Positions 1 through 64,000 of a stretch of 64,000 bases of DNA are shown piece by piece. The DNA is from an uncultured Actinomycetota bacterium (GTDB lineage Bacteria > Actinomycetota > Actinomycetes > Mycobacteriales > Micromonosporaceae). A program made the position numbers and the translations under genes. Location: assembly GCA_963736695.1 (NCBI GenBank), contig CAVTPU010000004.1, positions 2,139,961 to 2,203,960 on the forward strand. Reading direction: 5' to 3'. The notes beneath the pieces are model-generated. The model did not search any database, was not told the DNA's origin, and was given only the letters and a program-made list of their open reading frames with translations. How positions within the stretch are numbered: the first letter of the stretch is position 1; each line of letters begins with the position of its first letter.

Positions 1-432
1 GTGATATTGAACGCCGTCGAAGCAGTTGATCGCCACGAGGTACGGCAGACGCCGATGTTCGAAGAAGTCGATCGCGGCGAAGCAGTCAGCCAGCCGGCGG
101 GTGTCGACCATGACCACCGCGCCGATGGCGCCCCGCACGAGTTCGTCCCACATGAACCAGAACCGGGTCTGCCCAGGCGTGCCGAACAGATAGAGAATCA
201 GGTCATGATCGATGGAGATACGCCCGAAGTCCATGGCGACCGTCGTGGTCGTCTTCCCCGGCACTTGCCGAGTGTCGTCCACGCCGACGCCGGCTGAGGT
301 CATGATGGCCTCGGTCGTCAGCGGCGTGATCTCCGAAACGGAGCCGACCAGCGTCGTCTTACCGACGCCGAAACCGCCGGCAATGACGATCTTCGCCGAC
401 GTCACCCGACCGGACGACGGACGGTGCGTCAT
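1..432 (-). CDS. cvnD: Conservon small GTPase (CvnD-type ATP/GTP-binding protein). The 3' end runs off the window.
   Basis: Reverse translation from the ATG at 432-430 gives MTHRPSSGRVTSAKIVIAGGFGVGKTTLVGSVSEITPL...FGTPGQTRFWFMWDELVRGAIGAVVMVD...LPYLVAINCFDG, with P-loop GGFGVGKTT. The start lies 1 nt from the stop of the DUF742 gene. It is absent from the ORF track because it is truncated. Confidence 0.85.
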   Translation of the reverse strand, partial: MTHRPSSGRVTSAKIVIAGGFGVGKTTLVGSVSEITPLTTEAIMTSAGVGVDDTRQVPGKTTTTVAMDFGRISIDHDLILYLFGTPGQTRFWFMWDELVRGAIGAVVMVDTRRLADCFAAIDFFEHRRLPYLVAINCFDGVQYH

Positions 433-433
433 G

Positions 434-814
434 TCAGAGCTTCCGTAGTCCACTGAGCACCCTTTCCAGCAGTTCTGTGCCCACCGCGTCGTTACCGTCG
501 AGCGAGGTTGGCTCGTAAATAGCGACCAGCCCATCCGCGGCCATGTCCGCGACTAGCACACGGGCCACTCCAAGCGGCAGCTGCATCCGTGCCGAGATCT
601 CGGCGAGCGACTGCAGTCGCCCGTCGCATAACGTCACAATGTACTGCTGCTCACGTCCATTTGAGACACCATCACGTCCGCCAACAGAGCGACCGCGAGG
701 TGTCGTCTCCACCAGCGCCTCGATGGCGATCTCCACCCGAGGCCGGGTACGGCCACCGGTGACCGCGTACGGTCGAACGAGAGCGCCGGTCGGCTCATCT
801 CCATGGCTCGCCAT
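434..814 (-). CDS. cvnC: DUF742-family protein (conservon component C)
   Basis: 126-aa ORF with ...LVRPYAVTGGRTRP...SLAEISARMQLPLGVARVLVADMAADGLV..., typical of DUF742. It sits between the roadblock and GTPase genes. Confidence 0.85.
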   Translation of the reverse strand: MASHGDEPTGALVRPYAVTGGRTRPRVEIAIEALVETTPRGRSVGGRDGVSNGREQQYIVTLCDGRLQSLAEISARMQLPLGVARVLVADMAADGLVAIYEPTSLDGNDAVGTELLERVLSGLRKL

Positions 815-894
815 CGCCGGTCACCTCCTCCCCACCCTCATGCGTTTTCCGGTCGCTGCTGCGGACTAGGTCCGATCCCGCGTGCAGAATTCTC

Positions 895-1299
895 TCAGCC
901 CATCACCGAGGCGGCTGAACGAGGTGTCGGGGTAAGCGCGTCGCCGACCCGATCGACGAGCAACGCCATCTCATAACCTACCTGCCCCACATCACAGCTG
1001 CGCGCCGCCAGCACCGCAAAGGACGAGCCATCCGAGATTGACATGAGGAAGAGAAATCCGTTGTCCATCTCCACCACAGTCTGCAGCACGGAGCCACCTT
1101 CAAAACACCGGGCTGCACCTTGGGTGAGGCTCACGAGGCCAGAGGCGATGGCCGCCAGCTGGTCCGCACGGTCGCGAGGCAGATCACGGGACGCCGCCAG
1201 CGGCAAGCCGTCAGCGGACACGGCGATCGCGTGCGCGACGCCTGGAACGCGGTCGGCGAAGTTGGCGAGAAGCCAGCCTAGGTCCTGCGTACTCGTCAT
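895..1299 (-). CDS. cvnB: Roadblock/LC7 domain protein (conservon component B)
   Basis: 134-aa ORF with [29 protein letters not shown]...[14 protein letters not shown]. It overlaps the cvnA stop by 4 nt. Confidence 0.85.
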
Positions 1300-4200
1300 G
1301 CATCCTGCTCCTTGCCACTGGTCGACGAACCCGCCGTCGCCGGCTCCGCCGTGCTTGCTTGGACGCCACGGCCCCGCTGCACACCTCGGTGATAGGCAGA
1401 CAACAGACCGCGGACGGCGTCGGGTGAACGCCGTTCTGATCCACTGGTTGCGACCTCCACCCCACCAGGCACAAGCTGCGCCTGCGGAACCCGACGAGGC
1501 AGCCCGTTGTCTGTGGTGCCACCGTCCTCGGGTGAACTGGCGGCCTCAGCCGCACGCCACCCTTGGTCGGCGATAGAACGCCACGATACCGGCTCGGACG
1601 CGCCCCGCGCACCGAAGCCACTAGAACCATCACCGGACCCGAACGACAATTCTCGATCGGTTGGGACCGGCGAAGCATCCGGCCACGTGCTCGAACGAGA
1701 ATCGTCGACCATCCGCGACGACATGGGGGCTCCGGCCGCAGTGCGACCAACGTCACCCGAGTCGGGATTCGGAGCTGGTGGCCGGAACCACGCGGACTCC
1801 AACTCCTGAAAAATGGGCAGTTCCATCGTGAGATCGTCCGCGTATTGAGAAGGAGCGATCTCATGAGAGACCGGCGCGGGCGACATGCGATCGCCCCACG
1901 GGCTCTCACCGACGCCGCTATCCCGTGGCCCGGTCAGCCGCTGCATCACCGACGTGACTTCGTCGAGACTGTCGTGTCGCGTGGTCGCCGAACTGCGTGA
2001 GAACGGCTCGAAAGACTCGGGGGCTCCCCATCCTCCGGTCGCCGGCGGCTCAGTCTGTCCCGGTCCGGTGAACACGCCTGGTTGGCCGGACGGCTGCCAG
2101 GCGGTCGCGCCGAACGGATCGGCCTGCTCGACCGGCCCAGGCGACTGCAGCGGAATCACGGGAGTCGACAACGGTGGAGGCGCGAACGTGCCCCCACCAA
2201 AGGTCAGTGGAGACAACGGCATCGGAGGCTCCGGTTCCGTCGCGAAACCAGACCCGGAGACCGGCGTCTGCGCCACACTGCCGACCCCAGGATTCGACAG
2301 CTGATCGACATCCTCCGGCACGCCCCACTGCGATCCGGGGCGGCGTTGCGGCAACGGATCCGTGTCTGGCGGCTGCACCGAGGCAGGCATGGGCTCACCG
2401 ATCTGACCGTCAGGCTCAGCACCGGTCAGATCGTGCCAGGTCGGTTGAGTACCCCGACCGTTGGCGTGCCGCGCCGCGCCGTCGGAGCCGGTGAAACCAC
2501 CGTTGGTGAATGGGGCAGCTGGGTCGCCGCCGAATGCGGAGCCGAGCCCTGCCGGCCTCTGCGTCGGTGGCCCAGCCGGTGGGGTGAACGGCGGCTGCGC
2601 GAACACGGCCTCCCCATAGGACGGTTGGTCCTCGGGTCCGCCGAAGGCTCGGCTCCCTCCCTCCGCCGGCCCGGGCTGATGGGGAACCAAACCAGCCGTG
2701 GGAGCGCTGAACGGGGAGGCACCGAACGGGGAACCAGACGTCGGGGCGCCGAACGGGGAACCAGACCTGGGGGCGCCGAACGGGGAACCAGATGTCGGGA
2801 TCGGGTCCACGAGCGGGATCGGCGGGTGGTCCACTGCCGACGCCCACATTGGCCCCGGCACCGAACCGCTCTCCAAAGCCAATGGTGGCGCGAAGAAGGG
2901 ATGAGAGTTCTCGCCCGGGTCAAAGGTCGGGGCGCCGGACGGAGCGTGTCCCGTCGGGATCTGACCGCCAGGAACCAACGCCCCCGAGGGAATGATCACC
3001 TCTGCGATGGTGCCGCGCTCCGGGGCGGGGCGCAGTTCGACTCGCGCGCCGTGGCGGTGGGCCAACTGCGCCACCACCACGAGGCCCATCATGCGGGAGA
3101 CGGCCGCGTCGACCTGTGGTGGAGTGACAAGCCGCTCGTTCAGTTCGGCATATTGCTCGCCCGACATTCCGATGCCACGGTCATGCACCTGCAAGATGGC
3201 GTGCTCACCGTGCCGGCGGGCGTCGACCACGATCGGCGTGTCCGGTGGGGAGAACGCGGTCGCGTTGTCGAAAAGCTCGGCGATCAGGTGAACGAAGTCG
3301 TTGACGGCTGGAGCCGAGATCTCGAGGTGCTGGTCGATGCCACCGAACTGAATGCGCGTGTAGTGCTCGACCTCGGACTGCGCCGCGCGCAACACGTCGA
3401 GCAGCGCGGCCGGATCGCGCTGGACACGGGACGAGTCGGCGCCTGCGAGCACGAGAAGGTTTTCGTCGTTGCGCCGCATCCGAGTCGCGAGGTGATCGAG
3501 CTGGAACAATTCCGAGAGCCGGTCCGGATCCTGCTCGCCGCGTTCGAGTTGGTCGAGGTGGCCGATGAGCCGGTCAACCAGCAGCTGACTGCGCCGAGCG
3601 AGGTTGATGAACATCGCGGCGACGGAGGACCGCAACTGCGCCTGCTCGGCGGCTGTCCGCACGGCTTCCATGTGGACGGCGTTGAACGCCTGCGTGACCT
3701 GGCCAAACTCGTCGGTGCTGCGCACCGGCAGCGGTTCGGCGATGTGCATGGCGATCTCGGCAGGGCTCAGCGACGATGGCAGATGCGGGTCGCGCAACCG
3801 GTTCACCGCTTGGGGCAGACCATATTGCGCGACGGCAAGTGCGCCTTGCCGCAGGTCACGAAGCGATCGGGCCATCGACCGGGCGACCAACCAGGCGAAG
3901 ATCACGCCGAAGACGAGGGTGGCGATAAGGCTCGTCGTCTCAATGAGCACCTGCTGCTCGACTTCGTCGCCAACGTCGATCGCGGTCTGCTGGGCCTGCC
4001 CGCCGAACTCCGTCACGGCCGCGTTCATGAGTTTGGATCGGCCGCTCATGGTGGTATCCCAGGCATCGGCCGTGAGGCTCGGTGGCGGCGGTTCGGCGAC
4101 CGCGAGACTGTCGACCTGCCCCTCGAATTTGAGGCTTTTGCCGAGCTCGGTGCTCGCGATGGTGCGTTGGAAGGTCGCGCGCTGCGTCGATGTCGCCGCC

Positions 4201-4988
4201 GCCGCGAAGGCGTCGAGTGCGAGCTGTTGTGCCTTGCGCACCGCGACGAAGTTTCGGCGCGTGGCTTCCGAGATCGGTTCTCGTCGGGCCAGCGAGGGAA
4301 GGAGGATGTCGCGCTCCTGGGCCAGGAACTCCTTGGCCTGCGCGACGGCGGTCACCGCACGCAGCCGGTCGCCGAGAACAGGATCGCCGGCGAACTCCGC
4401 TGTGAACGACCTGATGGTGAGCAGATCGGAGATGAGCACCCGATAGCGGTGGCCGGCGATGGACAGCGGAATCTTGTTCTGTTCGGAGATCTGGCTGCGG
4501 AGCGTCGTGAGGTCGACGAGTTCGGTCTCGATCCGCCCCAGCGTCACCCGAAGGTTTCCCGGCACATCGGCGACGGTGGAGCGACTGAGCCGATATTGGG
4601 CGCTCGACTTGTCGGTGACGGGAAGCTGCCGGGCGAAATCGTCCCTGACCCGCTTCAGCGACTGCGGCGGCGCGCTCAACAGATAGGTCCCGATGGCCCG
4701 TTCCTGTTGAAGATCATCGATGAGCGCGTCGGCGTCACTGGCGAGCACCGCGAGCGCACGCACCCGTTCGGCGTCGTTGGCTGCGGACGCATGGTCGGTG
4801 AGACTTCGCGCACCGACGACAATCGTGGCGATAGTCGGCACGATCATGATGAGCGCGAGCTTGATCCAGATCGGCAGGTTCTGTAGCCAACCGACTGGCC
4901 GGGAGAAGCGCGAGGACACGGTGCTGTCGTGCGCGCCTGACTGTTTGCTCACCTCACCACCCTCCGAACCAGTGCCGAGGTGGGGCAC
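1296..4988 (-). CDS. cvnA: Conservon sensor histidine-kinase-like protein with N-terminal sensor region, HAMP and HATPase_c domains, plus a roughly 600-aa Pro/Gly/Ser-rich tail
   Basis: 1230-aa ORF with a TM helix ([20 protein letters not shown]) and ATPase boxes ([14 protein letters not shown]...[12 protein letters not shown]). An alternative GTG start at 4952 has a GGAGG upstream. Confidence 0.85.
2706..2800. repeat. Three tandem 27-bp coding repeats plus a degenerate copy inside the cvnA tail
   Basis: Copies at 2720-2746, 2747-2773 and 2774-2800 (cgccgaacggggaaccagacNtNgggg) encode ...[25 protein letters not shown]... on the minus strand. Confidence 0.8.
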
Positions 4989-5144
4989 CGGTCACTCGCC
5001 AGCCCCGAAGCGACATGGGCTGGCCCGAAGATTCCATCACGCCGTGGGGCAAAGAGAAAGTCCAGCCCTCGCCTAACCTGTCCGTAATGCCACACTGACA
5101 CCCGGTTGGCGGCCGAGAGTTTGCCTCATTGCACACTGATAGCC

Positions 5145-5825
5145 ATGCCATCCGCGCACGTAATCCTGCTTGCAGGCCCCTCGGGATCGGGCAAATCTTA
5201 TATCGCGCGTCGAACCGGACTTCCGGTGGTCTGCCTTGACGATTTTTATCGCGATAGTGACGATCCGATTGCGCCACGTAATGGTAATTCGGTCGATTGG
5301 GAGTCGCCGCTCGCCTGGGATCAACCGGCCGCACTCGAGGCGATCGAGACGCTGTGTCACATCGGCGAGGCCCGCATGCCGATCTACGCATTCGACGCCG
5401 ACCGGCGGGTCGGTTGGCACACCACCCAGTTGGCGGGTTCGCCGCTGTTCATCGCGGAGGGCATCTTCGCCGCCGAGATCGTGGCCGCCTGCGCTCAGCG
5501 ATCGCTGTTGGCCGGGGCCTTCGCACTGCGTCGTCCGCGCGGGCTGACATATCTGCGCCGGATCGCCCGAGACCTGGCCGAACGACGCAAACCGCCGGGA
5601 GTCATCGTGCGACGAGGCCTGGCTCTGCTACGCGCCGAACCCGCCATCCTGGCGCGGCAGGCCGAACTCGGGGCGGTCCCCGCCCGCGCCCACACGATTC
5701 TCACCACGGTCGCGGCCGCTCGTCAGGCCGCGGCCAGCGACCGTGTGGCGGGTGAACGTGTGGCGGGTGAACGTGTGGCGGATGAGACGGTCACGACTCC
5801 AGCAACGCGGCGTACGCCGGTTTGA
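5145..5825 (+). CDS. Uridine-kinase-like P-loop NTPase
   Basis: Within ORF 5106..5825. The likely start is [19 protein letters not shown] (Walker A). ...LDDFY...IYAFD... resembles the Udk/PRK family. The 3' end overlaps the convergent add gene by 35 nt. Confidence 0.6.
5740..5784. repeat. Three tandem 15-bp repeats at the 3' end of the kinase-like gene
   Basis: gaccgtgtggcgggt / gaacgtgtggcgggt / gaacgtgtggcggat encodes [15 protein letters not shown]. Confidence 0.8.
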
Positions 5826-6906
5826 TCACCTCGTCGATCAACGAGAGCCGTTCGTCGAACGGGATGAACGAGCTCTTCATGGCGTTGATGGTGAACCACC
5901 GCAGGTCGGCCCAGCCATAGCCGAACGCGTCGACGAGCAGCGCCATCTCCCGCGACATCGTGGTGCCGCTCATCAGGCGATTGTCGGTGTTCACGGTGAC
6001 GCGGAAACGCAGATCCCGCAGGAGCCCGATCGGGTGCTGCGCGATCGACGTGGCCGCGCCGGTCTGCACGTTCGAGGAGGGACACAACTCCAGCGGGATC
6101 CGCTTGTCGCGCACATAGGCGGCGAGCCGGCCGAGACGCACGTGACGCTCATCACCCGTACCCGTGGTCTCGATGTCATCGACGATGCGCACACCGTGAC
6201 CGAGCCGGTCGGCGCCACACCACTGGATCGCCTGCCAGATCGACGGCAATCCGAACGCCTCGCCCGCGTGAATGGTGAAATGGCAGTTCTCTCGCTGAAG
6301 AAACTCGAATGCGTCGAGGTGCCGGGTGGGCGGATAGCCGGCCTCGGCGCCAGCGATGTCGAACCCGACGACCCCGACCTCTCGAAACCGCACAGCCAGC
6401 TCGGCGATCTCGGTCGACCGCGCGGCGTGACGCATGGCGGTGAGCAGTGTCCCGATCCGGATCGGCCGCCCGGCCGCGCCGGCCCGGGACGCCCCTTCGG
6501 CGAAGCCCGCGAGCACCGCCTCGACGACCTCGGGCAGGGACAACCCCGCATCGAGATGCTGTTCGGGCGCGAAGCGCACCTCGGCATAGACGACGCCGTC
6601 GTCGGCGAGGTCGAGGGCGCACTCGGCGGCGACGCGATAGAGCGCCTCGGGGGTCTGCATGACGGCGACCGTATGCGCGAATGTCTCCAGATAACGTTCG
6701 AGAGAGCCGGAGTCGGCGGCGTCGACGAACCAGCGGCCAAGCTCGTCGGGTTCGGTCGCGGGCAGTTTATGGCCGATCTCAGCGGCGAGCTCGATCACCG
6801 TGGCGGGGCGCAGTCCACCATCGAGATGATCATGAAGAAGGGCCTTCGGCGCCTGTCGGATCGTGTCCAGAGTGGGGGTCGCACCCGGGTTGGTCGTTAC
6901 TTCCAT
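5791..6906 (-). CDS. add: Adenosine deaminase
   Basis: 371-aa ORF with ...[16 protein letters not shown]..., ...HAGE..., ...[13 protein letters not shown]..., the canonical Add motifs. Confidence 0.93.
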
Positions 6907-6969
6907 ACGCAGACATTAGTCTTGCGGCCACGGGGCGCCCCATCGGCGCCGCCACGAGAGAGGCTCGGT

Positions 6970-7818
6970 GTGCTCGACGACGTACGAACGAGGCTGCGCT
7001 GCCCGGTGTGCGGTGCCGGATTCGACGCCGATCCGGCGACGCTTCGATGCCCGTCCGGACACAGTTTCGACCTCGCCCGCCAGGGTTATGCCAACCTTCT
7101 CACCCGCGCGGCCCCCGCCCGGACGGAGACGCCGGAGATGGTCGCCGCACGCCACGACTGGCTCAGCGCCGGCCACTACGACTTCATCACCCGGGCAGTG
7201 GCCACCGCCGTCACCGAGGCGTCGCCGACGGCCGACTCAACGCCGGGACTCGTCCTCGATGTGGGTGCCGGCACCGGGCACTATCTGGCCGCCGTGCTCG
7301 ACGCAGTCACGCACCACCACGGGCTCGGCATCGACCTCGCCAAGCCCGCCGTGCGACGCTGCGCCCGCGCGCATCCCCGGGCCGCGGCTGTGATCAGCGA
7401 CGTGTGGCGGTCGTTCCCGCTCGCCGATCGCAGTTGTGACGTGGTGCTCAACGTCTTCGCCCCGCGCAACCCGGGCGAGTTCCACCGGGTGCTGCGCCCG
7501 GACGGAGTGTTGATCGTGGTGATCCCGCAGGCACATCATCTCGGCGAACTCGTCCGGGCCGCCGGGTTGCTCGCCGTCGATCCGGACAAGGACCTCCGCG
7601 TGGACGGCGCCCTTCGACGTTGGTTCCGGCTTGACCGAGACGACGCGTACGAGCATTCGCTCTCGCTGACGCACGCACAGGCCCGCACCCTCGTGGCGAT
7701 GGGGCCGAGCGCGTGGCACACGCGCAGCAGTCAGGCCCACGCGCGCATCGACCAGTCAGTCGAACCGATCCGGGTGACCGCTGCCGTGCGGGTGCAGGTG
7801 CACCGACCCATCGGCTGA
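6970..7818 (+). CDS. rlmA: 23S rRNA (guanine-N1)-methyltransferase, RlmA-like, with an N-terminal Zn ribbon
   Basis: The real gene is the C-terminal part of track ORF 5743..7818, starting at the GTG at 6970: VLDDVRTRLRCPVCGAGF...LRCPSGHSFDLARQGYANLL, then the SAM motif LDVGAGTGHY. Confidence 0.8.
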   Translation: MLDDVRTRLRCPVCGAGFDADPATLRCPSGHSFDLARQGYANLLTRAAPARTETPEMVAARHDWLSAGHYDFITRAVATAVTEASPTADSTPGLVLDVGAGTGHYLAAVLDAVTHHHGLGIDLAKPAVRRCARAHPRAAAVISDVWRSFPLADRSCDVVLNVFAPRNPGEFHRVLRPDGVLIVVIPQAHHLGELVRAAGLLAVDPDKDLRVDGALRRWFRLDRDDAYEHSLSLTHAQARTLVAMGPSAWHTRSSQAHARIDQSVEPIRVTAAVRVQVHRPIG

Positions 7819-7825
7819 GGCGGGC

Positions 7826-8521
7826 TCAGGTCGACAGATCGACCTCTTCCCACCCGCACGGCTCCGGCTGATATGGCCCGCGCAGCACCACCGCCCACTC
7901 CAACGCCCACCGTCGCTGGCCGATCGCGTTGGAGTCGATGACTCCCGGCAGTCGAATCTGGCGGCGTTCTGCCTCAAGATAGGCCCAATCCAGGCAATAG
8001 AACAGATCAAGGACGATGGCCGCCTCGGGCGCCGGACGCACGGTCGGCTCCGTTCGTGTGCGCCACGCCGCGAAGGGCTCCTTCGACGGCAGATGCGGCA
8101 ACTGCTCGATGAGCCCGTCCGGTGCGGGCGCCGTGGGGTCGAGGTGGGAGACGAGACCCAGCACCCACGCGAACGCGTAGAGCGCCTCCAGGTGCAGCGC
8201 GAACGACCGTTGATCGCCCTCACCCGAAGCGACGAAGCTCCACTCGGGCCGGGTCAGAAACTCCAGCAGGTGTGCGTCGAGAAGCCACGCCATCGCGGCC
8301 TCCGACGGCATCCCGAAACAGCGGGCGAGCACGACGTTGAGAACGGCCGTGCGGGCCTCCAACTCCACAAGGGGGCGCAGCGTGACCCGATCTCCCGGCT
8401 CCCAGACGAGCGGGAAGTCCGGGGGCGGCACCGGCAGCTCCAACCGGCGCAGTTGCTCCACACTGGCGGCACGGACCCGATGCGGGTCGGGCGCGGGCAC
8501 GGTCACAGCACAGTCCACCAA
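7826..8521 (-). CDS. DUF4272-like hypothetical protein
   Basis: 231-aa ORF with a non-repetitive, balanced composition. The family assignment is from memory of the sequence pattern only. Confidence 0.5.
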   Translation of the reverse strand: MVDCAVTVPAPDPHRVRAASVEQLRRLELPVPPPDFPLVWEPGDRVTLRPLVELEARTAVLNVVLARCFGMPSEAAMAWLLDAHLLEFLTRPEWSFVASGEGDQRSFALHLEALYAFAWVLGLVSHLDPTAPAPDGLIEQLPHLPSKEPFAAWRTRTEPTVRPAPEAAIVLDLFYCLDWAYLEAERRQIRLPGVIDSNAIGQRRWALEWAVVLRGPYQPEPCGWEEVDLST

Positions 8522-8724
8522 TTCATCGATGTGTCGACGTCCGCCTGCCTCAAACGCGGGGAACTCTAGCGTGCGCCGTCCAACGCGAAGCGGCGGCCGT
8601 CGTGCTCACGCCTCGTCAGGTTGACCGTCGGGAACCCGATTTCTCCTGATTTATCACAGGATACCCATCCGCACCGGCGATTCGAGAGCGCTCATCGGCG
8701 ATTCGCCCCTCGGAAGCGGCCACG

Positions 8725-10011
8725 TCAGGAGGAGATTCGGCCCATCACCAAGGGTGTAGGCGCCGGCGCCACGTCGGCGATCGTGATCCCCGACCGCGCG
8801 AGCTCCACCGCCGCTGGCATCCGCCGGTCGGAGTCGGCGAGCAGCTCGCACACCACGTCGCCCCGCCGCACCGTGTCGCCGGGCTTGCGGTGCACGATGA
8901 CCCCCGCGGCGGCGCTGACCGGATCCTCTTTGCGGGCCCGACCGGCGCCGAGGTTCCAGGCCGCCATGCCGATGGCGTAGGCATCGACGACCGAGACAAA
9001 CCCGTCGACCTCGGCCCGCACGAACTCCCGCTCCGCCGCGATGGGCAACGGCGCGTCCGGATCGCCGCCCTGCGCGCGGATCATCGCCCGCCACGCATCC
9101 ATCGCCCGGCCATCGGCGAGGTGGTCCCGCGGATCCACATCGGAGATTCCGGCGACGGCGAGCATCTCCTCGGCCAGGGTGAGCGTGAGTTCGACCACGT
9201 CGGCCGGACCACCACCGGCGAGCACCTCGATCGATTCGGCGACCTCGATCGCGTTGCCGACCGCGCGTCCGAGCGGGGTGCTCATGTCGGTGAGCAGTGC
9301 CACCGTGCGCACCCCGTGGGCGGTGCCGAGCTCGACCATCGTGTGCGCGAGTTCCCAGGCTTGGTCGCTGACCTTCATGAAGGCGCCCGAGCCGACTTTG
9401 ACGTCGAGCACGAGAGCGCTCGTACCCTCAGCGATTTTTTTGCTCATGATCGAGCTCGCGATGAGCGGGATGGCCTCGACGGTTCCGGTGACGTCACGCA
9501 ACGCATAGAGCTTGCGATCGGCGGGGGCGAGCTGTTCACCCGCCGCGCAGACCACGGCGCCGATTTCGCTGAGTTGGCGCAGAAACTCGGCGTTGGTCAG
9601 CGCGGCTCGAAATCCAGCGATGGACTCCAGCTTGTCGAGCGTCCCGCCCGTGTGGCCCAATCCCCGTCCCGACAGCTGGGGAACCGCCGCACCACAGGAG
9701 GCGACCAACGGCGTGAGCGGCAACGTGATCTTGTCGCCCACGCCTCCGGTGGAGTGTTTGTCCACAGTGGGGCGATCGATGCTGGAGAGGTCCAACCGCG
9801 CACCGGAACCGATCATCGCGGCGGTCCATCGGGCAATCTCATGTGGACTCATTCCGCGCAGCAGAATCGCCATCGCGAGCGCGGACATCTGCTCGTCGGC
9901 GACGACGCCTCGGGTGAAGGCGTCGACGACCCAGTCGATCTGGCGATCCGAAAGCGCGCCGCCGTCTCGTTTGACCTGAATCACGTCGACGGCGGCAAAC
10001 GACTCAGCCAT
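8725..10011 (-). CDS. deoA: Thymidine (pyrimidine-nucleoside) phosphorylase
   Basis: 428-aa ORF with ...VDKHSTGGVGDKITL...LSGRGLGHTGGTLDKLE... Confidence 0.93.
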   Translation of the reverse strand: MAESFAAVDVIQVKRDGGALSDRQIDWVVDAFTRGVVADEQMSALAMAILLRGMSPHEIARWTAAMIGSGARLDLSSIDRPTVDKHSTGGVGDKITLPLTPLVASCGAAVPQLSGRGLGHTGGTLDKLESIAGFRAALTNAEFLRQLSEIGAVVCAAGEQLAPADRKLYALRDVTGTVEAIPLIASSIMSKKIAEGTSALVLDVKVGSGAFMKVSDQAWELAHTMVELGTAHGVRTVALLTDMSTPLGRAVGNAIEVAESIEVLAGGGPADVVELTLTLAEEMLAVAGISDVDPRDHLADGRAMDAWRAMIRAQGGDPDAPLPIAAEREFVRAEVDGFVSVVDAYAIGMAAWNLGAGRARKEDPVSAAAGVIVHRKPGDTVRRGDVVCELLADSDRRMPAAVELARSGITIADVAPAPTPLVMGRISS

Positions 10012-10462
10012 GCCGGGTCCTCACTTCCACGCTTCGATCGGTTGTGCCCAACCGACGTTCTAGGTCTCCGACGTCAAACGCGTGCGGAAGAAGGTCGGCG
10101 ACCCGCACCGGCCCATCGAGACTGTCCACAAGGCAGTCGGGCCCGCCTTGCTCCCATAACAGTTGCCGGCATCGGCCGCACGGCATCACCGGAGAGCCCG
10201 AACCGTCCACACAGGAGACAGCACGCAGGCGACCGCCGCCGGTTGCGTGCAACGACGAGACCACCCCGCATTCGGCGCAGAGCACGACGCCGTAGGCCGC
10301 GTTCTCGACGTTGCACCCCACCACGACCCGACCATCATCGACGAGGCCCGCCGCGCCGACCGGATAGGACGAGTACGGCGCGTACGCGCGCCGCATCACC
10401 TCGGTCGCCGCCGCGCGCAGATCGATCCAGGGCACGGGAAAGGCGGATGTCGTCACGATCAC
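10004..10462 (-). CDS. cdd: Cytidine deaminase
   Basis: 152-aa ORF with Zn motifs ...CAECGVV... and ...PCGRCRQ.... The stop overlaps the deoA start by 8 nt. Confidence 0.9.
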   Translation of the reverse strand: MIVTTSAFPVPWIDLRAAATEVMRRAYAPYSSYPVGAAGLVDDGRVVVGCNVENAAYGVVLCAECGVVSSLHATGGGRLRAVSCVDGSGSPVMPCGRCRQLLWEQGGPDCLVDSLDGPVRVADLLPHAFDVGDLERRLGTTDRSVEVRTRHG

Positions 10463-11739
10463 GCCTTCACATAGGGTTTTCCGTCGGCGGCCGGCGCACG
10501 CACCTTGCCGACCAGACCTGCCACCGCGAGGATCGTCGCGAGATAGGGCAGCATGGCGAGAAAGTCACTGGGAATGGGGCTCGCGATGCTGGCGAGATAG
10601 CTCGCGAGTTTGTCCGCGAAACCGAAGAATAGCGCCGCGAACAGCGCGCCGGTCGGATTCCACCGGCCAAAGATCAAGGCGGCGAGTGCGATGAAGCCCT
10701 TGCCACCGATCATGTTCTTGGAGAACTGCCCGACTAGGCTGAGCGTGAAGAAAGCGCCGCCCAGACCGGCCACCACTCCGGCGAGCAACACGTTGAGATA
10801 TCGCATGCCCAAGACGTTGACACCGACCGTGTCGGCCGCCGCCGGGTGCTCTCCGACAGACCGGGTCCGCAGGCCCCAGCGGGTTCGGAACAGCCCGATG
10901 TTGATGATGACGACCAGTGCGAGGGCGAGGAAAAGAAAGAGGCTGCCGGTGAAGACCGACGGCCCGAACACCGGAATCTCCGACAGCAGCGGCAGCTCCC
11001 ACACGGCGAACTTGGGTGGCTGGTTGTAGTCCGCCGAATGGGGACGCATCAACTGCTCGTAGATGAACCCGGTGAGGCCGACCGCGAGCAGGTTGAGAAC
11101 GACGCCGAGCACCACCTGATCGACCAGGTATCTGATCGAGAACCAGGCCAGGAGCGCGGAGATCAGGACGCCGCCGATGATCCCGCCGATGAGTCCCGCC
11201 CAGATGCTCGTGCCGATGGTGCCGAGCAACGCCGCTCCGAAAGCCCCGGTGAGCAACTGTCCCTCGATCGCCACGTTGACCACGCCTGATCGTTCGCAGA
11301 GCACGCCGGCGAGGGCGCCGAAGATCAGGGGCAGGGAGAAGAGAAATGTGCCGCGCATGATGTCGGCTAGGGGCATGAACGTGATGCCGGGTGGGGCTGC
11401 CGAGATCTGCCAGCACAGGAACGACAGGAGGAGCCCGACCAGGCCGGCGCCGAGCAGCCAGGCGAACCAGCGCCGCGCCGGGGCGACGAGCATCGCCACC
11501 CCACAGCCGATCCCGACCGCGCCGAAGCCGATCGCGCCGCCCACGCTGTCGATGTCGATGGACGCTCCGGCGGGATCGTCGGTGAGGGTGAATTGGACTT
11601 CGACCCCGGTGGCGAGGGCCCCGAAGCCGGCGGAGGCCGCGAGGCCGCATGCGACGAGCCCCGCGCCAACCCTGCGTTCCTTGCTCCAGAACCGGGCCGG
11701 CTCACGCACGGCAACGTCCGAAAGGACCAGAGTGCTCAT
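10459..11739 (-). CDS. ABC transporter permease (nucleoside/simple-sugar type)
   Basis: 426-aa polytopic ORF that overlaps the cdd start by 4 nt. It is in an operon with a second permease, a double-NBD ATPase and a BMP lipoprotein. Confidence 0.85.
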   Translation of the reverse strand: MSTLVLSDVAVREPARFWSKERRVGAGLVACGLAASAGFGALATGVEVQFTLTDDPAGASIDIDSVGGAIGFGAVGIGCGVAMLVAPARRWFAWLLGAGLVGLLLSFLCWQISAAPPGITFMPLADIMRGTFLFSLPLIFGALAGVLCERSGVVNVAIEGQLLTGAFGAALLGTIGTSIWAGLIGGIIGGVLISALLAWFSIRYLVDQVVLGVVLNLLAVGLTGFIYEQLMRPHSADYNQPPKFAVWELPLLSEIPVFGPSVFTGSLFLFLALALVVIINIGLFRTRWGLRTRSVGEHPAAADTVGVNVLGMRYLNVLLAGVVAGLGGAFFTLSLVGQFSKNMIGGKGFIALAALIFGRWNPTGALFAALFFGFADKLASYLASIASPIPSDFLAMLPYLATILAVAGLVGKVRAPAADGKPYVKA

Positions 11740-11743
11740 GCCC

Positions 11744-13087
11744 CTACCATCCCTTCGCCATGGAGGTTCCCACGGCGGAATCGGACCTGTCCGCCCGCAA
11801 TTGGAACAACGCCTTGACCAACGCTGGCGCCGCGACGAACAACACGATGAGCGCCTGAATCACGGTCACCAACTCCAGCGAAATCCCCTCATAGGACTGC
11901 ATCCGGTTGCCGCCGGCACGCAGAGCGCCGAATAGCAATGCGGCGAGCACCACGCCCCACGGGCGGGCCCGACCCAGCAACGCGACCAGAATGCCGTCGA
12001 ATCCGATGGTGCCGGCGGCGGCACCGGTCATCGCGTCAGCCTGGGATCCAAGGACGATGCTCGTGCCCCCGAGTCCGGCAAGCGCACCGGTGACCGCCAT
12101 CACCGCGACAACCGTGCGCGGCACACTCATGCCGGCGGTGCGTGCGGCGTCGGGGTTGGCGCCCACCGCGCGCAACTCGAACCCGAAGGCCGAACGCCGC
12201 ATCATCCAGGCGATCGCCGCCGTCACCAGGAGCGCGACGATCACGCCAGCGTCGACGCGCAGCGTCTCACCGAGAAGCCGGGGCAGCTTAGCCGTGTCGA
12301 GCACGTCCTTGCTGATCGCGTCGGAGCGGGTGGGGTGGTGCACCAACGACTGCATGATCACCCAGTTGAGGAAGAGAATCGCGACGTAGTTGAGCATGAT
12401 CGTCGTGATGACCTCGTGGGCTCCGGTGCGGGCCTTGAGGATCCCCGGAATGAATCCCCAGATCAGGCCGCCCAGCGCGCCCGCAACGAGGGCGACCAGC
12501 AGATGCACGACGACTGGCAGGTCGACCAGAAATCCGGCGAGCGCGGCGAAGACCAAGCCCATGATCGCCTGACCCTGCACGCCGATGTTGATCAGACCAC
12601 CACGGAACGCCACGGCGAAACAGAGCCCCGTGAAGATCAATGGGGTGGCATAGCTGAGGGTCTCGGTAAACGGGAAGAAGACCAGGTGCCAGTCGTTGGT
12701 CCCGTCGGCCCAGCCACGCACCGCCTCCCAGTCGAGCACGCTGCCCTTGAAGAGGTTCACGTAGGCGTCGCTGACGCGCGTCCAGCTCTGGGACACCGCG
12801 TCCGCCGGTCGGGCGAAGAGGTAGGAATAGCTGTCCAGCAGGTCCGGGGTGGAGAGCACGATGAGCACTCCACCGACGACCATCGCGAGCACGATCGCCA
12901 GGACCGTCACGGTCACGTCGTTGGCGGTGACGACCTGCTGAAGCACTCGGGGCCAACGGCTCGGCGGTGGCTCCGGACGACCGTCGGCGCCCGCACCCGA
13001 CGCCGACGCGTTCGACTCGCGCGCCGCCTCGTCCGAGCTCATCGGTGCCTTGTCGGGGGAACCCGCGAAGGGCTCTGGCTCACTCAT
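11744..13087 (-). CDS. ABC transporter permease
   Basis: 447-aa polytopic ORF directly downstream of the ATPase gene, with a 4-nt overlap. Confidence 0.85.
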
Positions 13088-14637
13088 TTCTCTTCGCTCA
13101 TTCCCGGCGTGGTGGTGTCTGACTCGGCCTGACCGGGTCGGATGCCGGCCATCAGCAGACCGATCTCCTCCCGTGGGGTCTCGGGCGGCACGATGGCGAT
13201 GATCCGACCGCGATACATCACCGCGATTCGATCAGCCAGCGCGATGACCTCGTCCAGTTCGCTGGAGACGACCAACACGGCCGTGCCGATGGTTCGTTCG
13301 TGGATGATCCGATCGTGGATGAACTCGATCGAGCCGACGTCGACGCCCCGCGTCGGCTGCGCCGCGACGAAGAGCGTCAACGGGCGGGACATCTCCCGCG
13401 CGACGATGAGTTTCTGCTGATTGCCTCCGGAGAGGGAACCCGCAGTCGCCTGCGATGACGACGTACGCACGTCGAACTGCGCGATCCGCTCCCGCGCGGA
13501 GGCCTCGATGGCGGCGGGCCGCAGCGCCACCGACGATCCGTACGGAGGTTGGTCGTAGAGGTCGAGGACGAGGTTCTCGGCGACGGTGAAATCCTTGATC
13601 AGGCCGTCGACGCTGCGGTCCTCGGGAATGTATCCGACGCCACGACGCAGGATCTGTTTGGTCGACCGTCCGACGAGGTCGGCGCCAGCGAGGGCGATGG
13701 AGCCGGTGACCGGCGGACGCAGACCCATGATGGCCTCGACGAGCTCGGTCTGCCCGTTGCCCTGCACGCCGGCGATGCCGAGCACCTCACCGCCGTGCAC
13801 GATCAGATCGACGCCGTTGACGACACGCTGGTCACGGTCGTCGTCGACGGCGAGGCCGGTGATCTCCAGGACCGGATCGCCGCGGCGGGCGTCGGGCTTA
13901 GAGACCGTGAGTGCGACCGATCGGCCCACCATGAGGGTGGCGAGTTCTTCCTCACTCGCGTTCGGCGAGGTGGTGGCCACGACTTGGCCACGGCGGATGA
14001 CCGTGATCGTGTCCGCGATCGCGGTGACTTCGCGCAGTTTGTGGGTGATGAAGACGATCGACTTGCCCGATTCCTTCAGTGACCGCATGACCGCGAGCAG
14101 CTCGTCGGTCTCCTGCGGGGTGAGCACCGCGGTCGGCTCGTCGAGGATGAGCAGGTCGACCTCGCGGGTGAGCGCTTTGATGATCTCGACCCGTTGTTGC
14201 ACCCCGACGGGCAGATCCTCGATGACCGCGTCTGGATCGACCTCGAGACCATAACGCCGCGAGACGTCGATCACCTGCTGTCGGGCCTGTCGACGGTCGA
14301 GCATCCCGCCGAACCCGCTGCGGACCTTTTCGGCGCCGAGCATGACGTTTTCGGTGACGCTGAAGACGGGCACGAGCATGAAGTGCTGATGCACCATGCC
14401 GATTCCGGCGGCGATGGCGTCGCGTGGACTCTTGATCCGCACCGGCTTGTCATCGATGAGAATCTCACCCTCATCGGGCTGAAGCAGCCCATAGAGGACA
14501 TTCATCAACGTGGACTTGCCCGCGCCGTTCTCGCCAAGCAGCGCGTGGATCTCCCCGTGGCCGACGACCAGATCGATGTGGTCGTTAGCGACGACGTCGC
14601 CGAAGCGCTTGGTCATCGCTCGCAGTTCGAGTTTCAC
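13084..14637 (-). CDS. ABC transporter ATP-binding protein with duplicated NBDs
   Basis: Two Walker A / signature sets (GENGAGKST...; LSGGNQQK). The preferred start is the GTG at 14637 ([13 protein letters not shown]) with a GGAGG 6-8 nt upstream. The track ORF extends to 14721. Confidence 0.88.
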
Positions 14638-14777
14638 ACTCGACCTCCCTCGTGCCAGCCAGCTACACCGACGCCGCTGGCATGAAATAGCGCGTGGCGT
14701 CGCATCGCCGCCAGCGGTCAAGCGGCCGGCCCCCGCGGTGATGATCTCACCATGGGGGCCGGCGACTTGTCACTACA

Positions 14778-15842
14778 TCACTTCGGCGAAGCCGGCGATT
14801 CGACCTTCACCTTGCCCGCGATGATGTCCTGCTTGAGCTGCTCGACCTCAGCCTTGAGCGCAGCGTCGATCTTGCTGTCGAACTCGTGGTAAGGCGCGAT
14901 CGAGACACCGTTGTTGGCAAGCGTGCCGAGGAACCCGTTCTCCGGCTTGAGGCTCTCGCCCTTGGCGCCCTTGAGCACAGCGTCCTTGACCGCGTCCGGG
15001 ATGTTCTTCACCACTGTGGTGAGCAGCGCCGCACAGTCCGGCGTGCTGTCGCAGCCGTCGACGTCGACCCAGATGGTGCTGAACTTGCCGGTGGTCTTGG
15101 CGTCACCGGTGGTGCCCAGACCGGTGCCACCGGCGACCGGCATGATCACGTCGGCGCCCTGCGCCCGCAGGGTGTCGCTCTGCTGCTTGCCCTTCGCCGG
15201 CGAGGCGAAGTCGTTGGCGAAGAGCCCGTCCTGCTTGGCCTTGTCCCAGCCGAGCACCTGGACCTTCTTGCTCTTGACCATGTTGTAGTGCGCGACACCG
15301 TCGGCGAAACCATCCATGAAGATGGTCACCGGCGGGATCTTGAGTCCACCGTAGGTGCCGACCTTGCCAGTCGTGGAGTGGCCGGCGGCGAGATAACCGG
15401 CGAGGAAACCGGCTTCAGCGGTGTTGAACTGCATCGGATAGACGTTCGGAACGCCGATCTTCGCGTCGACGATGGCGAACTGCTGGTTGGGGTTGGCCTT
15501 GGCGATCTTCTCGGTGGCAGTGCCCATCAGCCCGCCGACGGCGAGGATGAAGTCGCACTTCTGGTTGACGAACTGCGTGAGGTTCGGCTCGTAGTCCGCC
15601 TCCGCGCTCGACGCCACGTTCTTGATCTCAACCTTCGGATCGGCGGCCTTCGCCGCCTCCAGGCCCTTCCACGCCGAGGCGTTGAAGGACTTGTCGTCCA
15701 GGCCACCCTGATCGGTCACCATGCAGGCGACGTATTTCGCGGTCGTCCCGCCGTCGCTCGACTTGTCATCTTTAGGGGCTTCACCGCACGCTGCGGCAGC
15801 CAACGTCAGCCCGCCGACCGCAACCGCCGCGACAAGCCTCAT
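14778..15842 (-). CDS. BMP-family (PnrA-like) substrate-binding lipoprotein
   Basis: The preferred start is MRLVAAVAVGGLTLAAAACG (lipobox) at 15842, with an AAGGAG upstream. The track ORF extends to 15935. Confidence 0.85.
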   Translation of the reverse strand: MRLVAAVAVGGLTLAAAACGEAPKDDKSSDGGTTAKYVACMVTDQGGLDDKSFNASAWKGLEAAKAADPKVEIKNVASSAEADYEPNLTQFVNQKCDFILAVGGLMGTATEKIAKANPNQQFAIVDAKIGVPNVYPMQFNTAEAGFLAGYLAAGHSTTGKVGTYGGLKIPPVTIFMDGFADGVAHYNMVKSKKVQVLGWDKAKQDGLFANDFASPAKGKQQSDTLRAQGADVIMPVAGGTGLGTTGDAKTTGKFSTIWVDVDGCDSTPDCAALLTTVVKNIPDAVKDAVLKGAKGESLKPENGFLGTLANNGVSIAPYHEFDSKIDAALKAEVEQLKQDIIAGKVKVESPASPK

Positions 15843-16067
15843 CCCACGCACTGGGCGCAAGACGTTCTCCTTCCCCAGAAAGTCGCCCACCGCACCACCT
15901 GCGGCGGAACCACGTGACGGAGCGTACGCCGACATCCCGGCCAGTCCGCCAGGCCTCCCGGGTCGTCCACGCCCAGCGTTACCCTGCCGTAATAGATCTG
16001 TGCCGCTAGCCGTGACGTATCCGTTGGGCCGACGACCACAGAAGCCTCAAACGCCCCAGCGGACGAA

Positions 16068-16415
16068 TCAGTGCCAGAAGACCGCGACCGCCGCGTTAGC
16101 GAGGACGAGTCCGACGATGGCCATGAAATGCCCTGGATTCACCGTTTCTCGACGACGCGGCACGAAGGTCATGACGAAGACCAGGATGGCCACGAGCAGC
16201 TTGACCGCGAGCCAACCGGGCTTGGCCTCGCCCTCGTCCTCATCCCCCCACGGCGCCGCGAGCACGAGACCCGTGATCAGCTGAACTCCGGCTCCCCAGA
16301 TCATCACCGAGTTGATGCGGATCTTCCCACTGACGTATTGAGTCACCGCACCGCCGAGAAGCAGCGCGAATCCCACCAGATGGACATAGAAGACCACCGA
16401 TCGTAGGATCTCCAT
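16068..16415 (-). CDS. Small integral membrane protein (about 4 TM helices), function unknown
   Basis: 115-aa hydrophobic ORF with good codon bias. Confidence 0.6.
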   Translation of the reverse strand: MEILRSVVFYVHLVGFALLLGGAVTQYVSGKIRINSVMIWGAGVQLITGLVLAAPWGDEDEGEAKPGWLAVKLLVAILVFVMTFVPRRRETVNPGHFMAIVGLVLANAAVAVFWH

Positions 16416-16479
16416 ATCTGGTTCTTCCCTTCACCTGATGATGCGAGTCGCAGCGAGTATGTCAGGCCACGTCACGTGG

Positions 16480-17619
16480 CTACCGACGAACACCGCGAGG
16501 CTTGCCGCCGCTCGGCTTTCCCCCCGTACGCGTCGGTAGTTGGCGCACGCGGGCCGGTTCCGCCGCCTCGGCGATGGGTTGGCCGCCGTGCTCTCCAGGC
16601 GTGACTACCGGCGCCGGGCCGGTGGACGAACGCACCACGAGTTCGGGACGAAACAGGAACTCGGTTCGAGGCACCGGAAGACCACCGATCTCGTCGAGCA
16701 ACGCGCCGACCGCGGCCCGGCACATCGCGGCGACCGGCTGCCGAACCGTCGTCAGTGGAGGATCGGTGAAACCGATCAGTGGCGAGTCGTCGAACCCGAT
16801 CACCGACACGTCGTCGGGCACGGACAATCCCCGCTGCCGGATCGCCCGCACGGCACCCAACGCCATGAGGTCAGAGCCGCAGACGATGCCCGTCACCCCG
16901 GCGTCGAGCAGCTGGTCGGCGGCCGCGTAGCCACCCTCCACCGAATAGATCGAGTGCAGGACCAAGGGTTCGTCGTCGTCGACCCTCTCGTGACGCCGCA
17001 TCGCCCGCCGAAAACCGGCCGTCTTGCGCTGTGCCGGAATGAACCGTTCGGGACCGACCGCGAGCCCGATCCGGTGGTGCCCGAGCGAGGCGAGGTGTGC
17101 CACGGCCAGTTCGGAGGCGACCCCGTCATCGCACGAGATGAACGGGGCGTCGACATCGGTCGGGGCGCCGTTGACCATCACGATCGGCAGGCGTTGGGCG
17201 ACCAGCTTCGCATAGCGACCGGAGTCGGCTGTGGAGTCGGCGTGCAGACCAGAAACGAAGACGATGCCCGAGATGGCCCGCTCGAGCAGCAGGTCGATGT
17301 AGTCGTCCTCGGTCGTGCCGCCGGGCCACTGCGTGCACAGGATAGTGGTGTAGCCGGCCTGGGTCAGTTCCCGTTCCACCCGCTGCGCGAACATCGGGAA
17401 GATCGGATTCTCCAGCTCCGGAATGATCAAACCGATGAGGCCGAGACGTCGCTGGCGCAGCCGCGCGGGCCGTTCGCCGCCCAACAGATCAAGGGCGGTG
17501 AGAACAGCCTCCCGGGTAGCGTCCGAGACACCTGGTTTCCCGTTGAGCACCCGGCTGACTGTGGCCTCACTGACGCCGGCCTGAACCGCGATATCGGCGA
17601 GCCGTGCCTTCACAGGCAT
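16480..17619 (-). CDS. LacI-family transcriptional regulator
   Basis: HTH MPVKARLADIAVQAGVSEATVSRVLNG followed by a periplasmic-binding-like fold. The likely start is at 17619. It is the last gene of the GH13 operon. Confidence 0.88.
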   Translation of the reverse strand: MPVKARLADIAVQAGVSEATVSRVLNGKPGVSDATREAVLTALDLLGGERPARLRQRRLGLIGLIIPELENPIFPMFAQRVERELTQAGYTTILCTQWPGGTTEDDYIDLLLERAISGIVFVSGLHADSTADSGRYAKLVAQRLPIVMVNGAPTDVDAPFISCDDGVASELAVAHLASLGHHRIGLAVGPERFIPAQRKTAGFRRAMRRHERVDDDEPLVLHSIYSVEGGYAAADQLLDAGVTGIVCGSDLMALGAVRAIRQRGLSVPDDVSVIGFDDSPLIGFTDPPLTTVRQPVAAMCRAAVGALLDEIGGLPVPRTEFLFRPELVVRSSTGPAPVVTPGEHGGQPIAEAAEPARVRQLPTRTGGKPSGGKPRGVRR

Positions 17620-17642
17620 GGACTCTACCGGCAATGATCGCA

Positions 17643-19373
17643 TCAGCGGATCGTCCACCACGCGGCCGTGTCGGGCCCGAGTCTGCCGTCGGCGGTGAGC
17701 TCATCGCTGACGATCACCGGCGGACCATCGATCACGGGTGCCCCGAGGTCGGTGATCGCCACCGGTTCGGTTCCCTGATTGACCACGCACACCACGCTCG
17801 GCGAGCCGTCTCGACCGGCCCGCACAAAGGCCAGCACCTCGTCGTCGGGCCGGCTCAACCAGCGCAGTTCACCGTCACCGAGCGCGGCAAGATCACGGCG
17901 CAGCCGCAGGGCGCGCCGATAGAGCGACAGGGTCGACCCGGGGTCGGCCGACTGCGCCTCGACGCTCAACTCACGCCACGTCGCGGGCTGCGGCAGCCAC
18001 GGACGTGATCCGGACGGGCCGAATCCATATGGCTCCTCGGCGCCCGCCCACGGCAGCGGCACCCGACAACCGTCCCGCCCCAACTCAGCTCCCTCGGTGC
18101 GGTGGAAGATCGGATCCTGACGCGCCTCCGCCGGCAGGTCGAAGATCTCCGGCAGACCGAGTTCCTCGCCCTGATAGAGATAGACCGAGCCGGGCAGCGC
18201 GAACATGAGCAGCGTCGCGGCCCTGGCCCGGCGCAGACCGGTCGCCGGGTCGGCCTGCGCCGTCGCGCTGTCCGCGGATCCAGCCCCACCTGCGGTTCCA
18301 CCCACCCCGGCAGCGAGCCGAGAGGCGTGCCGCACGACGTCGTGATTGGAGAGCACCCAGGTCGCCGGCGCCCCCACCTCCGCCATCACCGCGAGAGACG
18401 CGTCGACGACCTGGCGATATTTCGCCCCCGACCACGCGGTGCCCAGAAACTCGAAGTTGAACGCCTGATGCAGTTCGTCTGGCCGCACGTAACGGGCGGT
18501 CCGACCGAGGTCGGGCAGCCACGCTTCGGCGACCGCGATCCGCTCCGGCTCATAGGTGTCCAAGATGGACCGCCACTGACGATAGATCTCGTGGACACCG
18601 TCTTGGTCGAAATACGGCGTGGGATCGCCACTGAGCAGATCGGTTCCGGCCTCCGCCGCGTCGGGCAGCCCGGCGGCCTTCACCATGCCGTGCGCGACGT
18701 CGATGCGAATGCCGTCGACCCCACGGTCGAGCCAGAACCGCAGCACGTCGGCGAACTCGGCCCGCACATCCGGGTGCTCCCAGTTGAAGTCGGGCTGCTC
18801 CGGCGCGAACAGGTGCAGATACCACTCGCCGTCCGGCAGCCGGGTCCAAGCCGGGCCGCGAAAGATCGACTGCCAGTTGTTAGGCGGGTTGTCACCGGGC
18901 CGAATGTGGAACCTGTCGCGTTCCGGCGCTCCTGGGCCGGCCGCGACCGCCGCCTCAAACCACGCGTGCTCGGTCGAACAGTGGTTGGGCACGATGTCGA
19001 TGATGACGCGCAGCCCACGGGTGTGCGCCTCGACGATGAGTTCGTCGAGGTCGGCGAGGTCACCCAGGGTCGGGTCAACGGCACGATAGTCGGCGACGTC
19101 ATAGCCCCCGTCGGCCATCGGAGAGCGATAGAAGGGTGTGAGCCAGAGCGCGTCGACGCCGAGGTCGACCAGATAGTCGAGACGGCTGGTGACACCACGA
19201 ATGTCGCCGATGCCGTCCCCGTCGTTGTCGGCGAAGCTGCGCACGTAGACCTGATAGATCACCGCGTCGCGGGCCCATGACCGCGTGCCGTCTGCCGCCC
19301 CGTCTATGGCGGACACGTTCATCATCGCTTCAGTGGACATCGCGAACGAACAACCTTTCCCCAACGTGCCCAC
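17643..19373 (-). CDS. GH13 alpha-glucosidase / oligo-1,6-glucosidase-like enzyme
   Basis: ...DAVIYQVYVRSFADNDGDGIGDIRG...GVDGIRIDVAHG...EAW...SNHD..., the GH13 conserved regions. The start is uncertain (GTG at 19373 or ATG at 19340). Confidence 0.88.
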   Translation of the reverse strand: MGTLGKGCSFAMSTEAMMNVSAIDGAADGTRSWARDAVIYQVYVRSFADNDGDGIGDIRGVTSRLDYLVDLGVDALWLTPFYRSPMADGGYDVADYRAVDPTLGDLADLDELIVEAHTRGLRVIIDIVPNHCSTEHAWFEAAVAAGPGAPERDRFHIRPGDNPPNNWQSIFRGPAWTRLPDGEWYLHLFAPEQPDFNWEHPDVRAEFADVLRFWLDRGVDGIRIDVAHGMVKAAGLPDAAEAGTDLLSGDPTPYFDQDGVHEIYRQWRSILDTYEPERIAVAEAWLPDLGRTARYVRPDELHQAFNFEFLGTAWSGAKYRQVVDASLAVMAEVGAPATWVLSNHDVVRHASRLAAGVGGTAGGAGSADSATAQADPATGLRRARAATLLMFALPGSVYLYQGEELGLPEIFDLPAEARQDPIFHRTEGAELGRDGCRVPLPWAGAEEPYGFGPSGSRPWLPQPATWRELSVEAQSADPGSTLSLYRRALRLRRDLAALGDGELRWLSRPDDEVLAFVRAGRDGSPSVVCVVNQGTEPVAITDLGAPVIDGPPVIVSDELTADGRLGPDTAAWWTIR

Positions 19374-19394
19374 CCGGTGCGGATGGGCGATCGG

Positions 19395-21323
19395 TTAACC
19401 GAAGTGCCAGACCTGCGTCGTCGGCCCCGCGCCCGGCAGGACCACCCGCCCGCCCGGTCGCACCTGAGCCTGCGCGCCACCATAGACGTTGACCAGTGAC
19501 GCTTCCCCGAGCCCGGACACGACCAGGTCGGGTCCGGTGGCTCGGCGGGCGAGCACGAGCAGACGTTGATCGACTGTCTCGCGCAGAAAGACCATGGTGT
19601 CCTTGGCCGCGTGCACCCACCGCAGTCCGCCGTGGCGCAGGGCCGGGTTGTCCCGACGGAGTCGAATGAGTTCCTCATAAACCCGAAGGGTCGCCTGGTC
19701 CCAGCTCTGCGGCCGGTGCCAGGGCATCGGCTCGCGCGACTCCTCGCCGTTGCGTCCCGTGAGCCCGAGTTCGTCACCAGCGAAGATCATGGGAACGCCG
19801 GGGAGAGTCATCTGCAGGCCGACCGCGACCTGGGCCCGCGCGGGGTCGCCGGCGACGGTGCGGATCCTCGCCGTGTCGTGCGAGCTGGTGATCGTCCACG
19901 AGTGGGCCATCGCCCGCCAGGACATGCCCGCCCCAAAGGCCCGCATGGTCGCCGCCGTCGCCTCAGCGTCGCGGGCCGGGACCGCGCCAGGCACGCCGAG
20001 GAAGTCGACCAAATCGAGGTCGGGTGAACGCAGCCAGCTCCACACGGGACGGGTGAAACCGGAGTAGTTCATGGTGGCGTGCCAGCCGTCGGCGTCGAGA
20101 TCCTCGGCGGCGTCGTGCGCGTGCTCGGCGACGACCAACGCGTCGGGCCGAACCGCGTGCACCGCGCGCCGCAGCAGCCGCGCGACCTCGTGCGTGAAGG
20201 AGTCCGGTCCGCACCGTCCGGTCATGTTCGCGACGTCGACCCGCCAACCATCCACATCGTACGGCGAAGTCAGCCAGCGGGTCGCGATCGACGACGTCAT
20301 GTCGTGGGCCGGGCCAACCCCGAGCCCCGTCGCGCCGGACTCCCCGCCGGGGCCGAAGAAGTGGCGTCGCAGCCGAGCGCTGCCCCAGTTGAGCTTCGGC
20401 AACGACGCAACCCCCTGCCACGACTCATAGTCGTCGCCGCGGAAGTAGAACATCTCCCGATCGGGTCCGGCCGGGTCCGCGAGTGCGTCGGTGAACCACG
20501 GGTGACTCGCTCCACAGTGGTTTGTCGTGAGGTCGCTGATGATCCGCATGCCCGAGGCGTGCACGGCGCCCGCGAGCCGGGCCAACGCTTCGTCACCGCC
20601 AAGAGCCGGGTCGACGTGGTCGAAGGACGCCGCGTCATAGCGGTGGTTGGACCGGCTGGGAAATATCGGCGTCAGATAGATGGTGTTCACGCCGAGCCGG
20701 CGCAGGTGGTCCAGTCGGTCGACGATGCCGTCGAGGTCACCGCCGTAGAACTGCAGCGGGGTCTCGGGGCCTCGACCGATGACGGGGGTATCCCAGTCGC
20801 ATGCGATCGCCCACGGCGGCGTTGGCCGACCCGCGGCCCGGTCCGATCGGGAAAATCGGTCGGGAAAGATCTGATAAATCACCGCATCGGCCGACCACGC
20901 GGGCGGCGGCGACCAGGTCACCAGCTGGAAATCGGTCTGGTCGGGCACATCGTGGCCGACCAGACCGGCGGCGCTGAGCCATCGGGCGCCACCCGGCCCG
21001 TCGAGAAGGAATCGATAGCGTGTGACCGGGTTGCGCATCGACACATCGACCCGCCACCACGTTTCGCCCGCCCCGACTTTGTCCACTGTGGCCTCGGCAA
21101 AAGCCGGTTCACCGTCCGGAGTGGACCGCAGGTGAACTCCGGTGACGCCAGCGGAGTCGGGCACCCGCACCCGCACCGTCACCCGATCGCCGAGGGCGGG
21201 CTCGGGATTGTCGACGAAGAGTCCGGACCCGTCGTGGTGGGGGGTGTCGCACCAGTCCATCACCGCGCCGCCCGAGGCATCATGGTCGGCCGGGGAACCG
21301 CGCCACGCGCGCCGATCGGCCAC
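19395..21323 (-). CDS. GH13 alpha-amylase-family enzyme with an N-terminal beta-sandwich domain (maltodextrin-glucosidase-like)
   Basis: ...DAVIYQIFPDRF...YGGDLDGI...GWRVDVANM...VAEH...SSHDT.... The start is uncertain. Confidence 0.85.
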   Translation of the reverse strand: MADRRAWRGSPADHDASGGAVMDWCDTPHHDGSGLFVDNPEPALGDRVTVRVRVPDSAGVTGVHLRSTPDGEPAFAEATVDKVGAGETWWRVDVSMRNPVTRYRFLLDGPGGARWLSAAGLVGHDVPDQTDFQLVTWSPPPAWSADAVIYQIFPDRFSRSDRAAGRPTPPWAIACDWDTPVIGRGPETPLQFYGGDLDGIVDRLDHLRRLGVNTIYLTPIFPSRSNHRYDAASFDHVDPALGGDEALARLAGAVHASGMRIISDLTTNHCGASHPWFTDALADPAGPDREMFYFRGDDYESWQGVASLPKLNWGSARLRRHFFGPGGESGATGLGVGPAHDMTSSIATRWLTSPYDVDGWRVDVANMTGRCGPDSFTHEVARLLRRAVHAVRPDALVVAEHAHDAAEDLDADGWHATMNYSGFTRPVWSWLRSPDLDLVDFLGVPGAVPARDAEATAATMRAFGAGMSWRAMAHSWTITSSHDTARIRTVAGDPARAQVAVGLQMTLPGVPMIFAGDELGLTGRNGEESREPMPWHRPQSWDQATLRVYEELIRLRRDNPALRHGGLRWVHAAKDTMVFLRETVDQRLLVLARRATGPDLVVSGLGEASLVNVYGGAQAQVRPGGRVVLPGAGPTTQVWHFG

Positions 21324-21505
21324 CTCAGGGCGATCGGCGGAGGCGGCGACACCCGTGGCGCGGATGGCATCGATGCTCCTGTCAACGAGGGGTGAGACAC
21401 AGTCGACTCACGGGCCAGCGCCCGCGCGAAATAGTGCGAATGATTCACCACGATGCAGCGGTGCGTGATGGGACAGAACACGGTCTGCAGCGCACGCTAG
21501 CAACT

Positions 21506-21573
21506 CTTTGCAATAAATGGAAGAGCTTGCAACGCCACGTGCAAGAACTTGCCGCTGCGTTATAGTCTTTGCT
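21506..21573. promoter_or_regulatory. Divergent promoter/operator region with repeated CTTGCAA-type half sites, a 12-bp palindrome GCAAGAACTTGC, and a TATAGT -10 box placed for a leaderless LacI mRNA
   Basis: ctttgcaa (21506-13), gcttgcaa (21525-32), gcaagaacttgc (21541-52), tatagt (21561-66). The ATG of the LacI gene is at 21574, 8 nt after the -10 box, and there is no Shine-Dalgarno sequence. Confidence 0.4.
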
Positions 21574-22608
21574 ATGCGGGCCCGGCTCTCCGATATCGCG
21601 GCACAGGCCGATGTCAGCGAGGCCACTGTGTCGCGTGTGCTCAATGATCGCCCCGGCGTCGCGACCGAGACACGCCAAGCGGTGCTCGCCGCACTCGACA
21701 TCCTCGGCTATGAACGCCCTGCTCGTCTGCGCAAACGCAGCGCCGGACTCGTCGGCTTGGTCGTGCCCGAGTTGGACAATCCGATCTTTCCGGCTTTCGC
21801 CCAGGCGATCGAGTCGGTCCTCGCTCAGCAGGGCTACACGCCAGTGTTGTGCACCCAGACCGCCGGCGGGGTGACCGAGGACGAATATGTCGAGATGCTG
21901 CTCGACCGGCAGGTCAGTGGCATCGTGTTCGTCTCCGGACTGCACGCCGACACCAGCACCGACCCCGACCGCTATCGGCGGCTCGTCACACGCAAACTGC
22001 CCGTCGTGCTGATCAACGGATTCGTGCGGGGGGTCGAGGCCCCATTCGTCTCGTGCGACGACAAGACCGCAGGCGACATGGCGGTGAGTCACCTCGCGGC
22101 GCTGGGCCACCGGCGAATCGGCTTGATCTCAGGCCCCGACAGGTTCCTCCCCGTTCAGCGCAAACTATCCGGCTATCGGACCGCCATGACCCGACTCTTC
22201 CATCTCGACGCCGCCACGCTCGACACGCTCGTCGAGTTGACCCTCTTCGGGGTCGAGGGCGGCGCCGCAGCGGCGGGCCGGTTGCTCGAACGCGGCGTCA
22301 CTGGCATCGTGTGCGGGTCTGACCTCATGGCGTTGGGTGCCATCAGGGAAGCCCGTGCTCGAGGTTTCGCGGTGCCGGAAGACATCTCGGTGGTGGGTTA
22401 TGACGACTCCCCGCTCATTGCCTTCACCGACCCGCCGCTGAGCACTGTCCGTCAGCCGGTCACCGCCATGGCTGCCGCAGCGGTTCGTGCCCTGGTCGAC
22501 GAGGTCAACGGACAAGCGGCACCGCACTCGGAATATGTGTTCCGCCCTGAGTTGGTCATGCGTGGGTCGACCGCGGCCGCACCAGCCGCCGCGCGTACCG
22601 CAGCCTGA
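21574..22608 (+). CDS. LacI-family transcriptional regulator (MalR-like)
   Basis: MRARLSDIAAQADVSEATVSRVLND... The track ORF starts at 21517, but the HTH alignment favours the ATG at 21574. Confidence 0.88.
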   Translation: MRARLSDIAAQADVSEATVSRVLNDRPGVATETRQAVLAALDILGYERPARLRKRSAGLVGLVVPELDNPIFPAFAQAIESVLAQQGYTPVLCTQTAGGVTEDEYVEMLLDRQVSGIVFVSGLHADTSTDPDRYRRLVTRKLPVVLINGFVRGVEAPFVSCDDKTAGDMAVSHLAALGHRRIGLISGPDRFLPVQRKLSGYRTAMTRLFHLDAATLDTLVELTLFGVEGGAAAAGRLLERGVTGIVCGSDLMALGAIREARARGFAVPEDISVVGYDDSPLIAFTDPPLSTVRQPVTAMAAAAVRALVDEVNGQAAPHSEYVFRPELVMRGSTAAAPAAARTAA

Positions 22609-22683
22609 CCGGAGACTTTTCGACCACACCGACCGTTGCGCGCCACCCAGTCGCATGCGCCGGGCCGACGATTTGAGCGGCCC

Positions 22684-22739
22684 ATCGAGCCGGGCGGACG
22701 TGTCGGACACCTTGTCGATGTCGAACCGCCCGGCTCGAT
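22684..22739. terminator. Hairpin between convergent genes with 14-bp perfect arms (possible bidirectional terminator)
   Basis: atcgagccgggcgg (22684-97) pairs with ccgcccggctcgat (22726-39). The loop is 28 nt and there is no U-tract. Confidence 0.35.
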
Positions 22740-22747
22740 CCGCCGGT

Positions 22748-23206
22748 TCAGGATCCGGTGGAGAGTTTCGCTCCGATGCGGGCGAAGCCGGCGCGGATCT
22801 CCTCGGGCGAGGGCGGCGCGGTCGGCTCGACCTCTTCATATTCCGCTTCCTCGTCGTCGCCATCGTGGTCGTGGAACTCATCGTCCACGGAGACCTCGAG
22901 GTCTTCGGCCACGATCATGTCGGTCTCGTCCTCGTCCTCGTCGGAGGCGGCCGCGACCCGAGCAGAGGCGATCTCGTTCTTGATCTCGTCGACTGAGGAG
23001 TGTGGCAGCAGCGGCTCCACGACCGCCATGAGTTCTTCGTCCGCCACGACCGTCTCGGCCAACGCGAGCGCGTGGTCTCGCTCATATGGCCCGCAGACCA
23101 CGGGCTCCCACTCCTCAGCGTCGTCGAGTGGGCCAAATGTGATGATCCAAGGCAGCGACAAAACCGGCGAATCGTCCGGCAGGTCGAGGGTTACGAGGGC
23201 TCCCAC
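22748..23206 (-). CDS. Acidic hypothetical protein (Asp/Glu-rich C-terminal half)
   Basis: The preferred start is the GTG at 23206 (VGALVTLDLPDD...) with a GAAAGG upstream. The tail is ...DEDEDETDMIVAEDLEVSVDDEFHDHDGDDEEAEYEEVE... Confidence 0.55.
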   Translation of the reverse strand: MGALVTLDLPDDSPVLSLPWIITFGPLDDAEEWEPVVCGPYERDHALALAETVVADEELMAVVEPLLPHSSVDEIKNEIASARVAAASDEDEDETDMIVAEDLEVSVDDEFHDHDGDDEEAEYEEVEPTAPPSPEEIRAGFARIGAKLSTGS

Positions 23207-23290
23207 GTGCGTACCTTTCAGTTGAATGTCGTCATTCGACGGTTGTCGACCGATCCGGCGTGACGCCGACCGGCCCACTCACGGCGCCCA

Positions 23291-24265
23291 TCATGGCTGC
23301 TCGGGCAGCCCACCCGCACGAGGCTCGCCGGAGTTGTCCACAGGGCTGGTGCGATCACCATCACGGTCGGCGTGGTCTCGCCACACCGGCCGGACGGCAA
23401 GATCGGTCATGCGGCCCGAGGAGTCGGTCGCGGCGAGTGCCGCACCGAAGAGAATTAGCTGATTAAGTAGGTACAAATAGACCAGTAACCCTACGGCGGT
23501 CGCCACCGCCTGGTAGGCGGGGCGCTCCTCGACCCGGACGATATACCACCGGCCGGCGCCGTTGAGCAACGCTATCCCCACAGCGATGACGAGCACTGGC
23601 GCCGCGAGCCGGCGCATAGCGACGTGCAGTCGGGCGACAGCGGTGAGCACGGCGGCGGCGAGCACCCCGTTGACCGCGAGCTCGAGCACCCCACCGGTGA
23701 TCCGCGAAACGATCCGACTCACTCCGGTGCTCGCCGGATCGGCGATCCAGCCGACGACCGCGTCGGCGACCGAGACCATCGCCAGCGACAGTCCGAGCAG
23801 CACCCCGAGCCCGACCAGCATGCCGAGATCGACCAGACGGAGTATCAGCCAGTTGCCGGGATGCTGATCGAGCATCCAGACGGCCCGCTGCGACGACCGC
23901 AGCGCCTCGACCCATCCCACGCCAGCGAGCACCAGCACCACCAAGCCGACCGCGGTCACCTCGCCACCGGCCTCTTGCGCGACGCTGGTCACCCACGGCA
24001 GGGTGTTGTTGAGATAGGTGGTGATCGCACCGGCTATGGCGTGCTCGGGCTCGCCGGGGAAGCGTGCCGCGAGCGAATAGACGACCACCGCGAGCGCAAA
24101 CGCCGCGAAGAAACCGTAGTAGGAGATCGCCGCCGCGAGCCGTCCGCCGAGCACCTCGATGAACCGATCAACCGCACTCCACACGTGGTCGACCATCGAA
24201 GATCGTTTGCGCGTCTCGGTCAAGCGGCGATCGACTTCGGCGATCACTCGACCAATGAAGGTCAT
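23291..24265 (-). CDS. YihY/BrkB-family membrane protein
   Basis: 324-aa polytopic ORF with ...LGGRLAAAISYYGFFAAFALAVV.... Confidence 0.75.
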   Translation of the reverse strand: MTFIGRVIAEVDRRLTETRKRSSMVDHVWSAVDRFIEVLGGRLAAAISYYGFFAAFALAVVVYSLAARFPGEPEHAIAGAITTYLNNTLPWVTSVAQEAGGEVTAVGLVVLVLAGVGWVEALRSSQRAVWMLDQHPGNWLILRLVDLGMLVGLGVLLGLSLAMVSVADAVVGWIADPASTGVSRIVSRITGGVLELAVNGVLAAAVLTAVARLHVAMRRLAAPVLVIAVGIALLNGAGRWYIVRVEERPAYQAVATAVGLLVYLYLLNQLILFGAALAATDSSGRMTDLAVRPVWRDHADRDGDRTSPVDNSGEPRAGGLPEQP

Positions 24266-24810
24266 TGAGCCGCCTTCACGCCGCTATGCCCGTTATCAAA
24301 TACAAAGTGGCGCAAAGGGCGCCAATGCCCATCGGAGCCATGCTGATAGAGCGTGAACATATTCACACGCCACTGCGCCGTAAATCCAGATAGTTCCGCA
24401 AATGCCCGGTCCAGCGCCGTGTCGTCGATGTCGTGGGCGATCGTGACATGCGGGTGATAGGGGAAGGCGAGTTCGGTTGCGAGCGGACCGGATCGGATGT
24501 CGTCGGCAAGCTGCACGCACTCCTGCGAGCCAGCCGCGACGGCGACGAAGACCACGCGGGTGACAGGGCGAAACGTGCCCGTTCCTCGCAGCATGATGTC
24601 GAATGGGCGGTGTGTCCGCGCCACCACGTCGAGGTGGCGCTCGACCTCCGTCAACCGCTCCGGCTCGGACTCGATGATCATCGGCCCGAGCAGAGTCAGG
24701 TGGGCGGGGATGAACTCGGCCATCGGATCACCCACCGCGGCTCGGCGCGCGTCCAGACGCGAACCCCACGGCTCCGGCACCCCGATGGCGACGCCGATCG
24801 TGCGGACCAC
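24262..24810 (-). CDS. 2H phosphoesterase / 2'-5' RNA ligase-like protein
   Basis: Two HxT/S motifs (PAHLTLLGP and HPHVTIAHD). It overlaps the downstream gene by 4 nt. Confidence 0.75.
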   Translation of the reverse strand: MVRTIGVAIGVPEPWGSRLDARRAAVGDPMAEFIPAHLTLLGPMIIESEPERLTEVERHLDVVARTHRPFDIMLRGTGTFRPVTRVVFVAVAAGSQECVQLADDIRSGPLATELAFPYHPHVTIAHDIDDTALDRAFAELSGFTAQWRVNMFTLYQHGSDGHWRPLRHFVFDNGHSGVKAAQ

Positions 24811-24895
24811 CGATCCTCCTCATCACGCCCCGTGCTGACACGTCGAAACATCGTCGCCGCAGCGCCCGGGGCGTGTCCGTGCATCCACCCGCCGG

Positions 24896-27018
<2,123 letters not shown>

Positions 27019-27106
27019 GCGCAGATTCTACGGTCGGGGTAGGCAGGTGGCGACTGGATCTATCCGCGCCGACCCCGCGACCCCTGCGACCCCGCGACCC
27101 CCTGCG

Positions 27107-27134
27107 GCGATCATGCCAACTAGCTCATGATCGC
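27107..27134. repeat. 9-bp-arm hairpin gcgatcatg-N10-catgatcgc between the pth stop and the CBS-gene start, preceded by four gcgacccc repeats
   Basis: Arms at 27107-15 and 27126-34, loop ccaactagct. The short direct repeats lie at 27071-27103. Confidence 0.5.
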
Positions 27135-27149
27135 GGGGAAAAGGTGGGG

Positions 27150-27728
27150 TCAGCCGCCGTGATAGGCGTTCTGTGCCCATTCCAGCCCATGGGTCATGAT
27201 CGCCTCGACCATGTCCGCGCTGCGGTCGACGAGATAGTCCAGATCCGCGCGTTGCGCGGCGGGGAAGTCGGATAGGACGAAGTCGGCCGCGTCCTGCCGG
27301 CCGGGCGGACGCCCGATGCCGAATCTGACCCGGTGATAGTCGCGTGTGGAGAGTGAGGCGGTGAGGGAACGAAGCCCGTTGTGCCCGCCCTCACCGCCAC
27401 CGAACTTGGCCCGCACCTGGCCAAAGTCGAGATCCAGCTCGTCGTGTACGGCGATCACCCGCTCCGGCGCGATCTTGTAGAAGTTCGCGAGCCCGGAGAC
27501 CGCCGCTCCCGACCTGTTCATAAAGGTCAGCGGCTTGACGATGAGCAACTGCGGGGCGTCGATTCCGACGCCGAGCCGAGCCGTTCCGGCGTCGGCGACC
27601 GCCCGCCCGTGACGCCGGAGAGTCACGTTCGTTCGGCGGGCGAGGAGATCGGCGACGAGAAAGCCGACATTGTGCCGGTTACCAGCATATTCGCGGCCGG
27701 GGTTACCGAGTCCGACGACCAGCCACAT
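27150..27728 (-). CDS. pth: Peptidyl-tRNA hydrolase
   Basis: MWLVVGLGNPGREYAGNRHNVGF...HNGLRS... Confidence 0.93.
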   Translation of the reverse strand: MWLVVGLGNPGREYAGNRHNVGFLVADLLARRTNVTLRRHGRAVADAGTARLGVGIDAPQLLIVKPLTFMNRSGAAVSGLANFYKIAPERVIAVHDELDLDFGQVRAKFGGGEGGHNGLRSLTASLSTRDYHRVRFGIGRPPGRQDAADFVLSDFPAAQRADLDYLVDRSADMVEAIMTHGLEWAQNAYHGG

Positions 27729-27824
27729 ACCGCCTCCGTGATCGGGCCGGTGGGCAGACGGCCGGGCGCGATGGCCGTGCGGGTGTCACCCGCAGCCACG
27801 GCGCCCGGATCCGCCGGAGAGTGA

Positions 27825-28433
27825 TTAGGCGACGCTCTCGGCCGGTTCGGCGGCCTCGACCGGAGCGGGGGCGCCGAGCTGCTCCGCACTGGGCGACTGC
27901 GAGACAACCGCGACAATCACGTCGGCGGCGGTGGCGAGGGTCACGCCATCGGGCAGTGCCGCGTCACCGGCGGTGACGTGGGAGCCCGACTCCAAGCCCT
28001 CAACGGAGATCTCGACGTGCTCGGGCAGACGCAGCGCGTCGGCGTTGAGAGAGAGCGTGTCGTGCTCGATGACGACCAGGGTGCCGCGGGCCGGCTCACC
28101 GGTCAGCGTCACCGGAACGTCGACGGTGACGAGCTCGCCCCGGGCGACGATGAGCAGGTCGACGTGCTCGAAGGTGTCTTTGATCGGATCGCGCTGAATG
28201 GCTTTCGGCAGAGCGAGGGTGCTCGTGCCATCGGAGATCTCGATGTCGAAGACCTGGGTCATGCCACCGTGACGGATCGCGGCGGCGAGTTCCCGGGCGG
28301 GAAGGGAGATGTGCTTGGGCGCTTCGCCGTGACCATAGAGCACGGCCGGCACCCTTCCGGCACGACGCGTCCGGCGGGCACCACCCTTACCGAACTCGGT
28401 GCGTGGTTCAGCGCTGATCTTTACCTCGGACAC
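27825..28433 (-). CDS. rplY: 50S ribosomal protein L25 / general stress protein Ctc
   Basis: MSEVKISAEPRTEFGKGGARRTRRAGRVPAVLYGHGE... Confidence 0.92.
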   Translation of the reverse strand: MSEVKISAEPRTEFGKGGARRTRRAGRVPAVLYGHGEAPKHISLPARELAAAIRHGGMTQVFDIEISDGTSTLALPKAIQRDPIKDTFEHVDLLIVARGELVTVDVPVTLTGEPARGTLVVIEHDTLSLNADALRLPEHVEISVEGLESGSHVTAGDAALPDGVTLATAADVIVAVVSQSPSAEQLGAPAPVEAAEPAESVA

Positions 28434-28647
28434 GGCAGTACTCCTGAGAATGTGGTCTGGTGCGAACGTCTATGTGCCAGCATGCGGCTCTGCGGTGCGC
28501 GGGCGAGGGTGCATGGACGTTGGCCCACCGCACCGCGTCGATCACGGCACCCGAACACGTGCGGATTTCCGCGCGGACGGTGCCCTCGCCGTGGCAACCG
28601 CGTCAGTGTACCGGAGCCGAAGGGGACCTTCGCGGCCTCCCCGAGGC

Positions 28648-28806
28648 TCACCGAACGGCCCGGATTATGTGTCGCCACGGCCGCCAACCGCGGCGGTCCC
28701 GGCGGAACTGGGGACAGGCGGCTGCGCCGCAGAGGGCGCAGTCTGCCCCCCGCCGATAGTGATCATGGGCGCCGCGGTCGTGGCCGCAGCGACATGTCGC
28801 CGCCAT
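28648..28806 (-). CDS. Small (52 aa) Cys/His-rich putative metal-binding protein
   Basis: The ATG at 28806 has GAAGGAG 8 nt upstream. Peptide: MAATCRCGHDRGAHDHYRRGADCALCGAAACPQFRRDRRGWRPWRHIIRAVR. It is divergent from the GT operon. The longer 109-aa track ORF has an implausible N-terminus. Confidence 0.5.
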   Translation of the reverse strand: MAATCRCGHDRGAHDHYRRGADCALCGAAACPQFRRDRRGWRPWRHIIRAVR

Positions 28807-29026
28807 CGCATTGACTCCTTCGCTCGAAGTCACTCTACGTAGCACCGCCTTTACAAACTGTCGAATCGGCTGGGAGAGTGACCGCAGACACCCCCCAATC
28901 CGGCCCCACATATGCGGATATTGCCGATTTGCCTGCCTACGCTGGAGGCTCCCACCGGGCGGTCCCCTTCGGGTCACAACGCTGTGCCGAACGCGCCGTC
29001 ACCCCCCTGGCGTGGAAGGTCCTGCG

Positions 29027-29905
29027 ATGACCACCTCGATCGCGAACATCCGGATGCCCTCGACGATGCGCACCACCGCGTCGACGCCGGCTCCGACCCT
29101 GCCCGTGATGTCCAACTCTCCCAGCGTCAGCATCGTCGTGCCGGCCCTCAACGAGGAACGCAATCTTCGCGAGGTCCTGCCGGCGCTGCCCGCCGACGCG
29201 GAGATCATCTTGGTCGACGGTGGGTCGATTGACGGCACCGTCGAGATCACCCGACAACTGCGCCCATCCGCCACAATCGTGCAACAGACCCGTACGGGCA
29301 AAGGCAATGCGCTGGCGTGCGGTTTCGCGGCCAGCACGGGTGAGATCATCGTCATGCTCGACGCGGACGGCTCGACCGATCCCGCCGAGATCCCGCGTTT
29401 CGTCGACGCGGTGCGCGCCGGGGCCGATTTCGCCAAGGGGTCACGTTTCCGCCACGGCGGCGACAGTCACGACATCACGCCCCTACGTCGCCTCGGCAAC
29501 CTCGGCCTTAACCAGATGGTCAATGTCCTCTTCGGGACCCGTTTCACCGACCTGTGCTACGGCTACAACGCGTTTCACCGATCGGTCCTCGCCGACCTCC
29601 ACCTGCCCTCGCCAGACCTGCCGGCGCCAAGCCGTTCCGACGGGCCCGCCCGCCGCGCGCGATTGGCCGGCGCGATCGGGCTCACCCGAAACCGACGGGC
29701 CAACCAGGGCCGGCACTGGGGAGACGGATTCGAGATCGAGACGCTGATGAACATCCGGGTGGCCGCGGCCGGCCGACGCATCAGCGAGGTCCCGAGCATC
29801 GAGGCGCCCCGAATGCACGGCACGAGCAACCTCAACACGTTCCGGGACGGAATGCGGGTGCTGCGCACCATCGTTCACGAGTTCGCGACCCGGCGGCGCC
29901 GATGA
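29027..29905 (+). CDS. GT2 glycosyltransferase, polyprenyl-phosphate sugar synthase-like (DPM1/GtrB-like)
   Basis: The start at 29027 has GGAAGG upstream. ...SIVVPALNEERNL...IILVDGGSIDGT...MLDADGSTDP...AKGSRF... Confidence 0.8.
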   Translation: MTTSIANIRMPSTMRTTASTPAPTLPVMSNSPSVSIVVPALNEERNLREVLPALPADAEIILVDGGSIDGTVEITRQLRPSATIVQQTRTGKGNALACGFAASTGEIIVMLDADGSTDPAEIPRFVDAVRAGADFAKGSRFRHGGDSHDITPLRRLGNLGLNQMVNVLFGTRFTDLCYGYNAFHRSVLADLHLPSPDLPAPSRSDGPARRARLAGAIGLTRNRRANQGRHWGDGFEIETLMNIRVAAAGRRISEVPSIEAPRMHGTSNLNTFRDGMRVLRTIVHEFATRRRR

Positions 29906-30870
29906 CGGCCGCCGAGACGACACCGGTGACGGTGGTCATCCCCAGCCACAGCGAGCGGCGTTGGTCGTTGCTGGTCGAGACGGTCGATTCAGTGCTCAAC
30001 CAGCGGCCACGTCCGGAACAGGTCATCGTGGTGACCGACCACAACGACGCCCTCGCCGATCGCGTCCGCAGCGAGCTGCCGATGGTCACCCTGCTGCGCA
30101 ACGAGTCCACGCGCGGGGTCTCCGGCACACGCAACACCGGCGCCCGGCACGCCACCACCGACCTCATCGCGTTCGTCGACGACGACATCATTGTGCGACC
30201 CGGCTGGCTGGCTGGCATGATCGCCCCGTTCAGCGACCCCTTGGTGGTCGGCACCGGTGGCGCGATCCAACCGGTGTGGACAACGCACCCCCGCTGGGTG
30301 CCCGACGAGTTCCTCTGGGCCTATGGCGCGTCATATCCGGGCCTGCCGACGACGCCCGCCCCGGTGCGCAACGTCTGGTCGGCGAGCATGGTGGTGCGGC
30401 GCGAGGTCTTCGCCGCCGTCGACGGGTTCCGGGAGGGCTTCGGCAAGGTCGGCCGGCGCTCCAGTCCCGAGGACACCGACCTCTGCCTGCGCATGGCCGA
30501 AGCCGGGCACGGGCGCTGGATATATCTGCCGGACGCCGTCGTCGGGCATCGGGTCGAACCCGACCGGTCCACGGTGCGCTATTTCCTCACCCGCTGCTAT
30601 CACGAGGGCCGGGGAAAGGTCGAGCTCGCCCGGTTGATCGGTGATCGCGGCACGCTCGGCACCGAGAGCGACTATCTGCGGCGCACCGTGCCGCGAGCGT
30701 TGCGCCGATCGGTCGCGGGAGCGATCAGCGGCCGCGACCGCAACGGCGCCGCGAGGTCCGCGGCGATCGTCGCCGGGATCGCCGCCGCCGGATGGGGAGC
30801 GGCGGCCGAGACGGTCGTCGCGATGACTACCAAGAATTTCGGGGTGACATCGACGAAGGAGGCTCGATGA
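29902..30870 (+). CDS. GT2 glycosyltransferase
   Basis: ATGA start/stop overlap at 29902-29905. ...VTVVIPSHSE...VIVVTDHND...AFVDDDII... Confidence 0.8.
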   Translation: MTAAETTPVTVVIPSHSERRWSLLVETVDSVLNQRPRPEQVIVVTDHNDALADRVRSELPMVTLLRNESTRGVSGTRNTGARHATTDLIAFVDDDIIVRPGWLAGMIAPFSDPLVVGTGGAIQPVWTTHPRWVPDEFLWAYGASYPGLPTTPAPVRNVWSASMVVRREVFAAVDGFREGFGKVGRRSSPEDTDLCLRMAEAGHGRWIYLPDAVVGHRVEPDRSTVRYFLTRCYHEGRGKVELARLIGDRGTLGTESDYLRRTVPRALRRSVAGAISGRDRNGAARSAAIVAGIAAAGWGAAAETVVAMTTKNFGVTSTKEAR

Positions 30871-32198
30871 ACGACACCGTGACGACGGGGCGCGGCCCCG
30901 CCCTGCTACTCGACATCGACGTCGCCGAGCCGATCCCGGCCATCACCGCCCGCGACGTCGCCGGAGCGGGCCAAGCACACGTGCTCGTCCGCCGAGACAC
31001 CCAGCCCCTCGGGCTCGTCGTGATCGACCTTCCCGAGGCGGGGCTGTCCGCCGCGGCCTTGTCCGCCGCGATAAACCCGACGACGCGTACGGGCACCGAG
31101 CCCGCGAGCCTCGACGAGCCATCCGGCTATCTCGCCCGACGAGGCGAAGTGCTGCGAGACGCACCGCCGATCACGGTCGTGATCTGCACCCGGGATCGGG
31201 CGGAGTCACTGCGGGCCAGCGTCGACAGCGTGCTCGCGCAGGCGTACCCACGGTTTCGGATTTTGATCGTCGACAACGCGCCCAGCGACGCCTCGACCCG
31301 GGCCTTCGCCCAGGACGCGGCGGAGCGGTCCGGTCTCGTCGACTATTTGGTCGAACCACGGCCCGGTCTGTCGCGCGCGCGCAACGCGGCGATCGACGCC
31401 GTCGGGGACCCGATCCTCGCCTTCCTCGACGACGACGCGGTCGCCGACCCGCACTGGCTTGCCGAGATCGCCCGGGCCTTCGCCGACGTGCCCGAAGCCG
31501 ACGCGGTGAGCGGCCCGATCCTGCCCGCCGCGATCGCGACACCCGCGCAGGTCTGGTTCGAGCAATACGGCGGCCACACCAAGGGTCGCGGATTCACCCG
31601 CGCCGTCATCGGTCCGGCCACCGCACGCGAGCAGAACCCGCTCTATCCACTGCCCCCGGTCGGCGCTGGCGGCAACATGGCGTTTCGCCGGCGGGTCTTC
31701 GACCGCATCGGCGGCTTCGACCCGGCGCTCGGCGCCGGCACGGTGGCGATGGGTTCCGAGGACACCCACATCTTCATGCGACTGCTGCGCGCCGACGGGA
31801 CCGTCGTCTATCAGCCGGGCGCCCTCGTGCGACACCACAACCGGCCGGACCTCGCCGGGCTGCGGCGACAGATGCTCGGATATGGCACCGGGCTCACCGC
31901 CGCCTACACCAGCATGGTGCTGCACGACCCCACGGTGCTGATCGGATTGCTGCGGCTGGCACCCACCGCGCTGCGTGACCTCATGTCGCGCTCCGGCCAA
32001 CGCACCGGAGGCCTTCCCGCCGACTTCCCACCGGACCTGCTCGCCACCGGCCGGCGTGGCCTGCTGCGCGGACCACTCATCTATCTGCGCTCCCGACACC
32101 GGCTGTGGCGCGACGATGCGCAAGACAGTGCGCACAACGATGCGCAGACCCGATCAGGGAGGCTGCGACGGACCCGCTCGGCGGTGGTCGCCCGATGA
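30867..32198 (+). CDS. GT2 glycosyltransferase with a roughly 110-aa N-terminal extension
   Basis: ATGA overlap at 30867-30870 with GGAGG upstream. ...ITVVICTRDRAESL...ILIVDNAPSD...AFLDDDAVA... Confidence 0.8.
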   Translation: MNDTVTTGRGPALLLDIDVAEPIPAITARDVAGAGQAHVLVRRDTQPLGLVVIDLPEAGLSAAALSAAINPTTRTGTEPASLDEPSGYLARRGEVLRDAPPITVVICTRDRAESLRASVDSVLAQAYPRFRILIVDNAPSDASTRAFAQDAAERSGLVDYLVEPRPGLSRARNAAIDAVGDPILAFLDDDAVADPHWLAEIARAFADVPEADAVSGPILPAAIATPAQVWFEQYGGHTKGRGFTRAVIGPATAREQNPLYPLPPVGAGGNMAFRRRVFDRIGGFDPALGAGTVAMGSEDTHIFMRLLRADGTVVYQPGALVRHHNRPDLAGLRRQMLGYGTGLTAAYTSMVLHDPTVLIGLLRLAPTALRDLMSRSGQRTGGLPADFPPDLLATGRRGLLRGPLIYLRSRHRLWRDDAQDSAHNDAQTRSGRLRRTRSAVVAR

Positions 32199-33478
32199 CT
32201 GTCACCCGCAACGCCACCGCATTGATGATCTCGACGGTGACGAGCGCGGCGCTGGGCTTCGGCTTCTGGGTCGCGGCCGCGCACTGGTTCGCGCCCGCCG
32301 TGGTCGGGCAAGCGGCCGCGTTCATCGCCGCCATGACTCTGCTCGCCGGCGTGTCACAACTCAATCTGGTCAGCCTCTATGCCAGGTTCCTGCCCACCGC
32401 CGGTGCCCGCACCGGCCGGCTCGTCGGCACCGGCATGGCGGCCTCGGTGGTGACCTCCGTGGTGCTCGCGACCGCCTTCCTCGCCGCGGGCGCGGGGCGC
32501 GCGTTCGTCTCCCCCGGCCTCGCCACCGTCGTCTTCGTCGTCGCGGTCATCGCCACCGGCTTGTCGTTCATCGTCGACGGGGTGCTCACCCCGCTCGGCC
32601 GGGCCCGCTGGGTGCCGGCGAAGAACATCGCCATCGCCGCCGCGAAACTCGCCCTGCTGGCAGTCCTCGCTGTCGCGTCGATCGAAGCCGCGCCGGCACT
32701 CACCGTCGCGTGGACGGTTCCGGTCGCGATCGCCGTCATCGTGCTCGGCACACACCTGGCTCGCCGGGTCGTCGCCCGTCACTCCGCCGCCACCGCGACG
32801 TTCGCCGACTCTGTCCCGCCGCGCCGGGGAGAGATCGCGTCGTTCGTCTCCGCCGAATATCTCAACGGTCTCATCGCCAACGCCGTCGCCTTCGTGCCCC
32901 CGGTCTTGGTGAGCCATCTCCTCGGGACGGCGTCGAGCGCCTATTTCTATGTGCCATGGCTGGTCGGGGTCAGCGCCACGACCCTGCTGTGGAACATCGT
33001 GACGTCCTATGTGGTCTCAGCGGCCGGCGATCCGGCAGGCGGCACAGCCGCTCATGGCGCCGGGACGCACCTGCGCCGTGCGACCCAACTCGGGTTGCTC
33101 GTCGTCGTGCCGGCAACGCTCATCCTCACCACGGCCGCCACCCCGCTGCTCACCGTGGTCGGCGCCGGCTATGCCGAGCACGGCGCGCTCGCGCTGCGGC
33201 TGATCGGCGCATCACTGCCGTTCACCGCCCTGCTGCTCGCCTATTCGGCGTTCTGCGTCATGGACAAACGCATGTGGACGGTGGTGCTCGTCGGTGGGGT
33301 CAGCACGGCGGCGTTCCTCGCCGCGTCGTGGCTGGGCCTGCCGCGGTTCGGCCTCGTCGCCCCGGCCCTGGCTTATCTGGTCACCCAGGCCGCCGCCGGG
33401 CTGGCCGTCGCGCCGGCGGTGCTCCGCCGCTATCGGGCCGTGCGGGGACTCCCGCAGCCGGTGTGGCGGTTCGCGTGA
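32195..33478 (+). CDS. Wzx-like (MOP superfamily) polysaccharide/lipid-linked sugar flippase
   Basis: ATGA overlap at 32195-32198. The 427-aa protein has about 12 hydrophobic segments. Confidence 0.65.
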   Translation: MTVTRNATALMISTVTSAALGFGFWVAAAHWFAPAVVGQAAAFIAAMTLLAGVSQLNLVSLYARFLPTAGARTGRLVGTGMAASVVTSVVLATAFLAAGAGRAFVSPGLATVVFVVAVIATGLSFIVDGVLTPLGRARWVPAKNIAIAAAKLALLAVLAVASIEAAPALTVAWTVPVAIAVIVLGTHLARRVVARHSAATATFADSVPPRRGEIASFVSAEYLNGLIANAVAFVPPVLVSHLLGTASSAYFYVPWLVGVSATTLLWNIVTSYVVSAAGDPAGGTAAHGAGTHLRRATQLGLLVVVPATLILTTAATPLLTVVGAGYAEHGALALRLIGASLPFTALLLAYSAFCVMDKRMWTVVLVGGVSTAAFLAASWLGLPRFGLVAPALAYLVTQAAAGLAVAPAVLRRYRAVRGLPQPVWRFA

Positions 33479-35757
33479 GCCAGAAACCTGACGCTTCCCG
33501 CACAATGTTCGCGGGCGCGGCGATGCTGCTTGCCGCCCTCGCCGCAGCCGCGGTGCTCGCTCCCGCGTCGGCGGGGCCGTCCGCACTGCGCCTCATCGCG
33601 CTGGTCGCCTTCGCCACGCTCGCTCCTGGTGCCGCCGCCATGGCCTGGACCCGTCGGGTGCGGCCCAGCGTCGCCTGGGCCACCGCGGTCGTGCTGAGTC
33701 TGTCGGTGGTCACGCTGGAGTCTGCCGTGACGGTCTGGGCCGGCTGGTGGCATCCGCGTCAAGCGGTGCTCCTGGTGGCCTTGGTGACGGCCGTGACCGC
33801 TGGCGCCGCGCTGCGCGGGGCTGGTCTGCCGACACGTGACTGGATCGCGCGGTTCTCCCGACGACGGGTCGGCGCCCGGCTCGGCTGGCGTCTGCTGGCG
33901 CTGGCCACACCCGCCGCCGTGTGGTGGTGGAGTCTTGCCCACACCGACCTTTCCTCGCTCGGCCAGTTCGGCCTGCTCGCCAGCGTGCATCCGACGTTCT
34001 TCGTCGCGGCGGCGCTCACCGTCGTCGGCCTCGTCGTCGAGGCCACCCGGGGGTCGGGTCTGCGGGTCATCGCGGGCGGCTACGCCGTACTGCTGATTTT
34101 GATCATGCACGCCACGACGCCGATCCTGCTCGACCTGCCGCAATACGCCTGGACCTACAAACACATCGGAGTGGTGGAGTTCCTCGCCACCCACGGACAC
34201 GTCGGCGACGCCGCCGACATCTATCAGCAGTGGCCGGCGTTCTTCGCCACGGTCGCCCAGCTCACCAGCGCGGTGGGCGCCGATCCCGTCGCCGCCGCCG
34301 AATGGGCTCCCGTCTTCTTCAACCTCGCCACATCGGTCGTGCTCTTCGCCATCGCCCGCACCGTCGCCACCGACCGACGGGTCGCGCTGGTCACCGTCGG
34401 AGTGTTCCAGTGCGTGAACTGGATCGAGCAGGACTATCTCGCCCCCCAGGGGCTGGCGTTCGTGCTCAGCCTCGGAGTGCTGCTCATCGTGCTGCGTTGG
34501 CTGGTCGCCGCGCCGCCGATCGGCACCGGCGGACGGTTGGGCGCCTGGCTTCGCACCGGCATGCCCGACCGCGCCACGCCCGACCGTGCCACGTCGTCGC
34601 GCGCCGGCCGCGCGGCCGCCTTGGCCGCCGCGACGCTGGTGATGGCGGCGTTGAGCGCCACCCACCAGTTGTCACCGTTCCTCGTCGCCGGATCGGTGTT
34701 CGCCCTCACCCTGCTCGGACTGGTCCGTCCATGGTGGACATCGCTGGTGCTCTTCGCCGTTCCGGTCGCCTATCTCGTCCCCCGGTTCGACTTCATCAAC
34801 AGCACCTTCGGCGTCTTCGACGGATTCGACCTGCTGCATAACGCATCCGGCAACGCCGAGACGTGGGGGTCGACCGGACAGGCGTTCTCCGCGCTCGTCG
34901 TGCGAACTCTCGCCGTCGGCGTCTGGCTCACCGTCATCGCGCTCGCGGTGCGGTCCCGCCGCGCGTTGGGCCCGATCCTCGCGCCGCTGACCCTCACCGC
35001 GATCCCGTTCGGACTCATGGTCGCGCAGAGTTATGGCGGCGAGGCGATCTATCGCGTCTATCTCTTCTCGGCGCCGTGGGCCGCTCTCATCATCTCCATT
35101 CATCTGGTACGGGTGCTGAGCCCGGCCCTGTCACCACGGCCCGCGACACCTGGGCTCACCGGCCGAATCGCGTGGCTCGTGCGCCGATCGCGCCTCGCGC
35201 CGATTCTCGCGCTCGCCGCCACCGGCGGCATGCTGCTGGCGGCCCTGCTCGCCGCGATGCAGGGTCGGCATGGCCAGCTGATGGTCGACCGGCAGAGCCG
35301 CGACGAACTCGCCGCCGCCCGCCACCTCTATGCCAGCGCCGCGCCGGGATCCACTGTGGTCTTCGCCGCGCCCGGCTTCCCTACCCGGCTCACCGCCAAC
35401 TACGCCGACGTCAACACGCACATCGCCTACGGAGACCCGGACCTCGTCACCACCGCGCAGCTGACCAGAGTGACGCTCAACGACTCCTATCTGCCGTTGA
35501 TCGAGCAGTTCGTGCGCTCGCAGGGTGCGGGCGACGCCGGGACAACCACGGGCACAGCGGTGACAGCATCTGCGGCGACGACCACGGGCGGCGCACCGTC
35601 CTATCTGGTCATCAGTGACGCAATGGACCGTTACAGCGAATATTTCGGCGCACTGCCGGAGGGGTCGCTCGACACGCTGGACGCGTCGTTGGCCGCGTCG
35701 CCGCACTGGTCGCTGCACTATCGCAACGCCAGCACCGCGATCTATCAACTCCGTTAG
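33475..35757 (+). CDS. Large polytopic membrane protein (760 aa) with a C-terminal soluble domain, possibly a GT-C-type glycosyltransferase or polymerase
   Basis: GTGA overlap at 33475-33478. It is the real C-terminal part of track ORF 31975..35757. Many TM segments are followed by a Thr/Ala-rich linker and a roughly 60-aa tail. The family is not recognised. Confidence 0.6.
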   Translation: MSQKPDASRTMFAGAAMLLAALAAAAVLAPASAGPSALRLIALVAFATLAPGAAAMAWTRRVRPSVAWATAVVLSLSVVTLESAVTVWAGWWHPRQAVLLVALVTAVTAGAALRGAGLPTRDWIARFSRRRVGARLGWRLLALATPAAVWWWSLAHTDLSSLGQFGLLASVHPTFFVAAALTVVGLVVEATRGSGLRVIAGGYAVLLILIMHATTPILLDLPQYAWTYKHIGVVEFLATHGHVGDAADIYQQWPAFFATVAQLTSAVGADPVAAAEWAPVFFNLATSVVLFAIARTVATDRRVALVTVGVFQCVNWIEQDYLAPQGLAFVLSLGVLLIVLRWLVAAPPIGTGGRLGAWLRTGMPDRATPDRATSSRAGRAAALAAATLVMAALSATHQLSPFLVAGSVFALTLLGLVRPWWTSLVLFAVPVAYLVPRFDFINSTFGVFDGFDLLHNASGNAETWGSTGQAFSALVVRTLAVGVWLTVIALAVRSRRALGPILAPLTLTAIPFGLMVAQSYGGEAIYRVYLFSAPWAALIISIHLVRVLSPALSPRPATPGLTGRIAWLVRRSRLAPILALAATGGMLLAALLAAMQGRHGQLMVDRQSRDELAAARHLYASAAPGSTVVFAAPGFPTRLTANYADVNTHIAYGDPDLVTTAQLTRVTLNDSYLPLIEQFVRSQGAGDAGTTTGTAVTASAATTTGGAPSYLVISDAMDRYSEYFGALPEGSLDTLDASLAASPHWSLHYRNASTAIYQLR

Positions 35758-35772
35758 ACGACCTATTCGGGT

Positions 35773-36702
35773 TCAGGCGTGCTTGACCCATTCCTTGCCA
35801 TCGAAGGACAGCACAGCACGGCTTCCGATCGACCACAGGACGCCATCAGCGGCGGTAAGGCGGTGGAAACCAATGGGTGCCGGGTGATCGAACTCGACCC
35901 GCTGAAGGGTGTCGCCCTCATCCAGCGTGTAGAGATCGGTCATCGTCGTCAGATAGAGCCTGCCGTCGAACCAATGGACATCCCAGATGTCGGATCGAAC
36001 GGCGGGTGCGGGTGTGACGATCTCCCAGGTGTCGGCACGTCCACGAATCAGCTGGCCCTCTTGGCCGACCACGTAGACCACACCGTCGCCGGCACAGGAG
36101 ACCGAGGTGAGGATCAGGTCGGTCAACTTCGGCGCGCTGTTCCACCCGGTGCCGTCATAGTGCCAGATCTCCCCACCCCAACCCACCGCGTAGAGATCGT
36201 CGGCGGAGAACCCGTCGATCGCCTCAAAACCAACCCGTTCATGGGTTTCCGGAGTGGGGGCGTTCATCGCGACCCACGAGTTCGCGTCGACCCGCCGATA
36301 GACCTGCCGACCCATCCCGCAGGCATACACGCGACCGTCGATCGTCTTCGCACGACGGATCATTCGCGGCGCCGGCTCAAGCTGCTCGGTGAGCGACCCG
36401 CCGCGTATGTAGACGCAGACCTGCCCGTCTTCCCCCACCACGACCAGACGCTCTTCCGGATGCTTCGCGACCGCAGCGGCGGCGCTGTCCCATCCCACCG
36501 CGATGGCGCTCGTCCACTCACTTCTATACACGCCCACGACGTTGGTGTGCGCAACGTCCCGCTCCACAAGCTCGGTCTTCTTGCTGAGCAGATAGACCAG
36601 GTCGTGATAACGAGCCACTCCACCGACGAAGGTCATCGATTCGAGGATCGACGTCGTCTCGTCATCGTGCTCGCGAACACGCAGGGCCAGCCGGTCAGTC
36701 AT
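35773..36702 (-). CDS. Beta-propeller-like repeat protein, function unknown
   Basis: 309-aa ORF with recurring blades of the type VY(A/V)VG.(G)(Q/E)(I/L)...(D/G)..W (VYACGMGRQVYRRVDANSW, LYAVGWGGEIWHYDGTGW, VYVVGQEGQLIRGRADTW, LWSIGSRAVLSFDGKEW). There is no signal peptide. Confidence 0.6.
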   Translation of the reverse strand: MTDRLALRVREHDDETTSILESMTFVGGVARYHDLVYLLSKKTELVERDVAHTNVVGVYRSEWTSAIAVGWDSAAAAVAKHPEERLVVVGEDGQVCVYIRGGSLTEQLEPAPRMIRRAKTIDGRVYACGMGRQVYRRVDANSWVAMNAPTPETHERVGFEAIDGFSADDLYAVGWGGEIWHYDGTGWNSAPKLTDLILTSVSCAGDGVVYVVGQEGQLIRGRADTWEIVTPAPAVRSDIWDVHWFDGRLYLTTMTDLYTLDEGDTLQRVEFDHPAPIGFHRLTAADGVLWSIGSRAVLSFDGKEWVKHA

Positions 36703-36741
36703 AACCGGGCACGGTAACAGGCTCGCCCATGCCGGGCCGGC

Positions 36742-37545
36742 TCAGGTGAGGCGATGCCCCAGCCCGCGATAGGCGATCCGTCGAACCGCTCGCCACGCCG
36801 GGGTCGCGGCCCGCTTCGCGGTCGCCTCCAGCCGGGGTTCACCCACACTGACCAGGTGCACCATGTCGGCGCCGGAGTGCTCGTCGGTGGCCTGCAGACG
36901 GGCGATCGCCAACCGATTCCCTTCGGGCGTCGCCAGTCGACGGCCCACCTCGCAGGCCGTGTCGTGGCCGGCGGCGGCGACAATCGCCCGCACGGCACGG
37001 GAGTGATAGCCGTGCGGATAGGCGAAAGAACGCACCGGCACACCGAGCCGTTGTCGCAACCGGTCGGCAGCGGTCCGCACCTCGCCGGCCACCTGGCGCA
37101 GCGGCAGCACGTCGAGCGGGTGATGCACGAGGCTGTGGTTGCCGATCTCGATGCCGGCGGCGGAGACCTCGGCGAGCTCCGCCCAGGTGAGCAGTGGGCC
37201 GACCACTGGCGCCGCGTCACCGAGCCAGTTTGCCGACCGTCCAATGTGTCCGACGGACTGATAGAGCGTGGCATTGGCTCCACAGTGGGCGAGCACGGGC
37301 AGGGCGGCGGTGAGAAAGTCGCGGAAACCGTCGTCGAAGGTGAGCGCGACTACCCGTACCCGTGGATCTCGGGCACGGCGGCGCAGCGCCTCGGTGAGAC
37401 CGACCAGCGCGTAGCCCGCGTGGCCGAGTGCGGTGAGCTGGTCACGCAGGCGCGCCGGCGACACGACGAGGTCGCGGATCGCGGCGGGAGCCTCGTCGGC
37501 GATCGAGTGATACATCAACACCGGCAGGTCAGGCGCTGCGGGCAT
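36742..37545 (-). CDS. Polysaccharide deacetylase (CE4)
   Basis: The start is MPAAPDLPVLMYHSI at 37545. Motifs are LTFDDGFRDF and NHSLVHHP. The upstream part of track ORF 36742..38013 is an out-of-frame overlap with the GH16 gene. Confidence 0.82.
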   Translation of the reverse strand: MPAAPDLPVLMYHSIADEAPAAIRDLVVSPARLRDQLTALGHAGYALVGLTEALRRRARDPRVRVVALTFDDGFRDFLTAALPVLAHCGANATLYQSVGHIGRSANWLGDAAPVVGPLLTWAELAEVSAAGIEIGNHSLVHHPLDVLPLRQVAGEVRTAADRLRQRLGVPVRSFAYPHGYHSRAVRAIVAAAGHDTACEVGRRLATPEGNRLAIARLQATDEHSGADMVHLVSVGEPRLEATAKRAATPAWRAVRRIAYRGLGHRLT

Positions 37546-38638
37546 AGGCGACCACCCAGTCGATCTCCAGGTTGACCCGTTTCGGCGTGCTCGCGTCGGG
37601 GCACGCCTGCCAGCTGTTGCCGCAGTGCCACGCCTGTGACTGCAGGGCCAGTGACATCGGGTCGTTCGACGGCACCCGGTTGTCGGTGATGGTCGACCAC
37701 GGCCGGCCGTCGAGGGTATAGGTGATGCGGCCGGGACTCCACTGGATGCCGGCGGTGTGCCATTGGGTCGTGTCGACAGCGATGTTGCGTTCGATGTGGG
37801 CGTCGCCGTCGGCGGAGTGCATCGTGGTGAAGAGGCGGTCGCGGTTCTTGCCGTTGTCTTCGGCGATGTCGATCTCGGGCAGGTGCGCGTTGCCGGTGGG
37901 CCACAACAGCAACGCGTAGGCGATGCCGGTGCCCCGGTCCATGCGGAAGCGGATCTCGTATTTGCCGTAGACCTGCGACAGCGCGTTGCGGTTGGAGACT
38001 CCGCCGCTGACATACATGTCGCGCCGCTGCGGGTCGGGCCAGGCGCCGATCGTCAGTTTGCTGTCGCGTAGTTTGACCCGCGACGATGAGAAGTAGCCGC
38101 CGGGGTCGCCGATGGGCGCCCCGTCATAGGAGACCCAGTCGGAGCCGAGGGATCGCCGGCTGAAGTCGTCGGCGAAGACCTGGCGCCATCCCGCTTGGTT
38201 ACCCCGAGGCATGGGTACGTCGGAGCCGACCGCGCCGCCACGCCCGGCCCGGGTGTCGCCGGTCGCCGGCGCCGACGGGGTCGTGTCGGTGTCCGCCTCG
38301 CCGGCCCCATCGTCACGGGAGGCTGGCAGCAGCGAGCCGTAACCGACCACGATGACGAGCAGCGTGAGGAGCCCGACGAGGGCGACACGAATCGCCCGGC
38401 GGTGGGGACGGCCGGGCGCGGCTGAACCGGCCTCGGCCGGACCGGCGGGGGCTGGAGAGGTTGGCGCGCCGGATGTGACGCCTGGCGTCTCGCGTGAGTC
38501 TCCGAGCGTCAGCTCGGCGATGGGCGCGCGGCTCGGGTCAGTGGGCACTCGATTGGATCTCCGTAGGCTGGGGGCATACGTACCTTTCGAGTGTAATAAC
38601 CCGAGCCTTGGGTGGAGCCAAAACAAGATCAAGGTCAT
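37529..38638 (-). CDS. Membrane-anchored GH16 glycoside hydrolase (beta-glucanase/laminarinase-like)
   Basis: TM anchor AIRVALVGLLTLLVIVVGYG and catalytic motif EIDIAED. The start codon is uncertain. Confidence 0.78.
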   Translation of the reverse strand: MTLILFWLHPRLGLLHSKGTYAPSLRRSNRVPTDPSRAPIAELTLGDSRETPGVTSGAPTSPAPAGPAEAGSAAPGRPHRRAIRVALVGLLTLLVIVVGYGSLLPASRDDGAGEADTDTTPSAPATGDTRAGRGGAVGSDVPMPRGNQAGWRQVFADDFSRRSLGSDWVSYDGAPIGDPGGYFSSSRVKLRDSKLTIGAWPDPQRRDMYVSGGVSNRNALSQVYGKYEIRFRMDRGTGIAYALLLWPTGNAHLPEIDIAEDNGKNRDRLFTTMHSADGDAHIERNIAVDTTQWHTAGIQWSPGRITYTLDGRPWSTITDNRVPSNDPMSLALQSQAWHCGNSWQACPDASTPKRVNLEIDWVVAYARSA

Positions 38639-38686
38639 GCCGGTGAGGGGCCGTGCGGCGGCGCCAGACGGCCCCTCACCGCATGA

Positions 38687-39667
38687 TCAGCTGAGCCCGC
38701 CGAAGAGGGTCGTCACCGAGCCGTCGTCGAAGACCTCGCGAATCGCGCGGGCCAACAGCGGGGCTATGGAGAGCACGGTGATCTTGTCGAGCTGTTTCTC
38801 GGCCGACAGCGGCAGTGTGTTGGTCACCACGACCTCACTGATCTTGCTGTTGCGCAGGCGGTCGGTGGCCGGATCGGAGAGCAACGCGTGCGTGGAGGCG
38901 ACGATGATGTCGGCGGCACCTTGATCCTGCAGAATCTCCGCGGCACCACAGATCGTGCCACCCGTGTCGATCATGTCGTCGACGATGAGCGCCACCCGCC
39001 CCTCGACGTCACCGATGACCCGGTTGGCGACCACCTGGTTGGGCTTGTGCGGATCACGAGTCTTGTGAATGAACGCGAGCGGGCTCCCGTTGAGCCGATC
39101 CGCCCACCGCTCGGCCACTCGCACCCGACCCGAGTCCGGCGCGACGACAGTGATCGCCCGACCCTGATAGCGGTCCTCGACATAGCTGGCGAGGATATCC
39201 ATCGCGAAGAGGTGATCCACCGGACCGTCGAAGAAACCCTGGATCTGGGCGGTGTGCAGATCGACGGTGAGAATCCGGTTGGCGCCGGCGGTTTTGAACA
39301 GGTCCGCGACGAGCCGGGCCGAGATCGGCTCCCGACCGCGATGCTTCTTGTCCTGCCGGGCATAGGGATAGAACGGCAACACCACGGTGATCCGCTTCGC
39401 CGAACCGCGCTTGAGAGCGTCGATCATGACGAGCGTCTCCATCACCCACGTGTTGACCGGCGGAGACATCGATTGCACGACGAAGGCGTCGGTGCCGCGC
39501 ACCGACTCCTTATAGCGGACGAAGACCTCGCCGGAGGCGAAGTCATAGATATCGGTCGGAGTGGGCGTCACGCCGAGCACAGTGCCGATCTCGTCGGCAA
39601 GGCCTGGGGCGGCCCGCCCGGAGAAGAGCATCAGCGTCTTCCGGTTCTCCGAACGGATCATGTTCAT
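38687..39667 (-). CDS. prs: Ribose-phosphate pyrophosphokinase
   Basis: ...LVVDDMIDTGGTI..., ...YARQDKK.... Confidence 0.93.
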   Translation of the reverse strand: MNMIRSENRKTLMLFSGRAAPGLADEIGTVLGVTPTPTDIYDFASGEVFVRYKESVRGTDAFVVQSMSPPVNTWVMETLVMIDALKRGSAKRITVVLPFYPYARQDKKHRGREPISARLVADLFKTAGANRILTVDLHTAQIQGFFDGPVDHLFAMDILASYVEDRYQGRAITVVAPDSGRVRVAERWADRLNGSPLAFIHKTRDPHKPNQVVANRVIGDVEGRVALIVDDMIDTGGTICGAAEILQDQGAADIIVASTHALLSDPATDRLRNSKISEVVVTNTLPLSAEKQLDKITVLSIAPLLARAIREVFDDGSVTTLFGGLS

Positions 39668-39807
39668 CGGCGGTTCGCTTCCCGTCTAACGTGGGTGACC
39701 TGCTCGTTCGCTTGCAGTATCACCCGCGCCACGTCAGCCCCATGCGGCAGCCCGCGACGTTGGGGAATATGCCACGCCCGATCGGTCCGATCGGCCCGGC
39801 CCCGGCC

Positions 39808-41271
39808 TCAATCGTCACCATCCGCGGCCGCCTCCGTGACGTCACGTGCGGCGTTCGCGGCTGTCGCGGCCCGCGCGGCGGCGGTGCCCGCCCGGCGGCG
39901 CAGCACCCAGTCTTCGACGTTGCGTTGCTGCGCCCGGCCGACCCCCAGCGCCCCCGGCGGGACATCCTTGACGATCACGCTGCCGGCCGCCGTATAGGCG
40001 CCGTCGCCGACGGTGACCGGCGCGACCAGCATGGTGTCCGATCCGGTGCGCACGTGTGATCCCACGATGGTGCGGTGCTTCGTCACCCCGTCATAGTTGA
40101 CCACGACGTTGGCCGCGCCGATATTGCTCTGCTCACCAATCGTCGCATCGCCCACATAGGACAGGTGCGGGATCTTCGATCCGGCGCCGACCTCGGAGTT
40201 CTTTACCTCGACGAAGGTCCCGACCTTGCTCGCCGGATGCAACACCGTGCCTGGGCGCAGATAGGCATATGGTCCGATCAGCACCCGTTCGCCGATCGCG
40301 GCCTGCACCGCGTGGGCCCGGGTCACCTGGGCGCCGGTCCCGATCGAGCAGTCGATGATGGTGGTGTCCGGACCCACCGTCGCGCCCCGACCGACCACAG
40401 TGGATCCACGAAGATGGGTGCTGGGCTCGATCACCGAGTCGGGTTCCAGGGTCACGGTGACATCGATCCAGGTCGTCGCGGGGTCGATGATGGTCACCCC
40501 GGCACGCATCCAGTCCCGGTTGACCTGGTCGCGCAGCAAGGCCCGCAGGGTGGCGAGCTCCACCCGGTCGTTGCAGCCGAGCACCTCGGTGCTGTCGGTC
40601 GCCGGCCACGCCGTCACTGTGCGCCCCGAGTCGACCAACAGGGCGACCGCGTCGGTCAGATACTCCTCGCCCTGGTCGTTGTGGGTGGTGAGCTTGCCCA
40701 ACGCCTGACCGAGCAGTGCGGCGTCGCAGGCATAGAGGCCCGCGTTGATCTCCTGAATGGCTCGCTGCTCAATGGTCGCGTCGCGCTCCTCGACGATCGC
40801 GTCAACGGCGCCGGTGGCGGGGTTTCGCACAATCCGACCGAAGCCGTACGGGTCGGTGAGGTGTGCGGTCAGCACGGTGACCGCCGACGCGGTGGCGTCG
40901 TGACACGCCACGAGGTCGACGAGGGTCTCTGGCCGCAGCAACGGCACGTCGGCGTTGATGATCACAACGGTCCCGGTGGTGATCCCGGCCGACTCCAAGG
41001 CGACTCTGGCCGCGTGTCCGGTGCCTCGCTGCTCGGTCTGCTCAACGGTGATCACCTCGGGGGCGATCTCGTCGAGGTGCGTCGCGACCCGCTCGGCTCC
41101 GTGGCCCACCACCACGATGGTCCGGTCCGGACGCACCGCCTGCGCGGCGGCGAGCACGTGGCCGATAAGGGTGCGACCGAGAAGCGGATGCAGGACCTTC
41201 GGCGTCGTCTCGGACTTCATCCGCTTACCCTCGCCTGCGGCGAGGATGACTACCGTGCGTGGTTCGGTCAT
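39808..41271 (-). CDS. glmU: Bifunctional UDP-GlcNAc pyrophosphorylase / GlcN-1-P N-acetyltransferase
   Basis: ...VVILAAGEGKRMKS... followed by left-handed beta-helix hexapeptide repeats in the C-terminal half. Confidence 0.93.
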   Translation of the reverse strand: MTEPRTVVILAAGEGKRMKSETTPKVLHPLLGRTLIGHVLAAAQAVRPDRTIVVVGHGAERVATHLDEIAPEVITVEQTEQRGTGHAARVALESAGITTGTVVIINADVPLLRPETLVDLVACHDATASAVTVLTAHLTDPYGFGRIVRNPATGAVDAIVEERDATIEQRAIQEINAGLYACDAALLGQALGKLTTHNDQGEEYLTDAVALLVDSGRTVTAWPATDSTEVLGCNDRVELATLRALLRDQVNRDWMRAGVTIIDPATTWIDVTVTLEPDSVIEPSTHLRGSTVVGRGATVGPDTTIIDCSIGTGAQVTRAHAVQAAIGERVLIGPYAYLRPGTVLHPASKVGTFVEVKNSEVGAGSKIPHLSYVGDATIGEQSNIGAANVVVNYDGVTKHRTIVGSHVRTGSDTMLVAPVTVGDGAYTAAGSVIVKDVPPGALGVGRAQQRNVEDWVLRRRAGTAAARAATAANAARDVTEAAADGDD

Positions 41272-41423
41272 TGGCCAGCTCCCATCACCACAGAACGTCC
41301 GATGAGCCTCATGCTAGTCAGCGACGCGGGCCGGCAGAGTCCCGCCCGCGTAAGACCCGCCCCGCGGGCGTGGTCGGGAGTGGCTGATCGGGGCACAGCC
41401 GCCGCCGATCAATACTGATGCTG

Positions 41424-41496
41424 CTGGGACGCCTGGACTCGAACCAGGACCTTCCACATCCAAAGTGTGGCGGGCTGCCAATTACCCCACGTCCCA
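41424..41496 (-). tRNA. tRNA-Gln (anticodon UUG)
   Basis: Hand-folded cloverleaf: acceptor TGGGACG/CGTCCCA, anticodon stem CCACA/TGTGG with loop CTTTGGA, T arm CCTGG-TTCGAGT-CCAGG, discriminator G. CCA is not encoded. Confidence 0.9.
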
Positions 41497-41903
41497 TCCT
41501 GGTCCGTCAGCCTAGCGGGTCGGAACCGAGACCGTCGTCCGGGTTTTGCTCCGTGGCGCGGCGGGCCGCCCCTTTTTACCACACGTGACCGGGTCGGCCC
41601 GCCGCGACCCAGGTGCGCGGCTCGAATCGATGACGCCCGGTGGTGGGCTACGGCTACGTCACCGTAGGCCGAGATGGCCGGTGGGCGTCGAATCGACACA
41701 CGTACGATGACCGGGCCTGGATGATCGGGTTGCCAGAGTCGGACCGGCGATGACGTCGGACGAAACCGCCGGACGAGACGACCGGCATGACGAGCGGGAT
41801 GCGGTGCCGGGTGACGACGGAGAAGGACGTTGAGATCCATGGGGGAAGTGCCGGTGACGGCACCCAACGCACCCGGCCGCAACCCAATCACGGCAAGGTC
41901 CGC

Positions 41904-42506
41904 ATGTCGTCGGCACAACGCCGCGAACAGCTTATCGCCGTGGGCCGTCGTGTCTTCGCCGAGAAGGGCATCGACGCCACCTCGGTCGAGGAGGTCGCGG
42001 CGCGGGCCAAGGTCTCCAAACCGGTGATCTACGAACACTTTGGGGGCAAGGAAGGCCTCTACGCCGTGGTGGTCGACAGGGAGGTGCGCGCGCTGCTCGA
42101 CCGAGTCACCACCGCGCTGACCGCCGGGCATCCCAGGGAGCTGCTCGAGCAGGCGGCACTCGCGTTGCTCGACTATATCGAGGAGGAGGCCGACGGCTTT
42201 CGCGTGCTTGTGCGCGAGTCGCCGGTCGGCTCGTCGACGGGCAATTTCTCGTCGGTGCTCAACGACGTGGCGCACCAGGTCGAACACATCCTCGGGTCGG
42301 AGTTCAAGTCCCGCGGCTTTGACCCGAAGCTCGCCGAGCTCTATTCGCAGGCACTGGTCGGCATGGTCGCGCTCACCGGGCGATGGTGGTTGGATGCGCG
42401 CCGGCCGCGCAAGGAGACAGTCGCCGGCCATCTGGTGAATCTCGCCTGGAACGGGCTGTCAAACCTGGAGTCCAAGCCCGCGTTGACCACCCGGAAGCGA
42501 CACTGA
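41904..42506 (+). CDS. TetR-family transcriptional regulator
   Basis: MSSAQRREQLIAVGRRVFAEKGIDATSVEEVAARAKVSKPVIYEHFGGKEGLY.... The track ORF starts earlier, at 41787. Confidence 0.88.
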   Translation: MSSAQRREQLIAVGRRVFAEKGIDATSVEEVAARAKVSKPVIYEHFGGKEGLYAVVVDREVRALLDRVTTALTAGHPRELLEQAALALLDYIEEEADGFRVLVRESPVGSSTGNFSSVLNDVAHQVEHILGSEFKSRGFDPKLAELYSQALVGMVALTGRWWLDARRPRKETVAGHLVNLAWNGLSNLESKPALTTRKRH

Positions 42507-42509
42507 CCG

Positions 42510-42977
42510 TCAGGCGAAGTTTCCCCCGTGGCGGAACGACTCCTCACATCCCACGTCCGCCGAACTGCCGACCTTGCCATAGAGACCGGCGGTGAGCAGC
42601 ACTGTGCCGATGATGAACGAGACGACGCACGTCGCCATGGTGAATCCGAGCAGGTTCAGCCCGGTGCGCAACAGGGTCATCATCGCGAATCCCGCGACGA
42701 GGAAGACCGATCCGCCGATGAGGTTGATCCATCGATCGAGGTTGCCGCCGAGAAACCCGCCGACCACGACGATCGCGCCGGCCACGATGGAGAGGATCGC
42801 GAAGGAGAGGTTGGTCTTGAGCCCGAGCACCCAGGGCAGCCCGTCTTGGGCGAACATCGGTTCTCCCCGCGTCTGCACCACGCCCGCGATGCCGAAGATC
42901 AACACGTAGAGCCCGCAGACGACGGCGAGCCCCCGATAGAGCGGCTGCAGGCGATGGTTGACCGGGATATGCGCCAT
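42510..42977 (-). CDS. DUF4383-like small membrane protein (4 TM helices)
   Basis: MAHIPVNHRLQPLYRGLAVVCGLYVLIFGIAGV.... The ATG at 42977 is preferred over the track start at 43073. Confidence 0.6.
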   Translation of the reverse strand: MAHIPVNHRLQPLYRGLAVVCGLYVLIFGIAGVVQTRGEPMFAQDGLPWVLGLKTNLSFAILSIVAGAIVVVGGFLGGNLDRWINLIGGSVFLVAGFAMMTLLRTGLNLLGFTMATCVVSFIIGTVLLTAGLYGKVGSSADVGCEESFRHGGNFA

Positions 42978-42996
42978 GCCTGCATTGTCCGACTCC

Positions 42997-44835
42997 TCAC
43001 CCGGCGACGTCGCAGGTTTCGGCGAGTTCCAGCCACGACTCCTCTGCGGCCTGCCGCTGGGCCTGCACCTCACGAAGCTTCGCGTCGAGCTCGCTCACCT
43101 TGGCGAAGTCGGTCGCGTGTGCGGCGAGCTCCTCATGCAACCGCGCTTCCTGCTGATCCCACTTGCTGATCTGCCGCTCCAGACGGCTCAGTTCCTTTTT
43201 CGCGACACGCAACTCCCCCGCGCCCAACCGGCCGTCACCCGGACCCCCGCCCGGCCCAGCCGCTTCGGCCGCGCCCCGCACCGGGCCGCTCCCGGCAGGC
43301 GTGGTGTCGCCAAGGCCGGCTGCGTCGCCCTGCATCGCCAGAAACTGATCGATCCCACCGGGCAGATGGGTGAGCTGACCATCGCCGGAGACCGCATAGA
43401 CCGTGTCACAAACCCGCTCGACGAGATAACGGTCGTGGGAGGCGATCACCATCGTGCCGGGCCACGTGTCGAGCAGGTCCTCCAACGCGGCCAGCGTGTC
43501 GGTGTCGAGGTCGTTGGTCGGCTCGTCGAGCAGCAACACGTTTGGTTCGCCGGCGAGCAGGCGCAACAGTTGCAGCCGCCGACGCTCCCCGCCGGAGAGA
43601 TCCGCCACATGTGTCCACAATCGACCTTCGGTAAAGCCGAAGACCTCGGCGAGTTGCGACGCGGAGAGGTCCCGGCCGCCGAGATTCACCCGCCGGGCGA
43701 CCTGTTCGACGGACTCCAACACCCGCGCCCCGCCGGGCAGTTCCGCCAGTTCCTGGGACAGGAACGCGGTGCGCACCGTCGTGCCGACCGTCACCGAACC
43801 CTCGTCCGGGGTGCGCCGCAAGGCAAGCAGATTGAGCAATGTGGACTTGCCCGCGCCGTTGGCACCGATGAGGCCGATCCGGTCGCCCGGACCAACAAGC
43901 CAATCGACATGATCGAACAGGGTACGGGCACCCACTCGCACGGTGGCCCCAGAGAGCTCGAAGACCTGTTTGCCCAGGCGTGCGGTGGCGAGCCGGTGCA
44001 GCGACACGGCGTCTCTCGGCTCGGGCACGTCGGCGATGAGCGCGTTCGCCGCGTCGATGCGAAACTTCGGCTTGGAGGTGCGCGCCGGTGGGCCGCGGCG
44101 CAGCCACGCGATCTCCTTGCGCAACAGATTTTGCCGACGCGACTCGGTCGCGGCCGCCACTCGCAGCCGCTCCGCGCGGGCAAGCGTCCACGCCGCGTAC
44201 CCACCCTCGTAGGACCGCACGGTTCGATCCGCGACCTCCCACGTCCGGTCGCAGACCTCGTCGAGAAACCACCTGTCGTGGGTGACCACCACGAGCGTCC
44301 CACCACGACCGCGCAGATGGCCGGCGAGCCACGCGATGCCCGCCACGTCGAGGTGGTTGGTCGGCTCGTCGAGCACCAACACATCCCACGACCGCACGAG
44401 CAGCGCGGCCAGCGCCACCCGGCGGCGTTCCCCACCCGACATCGAGCCCACCGGTGCGTCCAACCCGAGACCCGGCATGCCGAGTCCCGACAGGACTGTC
44501 CGAATGCCGGCGTCGCCGGCCCATTCGTGTTCGGCGACGAAGGCGGCGGGCAGCCACGCGTCGCCGACCACCACCCCCCGCACTGTCACCTCAGGGGCGA
44601 AATCCATGCTCTGGGGCAGCGTCGCCGCCCTCAGGTCGCGGCGATGGCTGACCCGACCGGCATCGGGCTCCTCAGCCTTGGTGAGCAGTTTCAGCAGGGT
44701 CGACTTGCCCGTGCCGTTGAGCCCGACCACGCCGACCCGCTCGTTGTCGTCGAGTCCCAGCGAGACATCGACGAGGAGCGGTCCGGCCGCGCCGTACCCT
44801 TTGCTCACCTTGTCAAGGCTGATAATGTTCGCCAC
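42997..44835 (-). CDS. ABC-F family ATPase (Uup-like, with a C-terminal coiled coil)
   Basis: Two NBDs without TM domains (GLNGTGKST.../LSGGERRR twice) and the tail ...RVAKKELSRLERQISKWDQQEARLHEEL.... Confidence 0.88.
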   Translation of the reverse strand: MANIISLDKVSKGYGAAGPLLVDVSLGLDDNERVGVVGLNGTGKSTLLKLLTKAEEPDAGRVSHRRDLRAATLPQSMDFAPEVTVRGVVVGDAWLPAAFVAEHEWAGDAGIRTVLSGLGMPGLGLDAPVGSMSGGERRRVALAALLVRSWDVLVLDEPTNHLDVAGIAWLAGHLRGRGGTLVVVTHDRWFLDEVCDRTWEVADRTVRSYEGGYAAWTLARAERLRVAAATESRRQNLLRKEIAWLRRGPPARTSKPKFRIDAANALIADVPEPRDAVSLHRLATARLGKQVFELSGATVRVGARTLFDHVDWLVGPGDRIGLIGANGAGKSTLLNLLALRRTPDEGSVTVGTTVRTAFLSQELAELPGGARVLESVEQVARRVNLGGRDLSASQLAEVFGFTEGRLWTHVADLSGGERRRLQLLRLLAGEPNVLLLDEPTNDLDTDTLAALEDLLDTWPGTMVIASHDRYLVERVCDTVYAVSGDGQLTHLPGGIDQFLAMQGDAAGLGDTTPAGSGPVRGAAEAAGPGGGPGDGRLGAGELRVAKKELSRLERQISKWDQQEARLHEELAAHATDFAKVSELDAKLREVQAQRQAAEESWLELAETCDVAG

Positions 44836-44919
44836 CCGCGGGCCTCACTTGTCTCGGATCAGGTTTCGTGCTGACGGCGAGCCTGCCGCACCGGCGATTA
44901 TGACGCGCGAGGCGGATGC

Positions 44920-45867
44920 TCAGATGAGACGGGCGCCCGGCACCGGCCCGTGCGCGCTGCGCACCACGCGGCCGACCCCGCGTGTGTCGATGTCGGCCGA
45001 CACCGTCGCGGCGTGGTCGCCGTCGCGGCACAGGAAGACGCACGTGGGGCCGGATCCGGAGACCAGGCCGGCCAGCGCCCCCGCACTGGCTCCCGCGTCG
45101 AGAGTCTGCCGCAGATGGGGGCGCAGCGACAACGCCGCCGGCTGCAGGTCGTTGACCAGGCCCTCGGCGAGCACTCGTGGATCGTGCTGGCGCAGGGCTG
45201 CGAGCAGGTGCTCGGGGCTGCCCGCGGGCGGCGGCGGGGTGGACTCGGTGCGCAGCCGATCGAGTTCGTGATAGACCTCGGGGGTGGACAGCCCCCCGTC
45301 GGCGATCACCACCACCCAGTGCCACGCGTGACCGGAGGCGAGCACGGGACTGACCGCCTCGCCCCGGCCGGTGCCGAGCGCGGTGCCGCCAAGCACGAGG
45401 AACGGCACATCGGAGCCGAGATCGGCGGCGAGGCTGGCCAACTCCTCCCGGTTGAGACCCGTGCCCCACAGCGCGTCACAGGCGACGAGGGTGGCGGCCG
45501 CGTCGGCGCTGCCGCCGGCGAGCCCGGCCGCGAGCGGGATCTGCTTGCGCAGATGCAGTCGGACGGTTGGGGCGTGTCCGGTCGCCTCGGCGAGCGCGTG
45601 AACGGCCTTCACCGCGAGATTCGTGTGATCGAGCGCCAACTGCCCGGCGCCCTCGCCATCCATCGTCAGCGCGAGTGTCTCGGCCGGACGGGCCGAGATC
45701 TCGTCATAGATCGAGATGGCGTGATAGACGGTGGCGAGCTCGTGATAGCCGTCCGGGCGCAGCGGTCCAACCCCGAGATGCAGGTTGATCTTGGCTGGCA
45801 CGCGAACCTTGACCGGGCCACGCGCGGCCGGGCGAGGATGGTCGTCCTCCCACAGCGGTTCGCTCAC
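44920..45867 (-). CDS. ispE: 4-diphosphocytidyl-2-C-methyl-D-erythritol kinase
   Basis: ...VRVPAKINLHLGVG...IPLAAGLAGGSADAAA... Confidence 0.92.
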   Translation of the reverse strand: MSEPLWEDDHPRPAARGPVKVRVPAKINLHLGVGPLRPDGYHELATVYHAISIYDEISARPAETLALTMDGEGAGQLALDHTNLAVKAVHALAEATGHAPTVRLHLRKQIPLAAGLAGGSADAAATLVACDALWGTGLNREELASLAADLGSDVPFLVLGGTALGTGRGEAVSPVLASGHAWHWVVVIADGGLSTPEVYHELDRLRTESTPPPPAGSPEHLLAALRQHDPRVLAEGLVNDLQPAALSLRPHLRQTLDAGASAGALAGLVSGSGPTCVFLCRDGDHAATVSADIDTRGVGRVVRSAHGPVPGARLI

Positions 45868-45918
45868 GACGGGGTGTCCCCTGTCGACTCCGTCGGCTGC
45901 GCGATCATGGGACGCAGT

Positions 45919-46821
45919 TTACCCGCGTGAGGGGGGTGACGGGTGCGCCGCCGCGATCGCCGCGAACTGGGCGACGTCGAGCTGCTCGCCACGCGCGGTC
46001 GGTGGCACCCCGGCCCGGGTGAGGATCTCCACCGCCGCGTCGGCACCGCCAGCCCATCCGGCCAGAGCCGAACGCAGCATCTTTCGGCGCTGCGCAAAGG
46101 CTGCGTCGACGACGGCGAAGACGACCCCTCGCGACGGTGTCGGCCCCAGCCGGTCCGGCACCTGCGGCGGGTCGCGGCGGGTGAAGGCGACCAGGCCCGA
46201 CTCCACGTTGGGGGTGGGCCAGAAGACGCTCGCGGGCACCCGACCGGCCGACTTGGCCGTGGCGTGCCAGGCGAGCTTCACGCTCGGCACGCCATAGACC
46301 TTGGAGCCTGGTGGGGCGATCAGCCGGTCCGCCACCTCCAGCTGCACCATGACCAGTCCGTGCCGCAACCCCGGCAACTCGGCGAGCAGGCGCAGCACCA
46401 CGGGAACCGCCACGTTGTAGGGCAGGTTGGCCACCAGCGCGGTCGGCGTCGGCACGAGGTCGGTGGCGACCACCGTGAGCGCGTCGCGGTGGTGCACCCG
46501 AAGCCGATCGGCCCAGCCGGGCGCCCGCCCGGCCGCCGTCTCCGGCAGTCGGGCGGCGAGCGTGGCGTCGATCTCGACCGCGTGCACACACGCCGCGGCC
46601 GGCAGCAGCGCCAGAGTGAGCGAACCGAGGCCGGGCCCCACCTCGACCACCACGTCGGTCGGGTCGACGCCGGCGGCCTTGACGATGCGGCGCACCGTGT
46701 TGGGGTCGTGGACGAAGTTCTGGCCCAGGGTTTTGGTGGGGCGCACACCGAGCGCCGTCGCGAGATCACGGATCTCGGCGGGACCGAGCAGCCTCGGCGG
46801 TTCGACTGTCGAGTGAGTCAT
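45919..46821 (-). CDS. rsmA: 16S rRNA (adenine1518/1519-N6)-dimethyltransferase
   Basis: The start is [18 protein letters not shown]...[17 protein letters not shown]...[10 protein letters not shown] at 46821. The track ORF extends upstream through the tandem repeat. Confidence 0.9.
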
Positions 46822-46850
46822 CGGCCCACCGCGGTCGGGTTCCGCACCAT

Positions 46851-46904
46851 CGGGCACGTCAACACCGTCGGGCACGTCAACACTGTCGCCGCACGTCAAC
46901 GCCA
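46851..46904. repeat. Three tandem 18-bp repeats spanning the tatD stop codon and the tatD-rsmA spacer
   Basis: cgggcacgtcaacaccgt / cgggcacgtcaacactgt / cgccgcacgtcaacgcca. The third copy contains the tatD TGA (46896-98). Confidence 0.8.
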
Positions 46905-47759
46905 CGGGCCGAAGACGCGCTCGCCGTTGGCCGAGATCGTGGCGCACAGTTCATCGAGGTCGGCGCCGGTGACCTCCGCGAGGGTCGCGACGGTCAACGG
47001 CACCAGATAGGACCCGTTCGGCCGTCCCCGAAACGGCACCGGGGTGAGAAACGGGGCGTCCGTCTCGACGAGCATCTGGTCGCGCGGCGTGACCGCCGCG
47101 GCCTCGCGAAGGCCGACAGCGTTGGCGAAGGTCAACGTGCCGGCGAAACTCAAGACAAAACCGCGGCGTACGCACTGCGCGGCGAACTCGGCGTCACCGG
47201 AGAAACAGTGGAAGACGACCGTCTCCGGCGCACCCTCGTCGTCGAGCACCCGCAGCACGTCGGCGTGCGCGTCCCGGTCATGGATCACCAGTGTTTTGCC
47301 GGTGTTCTTCGCGATGGCGATGTGGGCCCGAAAACTCTGTTCCTGAACAGCGCGGCCGTTCTCGCCCGTACGGAAATGGTCGAGTCCGGTCTCGCCGATG
47401 CCTCGCACCCGGGCGAGCGCGGCGAGCGCCTCGATCTGGCGCAGCGATTCGTCGAGATCGGCCAGGCGTGGGGCTTCGTTGGGGTGCAACGCCACGGTCG
47501 CCAGGACGGCCGGCTCCCGTTCGGCCAGGCTCGCGCCCCACTGCGACGAGGCGACGTCGATGCCCACCTGCACCAGGCGGTCGACCCCCACCCGCGCGGC
47601 TTGGGCGATCTGCTCGGCCGGGTCGGTGCCGACGATGTCGAGATGGGCGTGACTGTCCATAATGGCCACCGACAATGGCGGCGGTTCCGGTGGTGGCTCG
47701 CCTCGGCGCCCGGCGGCCCGCGCCGGATGCGAGGCCGAGGTGGTGTTGTGTGCGGTCAT
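46896..47759 (-). CDS. tatD: TatD-family metal-dependent hydrolase (DNase)
   Basis: ...MDSHAHLDI...ETGLD...LVIHDRDAH...FHCFSG...ETDAPFL... Confidence 0.9.
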
Positions 47760-47833
47760 CGTGGCAGAAATCCTATCCGGCCGGGTTGGACGGCCGATGC
47801 CGACACCAACCCGGCGGCGGGCGTGGCGTCGGA

Positions 47834-48349
47834 TCAGTCTCCGGTGACCCCGTCGACGCGTTCCCGAATCAGGTCCGCGTGCCCGTTATGCCGGGCATAT
47901 TCCTCGATCATGTGCAGATAGACCCATCGCAGGCTGTGGTCTCCACGGGGGTGACTGAACGTGCTGTCGAGCGGAATATTGGCGACCGCCTGTTCGGCCA
48001 GCCGGCACTCCTGTTGGAAAGTCGCGATATCGGCCGCCGCGTCGGCGGTGCCGACGTCGTCGAAGTCGCCGTCGGGGCTCTCCTCGGTGCAGAAGACGTC
48101 GGTCAGCTCCTCGCCCGCCGCGCGCCGGCGAAACCACCAGCGTTCGACCTCGGTCATGTGCCGCACGAGGCCGAGCAGGGTGAGTGCCGACGGCGGCACC
48201 TCCCGACGGATAAGTTGCTCGGCCGTGAGCCCCGCGCACTTGAGCAACAGGGTCTGCCGGTGAAAGTCGAGCCAACTGGTGAGCAGCGCCCGCTCATCGC
48301 CGACTTTGAGCGTCAGCGGGCGGGCGATCTCTGGTGCTGTCCATGTCAT
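47834..48349 (-). CDS. DinB/DUF664-family protein (mycothiol-transferase-like fold)
   Basis: The start is MTWTAPEIARP... at 48349. ...LLGLVRHMTEVERWWF... and ...HMIEEYARHNGHADLIRE... are typical of DUF664. Confidence 0.75.
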   Translation of the reverse strand: MTWTAPEIARPLTLKVGDERALLTSWLDFHRQTLLLKCAGLTAEQLIRREVPPSALTLLGLVRHMTEVERWWFRRRAAGEELTDVFCTEESPDGDFDDVGTADAAADIATFQQECRLAEQAVANIPLDSTFSHPRGDHSLRWVYLHMIEEYARHNGHADLIRERVDGVTGD

Positions 48350-48400
48350 CGGTCGATCATGTAGGTCGCCGCATGCGACACGCCACCGGTTTACCTTTGT

Positions 48401-48470
48401 CGGCGCGATCATGAAGCTAGTTGTCATGATCGGACCGTCGATCATGGGCACCAGCTTCATGATCGCGCCG
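48401..48470. repeat. 70-bp nested perfect palindrome in a divergent intergenic region
   Basis: The outer 18-bp arms are cggcgcgatcatgaagct (48401-18) and agcttcatgatcgcgccg (48453-70). The inner 8-bp arms are catgatcg (48425-32) and cgatcatg (48439-46) around a 6-nt loop. Confidence 0.85.
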
Positions 48471-48526
48471 AAAAGGGTTCAGCCGGCGTTCACCCGACCT
48501 CCCGCCGCCTCGGTTAGGTTCGCACC

Positions 48527-49627
48527 GTGGTCATGCTCGACGAGCCAACGACCTCGGCCACCGCGAACCCGCCCGGCGGACCAGAGGACCAGCCTCTGCT
48601 CGCCCCGGTCACCCCGATCACGAGCTGGGCATGGGTGCACGGACAAGCCCAGACTCCCATGCGCAACCTGGACAGCCCGTCCGAATATGCCCCGATCACC
48701 GCCATCCGCCGAACCGCCACCATCCGCTGCGGCACCCGGATGGTCAAATTGCTCACCCCCCGCCAGGTCTCCGCACACCTCCACGGACGCCTGCCCAGCG
48801 GATTCTGTCACCGGGCCTACGACCTTGATGACGTACGCGCGGCCGGGGACCTCGCCACCTTGATCGGCCCCCAGATGCCCACCCGATCAACCAGCGCACC
48901 CGTCTTCGGCCTCCGCTGGCGTGCGGTCGGTCCCGGCGATTTCCATATCCCCTTCTCGTCTCCGGTCAACGGGCTCCCTTCCTATCCGGGCCTCGCCCGG
49001 CTTCCGCCCCACGATCGGGTCGGCCCGCCGGTGCTCGGCACCGGTTTCGCCCCGAGCGTGCGGCACCTGGTGCCGGAGTTCGTCACGGCCGACTTCGCTG
49101 ACGTGCCGCTGACGACCGGCGCCTCGATAGTCGCCTTTCTGCCCGACGGCGAAGAGGTCACGCTCTATCACTATCTGCCCGAGCAACGCGCGTGGAACCG
49201 CATGGTCGCTCGCCAATGGCGCCACGTGCTCGCCGATATTCCGGACATCGCCATCGACCAGGACTACCTGCCCTGCTCGCCTGACCACAGTGCGGGCATG
49301 AGTCTGGTCGGCGAGTCGGGCGGGCAGATCGTGGCGGCGCTCGCGGACCCGCCCGCCACGTTCCGAGTGATGGCTCGGGCGCGGGTCGCCCAACTGCCGG
49401 TCGAGACGTTGTTCCGCAGCACCACGTATGCGAGTTGGCGCACCGCGGCGTGCACGGTGGTGCAGACTCGCGACGACTGGATCCGACTGCGCATCTGCCG
49501 GCCCGATGAGCACAGTGTGCCCGTGCTCGGCGCCCGATGCGTGGAGCGCGGAGTCTATGAAGTGTGGGCGCCCGTGTCACAGGTGCGCGAACTTCGCCAA
49601 GTCGACGTCGGTTATGACCTGACCTGA
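48527..49627 (+). CDS. Hypothetical protein (366 aa) with no domain recognised
   Basis: This is the only non-Arg-rich frame across the interval, and its composition is balanced (W, Y, F, D, E present). The start is uncertain. Confidence 0.5.
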   Translation: MVMLDEPTTSATANPPGGPEDQPLLAPVTPITSWAWVHGQAQTPMRNLDSPSEYAPITAIRRTATIRCGTRMVKLLTPRQVSAHLHGRLPSGFCHRAYDLDDVRAAGDLATLIGPQMPTRSTSAPVFGLRWRAVGPGDFHIPFSSPVNGLPSYPGLARLPPHDRVGPPVLGTGFAPSVRHLVPEFVTADFADVPLTTGASIVAFLPDGEEVTLYHYLPEQRAWNRMVARQWRHVLADIPDIAIDQDYLPCSPDHSAGMSLVGESGGQIVAALADPPATFRVMARARVAQLPVETLFRSTTYASWRTAACTVVQTRDDWIRLRICRPDEHSVPVLGARCVERGVYEVWAPVSQVRELRQVDVGYDLT

Positions 49628-49654
49628 CGCCGCCGCGGACGGGGGAAGCAGCCC

Positions 49655-49724
49655 GAGAAGGGGGCGCCACCAAGAGAAGGGGGCGCCCGCCGACGCGGTC
49701 AGTCCCTGAGGTCAGCCCATGAGG

Positions 49725-49733
<9 letters not shown>
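49655..49733. repeat. Short direct repeats in the convergent spacer and across the metG stop codon
   Basis: gagaagggggcgcc occurs twice (49655-68 and 49674-87). Three 13-bp units g(c/a)ggtcag(t/c)cc.. follow (49695-707, 49708-720, 49721-733), and the last contains the metG TGA. Confidence 0.75.
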
Positions 49734-51544
<1,811 letters not shown>

Positions 51545-51659
51545 GGTCACCAAGCGTAGTAACTGCCCCCAGCCGAACGCGAACCGGTTATCCACCCGTC
51601 TTGTCCGATCTGCCCGACACGCGCCAACCTCCACCCATCAGCCGGAGACCGGGTGTCCA

Positions 51660-52472
51660 ATGACGATTGTGAGCGAACTGGACGATGACCCCCAGATCCC
51701 CACGGACTCCCGGCACTACCGTGTCGTCCGCCAAGTCCCGGCCCCCACCGAACAGGCCAGCACCGAACAGGCCAGCGCAGGGCCCCCGAAGGCCTTCGGG
51801 GGGCTGTCGAAGGCCCAGCCGTCCCGAGCCCCAGACAGCGAGTGGGACCCGCCCCAACCACGGGCGTCCGATGACCACGCCGACCCAGCACCACCACGCG
51901 GGCGGCCGCCCCGGGGACCGCGTGTGCGGCGCCGATGGCGGGCGGCCGCCGTGCGGGCCGCCGTCGCGCCACGCTGGGCGGCCGCGCCGGCATTGGTCGG
52001 CTTCGCGCTCGCGGCCGCCTTCTTCGCCTGGGTCAGCGCCGAGCCGTTCTGGCTCTCCGTCGGCCACAGCACCACGGGCACCGCGACGGTGCACTCGCCG
52101 GGGGACCCCAACGTAACCTCGCCTGCCGGCACCCCTGGCGGGGCGTGTGTCGTTCGTTTCGTCGCCGTGGGCGGGGCGTTCGCCGCACCCGCCGTCGAAC
52201 TCGTCGGCCCGCGGCCCGCCGCGTGCGTCGCCGGCCGGCAACTTCCGGCCCGCATGGTCTCGCGACGGGGGCAGCACGCCTATGTCACCGACTCCGCCGG
52301 CCTGACGCTGCGTTGGATCGTCGGTCTCGCCCTGATCCTCGCCTGCGGCGTCGGCGTGGCCTGGGCGACCGGTGCGGTGATGTTTCCGCGTGGCCGACGA
52401 CGGGTTGCGGTGGCTCTATGTTTCGCCGGGCCGCTGATCATCGCGGTGGGGTTGCTCGCCGCGATGGCCTGA
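51660..52472 (+). CDS. Pro/Arg-rich membrane protein (3 predicted TM helices), function unknown
   Basis: The ATG at 51660 has GGAGA upstream. The protein has a duplicated PTEQAS unit and the TM segment AAPALVGFALAAAFFAWV.... Confidence 0.5.
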   Translation: MTIVSELDDDPQIPTDSRHYRVVRQVPAPTEQASTEQASAGPPKAFGGLSKAQPSRAPDSEWDPPQPRASDDHADPAPPRGRPPRGPRVRRRWRAAAVRAAVAPRWAAAPALVGFALAAAFFAWVSAEPFWLSVGHSTTGTATVHSPGDPNVTSPAGTPGGACVVRFVAVGGAFAAPAVELVGPRPAACVAGRQLPARMVSRRGQHAYVTDSAGLTLRWIVGLALILACGVGVAWATGAVMFPRGRRRVAVALCFAGPLIIAVGLLAAMA

Positions 52473-52490
52473 GCCGACGCTGGCGGGTGA

Positions 52491-53369
52491 TCACTGGGCT
52501 GCGGCGTGACGAGCACGCACCACCACGTCGTACACGTCGCGTTTAGGCAGCTGGTGTCGGAGCGCGACGGCGGCGATCGCCTCTTTGCGTCCCTGGCCGT
52601 CGCCCTCGGCCCGCGCGACCTGCGCCGCGAGGTCGGAGTCGCTCGGCCGCACCGCCCGGCCGACCGGCGCCCCGGCGACGACCACGGTGATCTCGCCGCG
52701 CGGCGGTGTGGCCTGCGCCCATCGCGTGAGCTCACCGAGTGGGCCTCGGCGAACCTCCTCGTACGTTTTGGTCAGCTCGCGGCACACCGCGGCCACGCGG
52801 TCCGCGCCGAAACCCGATTCGAGATCGCCGAGCGACGCGGCGATGCGGTGCGGCGCCTCGAAGAAGACCATCGTGCGTGGTTCGGCGGCGAGGCTGGCGA
52901 TGCGGGCCCGTCGTTCGCCCCCCTTGCGGGGCAGAAAGCCCTCGAAGCAGAACCGGTCGCTCGGCAGACCCGAGAGGGCGAGCGCGGTGGTGACCGCCGA
53001 CGGGCCGGGCACGGCCGTCAGCGGCAGTCCGGCGTCGAGTGCCGCCTGCACGACACGAAAGCCGGGATCGGAGACGCTCGGCATGCCGGCGTCGGTGACC
53101 ACCACGACGGTCGCGCCTTCCGCCGCCGCGGAGACAAGCTCCGGCGTACGGCGATCTTCGTTCGCTTCGAAGTAGGAGACCACCGAGGCGGTCACCTCCA
53201 CGCCGAGATCATGCGCGAGCCGGCGCAGCCTTCGGGTGTCTTCGGCGGCGATCACATCGGCGGTGATAAGCGCGTCGCGCAGCCGCGCGGACGCGTCCGC
53301 GACGTTGCCCAACGGGGTGCCGACGAGGACGATTCGACCTTCGGTGTGCTGGTCCGCCACGGTGCCCAT
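52491..53369 (-). CDS. rsmI: 16S rRNA (cytidine1402-2'-O)-methyltransferase
   Basis: ...GRIVLVGTPLGNVADAS...IAAEDTRR.... Confidence 0.9.
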   Translation of the reverse strand: MGTVADQHTEGRIVLVGTPLGNVADASARLRDALITADVIAAEDTRRLRRLAHDLGVEVTASVVSYFEANEDRRTPELVSAAAEGATVVVVTDAGMPSVSDPGFRVVQAALDAGLPLTAVPGPSAVTTALALSGLPSDRFCFEGFLPRKGGERRARIASLAAEPRTMVFFEAPHRIAASLGDLESGFGADRVAAVCRELTKTYEEVRRGPLGELTRWAQATPPRGEITVVVAGAPVGRAVRPSDSDLAAQVARAEGDGQGRKEAIAAVALRHQLPKRDVYDVVVRARHAAAQ

Positions 53370-53416
53370 TCTGTCCCGACCGAGAGTCGGGCACGGCAGC
53401 GGCCTACGATCGCGGA

Positions 53417-55090
53417 GTGACCGTGCAGGCTTGCGCCGATGAGATCGCCCACGACCAACAGTCGGGCGGTGACGGCTCGCGTGACCTCAACGATGGCACG
53501 CCGCCCGACCGCGACTCTGGTCGGGCCCTCTACCTCGACCGAATCCGGCCTCGGCTCGCCCCGATGCCGGGCCGCGATCCGATGTCATGGATCGCCACGG
53601 CCGTCATCGTGGCGATCGCGGCGGTGCTGCGCTTCGTCAAGCTCAGCTTCCCCGGCGGCAAGATCTTCGACGAGATCTACTACGCCTCCGGCGGCGAGCA
53701 GCTCCTCGCGCACAGTGTGGAGTGGCGCACCGACAGTGACACCGCCGACTTCGTCGTGCATCCGCCGCTCGGCAAGTGGATCATCGCGGCCGGAATCAAG
53801 TTGACCGAAAAGCTCCACTACCTGCCACAAGACAAGGCCTTCGGATGGCGACTCATGGCGGCCGTCGCCGGAGTGCTCTCCGTGTTGATCATCATTAGGG
53901 TCGCGCGGCGCATGTTCCGGTCCACGGTGCTCGGTTGCGCCGCCGGACTGCTCATGGCCCTCGACGGCATGCACTTCGTGCTCTCGCGCACGGCCATCCT
54001 CGACATCTTCGTGCTCTTCTTCGTGCTCGCGGCCTTCGCCAGCCTCGTGCTCGACCGAGACCAGCGGCGCGCCCGATGGCTGCGCCTCATCGAGAACGGC
54101 CTCGACCCCACCCGACCCGGCCGCGCGGGCCGCCCCTCTTTCGGGTGGTCGACCATCCCCTGGTGGCGGCTCGTCGCCGGCGTCATGCTCGGCGCCGCCG
54201 GGTCCGTCAAGTGGAGCGCGATCTGGTTCGTTCCGCTCTTCATCGGCCTGATCATCGCCTGGGAAATCGGGCTCCGCCGCCTAGTGGGTGTGCGCCACCC
54301 ATGGCGCGACGCGCTCCTCGACGAGACCGGCTGGATCGTCGCGATGGGTGTGCTCATGTTCGCCACCTATCTGGCCAGCTGGAGCGGGTGGTTCCTCACC
54401 GACACCGGATGGAAGCGTCACTATCTGCTCGCCGAGTTGAACAAGAACGAGCCGCCCGTGCTCGGTGCGCTCTATAACCTGTGGGCATATCACGTCGACG
54501 TCTACAATTTTCACGTCCAACTCACCGCCCACCACCAATATCAGTCATGGCCGTGGCAATGGTTGATCCTCGGCCGGCCCGTCGCCTTCCACTGGAGCAG
54601 CGACCCCGGTTGCGGAGCCGACAACTGCGCCTCCGAGATTCTGCTGCTCGGCACGCCGGTGCTGTGGTGGTCGTTCATTCCGGCGCTCGGAGCCCTCGCC
54701 TGGTTCGCGGCGAGCCGTCGCGACTGGCGTGCGTGGACCATCGGGCTCGGGGTGTTCGCCGGAATCGCCCCGTGGTTCATCTATGAACTCGACCACCGGA
54801 CCATGTTCTATTTCTACGCCGCGCCGGCCGAGCCGTTCCTCATCCTCGCCGTCGTCTATGTTTTGGGCGCGCTCATGGCTCGTCCGCCGATATTCGCGCG
54901 ATTCTACAGTGTGCCGCCGCTGCTGCCCGTCAGCGCCGGAGACCGGCGTATCTTCGGAACCATCGGCGCGGGCATCTATGTGCTGCTCGTCGGGGTCTGT
55001 TTCTGGTATTTCTATCCGATCTATGTGGGCACACCAATCCCATATCCCGACTGGCTCAGCCGCATGTGGCTCGGCAACCGGTGGGTGTGA
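53417..55090 (+). CDS. pmt: Protein O-mannosyltransferase (GT39, Pmt)
   Basis: Polytopic protein with the loop-1 motif ...GKIFDEIYYA.... Divergent from rsmI, as in mycobacteria. The start is uncertain (GTG at 53417 or downstream). Confidence 0.85.
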   Translation: MTVQACADEIAHDQQSGGDGSRDLNDGTPPDRDSGRALYLDRIRPRLAPMPGRDPMSWIATAVIVAIAAVLRFVKLSFPGGKIFDEIYYASGGEQLLAHSVEWRTDSDTADFVVHPPLGKWIIAAGIKLTEKLHYLPQDKAFGWRLMAAVAGVLSVLIIIRVARRMFRSTVLGCAAGLLMALDGMHFVLSRTAILDIFVLFFVLAAFASLVLDRDQRRARWLRLIENGLDPTRPGRAGRPSFGWSTIPWWRLVAGVMLGAAGSVKWSAIWFVPLFIGLIIAWEIGLRRLVGVRHPWRDALLDETGWIVAMGVLMFATYLASWSGWFLTDTGWKRHYLLAELNKNEPPVLGALYNLWAYHVDVYNFHVQLTAHHQYQSWPWQWLILGRPVAFHWSSDPGCGADNCASEILLLGTPVLWWSFIPALGALAWFAASRRDWRAWTIGLGVFAGIAPWFIYELDHRTMFYFYAAPAEPFLILAVVYVLGALMARPPIFARFYSVPPLLPVSAGDRRIFGTIGAGIYVLLVGVCFWYFYPIYVGTPIPYPDWLSRMWLGNRWV

Positions 55091-55099
55091 CGCTCCAAC

Positions 55100-55366
55100 T
55101 GTCGCAGGCGCTCGATACGCTCGCCACTCATCGACGTGGTGTGACTCGACGCCAGTAGACCAACCTCAATGGACCGACCTCATTTTGCCATGATCGTGGG
55201 CGATCGGACCGGACCTCGTCGGCGTGATCGCCCACGATCACGGCACTTTCGCACCTTGCTCGAGTACGGCGAGTCGTGGTGCCTCCGTCCACATCGGCCA
55301 CGCAGACCCGCCCGATCTCTCAAGTGTCGCAGGCGCTCGATACGCTCGCCACTCATCGACGTGGTG
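55100..55366. repeat. Two identical 42-bp direct repeats flanking a 183-bp segment that contains a 15-bp-stem hairpin
   Basis: tgtcgcaggcgctcgatacgctcgccactcatcgacgtggtg occurs at 55100-55141 and 55325-55366. The inverted repeat is tgatcgtgggcgatc (55191-205) with gatcgcccacgatca (55226-240). Confidence 0.85.
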
Positions 55367-55403
55367 ATGAATCCCCATCGCTCCTGACCGGAGAGGCCGA
55401 ATC

Positions 55404-56825
55404 ATGCCCCAGGAAACGACATATCTCGAGTTGTCAGACGAAGGCGGCGGCGCCCACAAGTTCTATGAAGTCACCGTCGATGGCCCCTCGATGACTGTCC
55501 GCTATGGACGCATTGGGGGACCTGGGCAGTCCAAGACCACCACGTTCCCCGACGAGACAAAAGCGAGGGCGACGGCGGCGAAGAAGATCGGCGAAAAGGT
55601 GCGGGGCGGCTACGCGCCCGCCGTCGCCGGTGTTCGGCAACGGCGTTCGGTGGCGCGTCGAGTGATCGTCAGCTCCGCCTCGACCGCCAAACGCGCGCCG
55701 GTGCTGTGGCGTTATGACTCCGGCGCCGCCGCGTTCGGCGTCTTCGTCGACGACCGGGTCTGCATGGTCGGCAATGAGTCGGGTCTCATCACCACGCTCA
55801 CCCATGGTGCCGAGGTCGTCGGCCAGGTCCGCCTGCCCGATGGAGTGAAATGCATTGTCGCCGACGATCAGTGGCTCTATGCCGGTTGCGACGACGGAAA
55901 CGTCTATGACCTGTCCGGAAAAATCCCGCGCATGGCATATCAGATCTCACCGGACATCGACATCTATTGGCTCGACATTCACGATGGCCTGCTCGGTGTC
56001 GCGGACTCGGGCGGCGGCATCGCCGCGATCGACCACGAGGACGAATTCTTGTGGCGCCGCAAAGGACGTGGCACGTCTGGCTGGATGGTTCGGTGCGACT
56101 CCACCGCGATGTATCACGGCCACTCCGCCGGCGTCACCAGCTATGACTGGCGCACCGGGCAGGAGCTATGGCATCAGGGGACCAAAGCCGTGCTTTTCGG
56201 TTGGCAGGAGAGCACCACCGTCTTCGCGGGCACGTCCACACACGAGGTGGTCCGATTCGGCAAAGACGGCACCAGACAACATACGTACGCGTGCGACGCG
56301 GCGGTCTTTTCGTGTGCGACATCGCCGGATGGACAATATGTCTTCGCCGGCGACTGCAACTCCTCAATCTATTGCTTCGACGAGGCGGGCACACGCCTAT
56401 GGAAGCTCGGCACCGGCTGCGGTTCTGCCTATTCCATGCAATATCACGCGGACCGGCTCTATGTCGTGACCACGAGCGGCGCATTGGCCTGCATCGACGC
56501 CAGCGAGTCAGCGATTCGAGCGGCGGAGTCCGGAAGCGTCCCCACCGTCGTCGATGTCAAGGCTCCGAGCCACATGACAGCCGTCGCCCCGTCAACCACT
56601 GTCGAGGTGGTCAGCGACAGCGCCGACGGCGTCGTCGTGGAATGCTATGAGCACGGCGGTCAACTGCGAGTGCGAGTGGTCTCCCCCGGATATCACTCCG
56701 ACTGGCGAGTCCAGTTCCCCAAGGGAATCCGCGAGCCGAACGCCCGATATGTCGTCGGCGGCGTGCGTGAGTCCGGCCGGGGCGGTTTCTATCGGGCGTA
56801 CGGCGACGTCCGGCGGCTCGTCTAG
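55404..56825 (+). CDS. WGR-domain protein fused to a PQQ/WD40-like beta-propeller and a small C-terminal domain
   Basis: GGAGAGG lies 8 nt upstream. The N-terminus YLELSDEGGGAHKFYEVTVDGPSMTVRYGRIGGPGQSKT...KKIGEKVRGGY is WGR-like. It is followed by repeats such as LYAGCDDGNVYDL and VFAGDCNSSIYCFD. Confidence 0.75.
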   Translation: MPQETTYLELSDEGGGAHKFYEVTVDGPSMTVRYGRIGGPGQSKTTTFPDETKARATAAKKIGEKVRGGYAPAVAGVRQRRSVARRVIVSSASTAKRAPVLWRYDSGAAAFGVFVDDRVCMVGNESGLITTLTHGAEVVGQVRLPDGVKCIVADDQWLYAGCDDGNVYDLSGKIPRMAYQISPDIDIYWLDIHDGLLGVADSGGGIAAIDHEDEFLWRRKGRGTSGWMVRCDSTAMYHGHSAGVTSYDWRTGQELWHQGTKAVLFGWQESTTVFAGTSTHEVVRFGKDGTRQHTYACDAAVFSCATSPDGQYVFAGDCNSSIYCFDEAGTRLWKLGTGCGSAYSMQYHADRLYVVTTSGALACIDASESAIRAAESGSVPTVVDVKAPSHMTAVAPSTTVEVVSDSADGVVVECYEHGGQLRVRVVSPGYHSDWRVQFPKGIREPNARYVVGGVRESGRGGFYRAYGDVRRLV

Positions 56826-58108
56826 CCGAGAGTTAACCAGACGATCCCCCGCTCGGCGACGTGCCGCGCCTCGTCTGCGGTAAGCGGATCGCGGCCCGTC
56901 ACCTTGCGCAGCAACGTGACGTCATCCCAGCCGAACACCGCTACGGCCTCGACCCCGGCCCCAGACCCGGCAGAGCTGAGCAGCAGAGGAGTCAGGACTC
57001 GAATCGCCGGTCGGGTGATCCACGGCCGGCGTTCGAGTGCTGCGGCCAGGTCCAACCCATGCAGGCCGAGCTCGACGATCCGGGTGATGAGAAAGTCGGT
57101 CAACAGCATCGCATCGCCGTGCCGAGTGACGATCACCCGATCCGGCGACTCGCGGCGGCAGAGCCGGTCGACGTCGCGCCACGCCGTGTCGAACTCCGCC
57201 ACAAGTGCCGCTGGGTCGCCGACGGCCGCCGCGCGCTCCTGCCCGAGAGCGACCCGCGCGGCGTTTGCCTCAGTCGAGAAGCGGACATCGGGCCGGTAGT
57301 AGCCGGCCGCCGTCACCATAGCCTCGACTGGGGAATCTTCGTCGAGCACGCCCAAGATTCGCCCAGTGGCCACGAGCACATGCCCCATCAGCTGAACCAC
57401 GGTCCACGGCTGACAGGCGGTCGGGCGAGCCCAGTCGGCCGGTCCGAGGCCGCGCAACACCTCTACCAGACGCTCCGACTCCGACGCGAACGCCCCGATT
57501 ACCTGATCACGCCAGAGGTCGGCTTCGGGAGTTGGGGGCAACGGCAGCGGCAGACCCGGAAGACCGTCGATGCTCGTCGCGACGTGCTCCTTCGCCGCGA
57601 AATAGGCGCCGAGCGACGCGTCGTCCTCGCGGACGAATCTCCTGGCATGCAGGTCGCGTTCCCCGTCAAAGGCCATGAAGGGCACCGCGTAGCCGCAGGT
57701 GTCGCGGATCATCTCGGCGTGCACAAGGATGATCGCCCGCAGTCCGTGCGGGCTCGGGTCGATGCCGACGAAGTGTCGACGCAGCTCACGCCATCGCGGG
57801 TCGTCCCGAAAGACCGGTTCGCCGCGCCCATGAATGCGCACGATGGTTGGCGGTCCCTGAAAGGCACACCACATGAGGGTGATCCGCCCATTTTCCCGAA
57901 GGTGTGCGATGGTTTCGGCGTTGCTTCCAGCGAAGTCCAGATAGGCCACAGTTATGTCGTCGATGACCGCGAAGGAGCCGGTCAGCCCCTTCGGGGAGAG
58001 GTTGACCGTTCCCGTTCCGGACAGCGGCGCCGTCGCGGTGAAGAAGATGCGCTGTGACTCGATGAAAGTGCGCAACCGCCCGGTGATGCGATCGTGAGTC
58101 TGTCCCAT
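56822..58108 (-). CDS. Fusion of a pyridoxamine-5'-phosphate-oxidase-like domain and a DinB/MDMPI_N-like domain
   Basis: The start is MGQTHDRITGRLRTFIESQRIFFTATAP...GRITLMWCAF... (PNPOx-like). After a PLPLPP linker comes ...ADWARPTACQPWTVVQLMGHV... (mycothiol-dependent isomerase N-terminal-like). The track ORF extension to 58681 is Arg-rich noise. Confidence 0.65.
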   Translation of the reverse strand: MGQTHDRITGRLRTFIESQRIFFTATAPLSGTGTVNLSPKGLTGSFAVIDDITVAYLDFAGSNAETIAHLRENGRITLMWCAFQGPPTIVRIHGRGEPVFRDDPRWRELRRHFVGIDPSPHGLRAIILVHAEMIRDTCGYAVPFMAFDGERDLHARRFVREDDASLGAYFAAKEHVATSIDGLPGLPLPLPPTPEADLWRDQVIGAFASESERLVEVLRGLGPADWARPTACQPWTVVQLMGHVLVATGRILGVLDEDSPVEAMVTAAGYYRPDVRFSTEANAARVALGQERAAAVGDPAALVAEFDTAWRDVDRLCRRESPDRVIVTRHGDAMLLTDFLITRIVELGLHGLDLAAALERRPWITRPAIRVLTPLLLSSAGSGAGVEAVAVFGWDDVTLLRKVTGRDPLTADEARHVAERGIVWLTLG

Positions 58109-58306
58109 GTTCGCATTGTGCCCGAAGAACGCGACAGACGACACCGGCTGACTCCCGGCAGAGGTCACCCGTACCAAGGGCTCATTTGTCACCTGCAAGG
58201 TGGGCCATGCGACAAAGAAACTCCACGCGGGCCAACGGGGCTGGTTGGGTGAGTAATGGTGACGGCCCACTGGCGTCACGGTCCACGAAAAGAGGCGCGT
58301 ACGCAG

Positions 58307-59368
58307 ATGGTCAAGCTGGCCAAGACACTCGCCGCGGCCGTGGCTGGGCTGCTCCTGACAGGGTGCGTGGTCGCGGTTGGAGCGTCTCCAGCCCTCGGGC
58401 GGCCGCCGAGGCCGGCCGCGTCCGCGCCGGTGTTCGCCTACTACTACATGTGGATGTGGGGATCGTATTGGTCGAGAAACAAGACCGACTATCCGACACA
58501 ACCCTTTCCCGGCAACTATCGCAGCGATGACCTCGCCGTCATCGAGTGGCAAATGGTTCAGGCGAAGGCGGCAGGCATCACCGGCTTTCTCGTCGCGTGG
58601 AAAGACACCCAGACGTATCGGCGCATTCTGCCGCTGGTCGAAGAGGCTGCTCTTCGGCAGAATTTCTGGCTCGCCATGCACTACGAGTCGCTTGATGCCA
58701 GCAACACGCCGTTACCTGTGTCCACAGTGGCTGCCGACTTCACATACTTCGTGGCGACCTATGCCCCTCATGCGGTCTGGTATCGAGTTAATGGCAAACC
58801 GCTGACGGTATTCCACGACACTCGATGGTTCACCGGCTCGGAGATCTCCTCCATCACCCGGCCCGTGCGATCTCGGATCAAGGTCCTGAGCTCGGCCCAC
58901 AGCGTGGCCGAATACTATCGGGTCGCGCCATACACTGACGGCGACGCCTACTATTGGCCCGCCGTCAACCCGTCCACCAATCCTGGTTTCGCCAACCGGC
59001 TGCGCGATATCGGCGCGGCGGTCCACAAGGTCAACGTCAAGATCTGGATAGCGCCAATCGCGCCGGGTTTTGACGCCACCCTCATCGGCGGTCATATCGT
59101 CGCCCCCCGCAATAATGGCGACACGCTGCGTCTTCGGCACGCCGCAGCCGCCGCCTCTGGCGCCGACCTGATCGGATTGATCAGCTGGAACGAGTTCACG
59201 GAGAACACACACCTGGAGCCGTCGATCAACTATGGCGACGCCTATGTGCGGCTCATGGCGTCGCTGGCGACGGCTGCTGTCCACCGCCGATCGGCACGCC
59301 CCACAGCGCCAACTGCGCGACCAGGTCTCCAGAGATGCGGATCTCGTTCGAACTGCCCGCATCGATGA
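58307..59368 (+). CDS. GH99-like (endo-alpha-mannosidase-like) lipoprotein
   Basis: The start MVKLAKTLAAAVAGLLLTGC has a lipobox, with AAGAGG upstream. ...FAYYYMWMWGSYW...GNYRSDDLAVIEWQMVQAKAAGITGFLVAW.... The last roughly 33 codons have poor codon bias and overlap the convergent gene. Confidence 0.6.
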   Translation: MVKLAKTLAAAVAGLLLTGCVVAVGASPALGRPPRPAASAPVFAYYYMWMWGSYWSRNKTDYPTQPFPGNYRSDDLAVIEWQMVQAKAAGITGFLVAWKDTQTYRRILPLVEEAALRQNFWLAMHYESLDASNTPLPVSTVAADFTYFVATYAPHAVWYRVNGKPLTVFHDTRWFTGSEISSITRPVRSRIKVLSSAHSVAEYYRVAPYTDGDAYYWPAVNPSTNPGFANRLRDIGAAVHKVNVKIWIAPIAPGFDATLIGGHIVAPRNNGDTLRLRHAAAAASGADLIGLISWNEFTENTHLEPSINYGDAYVRLMASLATAAVHRRSARPTAPTARPGLQRCGSRSNCPHR

Positions 59369-60170
59369 GGAGACAGAACCGGTCCGGCCAGACCGCCGCG
59401 AGAAAGGGAAAGGCCACCTCGAGAAAAGGCGTCGTCGCGGAACATCCCTGCCGCATTGTCGCCGACGAGGTGAAGATCGAGACCGCCTCCTCGTCTCGCC
59501 CGACAGCCATGAGCCAAGGAAACTCGGGATCGAGCAGGTCGGCCGGTTCGACCTCACGACTCGCCGGGACCAACACAACGGAGTCGACCAGCCGATCCAG
59601 CAGCGTCACCGCATCGAGTCCTGGTGTCGCCTCCAGTCGCGCAGACATCTTCCCCTCAGCTGGATCCTCGGCCAGCACCCGACCGGGGTCAGCATCCGGC
59701 CCTCCTCGCAGACCGGAGTCGACCGGCGGCGACGCGTCGGGCATATCCGCCGCGCCGAGCGCCGCGTCAACGGCCATCGGCAGGGTGAGTGCGCCGGAGG
59801 CAACCTCGGCCACGGCCTCGATGGTGAGATAGGCGTCAATCGGCGTGCCAGGATTCAGTGCGAGCTGCCACGTCGACACCGGCCACTTCTCCCGCAGTTC
59901 GGCATAGTCGGTTGTCACATAGCTATCAACGACGTCGGTCAGTGCCGAGGCCATCGCGGCCTGCGAGGTGAACGCGAGCAGAAACGTCTGGCCGAACAAC
60001 TCCGCCGTGACGAACTGCTGCCCGTCTGCTGGAGACGCACTGGTCCGGGGATGAGGAAGATAGAGGGGTGCCGCGACCACCTCGTGAAAATATTCCGACT
60101 GCCGGCCCGCATGAAGTGCGCTCAGCATCGCCATCTCCACCGCATTGGCTGGTGCCCACATGTCGCTCAT
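59253..60170 (-). CDS. SseB-family protein
   Basis: MSDMWAPANAVEMAMLSALHAGRQSEYFHEVVAAPLYLP...TFLLAFTS... is the SseB N-terminal pattern. The track ORF N-terminal extension is not credible. Confidence 0.6.
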   Translation of the reverse strand: MSDMWAPANAVEMAMLSALHAGRQSEYFHEVVAAPLYLPHPRTSASPADGQQFVTAELFGQTFLLAFTSQAAMASALTDVVDSYVTTDYAELREKWPVSTWQLALNPGTPIDAYLTIEAVAEVASGALTLPMAVDAALGAADMPDASPPVDSGLRGGPDADPGRVLAEDPAEGKMSARLEATPGLDAVTLLDRLVDSVVLVPASREVEPADLLDPEFPWLMAVGRDEEAVSIFTSSATMRQGCSATTPFLEVAFPFLAAVWPDRFCLLIDAGSSNEIRISGDLVAQLALWGVPIGGGQQPSPATP

Positions 60171-60276
60171 GTTGTGTGCCGGATCATGCGATCCCCTATA
60201 AATCGATGCTGTCCACGGTCTGCTCGTTCCCGCCACACGATGAAGCGGCAGATGTGCGCGTGCTCGGTGCTGCTGT

Positions 60277-60684
60277 TCAGGCGGCGCGGCGAAGACCAGC
60301 CAGTGACGAAGGTTCGATGGGTTCCCAGGTGCCATAGTTGCGGGCATCGCACTCGAGGTCGGTGGAGTCCGCGGCCACATATGTCTGCGCGGCGTGCGTG
60401 ATCGCTTCGGCGAGCTCGCGTGCCGTGGCGGCGGTGAGAGGCCAGGGGGCCGTCCTGCGCCACGTGCGTCGCCCTGGCTGCGGGGGCTGCCATCCGCCGC
60501 TGAGCAGGGCGCCCCGCTCCGACTGCTCAAGCGGGCGAGTAACCATGAGTTCGGCGCTGAGGCTATCGGATTCCTGGATCACCTGCACATAGTCGCCATC
60601 GACGCGCAGATTGATGAAGTCGTCGAACGTGAGAAAGGCGAGATCGACCGCGAGATCGCGAGCGATGTCGGGGTAGCTAGCCAT
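60277..60684 (-). CDS. YbjN / TY-Chap-like small protein (putative chaperone or immunity-type protein)
   Basis: The ATG at 60684 shares one nucleotide with the upstream gene's TGA. ...DYVQVIQESDSLSAELMV...LLSGGWQPP...TWRR...ARELAEAITHA... resembles YbjN-like domains (assigned from memory). Confidence 0.45.
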   Translation of the reverse strand: MASYPDIARDLAVDLAFLTFDDFINLRVDGDYVQVIQESDSLSAELMVTRPLEQSERGALLSGGWQPPQPGRRTWRRTAPWPLTAATARELAEAITHAAQTYVAADSTDLECDARNYGTWEPIEPSSLAGLRRAA

Positions 60685-61163
60685 CAATATCTGCCGACGG
60701 AGTCGTTGAAGTCCTGGTATTCGTTGCGATTGACGACCACCAGCACGCCACTGCCGACGTTCTGGACGGTGATGGTGGCTCGGTCACGACGCCATTGAAT
60801 GCGCGGAACCGCCCCGGGGATGGCTGCGGTGGCCGAGCCGAAAACCTCGGTGCCGATACCGGCGATGGTCGCGAAGGCGTCGATGACAGCGAGCCGGTCG
60901 TCGACGTCGTCCGTCGCGCGGCTGGTCACGCGTACGGTGATCGATTGGACCGTGTCGCCGTGATAGAGCAGCGCCGCGTCGGTGTCCGGCACGCCCCATG
61001 GGGTGGCGGCGATGGACCCCTTTCCGGCGATCTCCTCGATGATGGTGAGTCCCAAGGCGCTCATCAGCGCCGGGACGCCGCCGACAGTCCAGCTGAAGTC
61101 GCCGTCACGGAAGACGGTGAACAGGCGTTGCGTGTCGACGTCATCGATCGCGTGCAGGGTCAT
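60684..61163 (-). CDS. Hypothetical 159-aa protein, positionally the cognate immunity candidate for the toxin C-terminal module
   Basis: Its ATG overlaps the toxin TGA (ACATGACC, 61160-61163), and GGAGG lies in the last toxin codons. No domain is recognised. Confidence 0.55.
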   Translation of the reverse strand: MTLHAIDDVDTQRLFTVFRDGDFSWTVGGVPALMSALGLTIIEEIAGKGSIAATPWGVPDTDAALLYHGDTVQSITVRVTSRATDDVDDRLAVIDAFATIAGIGTEVFGSATAAIPGAVPRIQWRRDRATITVQNVGSGVLVVVNRNEYQDFNDSVGRY

Positions 61164-64000
61164 GTCCCTCCTTCCTCGGGAGTGATCAATTGTATGCTCT
61201 CGGGGTGTAGCCGTCCGGGGTCAAGACGATATTCGGTGAGCGTGACGACTCCCCGTGCCGAGGTGTGAACGAGAAAGCACCTGACCTGGCCGTTGGCGAC
61301 GGCCTGTTGCATGGCGATCCCCAATGCAGGGTCCTCGCGCAGCGCCTGAGCTAGTTTGGGGTCAATCATCAACAGCTCCCGAACATACTCGGGGCTGCAC
61401 TGCTCGGCCTTGATAATGCTCGTTGGGTTGGCGGGGTCGGGCACATTGCGTGTCTCCCGCACAGCTCCGACACCTTTTTCTTCAACGACCAACAACACGG
61501 GAGTGCCGCTGTCGTCGAAGGCGATGCGGTCGAGATTTCCAGACGTCCCGGGGGCGTAGTCACCGCCGCTGACCAACCGATTGTTGGGGAATTCCTTGCC
61601 AATGGCATGGTCGCCGCCAGCGACGCCGAGGCGTTCGCTTGCGCGCACGAGGTCGACGGAGGCCGCAGTGTAGGCGGCGGCGGCATCGCCAGCTCGAATC
61701 CTGTCAAGCTCTGTCAAACCACCGGCCGTGGCGTGGTCCAGAGTTTGCGAAAAGGCTTTGCTGCCGAAGGTGTTGCGGTCGACGGTTACTCCCGCGTTGC
61801 GGAGCGCGTCGGCGACCGGCTCGACCTCGTCACGCCACACGGCCTCCTTTGCCGCAGCCGCGACTTCGCGATCGACGACGGCCTGCCGAAGCGCGACCGC
61901 CGTGGGCTCCGAGCCGTCGCTTGGGATGATTCGAGATTCTCCGGCGCGTTCGGCGACTGCTTGAACGCCCACGGGTGGAGGCTTATTGTCGTCGAGGACG
62001 AAGCCGGTGTCGCCGCGGAGGCGCCCGGTGGCGTCGCGCCACGTGTCGACGCGATCGCCGACGAAATGCATGTCTCCGTTGGCGTCGCGGAATAGCTCGC
62101 CGATGATGATCGTGCCGCGAGTTCCGGTGGGAGTGAGGTCCTCGGCGGCCCACCGTTGGGGTGTGGCCTCCGCTACGCCGCGTACGTCCCCCGATTGGGC
62201 CAGCTCTGTCGTTCCCGAACGAAGCTGAGGATCTTCCCCAGCACCCGATGGTAGTGTCCGTCCGCCTGACTGCCCTTCGGCGTCCCGCTCATTGACGCCT
62301 TGTCGATCACCAGGTACCTGTTCGGTTGGTCGATCAGGTGGAACTGATATTCGACCTCCTGACTGTCTTCCCGGATCTTCTGAAAATCTATCAGGATTGC
62401 CATCGGTCGCCTCGAACTTCTCCATTGGTCTCGGCTGCGTGCCGTCGTGTGTGGCAGCCAATGATTCCCAGTTGTAGTCCCGGTTGGCAGCCTGGTGCGC
62501 CTCCCGGTAGGTAGCCCCCGGATGGTCACGAAGATAGCGTAGTTCGGTCAGCTCATGCTCGAGCAGGACAATGTCGCTGGCACGAACCTCTCCGTCACGC
62601 ATCCGAGCCCACGCCTCGGCGATATCCGGGTCCGGGTCGAATCTGCGGTGGACGATGCCGCCTTCATAGTCGTCGAGCGCGTGTTCCTGGATCAGGAGGT
62701 GGTGTTTGACGTTGTTGAGTTCCTCGGCCGTGAACCCGGTCCGGCCATCGGCCCGCGCCACGTCAGCCAGATTGCGTGCCATCGCGTCGACGTCGTGGGC
62801 ATCCGCGCGGAAGCGGTCATAGGCCTCCGCGGCCCACACATCGGCGGCCGCGTCATCTCGTGGCCTTGTGGCCGCGCCCGACTGAGCAGCCGACGGATCG
62901 GAGTCGCCCTCAGCGACCGTGTGTTCCGGCCGGTTACCGGGTGTCCCGGTCGCATCGGACCGCTCCGCGTGATCAATGTGGACGGACTCCGGCGTCCGTG
63001 ATGTCGCCGTCTCGGCGTGCGCCCCTGCCCCAGCCGCCGGTTCCACCACCGGTTTGACCGCAGTGAGGCCCTCATACCTGGTCCTGTCGGTAGGTTGGTC
63101 GGCCCGAACCGGCTCCCGTACTGTCTCCCGAACGGGACCGACGGCGCTGTCCACGCCAGGACGGTCCGCGGGTCGCACCTGCCCGGTGCGGTCGACCCAG
63201 CCTTGACTCACTCGTTGGCCTGTTGTGTCAACCCGTTCCCATGCGATGCCACGACCGGGCGCGGCCGAGACCCGAACTCCGGTGGAACGGTCATGGGCAT
63301 CGAGACCAAGGCCCCGTTCGCTCCGCAGCGGTGTGACATCGTGGCCGATCTTCAACTGCCCAGGAACCTGGCACACCGACATCACATGACCCTGCACGCC
63401 GAAGACCGCTCCGGCAGCGGCGCCGTGCGCCGCGTTGTTAGCGATATTCCAGACATCAAACCGACCGGTACGCCGAAAGCCGTCAAGTTCGGTGCCGAGT
63501 CCGACAAGTCCACCGGCAACGCCTCCGCCGATGACGTGTCCGGCCAGCCCGCCAAACATTCCGGCGCCGAAGATTCCGCCCTGGATGGTCTGCCCCGCCA
63601 CTTGGCTGAAGTCCACACTGGACCTATGACCGGCCGCGACTTGCAGTGTCTGGCCGACCAAGTTTCCGCCGCCCATGAAACCGGCACCGAACAGTGCCCG
63701 CTTCCCCACATAGTTGCGAAGCTCTCGACTGAACGAGGTCTCGACAATCTGCCGGGCAGCACAGTCGCGAAGTGTTCGACGGGTGATCTCCTCGGCCATG
63801 GTGAACTCCGCGCGCCGAACCGCGGCGCCCGTCGCCGCCTCGGCCGCGGTGGTCACACCGAACCTGCGAAGGAGCTGGCCTTCGATCTCCGCGGCCAACT
63901 GCGTGCGCATCGCGTTCATGCTGCCGGCCAATACGGTGCTGGCCTCACGACCAGCGGCCTTCTCGAACGCGACGAGCGCCTCCTTGCCGGCCACCGACTG
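61160..64000 (-). CDS. Large polymorphic-toxin-like protein (5' end outside the window) with a Gly-zipper region, linker, helical module, linker and C-terminal PD-(D/E)xK-like module
   Basis: The ORF is open from the window edge to 61160. It contains GAGFMGGGNLVGQ...GGIFGAGMFGGLAGHVIGGGVAGGLVGLG. The C-terminal ...GNLDRIAFDDSGTPVLLVVEEKG... is nuclease-like. Codon bias is lower than in the core genes. Confidence 0.7.
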   Translation of the reverse strand, partial: QSVAGKEALVAFEKAAGREASTVLAGSMNAMRTQLAAEIEGQLLRRFGVTTAAEAATGAAVRRAEFTMAEEITRRTLRDCAARQIVETSFSRELRNYVGKRALFGAGFMGGGNLVGQTLQVAAGHRSSVDFSQVAGQTIQGGIFGAGMFGGLAGHVIGGGVAGGLVGLGTELDGFRRTGRFDVWNIANNAAHGAAAGAVFGVQGHVMSVCQVPGQLKIGHDVTPLRSERGLGLDAHDRSTGVRVSAAPGRGIAWERVDTTGQRVSQGWVDRTGQVRPADRPGVDSAVGPVRETVREPVRADQPTDRTRYEGLTAVKPVVEPAAGAGAHAETATSRTPESVHIDHAERSDATGTPGNRPEHTVAEGDSDPSAAQSGAATRPRDDAAADVWAAEAYDRFRADAHDVDAMARNLADVARADGRTGFTAEELNNVKHHLLIQEHALDDYEGGIVHRRFDPDPDIAEAWARMRDGEVRASDIVLLEHELTELRYLRDHPGATYREAHQAANRDYNWESLAATHDGTQPRPMEKFEATDGNPDRFSEDPGRQSGGRISVPPDRPTEQVPGDRQGVNERDAEGQSGGRTLPSGAGEDPQLRSGTTELAQSGDVRGVAEATPQRWAAEDLTPTGTRGTIIIGELFRDANGDMHFVGDRVDTWRDATGRLRGDTGFVLDDNKPPPVGVQAVAERAGESRIIPSDGSEPTAVALRQAVVDREVAAAAKEAVWRDEVEPVADALRNAGVTVDRNTFGSKAFSQTLDHATAGGLTELDRIRAGDAAAAYTAASVDLVRASERLGVAGGDHAIGKEFPNNRLVSGGDYAPGTSGNLDRIAFDDSGTPVLLVVEEKGVGAVRETRNVPDPANPTSIIKAEQCSPEYVRELLMIDPKLAQALREDPALGIAMQQAVANGQVRCFLVHTSARGVVTLTEYRLDPGRLHPESIQLITPEEGGT
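62173..62403 (-). CDS. Nested 76-aa ORF in an alternative frame of the toxin gene (candidate immunity/antitoxin-like protein)
   Basis: The ATG at 62403 has GAGG 6 nt upstream, and the TAG stop is at 62173. GC3 is 59/76 in this frame against 28/76 in the toxin frame (hand count). Peptide: MAILIDFQKIREDSQEVEYQFHLIDQPNRYLVIDKASMSGTPKGSQADGHYHRVLGKILSFVRERQSWPNRGTYAA. Confidence 0.55.
   Translation of the reverse strand: MAILIDFQKIREDSQEVEYQFHLIDQPNRYLVIDKASMSGTPKGSQADGHYHRVLGKILSFVRERQSWPNRGTYAA

Follow-up and report, generated by a model that had tools for sequence, protein, structure and literature searches.

The EatA/TapA1/TapA2/EatI system of Mycobacterium abscessus is an ESX-4-dependent antibacterial toxin whose payload is a GH183 arabinanase, and loci like it have been reported across the Actinomycetota (PMC13444075). 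The locus described here, found in a window of 64,000 nucleotides that is the whole stretch of DNA analyzed, resembles the EatA locus in several respects: it is actinobacterial, its predicted T7SS substrate begins with a helical targeting domain and ends in a predicted toxin, 1–2 small accessory genes come before the toxin gene, and a predicted immunity gene comes after it. Unlike that locus, it carries two toxin modules, a nested immunity-like gene, and a DUF6301/TY-Chap3 pair. Zhang et al. 2012 (PMC3482391) list actinobacterial WXG toxins with a restriction-endonuclease fold and D, ExK, Q, and Y signatures. As in these and in the T7SSb LXG/WXG toxins of Bacillota, an N-terminal trafficking domain of WXG/LXG type is joined here to a C-terminal toxin region that varies, predicted immunity genes lie next to the toxin gene, and orphan copies of immunity genes occur. 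It departs from them in that the Pfam Tox-REase and Imm families have no match in module 2, DUF6301, or the nested protein, and in that an immunity-like gene is nested here, whereas theirs are separate and downstream.

Two of the Pfam families present here, TY-Chap3 and SseB, also occur in ARG-centred systems together with a rapidly evolving restriction-endonuclease-fold effector (PMC9503650), but the ARG, phosphatase, Nudix, and WYL genes of those systems are missing here, and TY-Chap3 instead goes together with DUF6301 and a T7SS toxin module. The predicted coding of two proteins by one stretch of DNA recalls the overprinted genes of viruses, of which the paramyxovirus C proteins are an example (PMC8778822). 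The yeast killer toxin K2 likewise holds toxin and protection within one gene, encoding both in a single ORF and the same frame with a protective signal sequence (bioRxiv 10.1101/2023.10.24.563802); unlike K2, the locus here would encode a full, separate protein in the +1 frame of a toxin gene on a bacterial chromosome. A layout with a likely antidote gene nested in this way was not met in the published work that we found.

We consider it probable that the locus codes for a polymorphic toxin of the type VII secretion (ESX) kind, bearing two effector modules and separate protection genes for each of them. The island lies on the minus strand, and all of the features stated in an earlier sequence-only reading are present in the sequence (Table 1). 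The large ORF that was seen to run off the right edge of the window is open to that edge (cag tcg gtg at 64000) and belongs to P0001, a protein of 1182 aa whose last 946 residues (aa 237–1182) lie in the window. Looking upstream of 64000 for a trafficking domain, as had been proposed, recovered a WXG100-like N-terminal domain at aa 36–160 (PF25547 WXG100_2, E = 1.2e-16). The Gly-zipper repeats are a GxxxG-rich hydrophobic region reading FGAGFMGGG...GGIFGAGMFGGLAGHVIGGGVAGGLVGLG that is kept in relatives, and aa 240–470 are 45% identical to relative L001. Two small genes precede the toxin gene, the corresponding position in relatives being occupied by a YbaB-like gene and a gene of ~110 aa, and these two genes may assist export of the toxin through a T7SS. 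The suggested search for neighboring ESX/T7SS genes found no T7SS machinery genes within the 64-kb window but did find EccC, EccD, and ESAT6-like genes beside the module-2 toxin in one relative (L018).

Table 1. Features of the toxin island, in window coordinates.
Feature	Coordinates	Strand	Basis or remark
Toxin P0001, in-window part, aa 237–1182 + stop	61160..64000	-	Start codon and WXG100_2 domain (aa 36–160) beyond 64000
Gly-zipper hydrophobic region, aa ~343–450	63359..63682	-	Direct reading
Toxin domain 1 (predicted), aa ~615–765	62414..62866	-	Alignment, AF2
Disordered toxin linker, aa 766–845	62174..62413	-	pLDDT <50, toxin-frame GC3 0.37
Nested 76-aa ORF, +1 frame relative to toxin	62173..62403	-	ATG at 62403, TAG at 62173–62175
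Toxin module 2 (predicted), aa 846–1182	61163..62173	-	Relatives, invariant residues, AF2
DUF6301 gene, 159 aa, predicted immunity to module 2	60684..61163	-	PF19818, co-occurrence
TY-Chap3 gene, 135 aa	60277..60684	-	PF22552, co-occurrence
SseB-family gene, 291 aa	59253..60128	-	PF07179

The tight spacing of the genes was also read correctly. The toxin stop overlaps the start of the 159-aa gene as ATGA ("...gaa gga ggg aca tga", with the ATG within "acATGAcc"), a Shine-Dalgarno-like run, GGAAGGAGGG, is present at this junction, and the TGA of the 159-aa gene and the ATG of the 135-aa gene have the A at 60684 in common; the SseB-family gene (PF07179, E = 4e-10) comes next after a gap of 148 nt. 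The lower GC and codon bias claimed for the island are real but modest in size, with a GC of 0.652 vs 0.679 elsewhere in the window and a GC3 of 0.70–0.73 in the toxin gene vs 0.77–0.86 in core genes. The sharpest codon-bias anomaly is in the linker, and it is there because of the nested gene. What had been described as modular linkers does include a linker, but the middle of the protein also holds a second predicted toxin module, and the linker is dual-coding over the nested immunity-like gene.

Module 2, at the C-terminus, is made up of a head rich in beta structure, a long hairpin of helices, and a PD-(D/E)xK-like core at about 61163–61591, with invariant D1060, E1076, and K1078 (D215, E231, and K233 within the module) forming a D...ExK motif and an AF2 model pLDDT of 93.4. 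It has 52 relatives, of which 25 are at E < 1e-30, and in all of them it is C-terminal, terminating proteins of 337–4143 aa whose N-terminal parts include WXG100_2, PPE, Gln_amidase, and GT4-conflict; in one relative, L010, no WXG100 domain was detected, and the gene adjoins conjugation-type genes. Foldseek against the PDB returned nothing significant (best E = 0.35), and several of the top-ranked matches, all weak, are nucleases of the PD-(D/E)xK or restriction-endonuclease fold, so the nuclease call rests on motif, topology, and these weak matches. Module 2 is thereby predicted to be a nuclease toxin module with a restriction-endonuclease motif, which would degrade nucleic acid in the target cell.

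Profile searches of each ORF, another of the proposed checks, identified the 159-aa gene as DUF6301 (PF19818, E = 4e-23) and the 135-aa gene as TY-Chap3 (PF22552, E = 7e-11). DUF6301 and then TY-Chap3, as a translationally coupled pair, follow module 2 in the window and in every relative with readable context (L009 in part, L010, L011/L012, L017, and L018), with DUF6301 directly after the toxin in all such loci, and the pair occurs twice in L018. The polymorphic toxin interpretation is supported by this constancy together with the WXG100-like N-terminus and the C-terminal placement of module 2 on varied proteins. DUF6301 is predicted to be the immunity protein to module 2, and TY-Chap3, as the second member of a conserved pair, would serve as a chaperone or else share in immunity; DUF6301, probably with TY-Chap3, may neutralize or chaperone module 2. 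The SseB-like gene is present within the island as reported but is not kept with this conserved cassette, being absent from L010, L011, L017, and L018 and giving no tblastn match in L001–L008, and it is only a possible member of the toxin system.

Domain 1, which lies in the middle of P0001, is alpha-rich with one beta-hairpin (AF2 pLDDT >93). It has no Pfam match and no PDB or BFVD fold match, while the alignment of its relatives shows H670, H676, D691, W700, R702, E717-H718-E719, E722, Y734, and H738 to be invariant. Domain 1 represents a new family in which His, Glu, and Asp residues are conserved, and we predict that it is a toxin domain and a metal-dependent enzyme of no known family, one that would act as a metal-dependent hydrolase in the target cell. 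Elsewhere it closes WXG100_2 proteins of 410–433 aa, with stand-alone copies too, and it is also found at the end of a hemagglutinin-repeat protein from Rhizobium, a PT-TG protein from Priestia, and a Streptococcus phage protein whose gene adjoins the portal gene. In these last three, domain 1 sits at the extreme C-terminus, at 29–40% identity. A gene of 77–83 aa follows domain 1 in the Priestia plasmid, in phage Javan583, and in a fragmented homolog on a Ligilactobacillus plasmid, much as a small gene follows it here, and the Priestia gene matches an HMM of the immunity-like gene (E = 1.4e-4). In contrast to the present locus, with its nested gene and two payloads, these toxins have a free-standing small gene and a single payload.

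The linker that joins domain 1 to module 2 has 80 residues and is rich in rare toxin-frame codons, including many AGA, ATA, CGA, GGA, and TCA. Over it lies the 76-aa nested ORF (MAILIDFQKIREDSQEVEY...WPNRGTYAA), with GAGG 6 nt upstream of its ATG, although Shine-Dalgarno-like G-runs are common in high-GC DNA and this one stems partly from a conserved toxin-frame Trp-Gly. An ORF of ~75 aa directly follows domain 1 in all 12 genome loci and in 48 of 53 metagenome loci; it is nested in 29 of 60 loci, in the +1 frame every time, and in these 29 the toxin ORF goes on for another 73 to >3000 nt past the small gene. An open toxin frame is by itself weak evidence, as 68% of comparable 76-codon stretches are free of stops in that frame by chance. 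When an HMM trained on four free-standing genes only was run against 3059 six-frame segments, it recovered exactly the eight nested ORFs (E = 7e-18 to 5e-11), the next match having an E of 1.5. The nested 76-aa ORF is predicted to encode the immunity protein to domain 1. Translation of this protein may start at the nested ATG, served by the Shine-Dalgarno-like site before it, and the product would neutralize domain 1 inside the producer.

If the nested ORF were instead a silent passenger, it would be what is left of an immunity gene that once lay downstream and was read through on fusion of two cassettes, without a product and open only through a constrained toxin-frame linker or because the fusion is recent. 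A single +1 frame relation in all nested copies would fit one such fusion event, and alternative frames in high-GC DNA are easily open (50–68% of 76-codon stretches). We nevertheless regard this as unlikely. Nested copies that have diverged to 33–63% identity retain full length, start codon, and stop position, and 28 of 28 open copies at a chance of 0.5 per locus amounts to about 4e-9. GC3 tracks the nested frame and not the toxin frame, both in the window (0.78 vs 0.37) and over loci (0.78–0.96 vs 0.33–0.65), as does codon-position variability (0.386 at position 1, 0.341 at position 2, and 0.436 at position 3), and the nested frame has an amino-acid identity of 0.48, against 0.38 for the toxin-frame linker. 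The nested start is ATG or GTG in 28 of 28 loci checked, and in the toxin codon above it the one base that varies is the base that the ATG does not cover, the codon being NAT or NGT (H, D, N, G, R). In a second alternative, the 1182-aa ORF would not be translated as one chain: ribosomes would shift +1 as they finish domain 1 and terminate at the nested stop, giving a toxin–immunity fusion or a short toxin, or module 2 would be translated separately, so that the linker is never a real peptide. The very atypical linker codons, a +1 frame free of stops for 48 codons ahead of the nested ATG in the window, and the occurrence of module 2 in proteins without a detected WXG100 domain are all in keeping with this. 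But the toxin frame is open through the overlap and beyond in all 29 loci, often for kilobases, and in scanned loci it runs in the same frame into the recognized domains module 2, Zeta_toxin, and GT4-conflict; a +1-frame stop lies just 9 codons ahead of the ATG in L004 and L006, a conserved slippery site was not apparent, and module 2 without read-through would have no secretion domain. A broken chain is thus quite improbable in our judgment.

Another reading is that the locus is no interbacterial toxin but either an intracellular conflict (anti-phage) system or a polyvalent protein linked to conjugation; TY-Chap3 and SseB would then be chaperones that bind peptides, the role suggested for them in ARG-centred anti-ADP-ribosylation systems. 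Both families were defined in those systems, which also bear restriction-endonuclease-fold effectors (PMC9503650), L010 has TraG/VirD4, a HerA-like ATPase, and DnaB as neighbors, and relatives contain GT4-conflict domains. We think this very improbable given the WXG100 secretion domain of P0001, EccC and EccD beside a relative, and the recurrence of domain 1 at the end of hemagglutinin-repeat, PT-TG, and portal-adjacent phage proteins; ADP-ribosylglycohydrolase, Nudix, and WYL genes are not found near the locus, nor are there PADLOC matches. A variant of our main explanation, the secreted two-module toxin, concerns only the division of labor downstream of module 2, where DUF6301 alone may be the immunity protein and TY-Chap3 an export chaperone that keeps the nuclease secretion-competent and has no protective role. 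The sole published description of TY-Chap3 proposes a chaperone, in the unrelated ARG-centred systems, with a predicted permuted T3SS-chaperone/YbjN fold that invites comparison with type III chaperones (PMC9503650), and DUF6301 is always the gene next to the toxin. The pair in L018, however, is duplicated as a unit without a second toxin, which is the pattern of orphan immunity genes and unlike that of export chaperones, and we hold this variant to be possible but not the favored form.

The predicted secreted toxin belongs to a known general kind of weapon gene, but it carries two predicted toxin modules, with a likely antidote gene for the first nested out of frame. If the nested ORF does encode the antidote, nesting would turn domain 1 and its immunity gene into a self-contained cassette, able to sit in-frame in the middle of a larger toxin.

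The large ORF that the sequence-only reading took for a toxin running off the right edge of the window is indeed open to that edge, and a homology search placed it in an 1182-aa protein, P0001, that is 100% identical over the in-window part and is encoded on a 3.3-Mb contig. That reading had suggested looking for a trafficking domain beyond the edge, and one is found there, a WXG100-like domain at P0001 aa 36-160 (PF25547 WXG100_2, E=1.2e-16, 61.5 bits against a cut-off of 27), with PF06013 also matching the N-terminal region (E=4e-4). Searches of the in-window toxin against Pfam, NCBIfam, PADLOC and PDB sequences, and of full P0001 against Pfam and PADLOC, returned nothing beyond WXG100_2. 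On a second contig encoding P0001, two small genes directly precede the toxin, one for 133+ aa and one for 139 aa, of which the second overlaps the toxin start. At this upstream position, relatives encode a YbaB-like protein and another of 106-122 aa. In layout, the toxin with its small upstream genes resembles EatA, an ESX-4-dependent toxin described with TapA1, TapA2 and EatI (PMC13444075). There are no type VII secretion (T7SS) machinery genes within the 64-kb window; in the related locus L018, EccC, EccD and ESAT6-like genes lie directly beside a toxin sharing the C-terminal module of P0001 (module 2, aa 846-1182). The locus is a predicted T7SS WXG-type polymorphic toxin island and a member of an already known class. 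The secretion of antibacterial toxins by an Actinomycetota type VII system was experimentally demonstrated only recently, in work that also points out many uncharacterised EatA-type loci across Actinomycetota (PMC13444075).

In two genomes (L011 and L017), a gene for a 386-419-aa protein with YwqJ-deaminase-like and SUKH-3 domains lies divergently upstream of toxins with WXG100_2, Gln_amidase and module 2. The YbaB-like gene of L017 is immediately downstream of this gene on the same (minus) strand, and that of L011 is on the toxin's strand.

Coordinates of the toxin island, its surroundings in the window, and features of related loci
Feature	Location	Strand	Details
Toxin ORF, in-window part	window 61160-64000	-	
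Nested ORF, 76 aa	window 62173-62403	-	ATG 62403, TAG 62173-62175; MAILIDFQKIREDSQEVEY...WPNRGTYAA; GAGG 6 nt upstream
DUF6301 gene, 159 aa	window 60684-61163	-	PF19818, full-length match, E=4e-23, 82.4 bits against a gathering threshold of 27.2
TY-Chap3 gene, 135 aa	window 60277-60684	-	PF22552, E=7e-11, 43.2 bits against a gathering threshold of 27
SseB-family gene, 291 aa	window 59253-60128	-	PF07179, E=4e-10, 40.5 bits against 21; 148 nt past the TY-Chap3 gene
GH99/GH71-like glycoside hydrolase, longest ORF	window 58256-59368	+	
WGR-beta-propeller gene, 473 aa	window 55404-56825	+	N-terminal WGR domain, WD40/PQQ-type beta-propeller
ORF, 1260 aa	window 31975-35757	+	No Pfam match at E<=1e-5
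ORF, 580 aa	window 8890-10632	+	No Pfam match at E<=1e-5
Module-2 context, metagenome	L009		DUF6301, then a contig-end-cut gene 53% identical to the window TY-Chap3
Module-2 context, metagenome	L010:3116-15311		Toxin without detected WXG100 domain, downstream of a HerA/DUF87-like ATPase gene and near TraG/VirD4- and DnaB-like genes; pair follows
Module-2 context, two genome assemblies	L011 / L012		WXG100_2 + Gln_amidase + module 2; pair follows
Module-2 context, genome	L017		Toxin architecture as in L011; pair follows
Module-2 context, genome	L018:1-9501		Toxin adjoins EccC, EccD, ESAT6-like and DUF6507 genes; two tandem DUF6301/TY-Chap3 pairs follow
YwqJ-deaminase-like/SUKH-3 gene	L011:5889-7049		
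YwqJ-deaminase-like/SUKH-3 gene	L017:3593-4852	-	
Domain-1 gene of Streptococcus phage Javan583	L075:1592-3066		Follows the portal gene; 34% identity
Second nested ORF, ~105 aa	L004:8085-8402		MSQDPEITEDQARELMSRLL...; +1 frame in the 3509-aa toxin ORF 2555-13081
Free-standing homologue of the second nested ORF	L006:22380-22568	-	36% identical; downstream of the L006 toxin

The compact layout first described for the island holds at the nucleotide level. The toxin ends '...gaa gga ggg aca tga' with the ATG of the 159-aa gene lying within 'acATGAcc', a Shine-Dalgarno-like GGAAGGAGGG run occupies the last toxin codons just upstream of that ATG, and the A at 60684 is common to the TGA of the 159-aa gene and the ATG of the 135-aa gene. 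Pfam searches of the island ORFs, proposed earlier as a check, supply the families DUF6301, TY-Chap3 and SseB, bearing out the YbjN/TY-Chap likeness of the 135-aa protein, and the Gly-zipper repeats of the toxin are plain in its translated sequence. The lower GC and codon bias of the island are real but modest, given a GC of 0.652 against 0.679 in the rest of the window and a GC3 of 0.70-0.73 in the toxin against 0.77-0.86 in adjacent core genes. Scanning the island for promoters and terminators was uninformative, and PDB sequence searches with the DUF6301 and SseB-like proteins gave nothing meaningful.

Module 2 (residues 846-1182), searched against 1.8 billion representative proteins, gave 52 matches, 25 of them at E<1e-30; the matched proteins measure 337-4143 aa and invariably have the module at their C-terminus. 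The domains upstream of it in 28 aligned proteins were WXG100_2 (6), Gln_amidase (3), GT4-conflict (2) and PPE (1), and it is thus a C-terminal domain common to differing architectures. Seven residues are invariant in the 28 sequences (D215, E231, K233, G234, Q258, Y263 and D271), the first three corresponding to P0001 D1060, E1076 and K1078. In an AF2 model of module 2 (pLDDT 93.4), a beta-rich head and a long helical hairpin accompany an alpha/beta core that carries these three residues as a D...ExK motif on adjacent strands 216-220 and 226-233, an arrangement that reads as the signature of restriction-endonuclease-fold nucleases. Foldseek found nothing significant in the PDB (best E=0.35), with several of the top weak matches being of this fold (Cas4-family ACE1, SfsA, a splicing endonuclease, SPARDA and a viral cap-snatching endonuclease), and the Pfam Tox-REase families did not match module 2. 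Because the Foldseek matches are weak, we treat module 2 as a predicted nuclease and place it in no named Tox-REase family. Plasmid and phage searches with module 2 found no match. The conjugative-element-like surroundings of the module-2 protein in L010 suggest that module 2 is also delivered by other routes.

In all six readable contexts, DUF6301 comes directly after module 2 and TY-Chap3 after DUF6301, the genes overlapping or nearly abutting; these contexts include that of the 812-aa L018 toxin, which has no Pfam WXG100 match. Loci whose likeness to the window protein is confined to the N-terminal part and the middle toxin domain (domain 1, P0001 aa ~615-765) have neither DUF6301, TY-Chap3 and SseB nor module 2, from which it follows that the DUF6301/TY-Chap3 pair travels with module 2. 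Such linkage is the behaviour of immunity genes, making the pair putative immunity partners of module 2, and the second, orphan immunity-like pair in L018 fits the same behaviour.

The SseB-family gene does follow the TY-Chap3 gene, as the sequence-only reading had it, but its membership of the cassette is not supported: the gene is missing from all relatives' contexts, being found in none of L009, L010, L011/L012, L017 and L018. Its product scores 26.8 bits against the NCBIfam 'T7SS-associated protein' model NF033532 (cut-off 85), below threshold, and by this measure is only a distant relative of that family. TY-Chap3 and SseB have been described only in ARG-centred anti-ADP-ribosylation systems (PMC9503650), and a locus of that kind would be an alternative account of the two genes. 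Those systems have an ADP-ribosylglycohydrolase (ARG) core gene with a phosphatase and a Nudix or WYL regulator close by, whereas the window locus is without these defining genes: the island neighbours are GH99-like, PNPOx/MDMPI and WGR-beta-propeller genes, with no ADP-ribosylglycohydrolase, Nudix or WYL gene among them.

The GH99/GH71-like ORF converges on the SseB-like gene, their 3' ends overlapping by ~116 nt (59253-59368), and the WGR-beta-propeller gene lies just outside the island. Elsewhere in the window, the 1260-aa and 580-aa ORFs may be uncharacterised genes, or else shadow ORFs such as high GC produces.

The "middle" of P0001 is a predicted second toxin domain. A ~150-residue block is common at ~55-60% identity to P0001, to the Micromonosporaceae fragment P0002 and to P0003, a 1579-aa protein with an HExxH region and GT4-conflict, and a search with this block returned 21 proteins. 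It is the last domain of 410-433-aa WXG100_2 proteins of Streptomyces and Plantactinospora, and it also stands alone in proteins of 160-226 aa. By tblastn against plasmids and phages, domain 1 was found at the extreme C-terminus of three proteins at 29-40% identity (a Rhizobium hemagglutinin-repeat protein, a Priestia PT-TG protein and a Streptococcus phage protein encoded beside the portal gene) and in a fragmented Ligilactobacillus gene annotated as a phage minor capsid protein. For a domain to recur on several different delivery platforms is classically the mark of a payload of polymorphic toxins (Zhang et al. 2012, PMC3482391). The residues invariant in domain 1 are H670, H676, D691, W700, R702, G706, D712, LLEHE 715-719, E722, P730, Y734 and H738 in P0001 numbering, and this conserved His/Glu/Asp set suggests a metal-dependent hydrolase. 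The AF2 model, with pLDDT >93 over query aa 10-140, consists of helices and one beta-hairpin and has no Foldseek match in the PDB or BFVD at E<=0.001. Pfam, NCBIfam and PADLOC gave no match to domain 1. Ntox28 ([DN]HxxE) was considered as an identity for domain 1 and rejected, as the motif spacing differs (HExxE) and the Pfam Ntox28 model does not match.

Domain 1 has a partner of its own. Where the domain is terminal, a 74-77-aa gene follows with its start overlapping or abutting the toxin gene (L013, L014 and L015), and a gene of ~75 aa comes after domain 1 in 60 of 65 loci, 12 of 12 from genomes and 48 of 53 from a metagenome scan. This strict linkage also crosses phylum boundaries. The 83-aa gene after the Priestia toxin is a full-length match to the immunity HMM (E=1.4e-4), and genes of 77 aa on the Ligilactobacillus plasmid and 79 aa in phage Javan583 occupy the same position after domain 1, the former with a marginal HMM match (E=0.15, or 0.018 with a 12-sequence model) and the latter with a 1-nt overlap on the domain-1 gene. 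Since Javan583 has both domain 1 and the small gene, the pair also rides on prophages of Bacillota. A Rhizobium (Pseudomonadota) protein likewise ends in domain 1, with no partner gene identified there. Domain 1 and its ~75-aa partner are thus a widespread unannotated pair spanning Actinomycetota, Bacillota and phages, and together with module 2 they match none of the curated families searched.

In the window, the predicted partner of domain 1 lies within the toxin gene itself. A tblastn search with the free-standing small proteins matches the window at 62403..62176 (-), inside the toxin ORF and in another frame, where a 76-aa ORF without Pfam or PADLOC match fills exactly the gap between the end of domain 1 (~aa 765) and the start of module 2 (aa 846). 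Read in the toxin frame, the same stretch is a Gly/Pro/Arg/Asp-rich linker with pLDDT <50. Of the 12 genome loci, the toxin ORF reads through the small ORF in 8 (the window, six Micromonosporaceae loci and one Nocardia locus), continuing for kilobases, and stops before a free-standing gene in 4. The 48 metagenome loci with the small ORF divide into 21 nested and 27 free-standing; relative to the toxin, the free-standing copies use frame 0, 1 or 2, and all 21 nested copies are in the +1 frame, with the toxin continuing for 73 to >3000 nt.

Several lines of evidence support this nested frame as a predicted gene. An HMM built from the four free-standing genes only recovers, at full length, exactly the eight nested ORFs among 3059 six-frame segments (E from 7e-18 to 5e-11; next best match E=1.5). 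Within the overlap, the nested frame of the eight nested genome loci has a GC3 of 0.78-0.93 and the toxin frame one of 0.37-0.47, the corresponding values for the 21 nested metagenome loci being 0.78-0.96 and 0.33-0.65; in frame plots this is the sole such segment per giant domain-1 ORF, except for one further case in L004. The nested copies are 33-63% identical, and their nucleotide variability by nested codon position 1/2/3 is 0.386, 0.341 and 0.436, so that, seen from the toxin frame, first codon positions are the most variable and third positions the least. Mean amino-acid identity is likewise higher in the nested frame (0.48) than in the toxin-frame linker (0.38). The start codon, checked in 28 of the 29 nested loci, is ATG in 24 and GTG in 4, and the overlying toxin codon is NAT or NGT (His, Asp, Asn, Gly or Arg), meaning that only the base outside the nested start codon changes. 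Shine-Dalgarno-like runs, which are common in high-GC DNA, precede the nested start in 27 of these 28 loci. On these comparisons the segment is dual-coding and bears the selection signature of the nested frame.

Could such an arrangement arise by chance? Chance alone keeps the toxin-side frame open in 68% of comparable 76-codon stretches, and read-through of the toxin is therefore evolutionarily cheap. The +1 frame, on the other hand, is open in only 50% of comparable stretches, and chance would therefore not be expected to leave the nested ORF intact in every one of the 29 nested loci. The +1 relation shared by all nested copies points to one origin of the nested layout, followed by spread via recombination. 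The open-access full-text literature searched yielded no description of a polymorphic toxin with an out-of-frame immunity gene nested in it.

The further case in L004 is an unrelated nested ORF just after the Gln_amidase toxin domain (aa 1649-1792). Read in its own frame it has a GC3 of 0.89, compared with 0.40 for the toxin frame, and it has no Pfam match. The toxin beside its free-standing homologue in L006 also has a Gln_amidase domain. This second ORF suggests that the nesting principle is not limited to one family.

If these elements work as their arrangement implies, the toxin would be exported via the T7SS with the help of the small upstream proteins, and the glycine-zipper region may aid membrane passage. 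In the recipient cell, domain 1 would act as a hydrolase and module 2 as a nuclease. In the producer, the nested 76-aa protein would have a translation start of its own on the toxin mRNA and would block domain 1, and DUF6301, probably together with TY-Chap3, would block or chaperone module 2. It may even be, speculatively, that the rare-codon linker slows elongation between domain 1 and module 2. The nested layout would make domain 1 and its immunity gene a cassette insertable in-frame upstream of other payloads, and in relatives Zeta_toxin, GT4-conflict and Gln_amidase occur on one chain with domain 1.

Taken jointly, we lean slightly toward a reading in which giant multi-payload T7SS toxins of Actinomycetota follow a general design with immunity genes nested in an alternative frame, and domain 1 is a new enzymatic toxin fold. 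The portable cassette would consist of a toxin domain, a disordered linker and an out-of-frame immunity gene, spliced in-frame into the midst of a larger toxin and bringing its own antidote, and translation of the nested protein would begin at a start internal to the toxin mRNA.

For the families concerned, DUF6301 and TY-Chap3, orphan families without an assigned partner, become the predicted companion pair of a nuclease-like toxin module. Gene callers miss nested immunity-like genes, and multi-payload toxins may consequently seem to be without immunity genes and immunity repertoires may be under-counted. The nested layout would offer these bacteria a route to assemble multi-payload toxins while keeping self-protection, and it would provide a tractable model of bacterial overprinting with a clear phenotype, self-intoxication.
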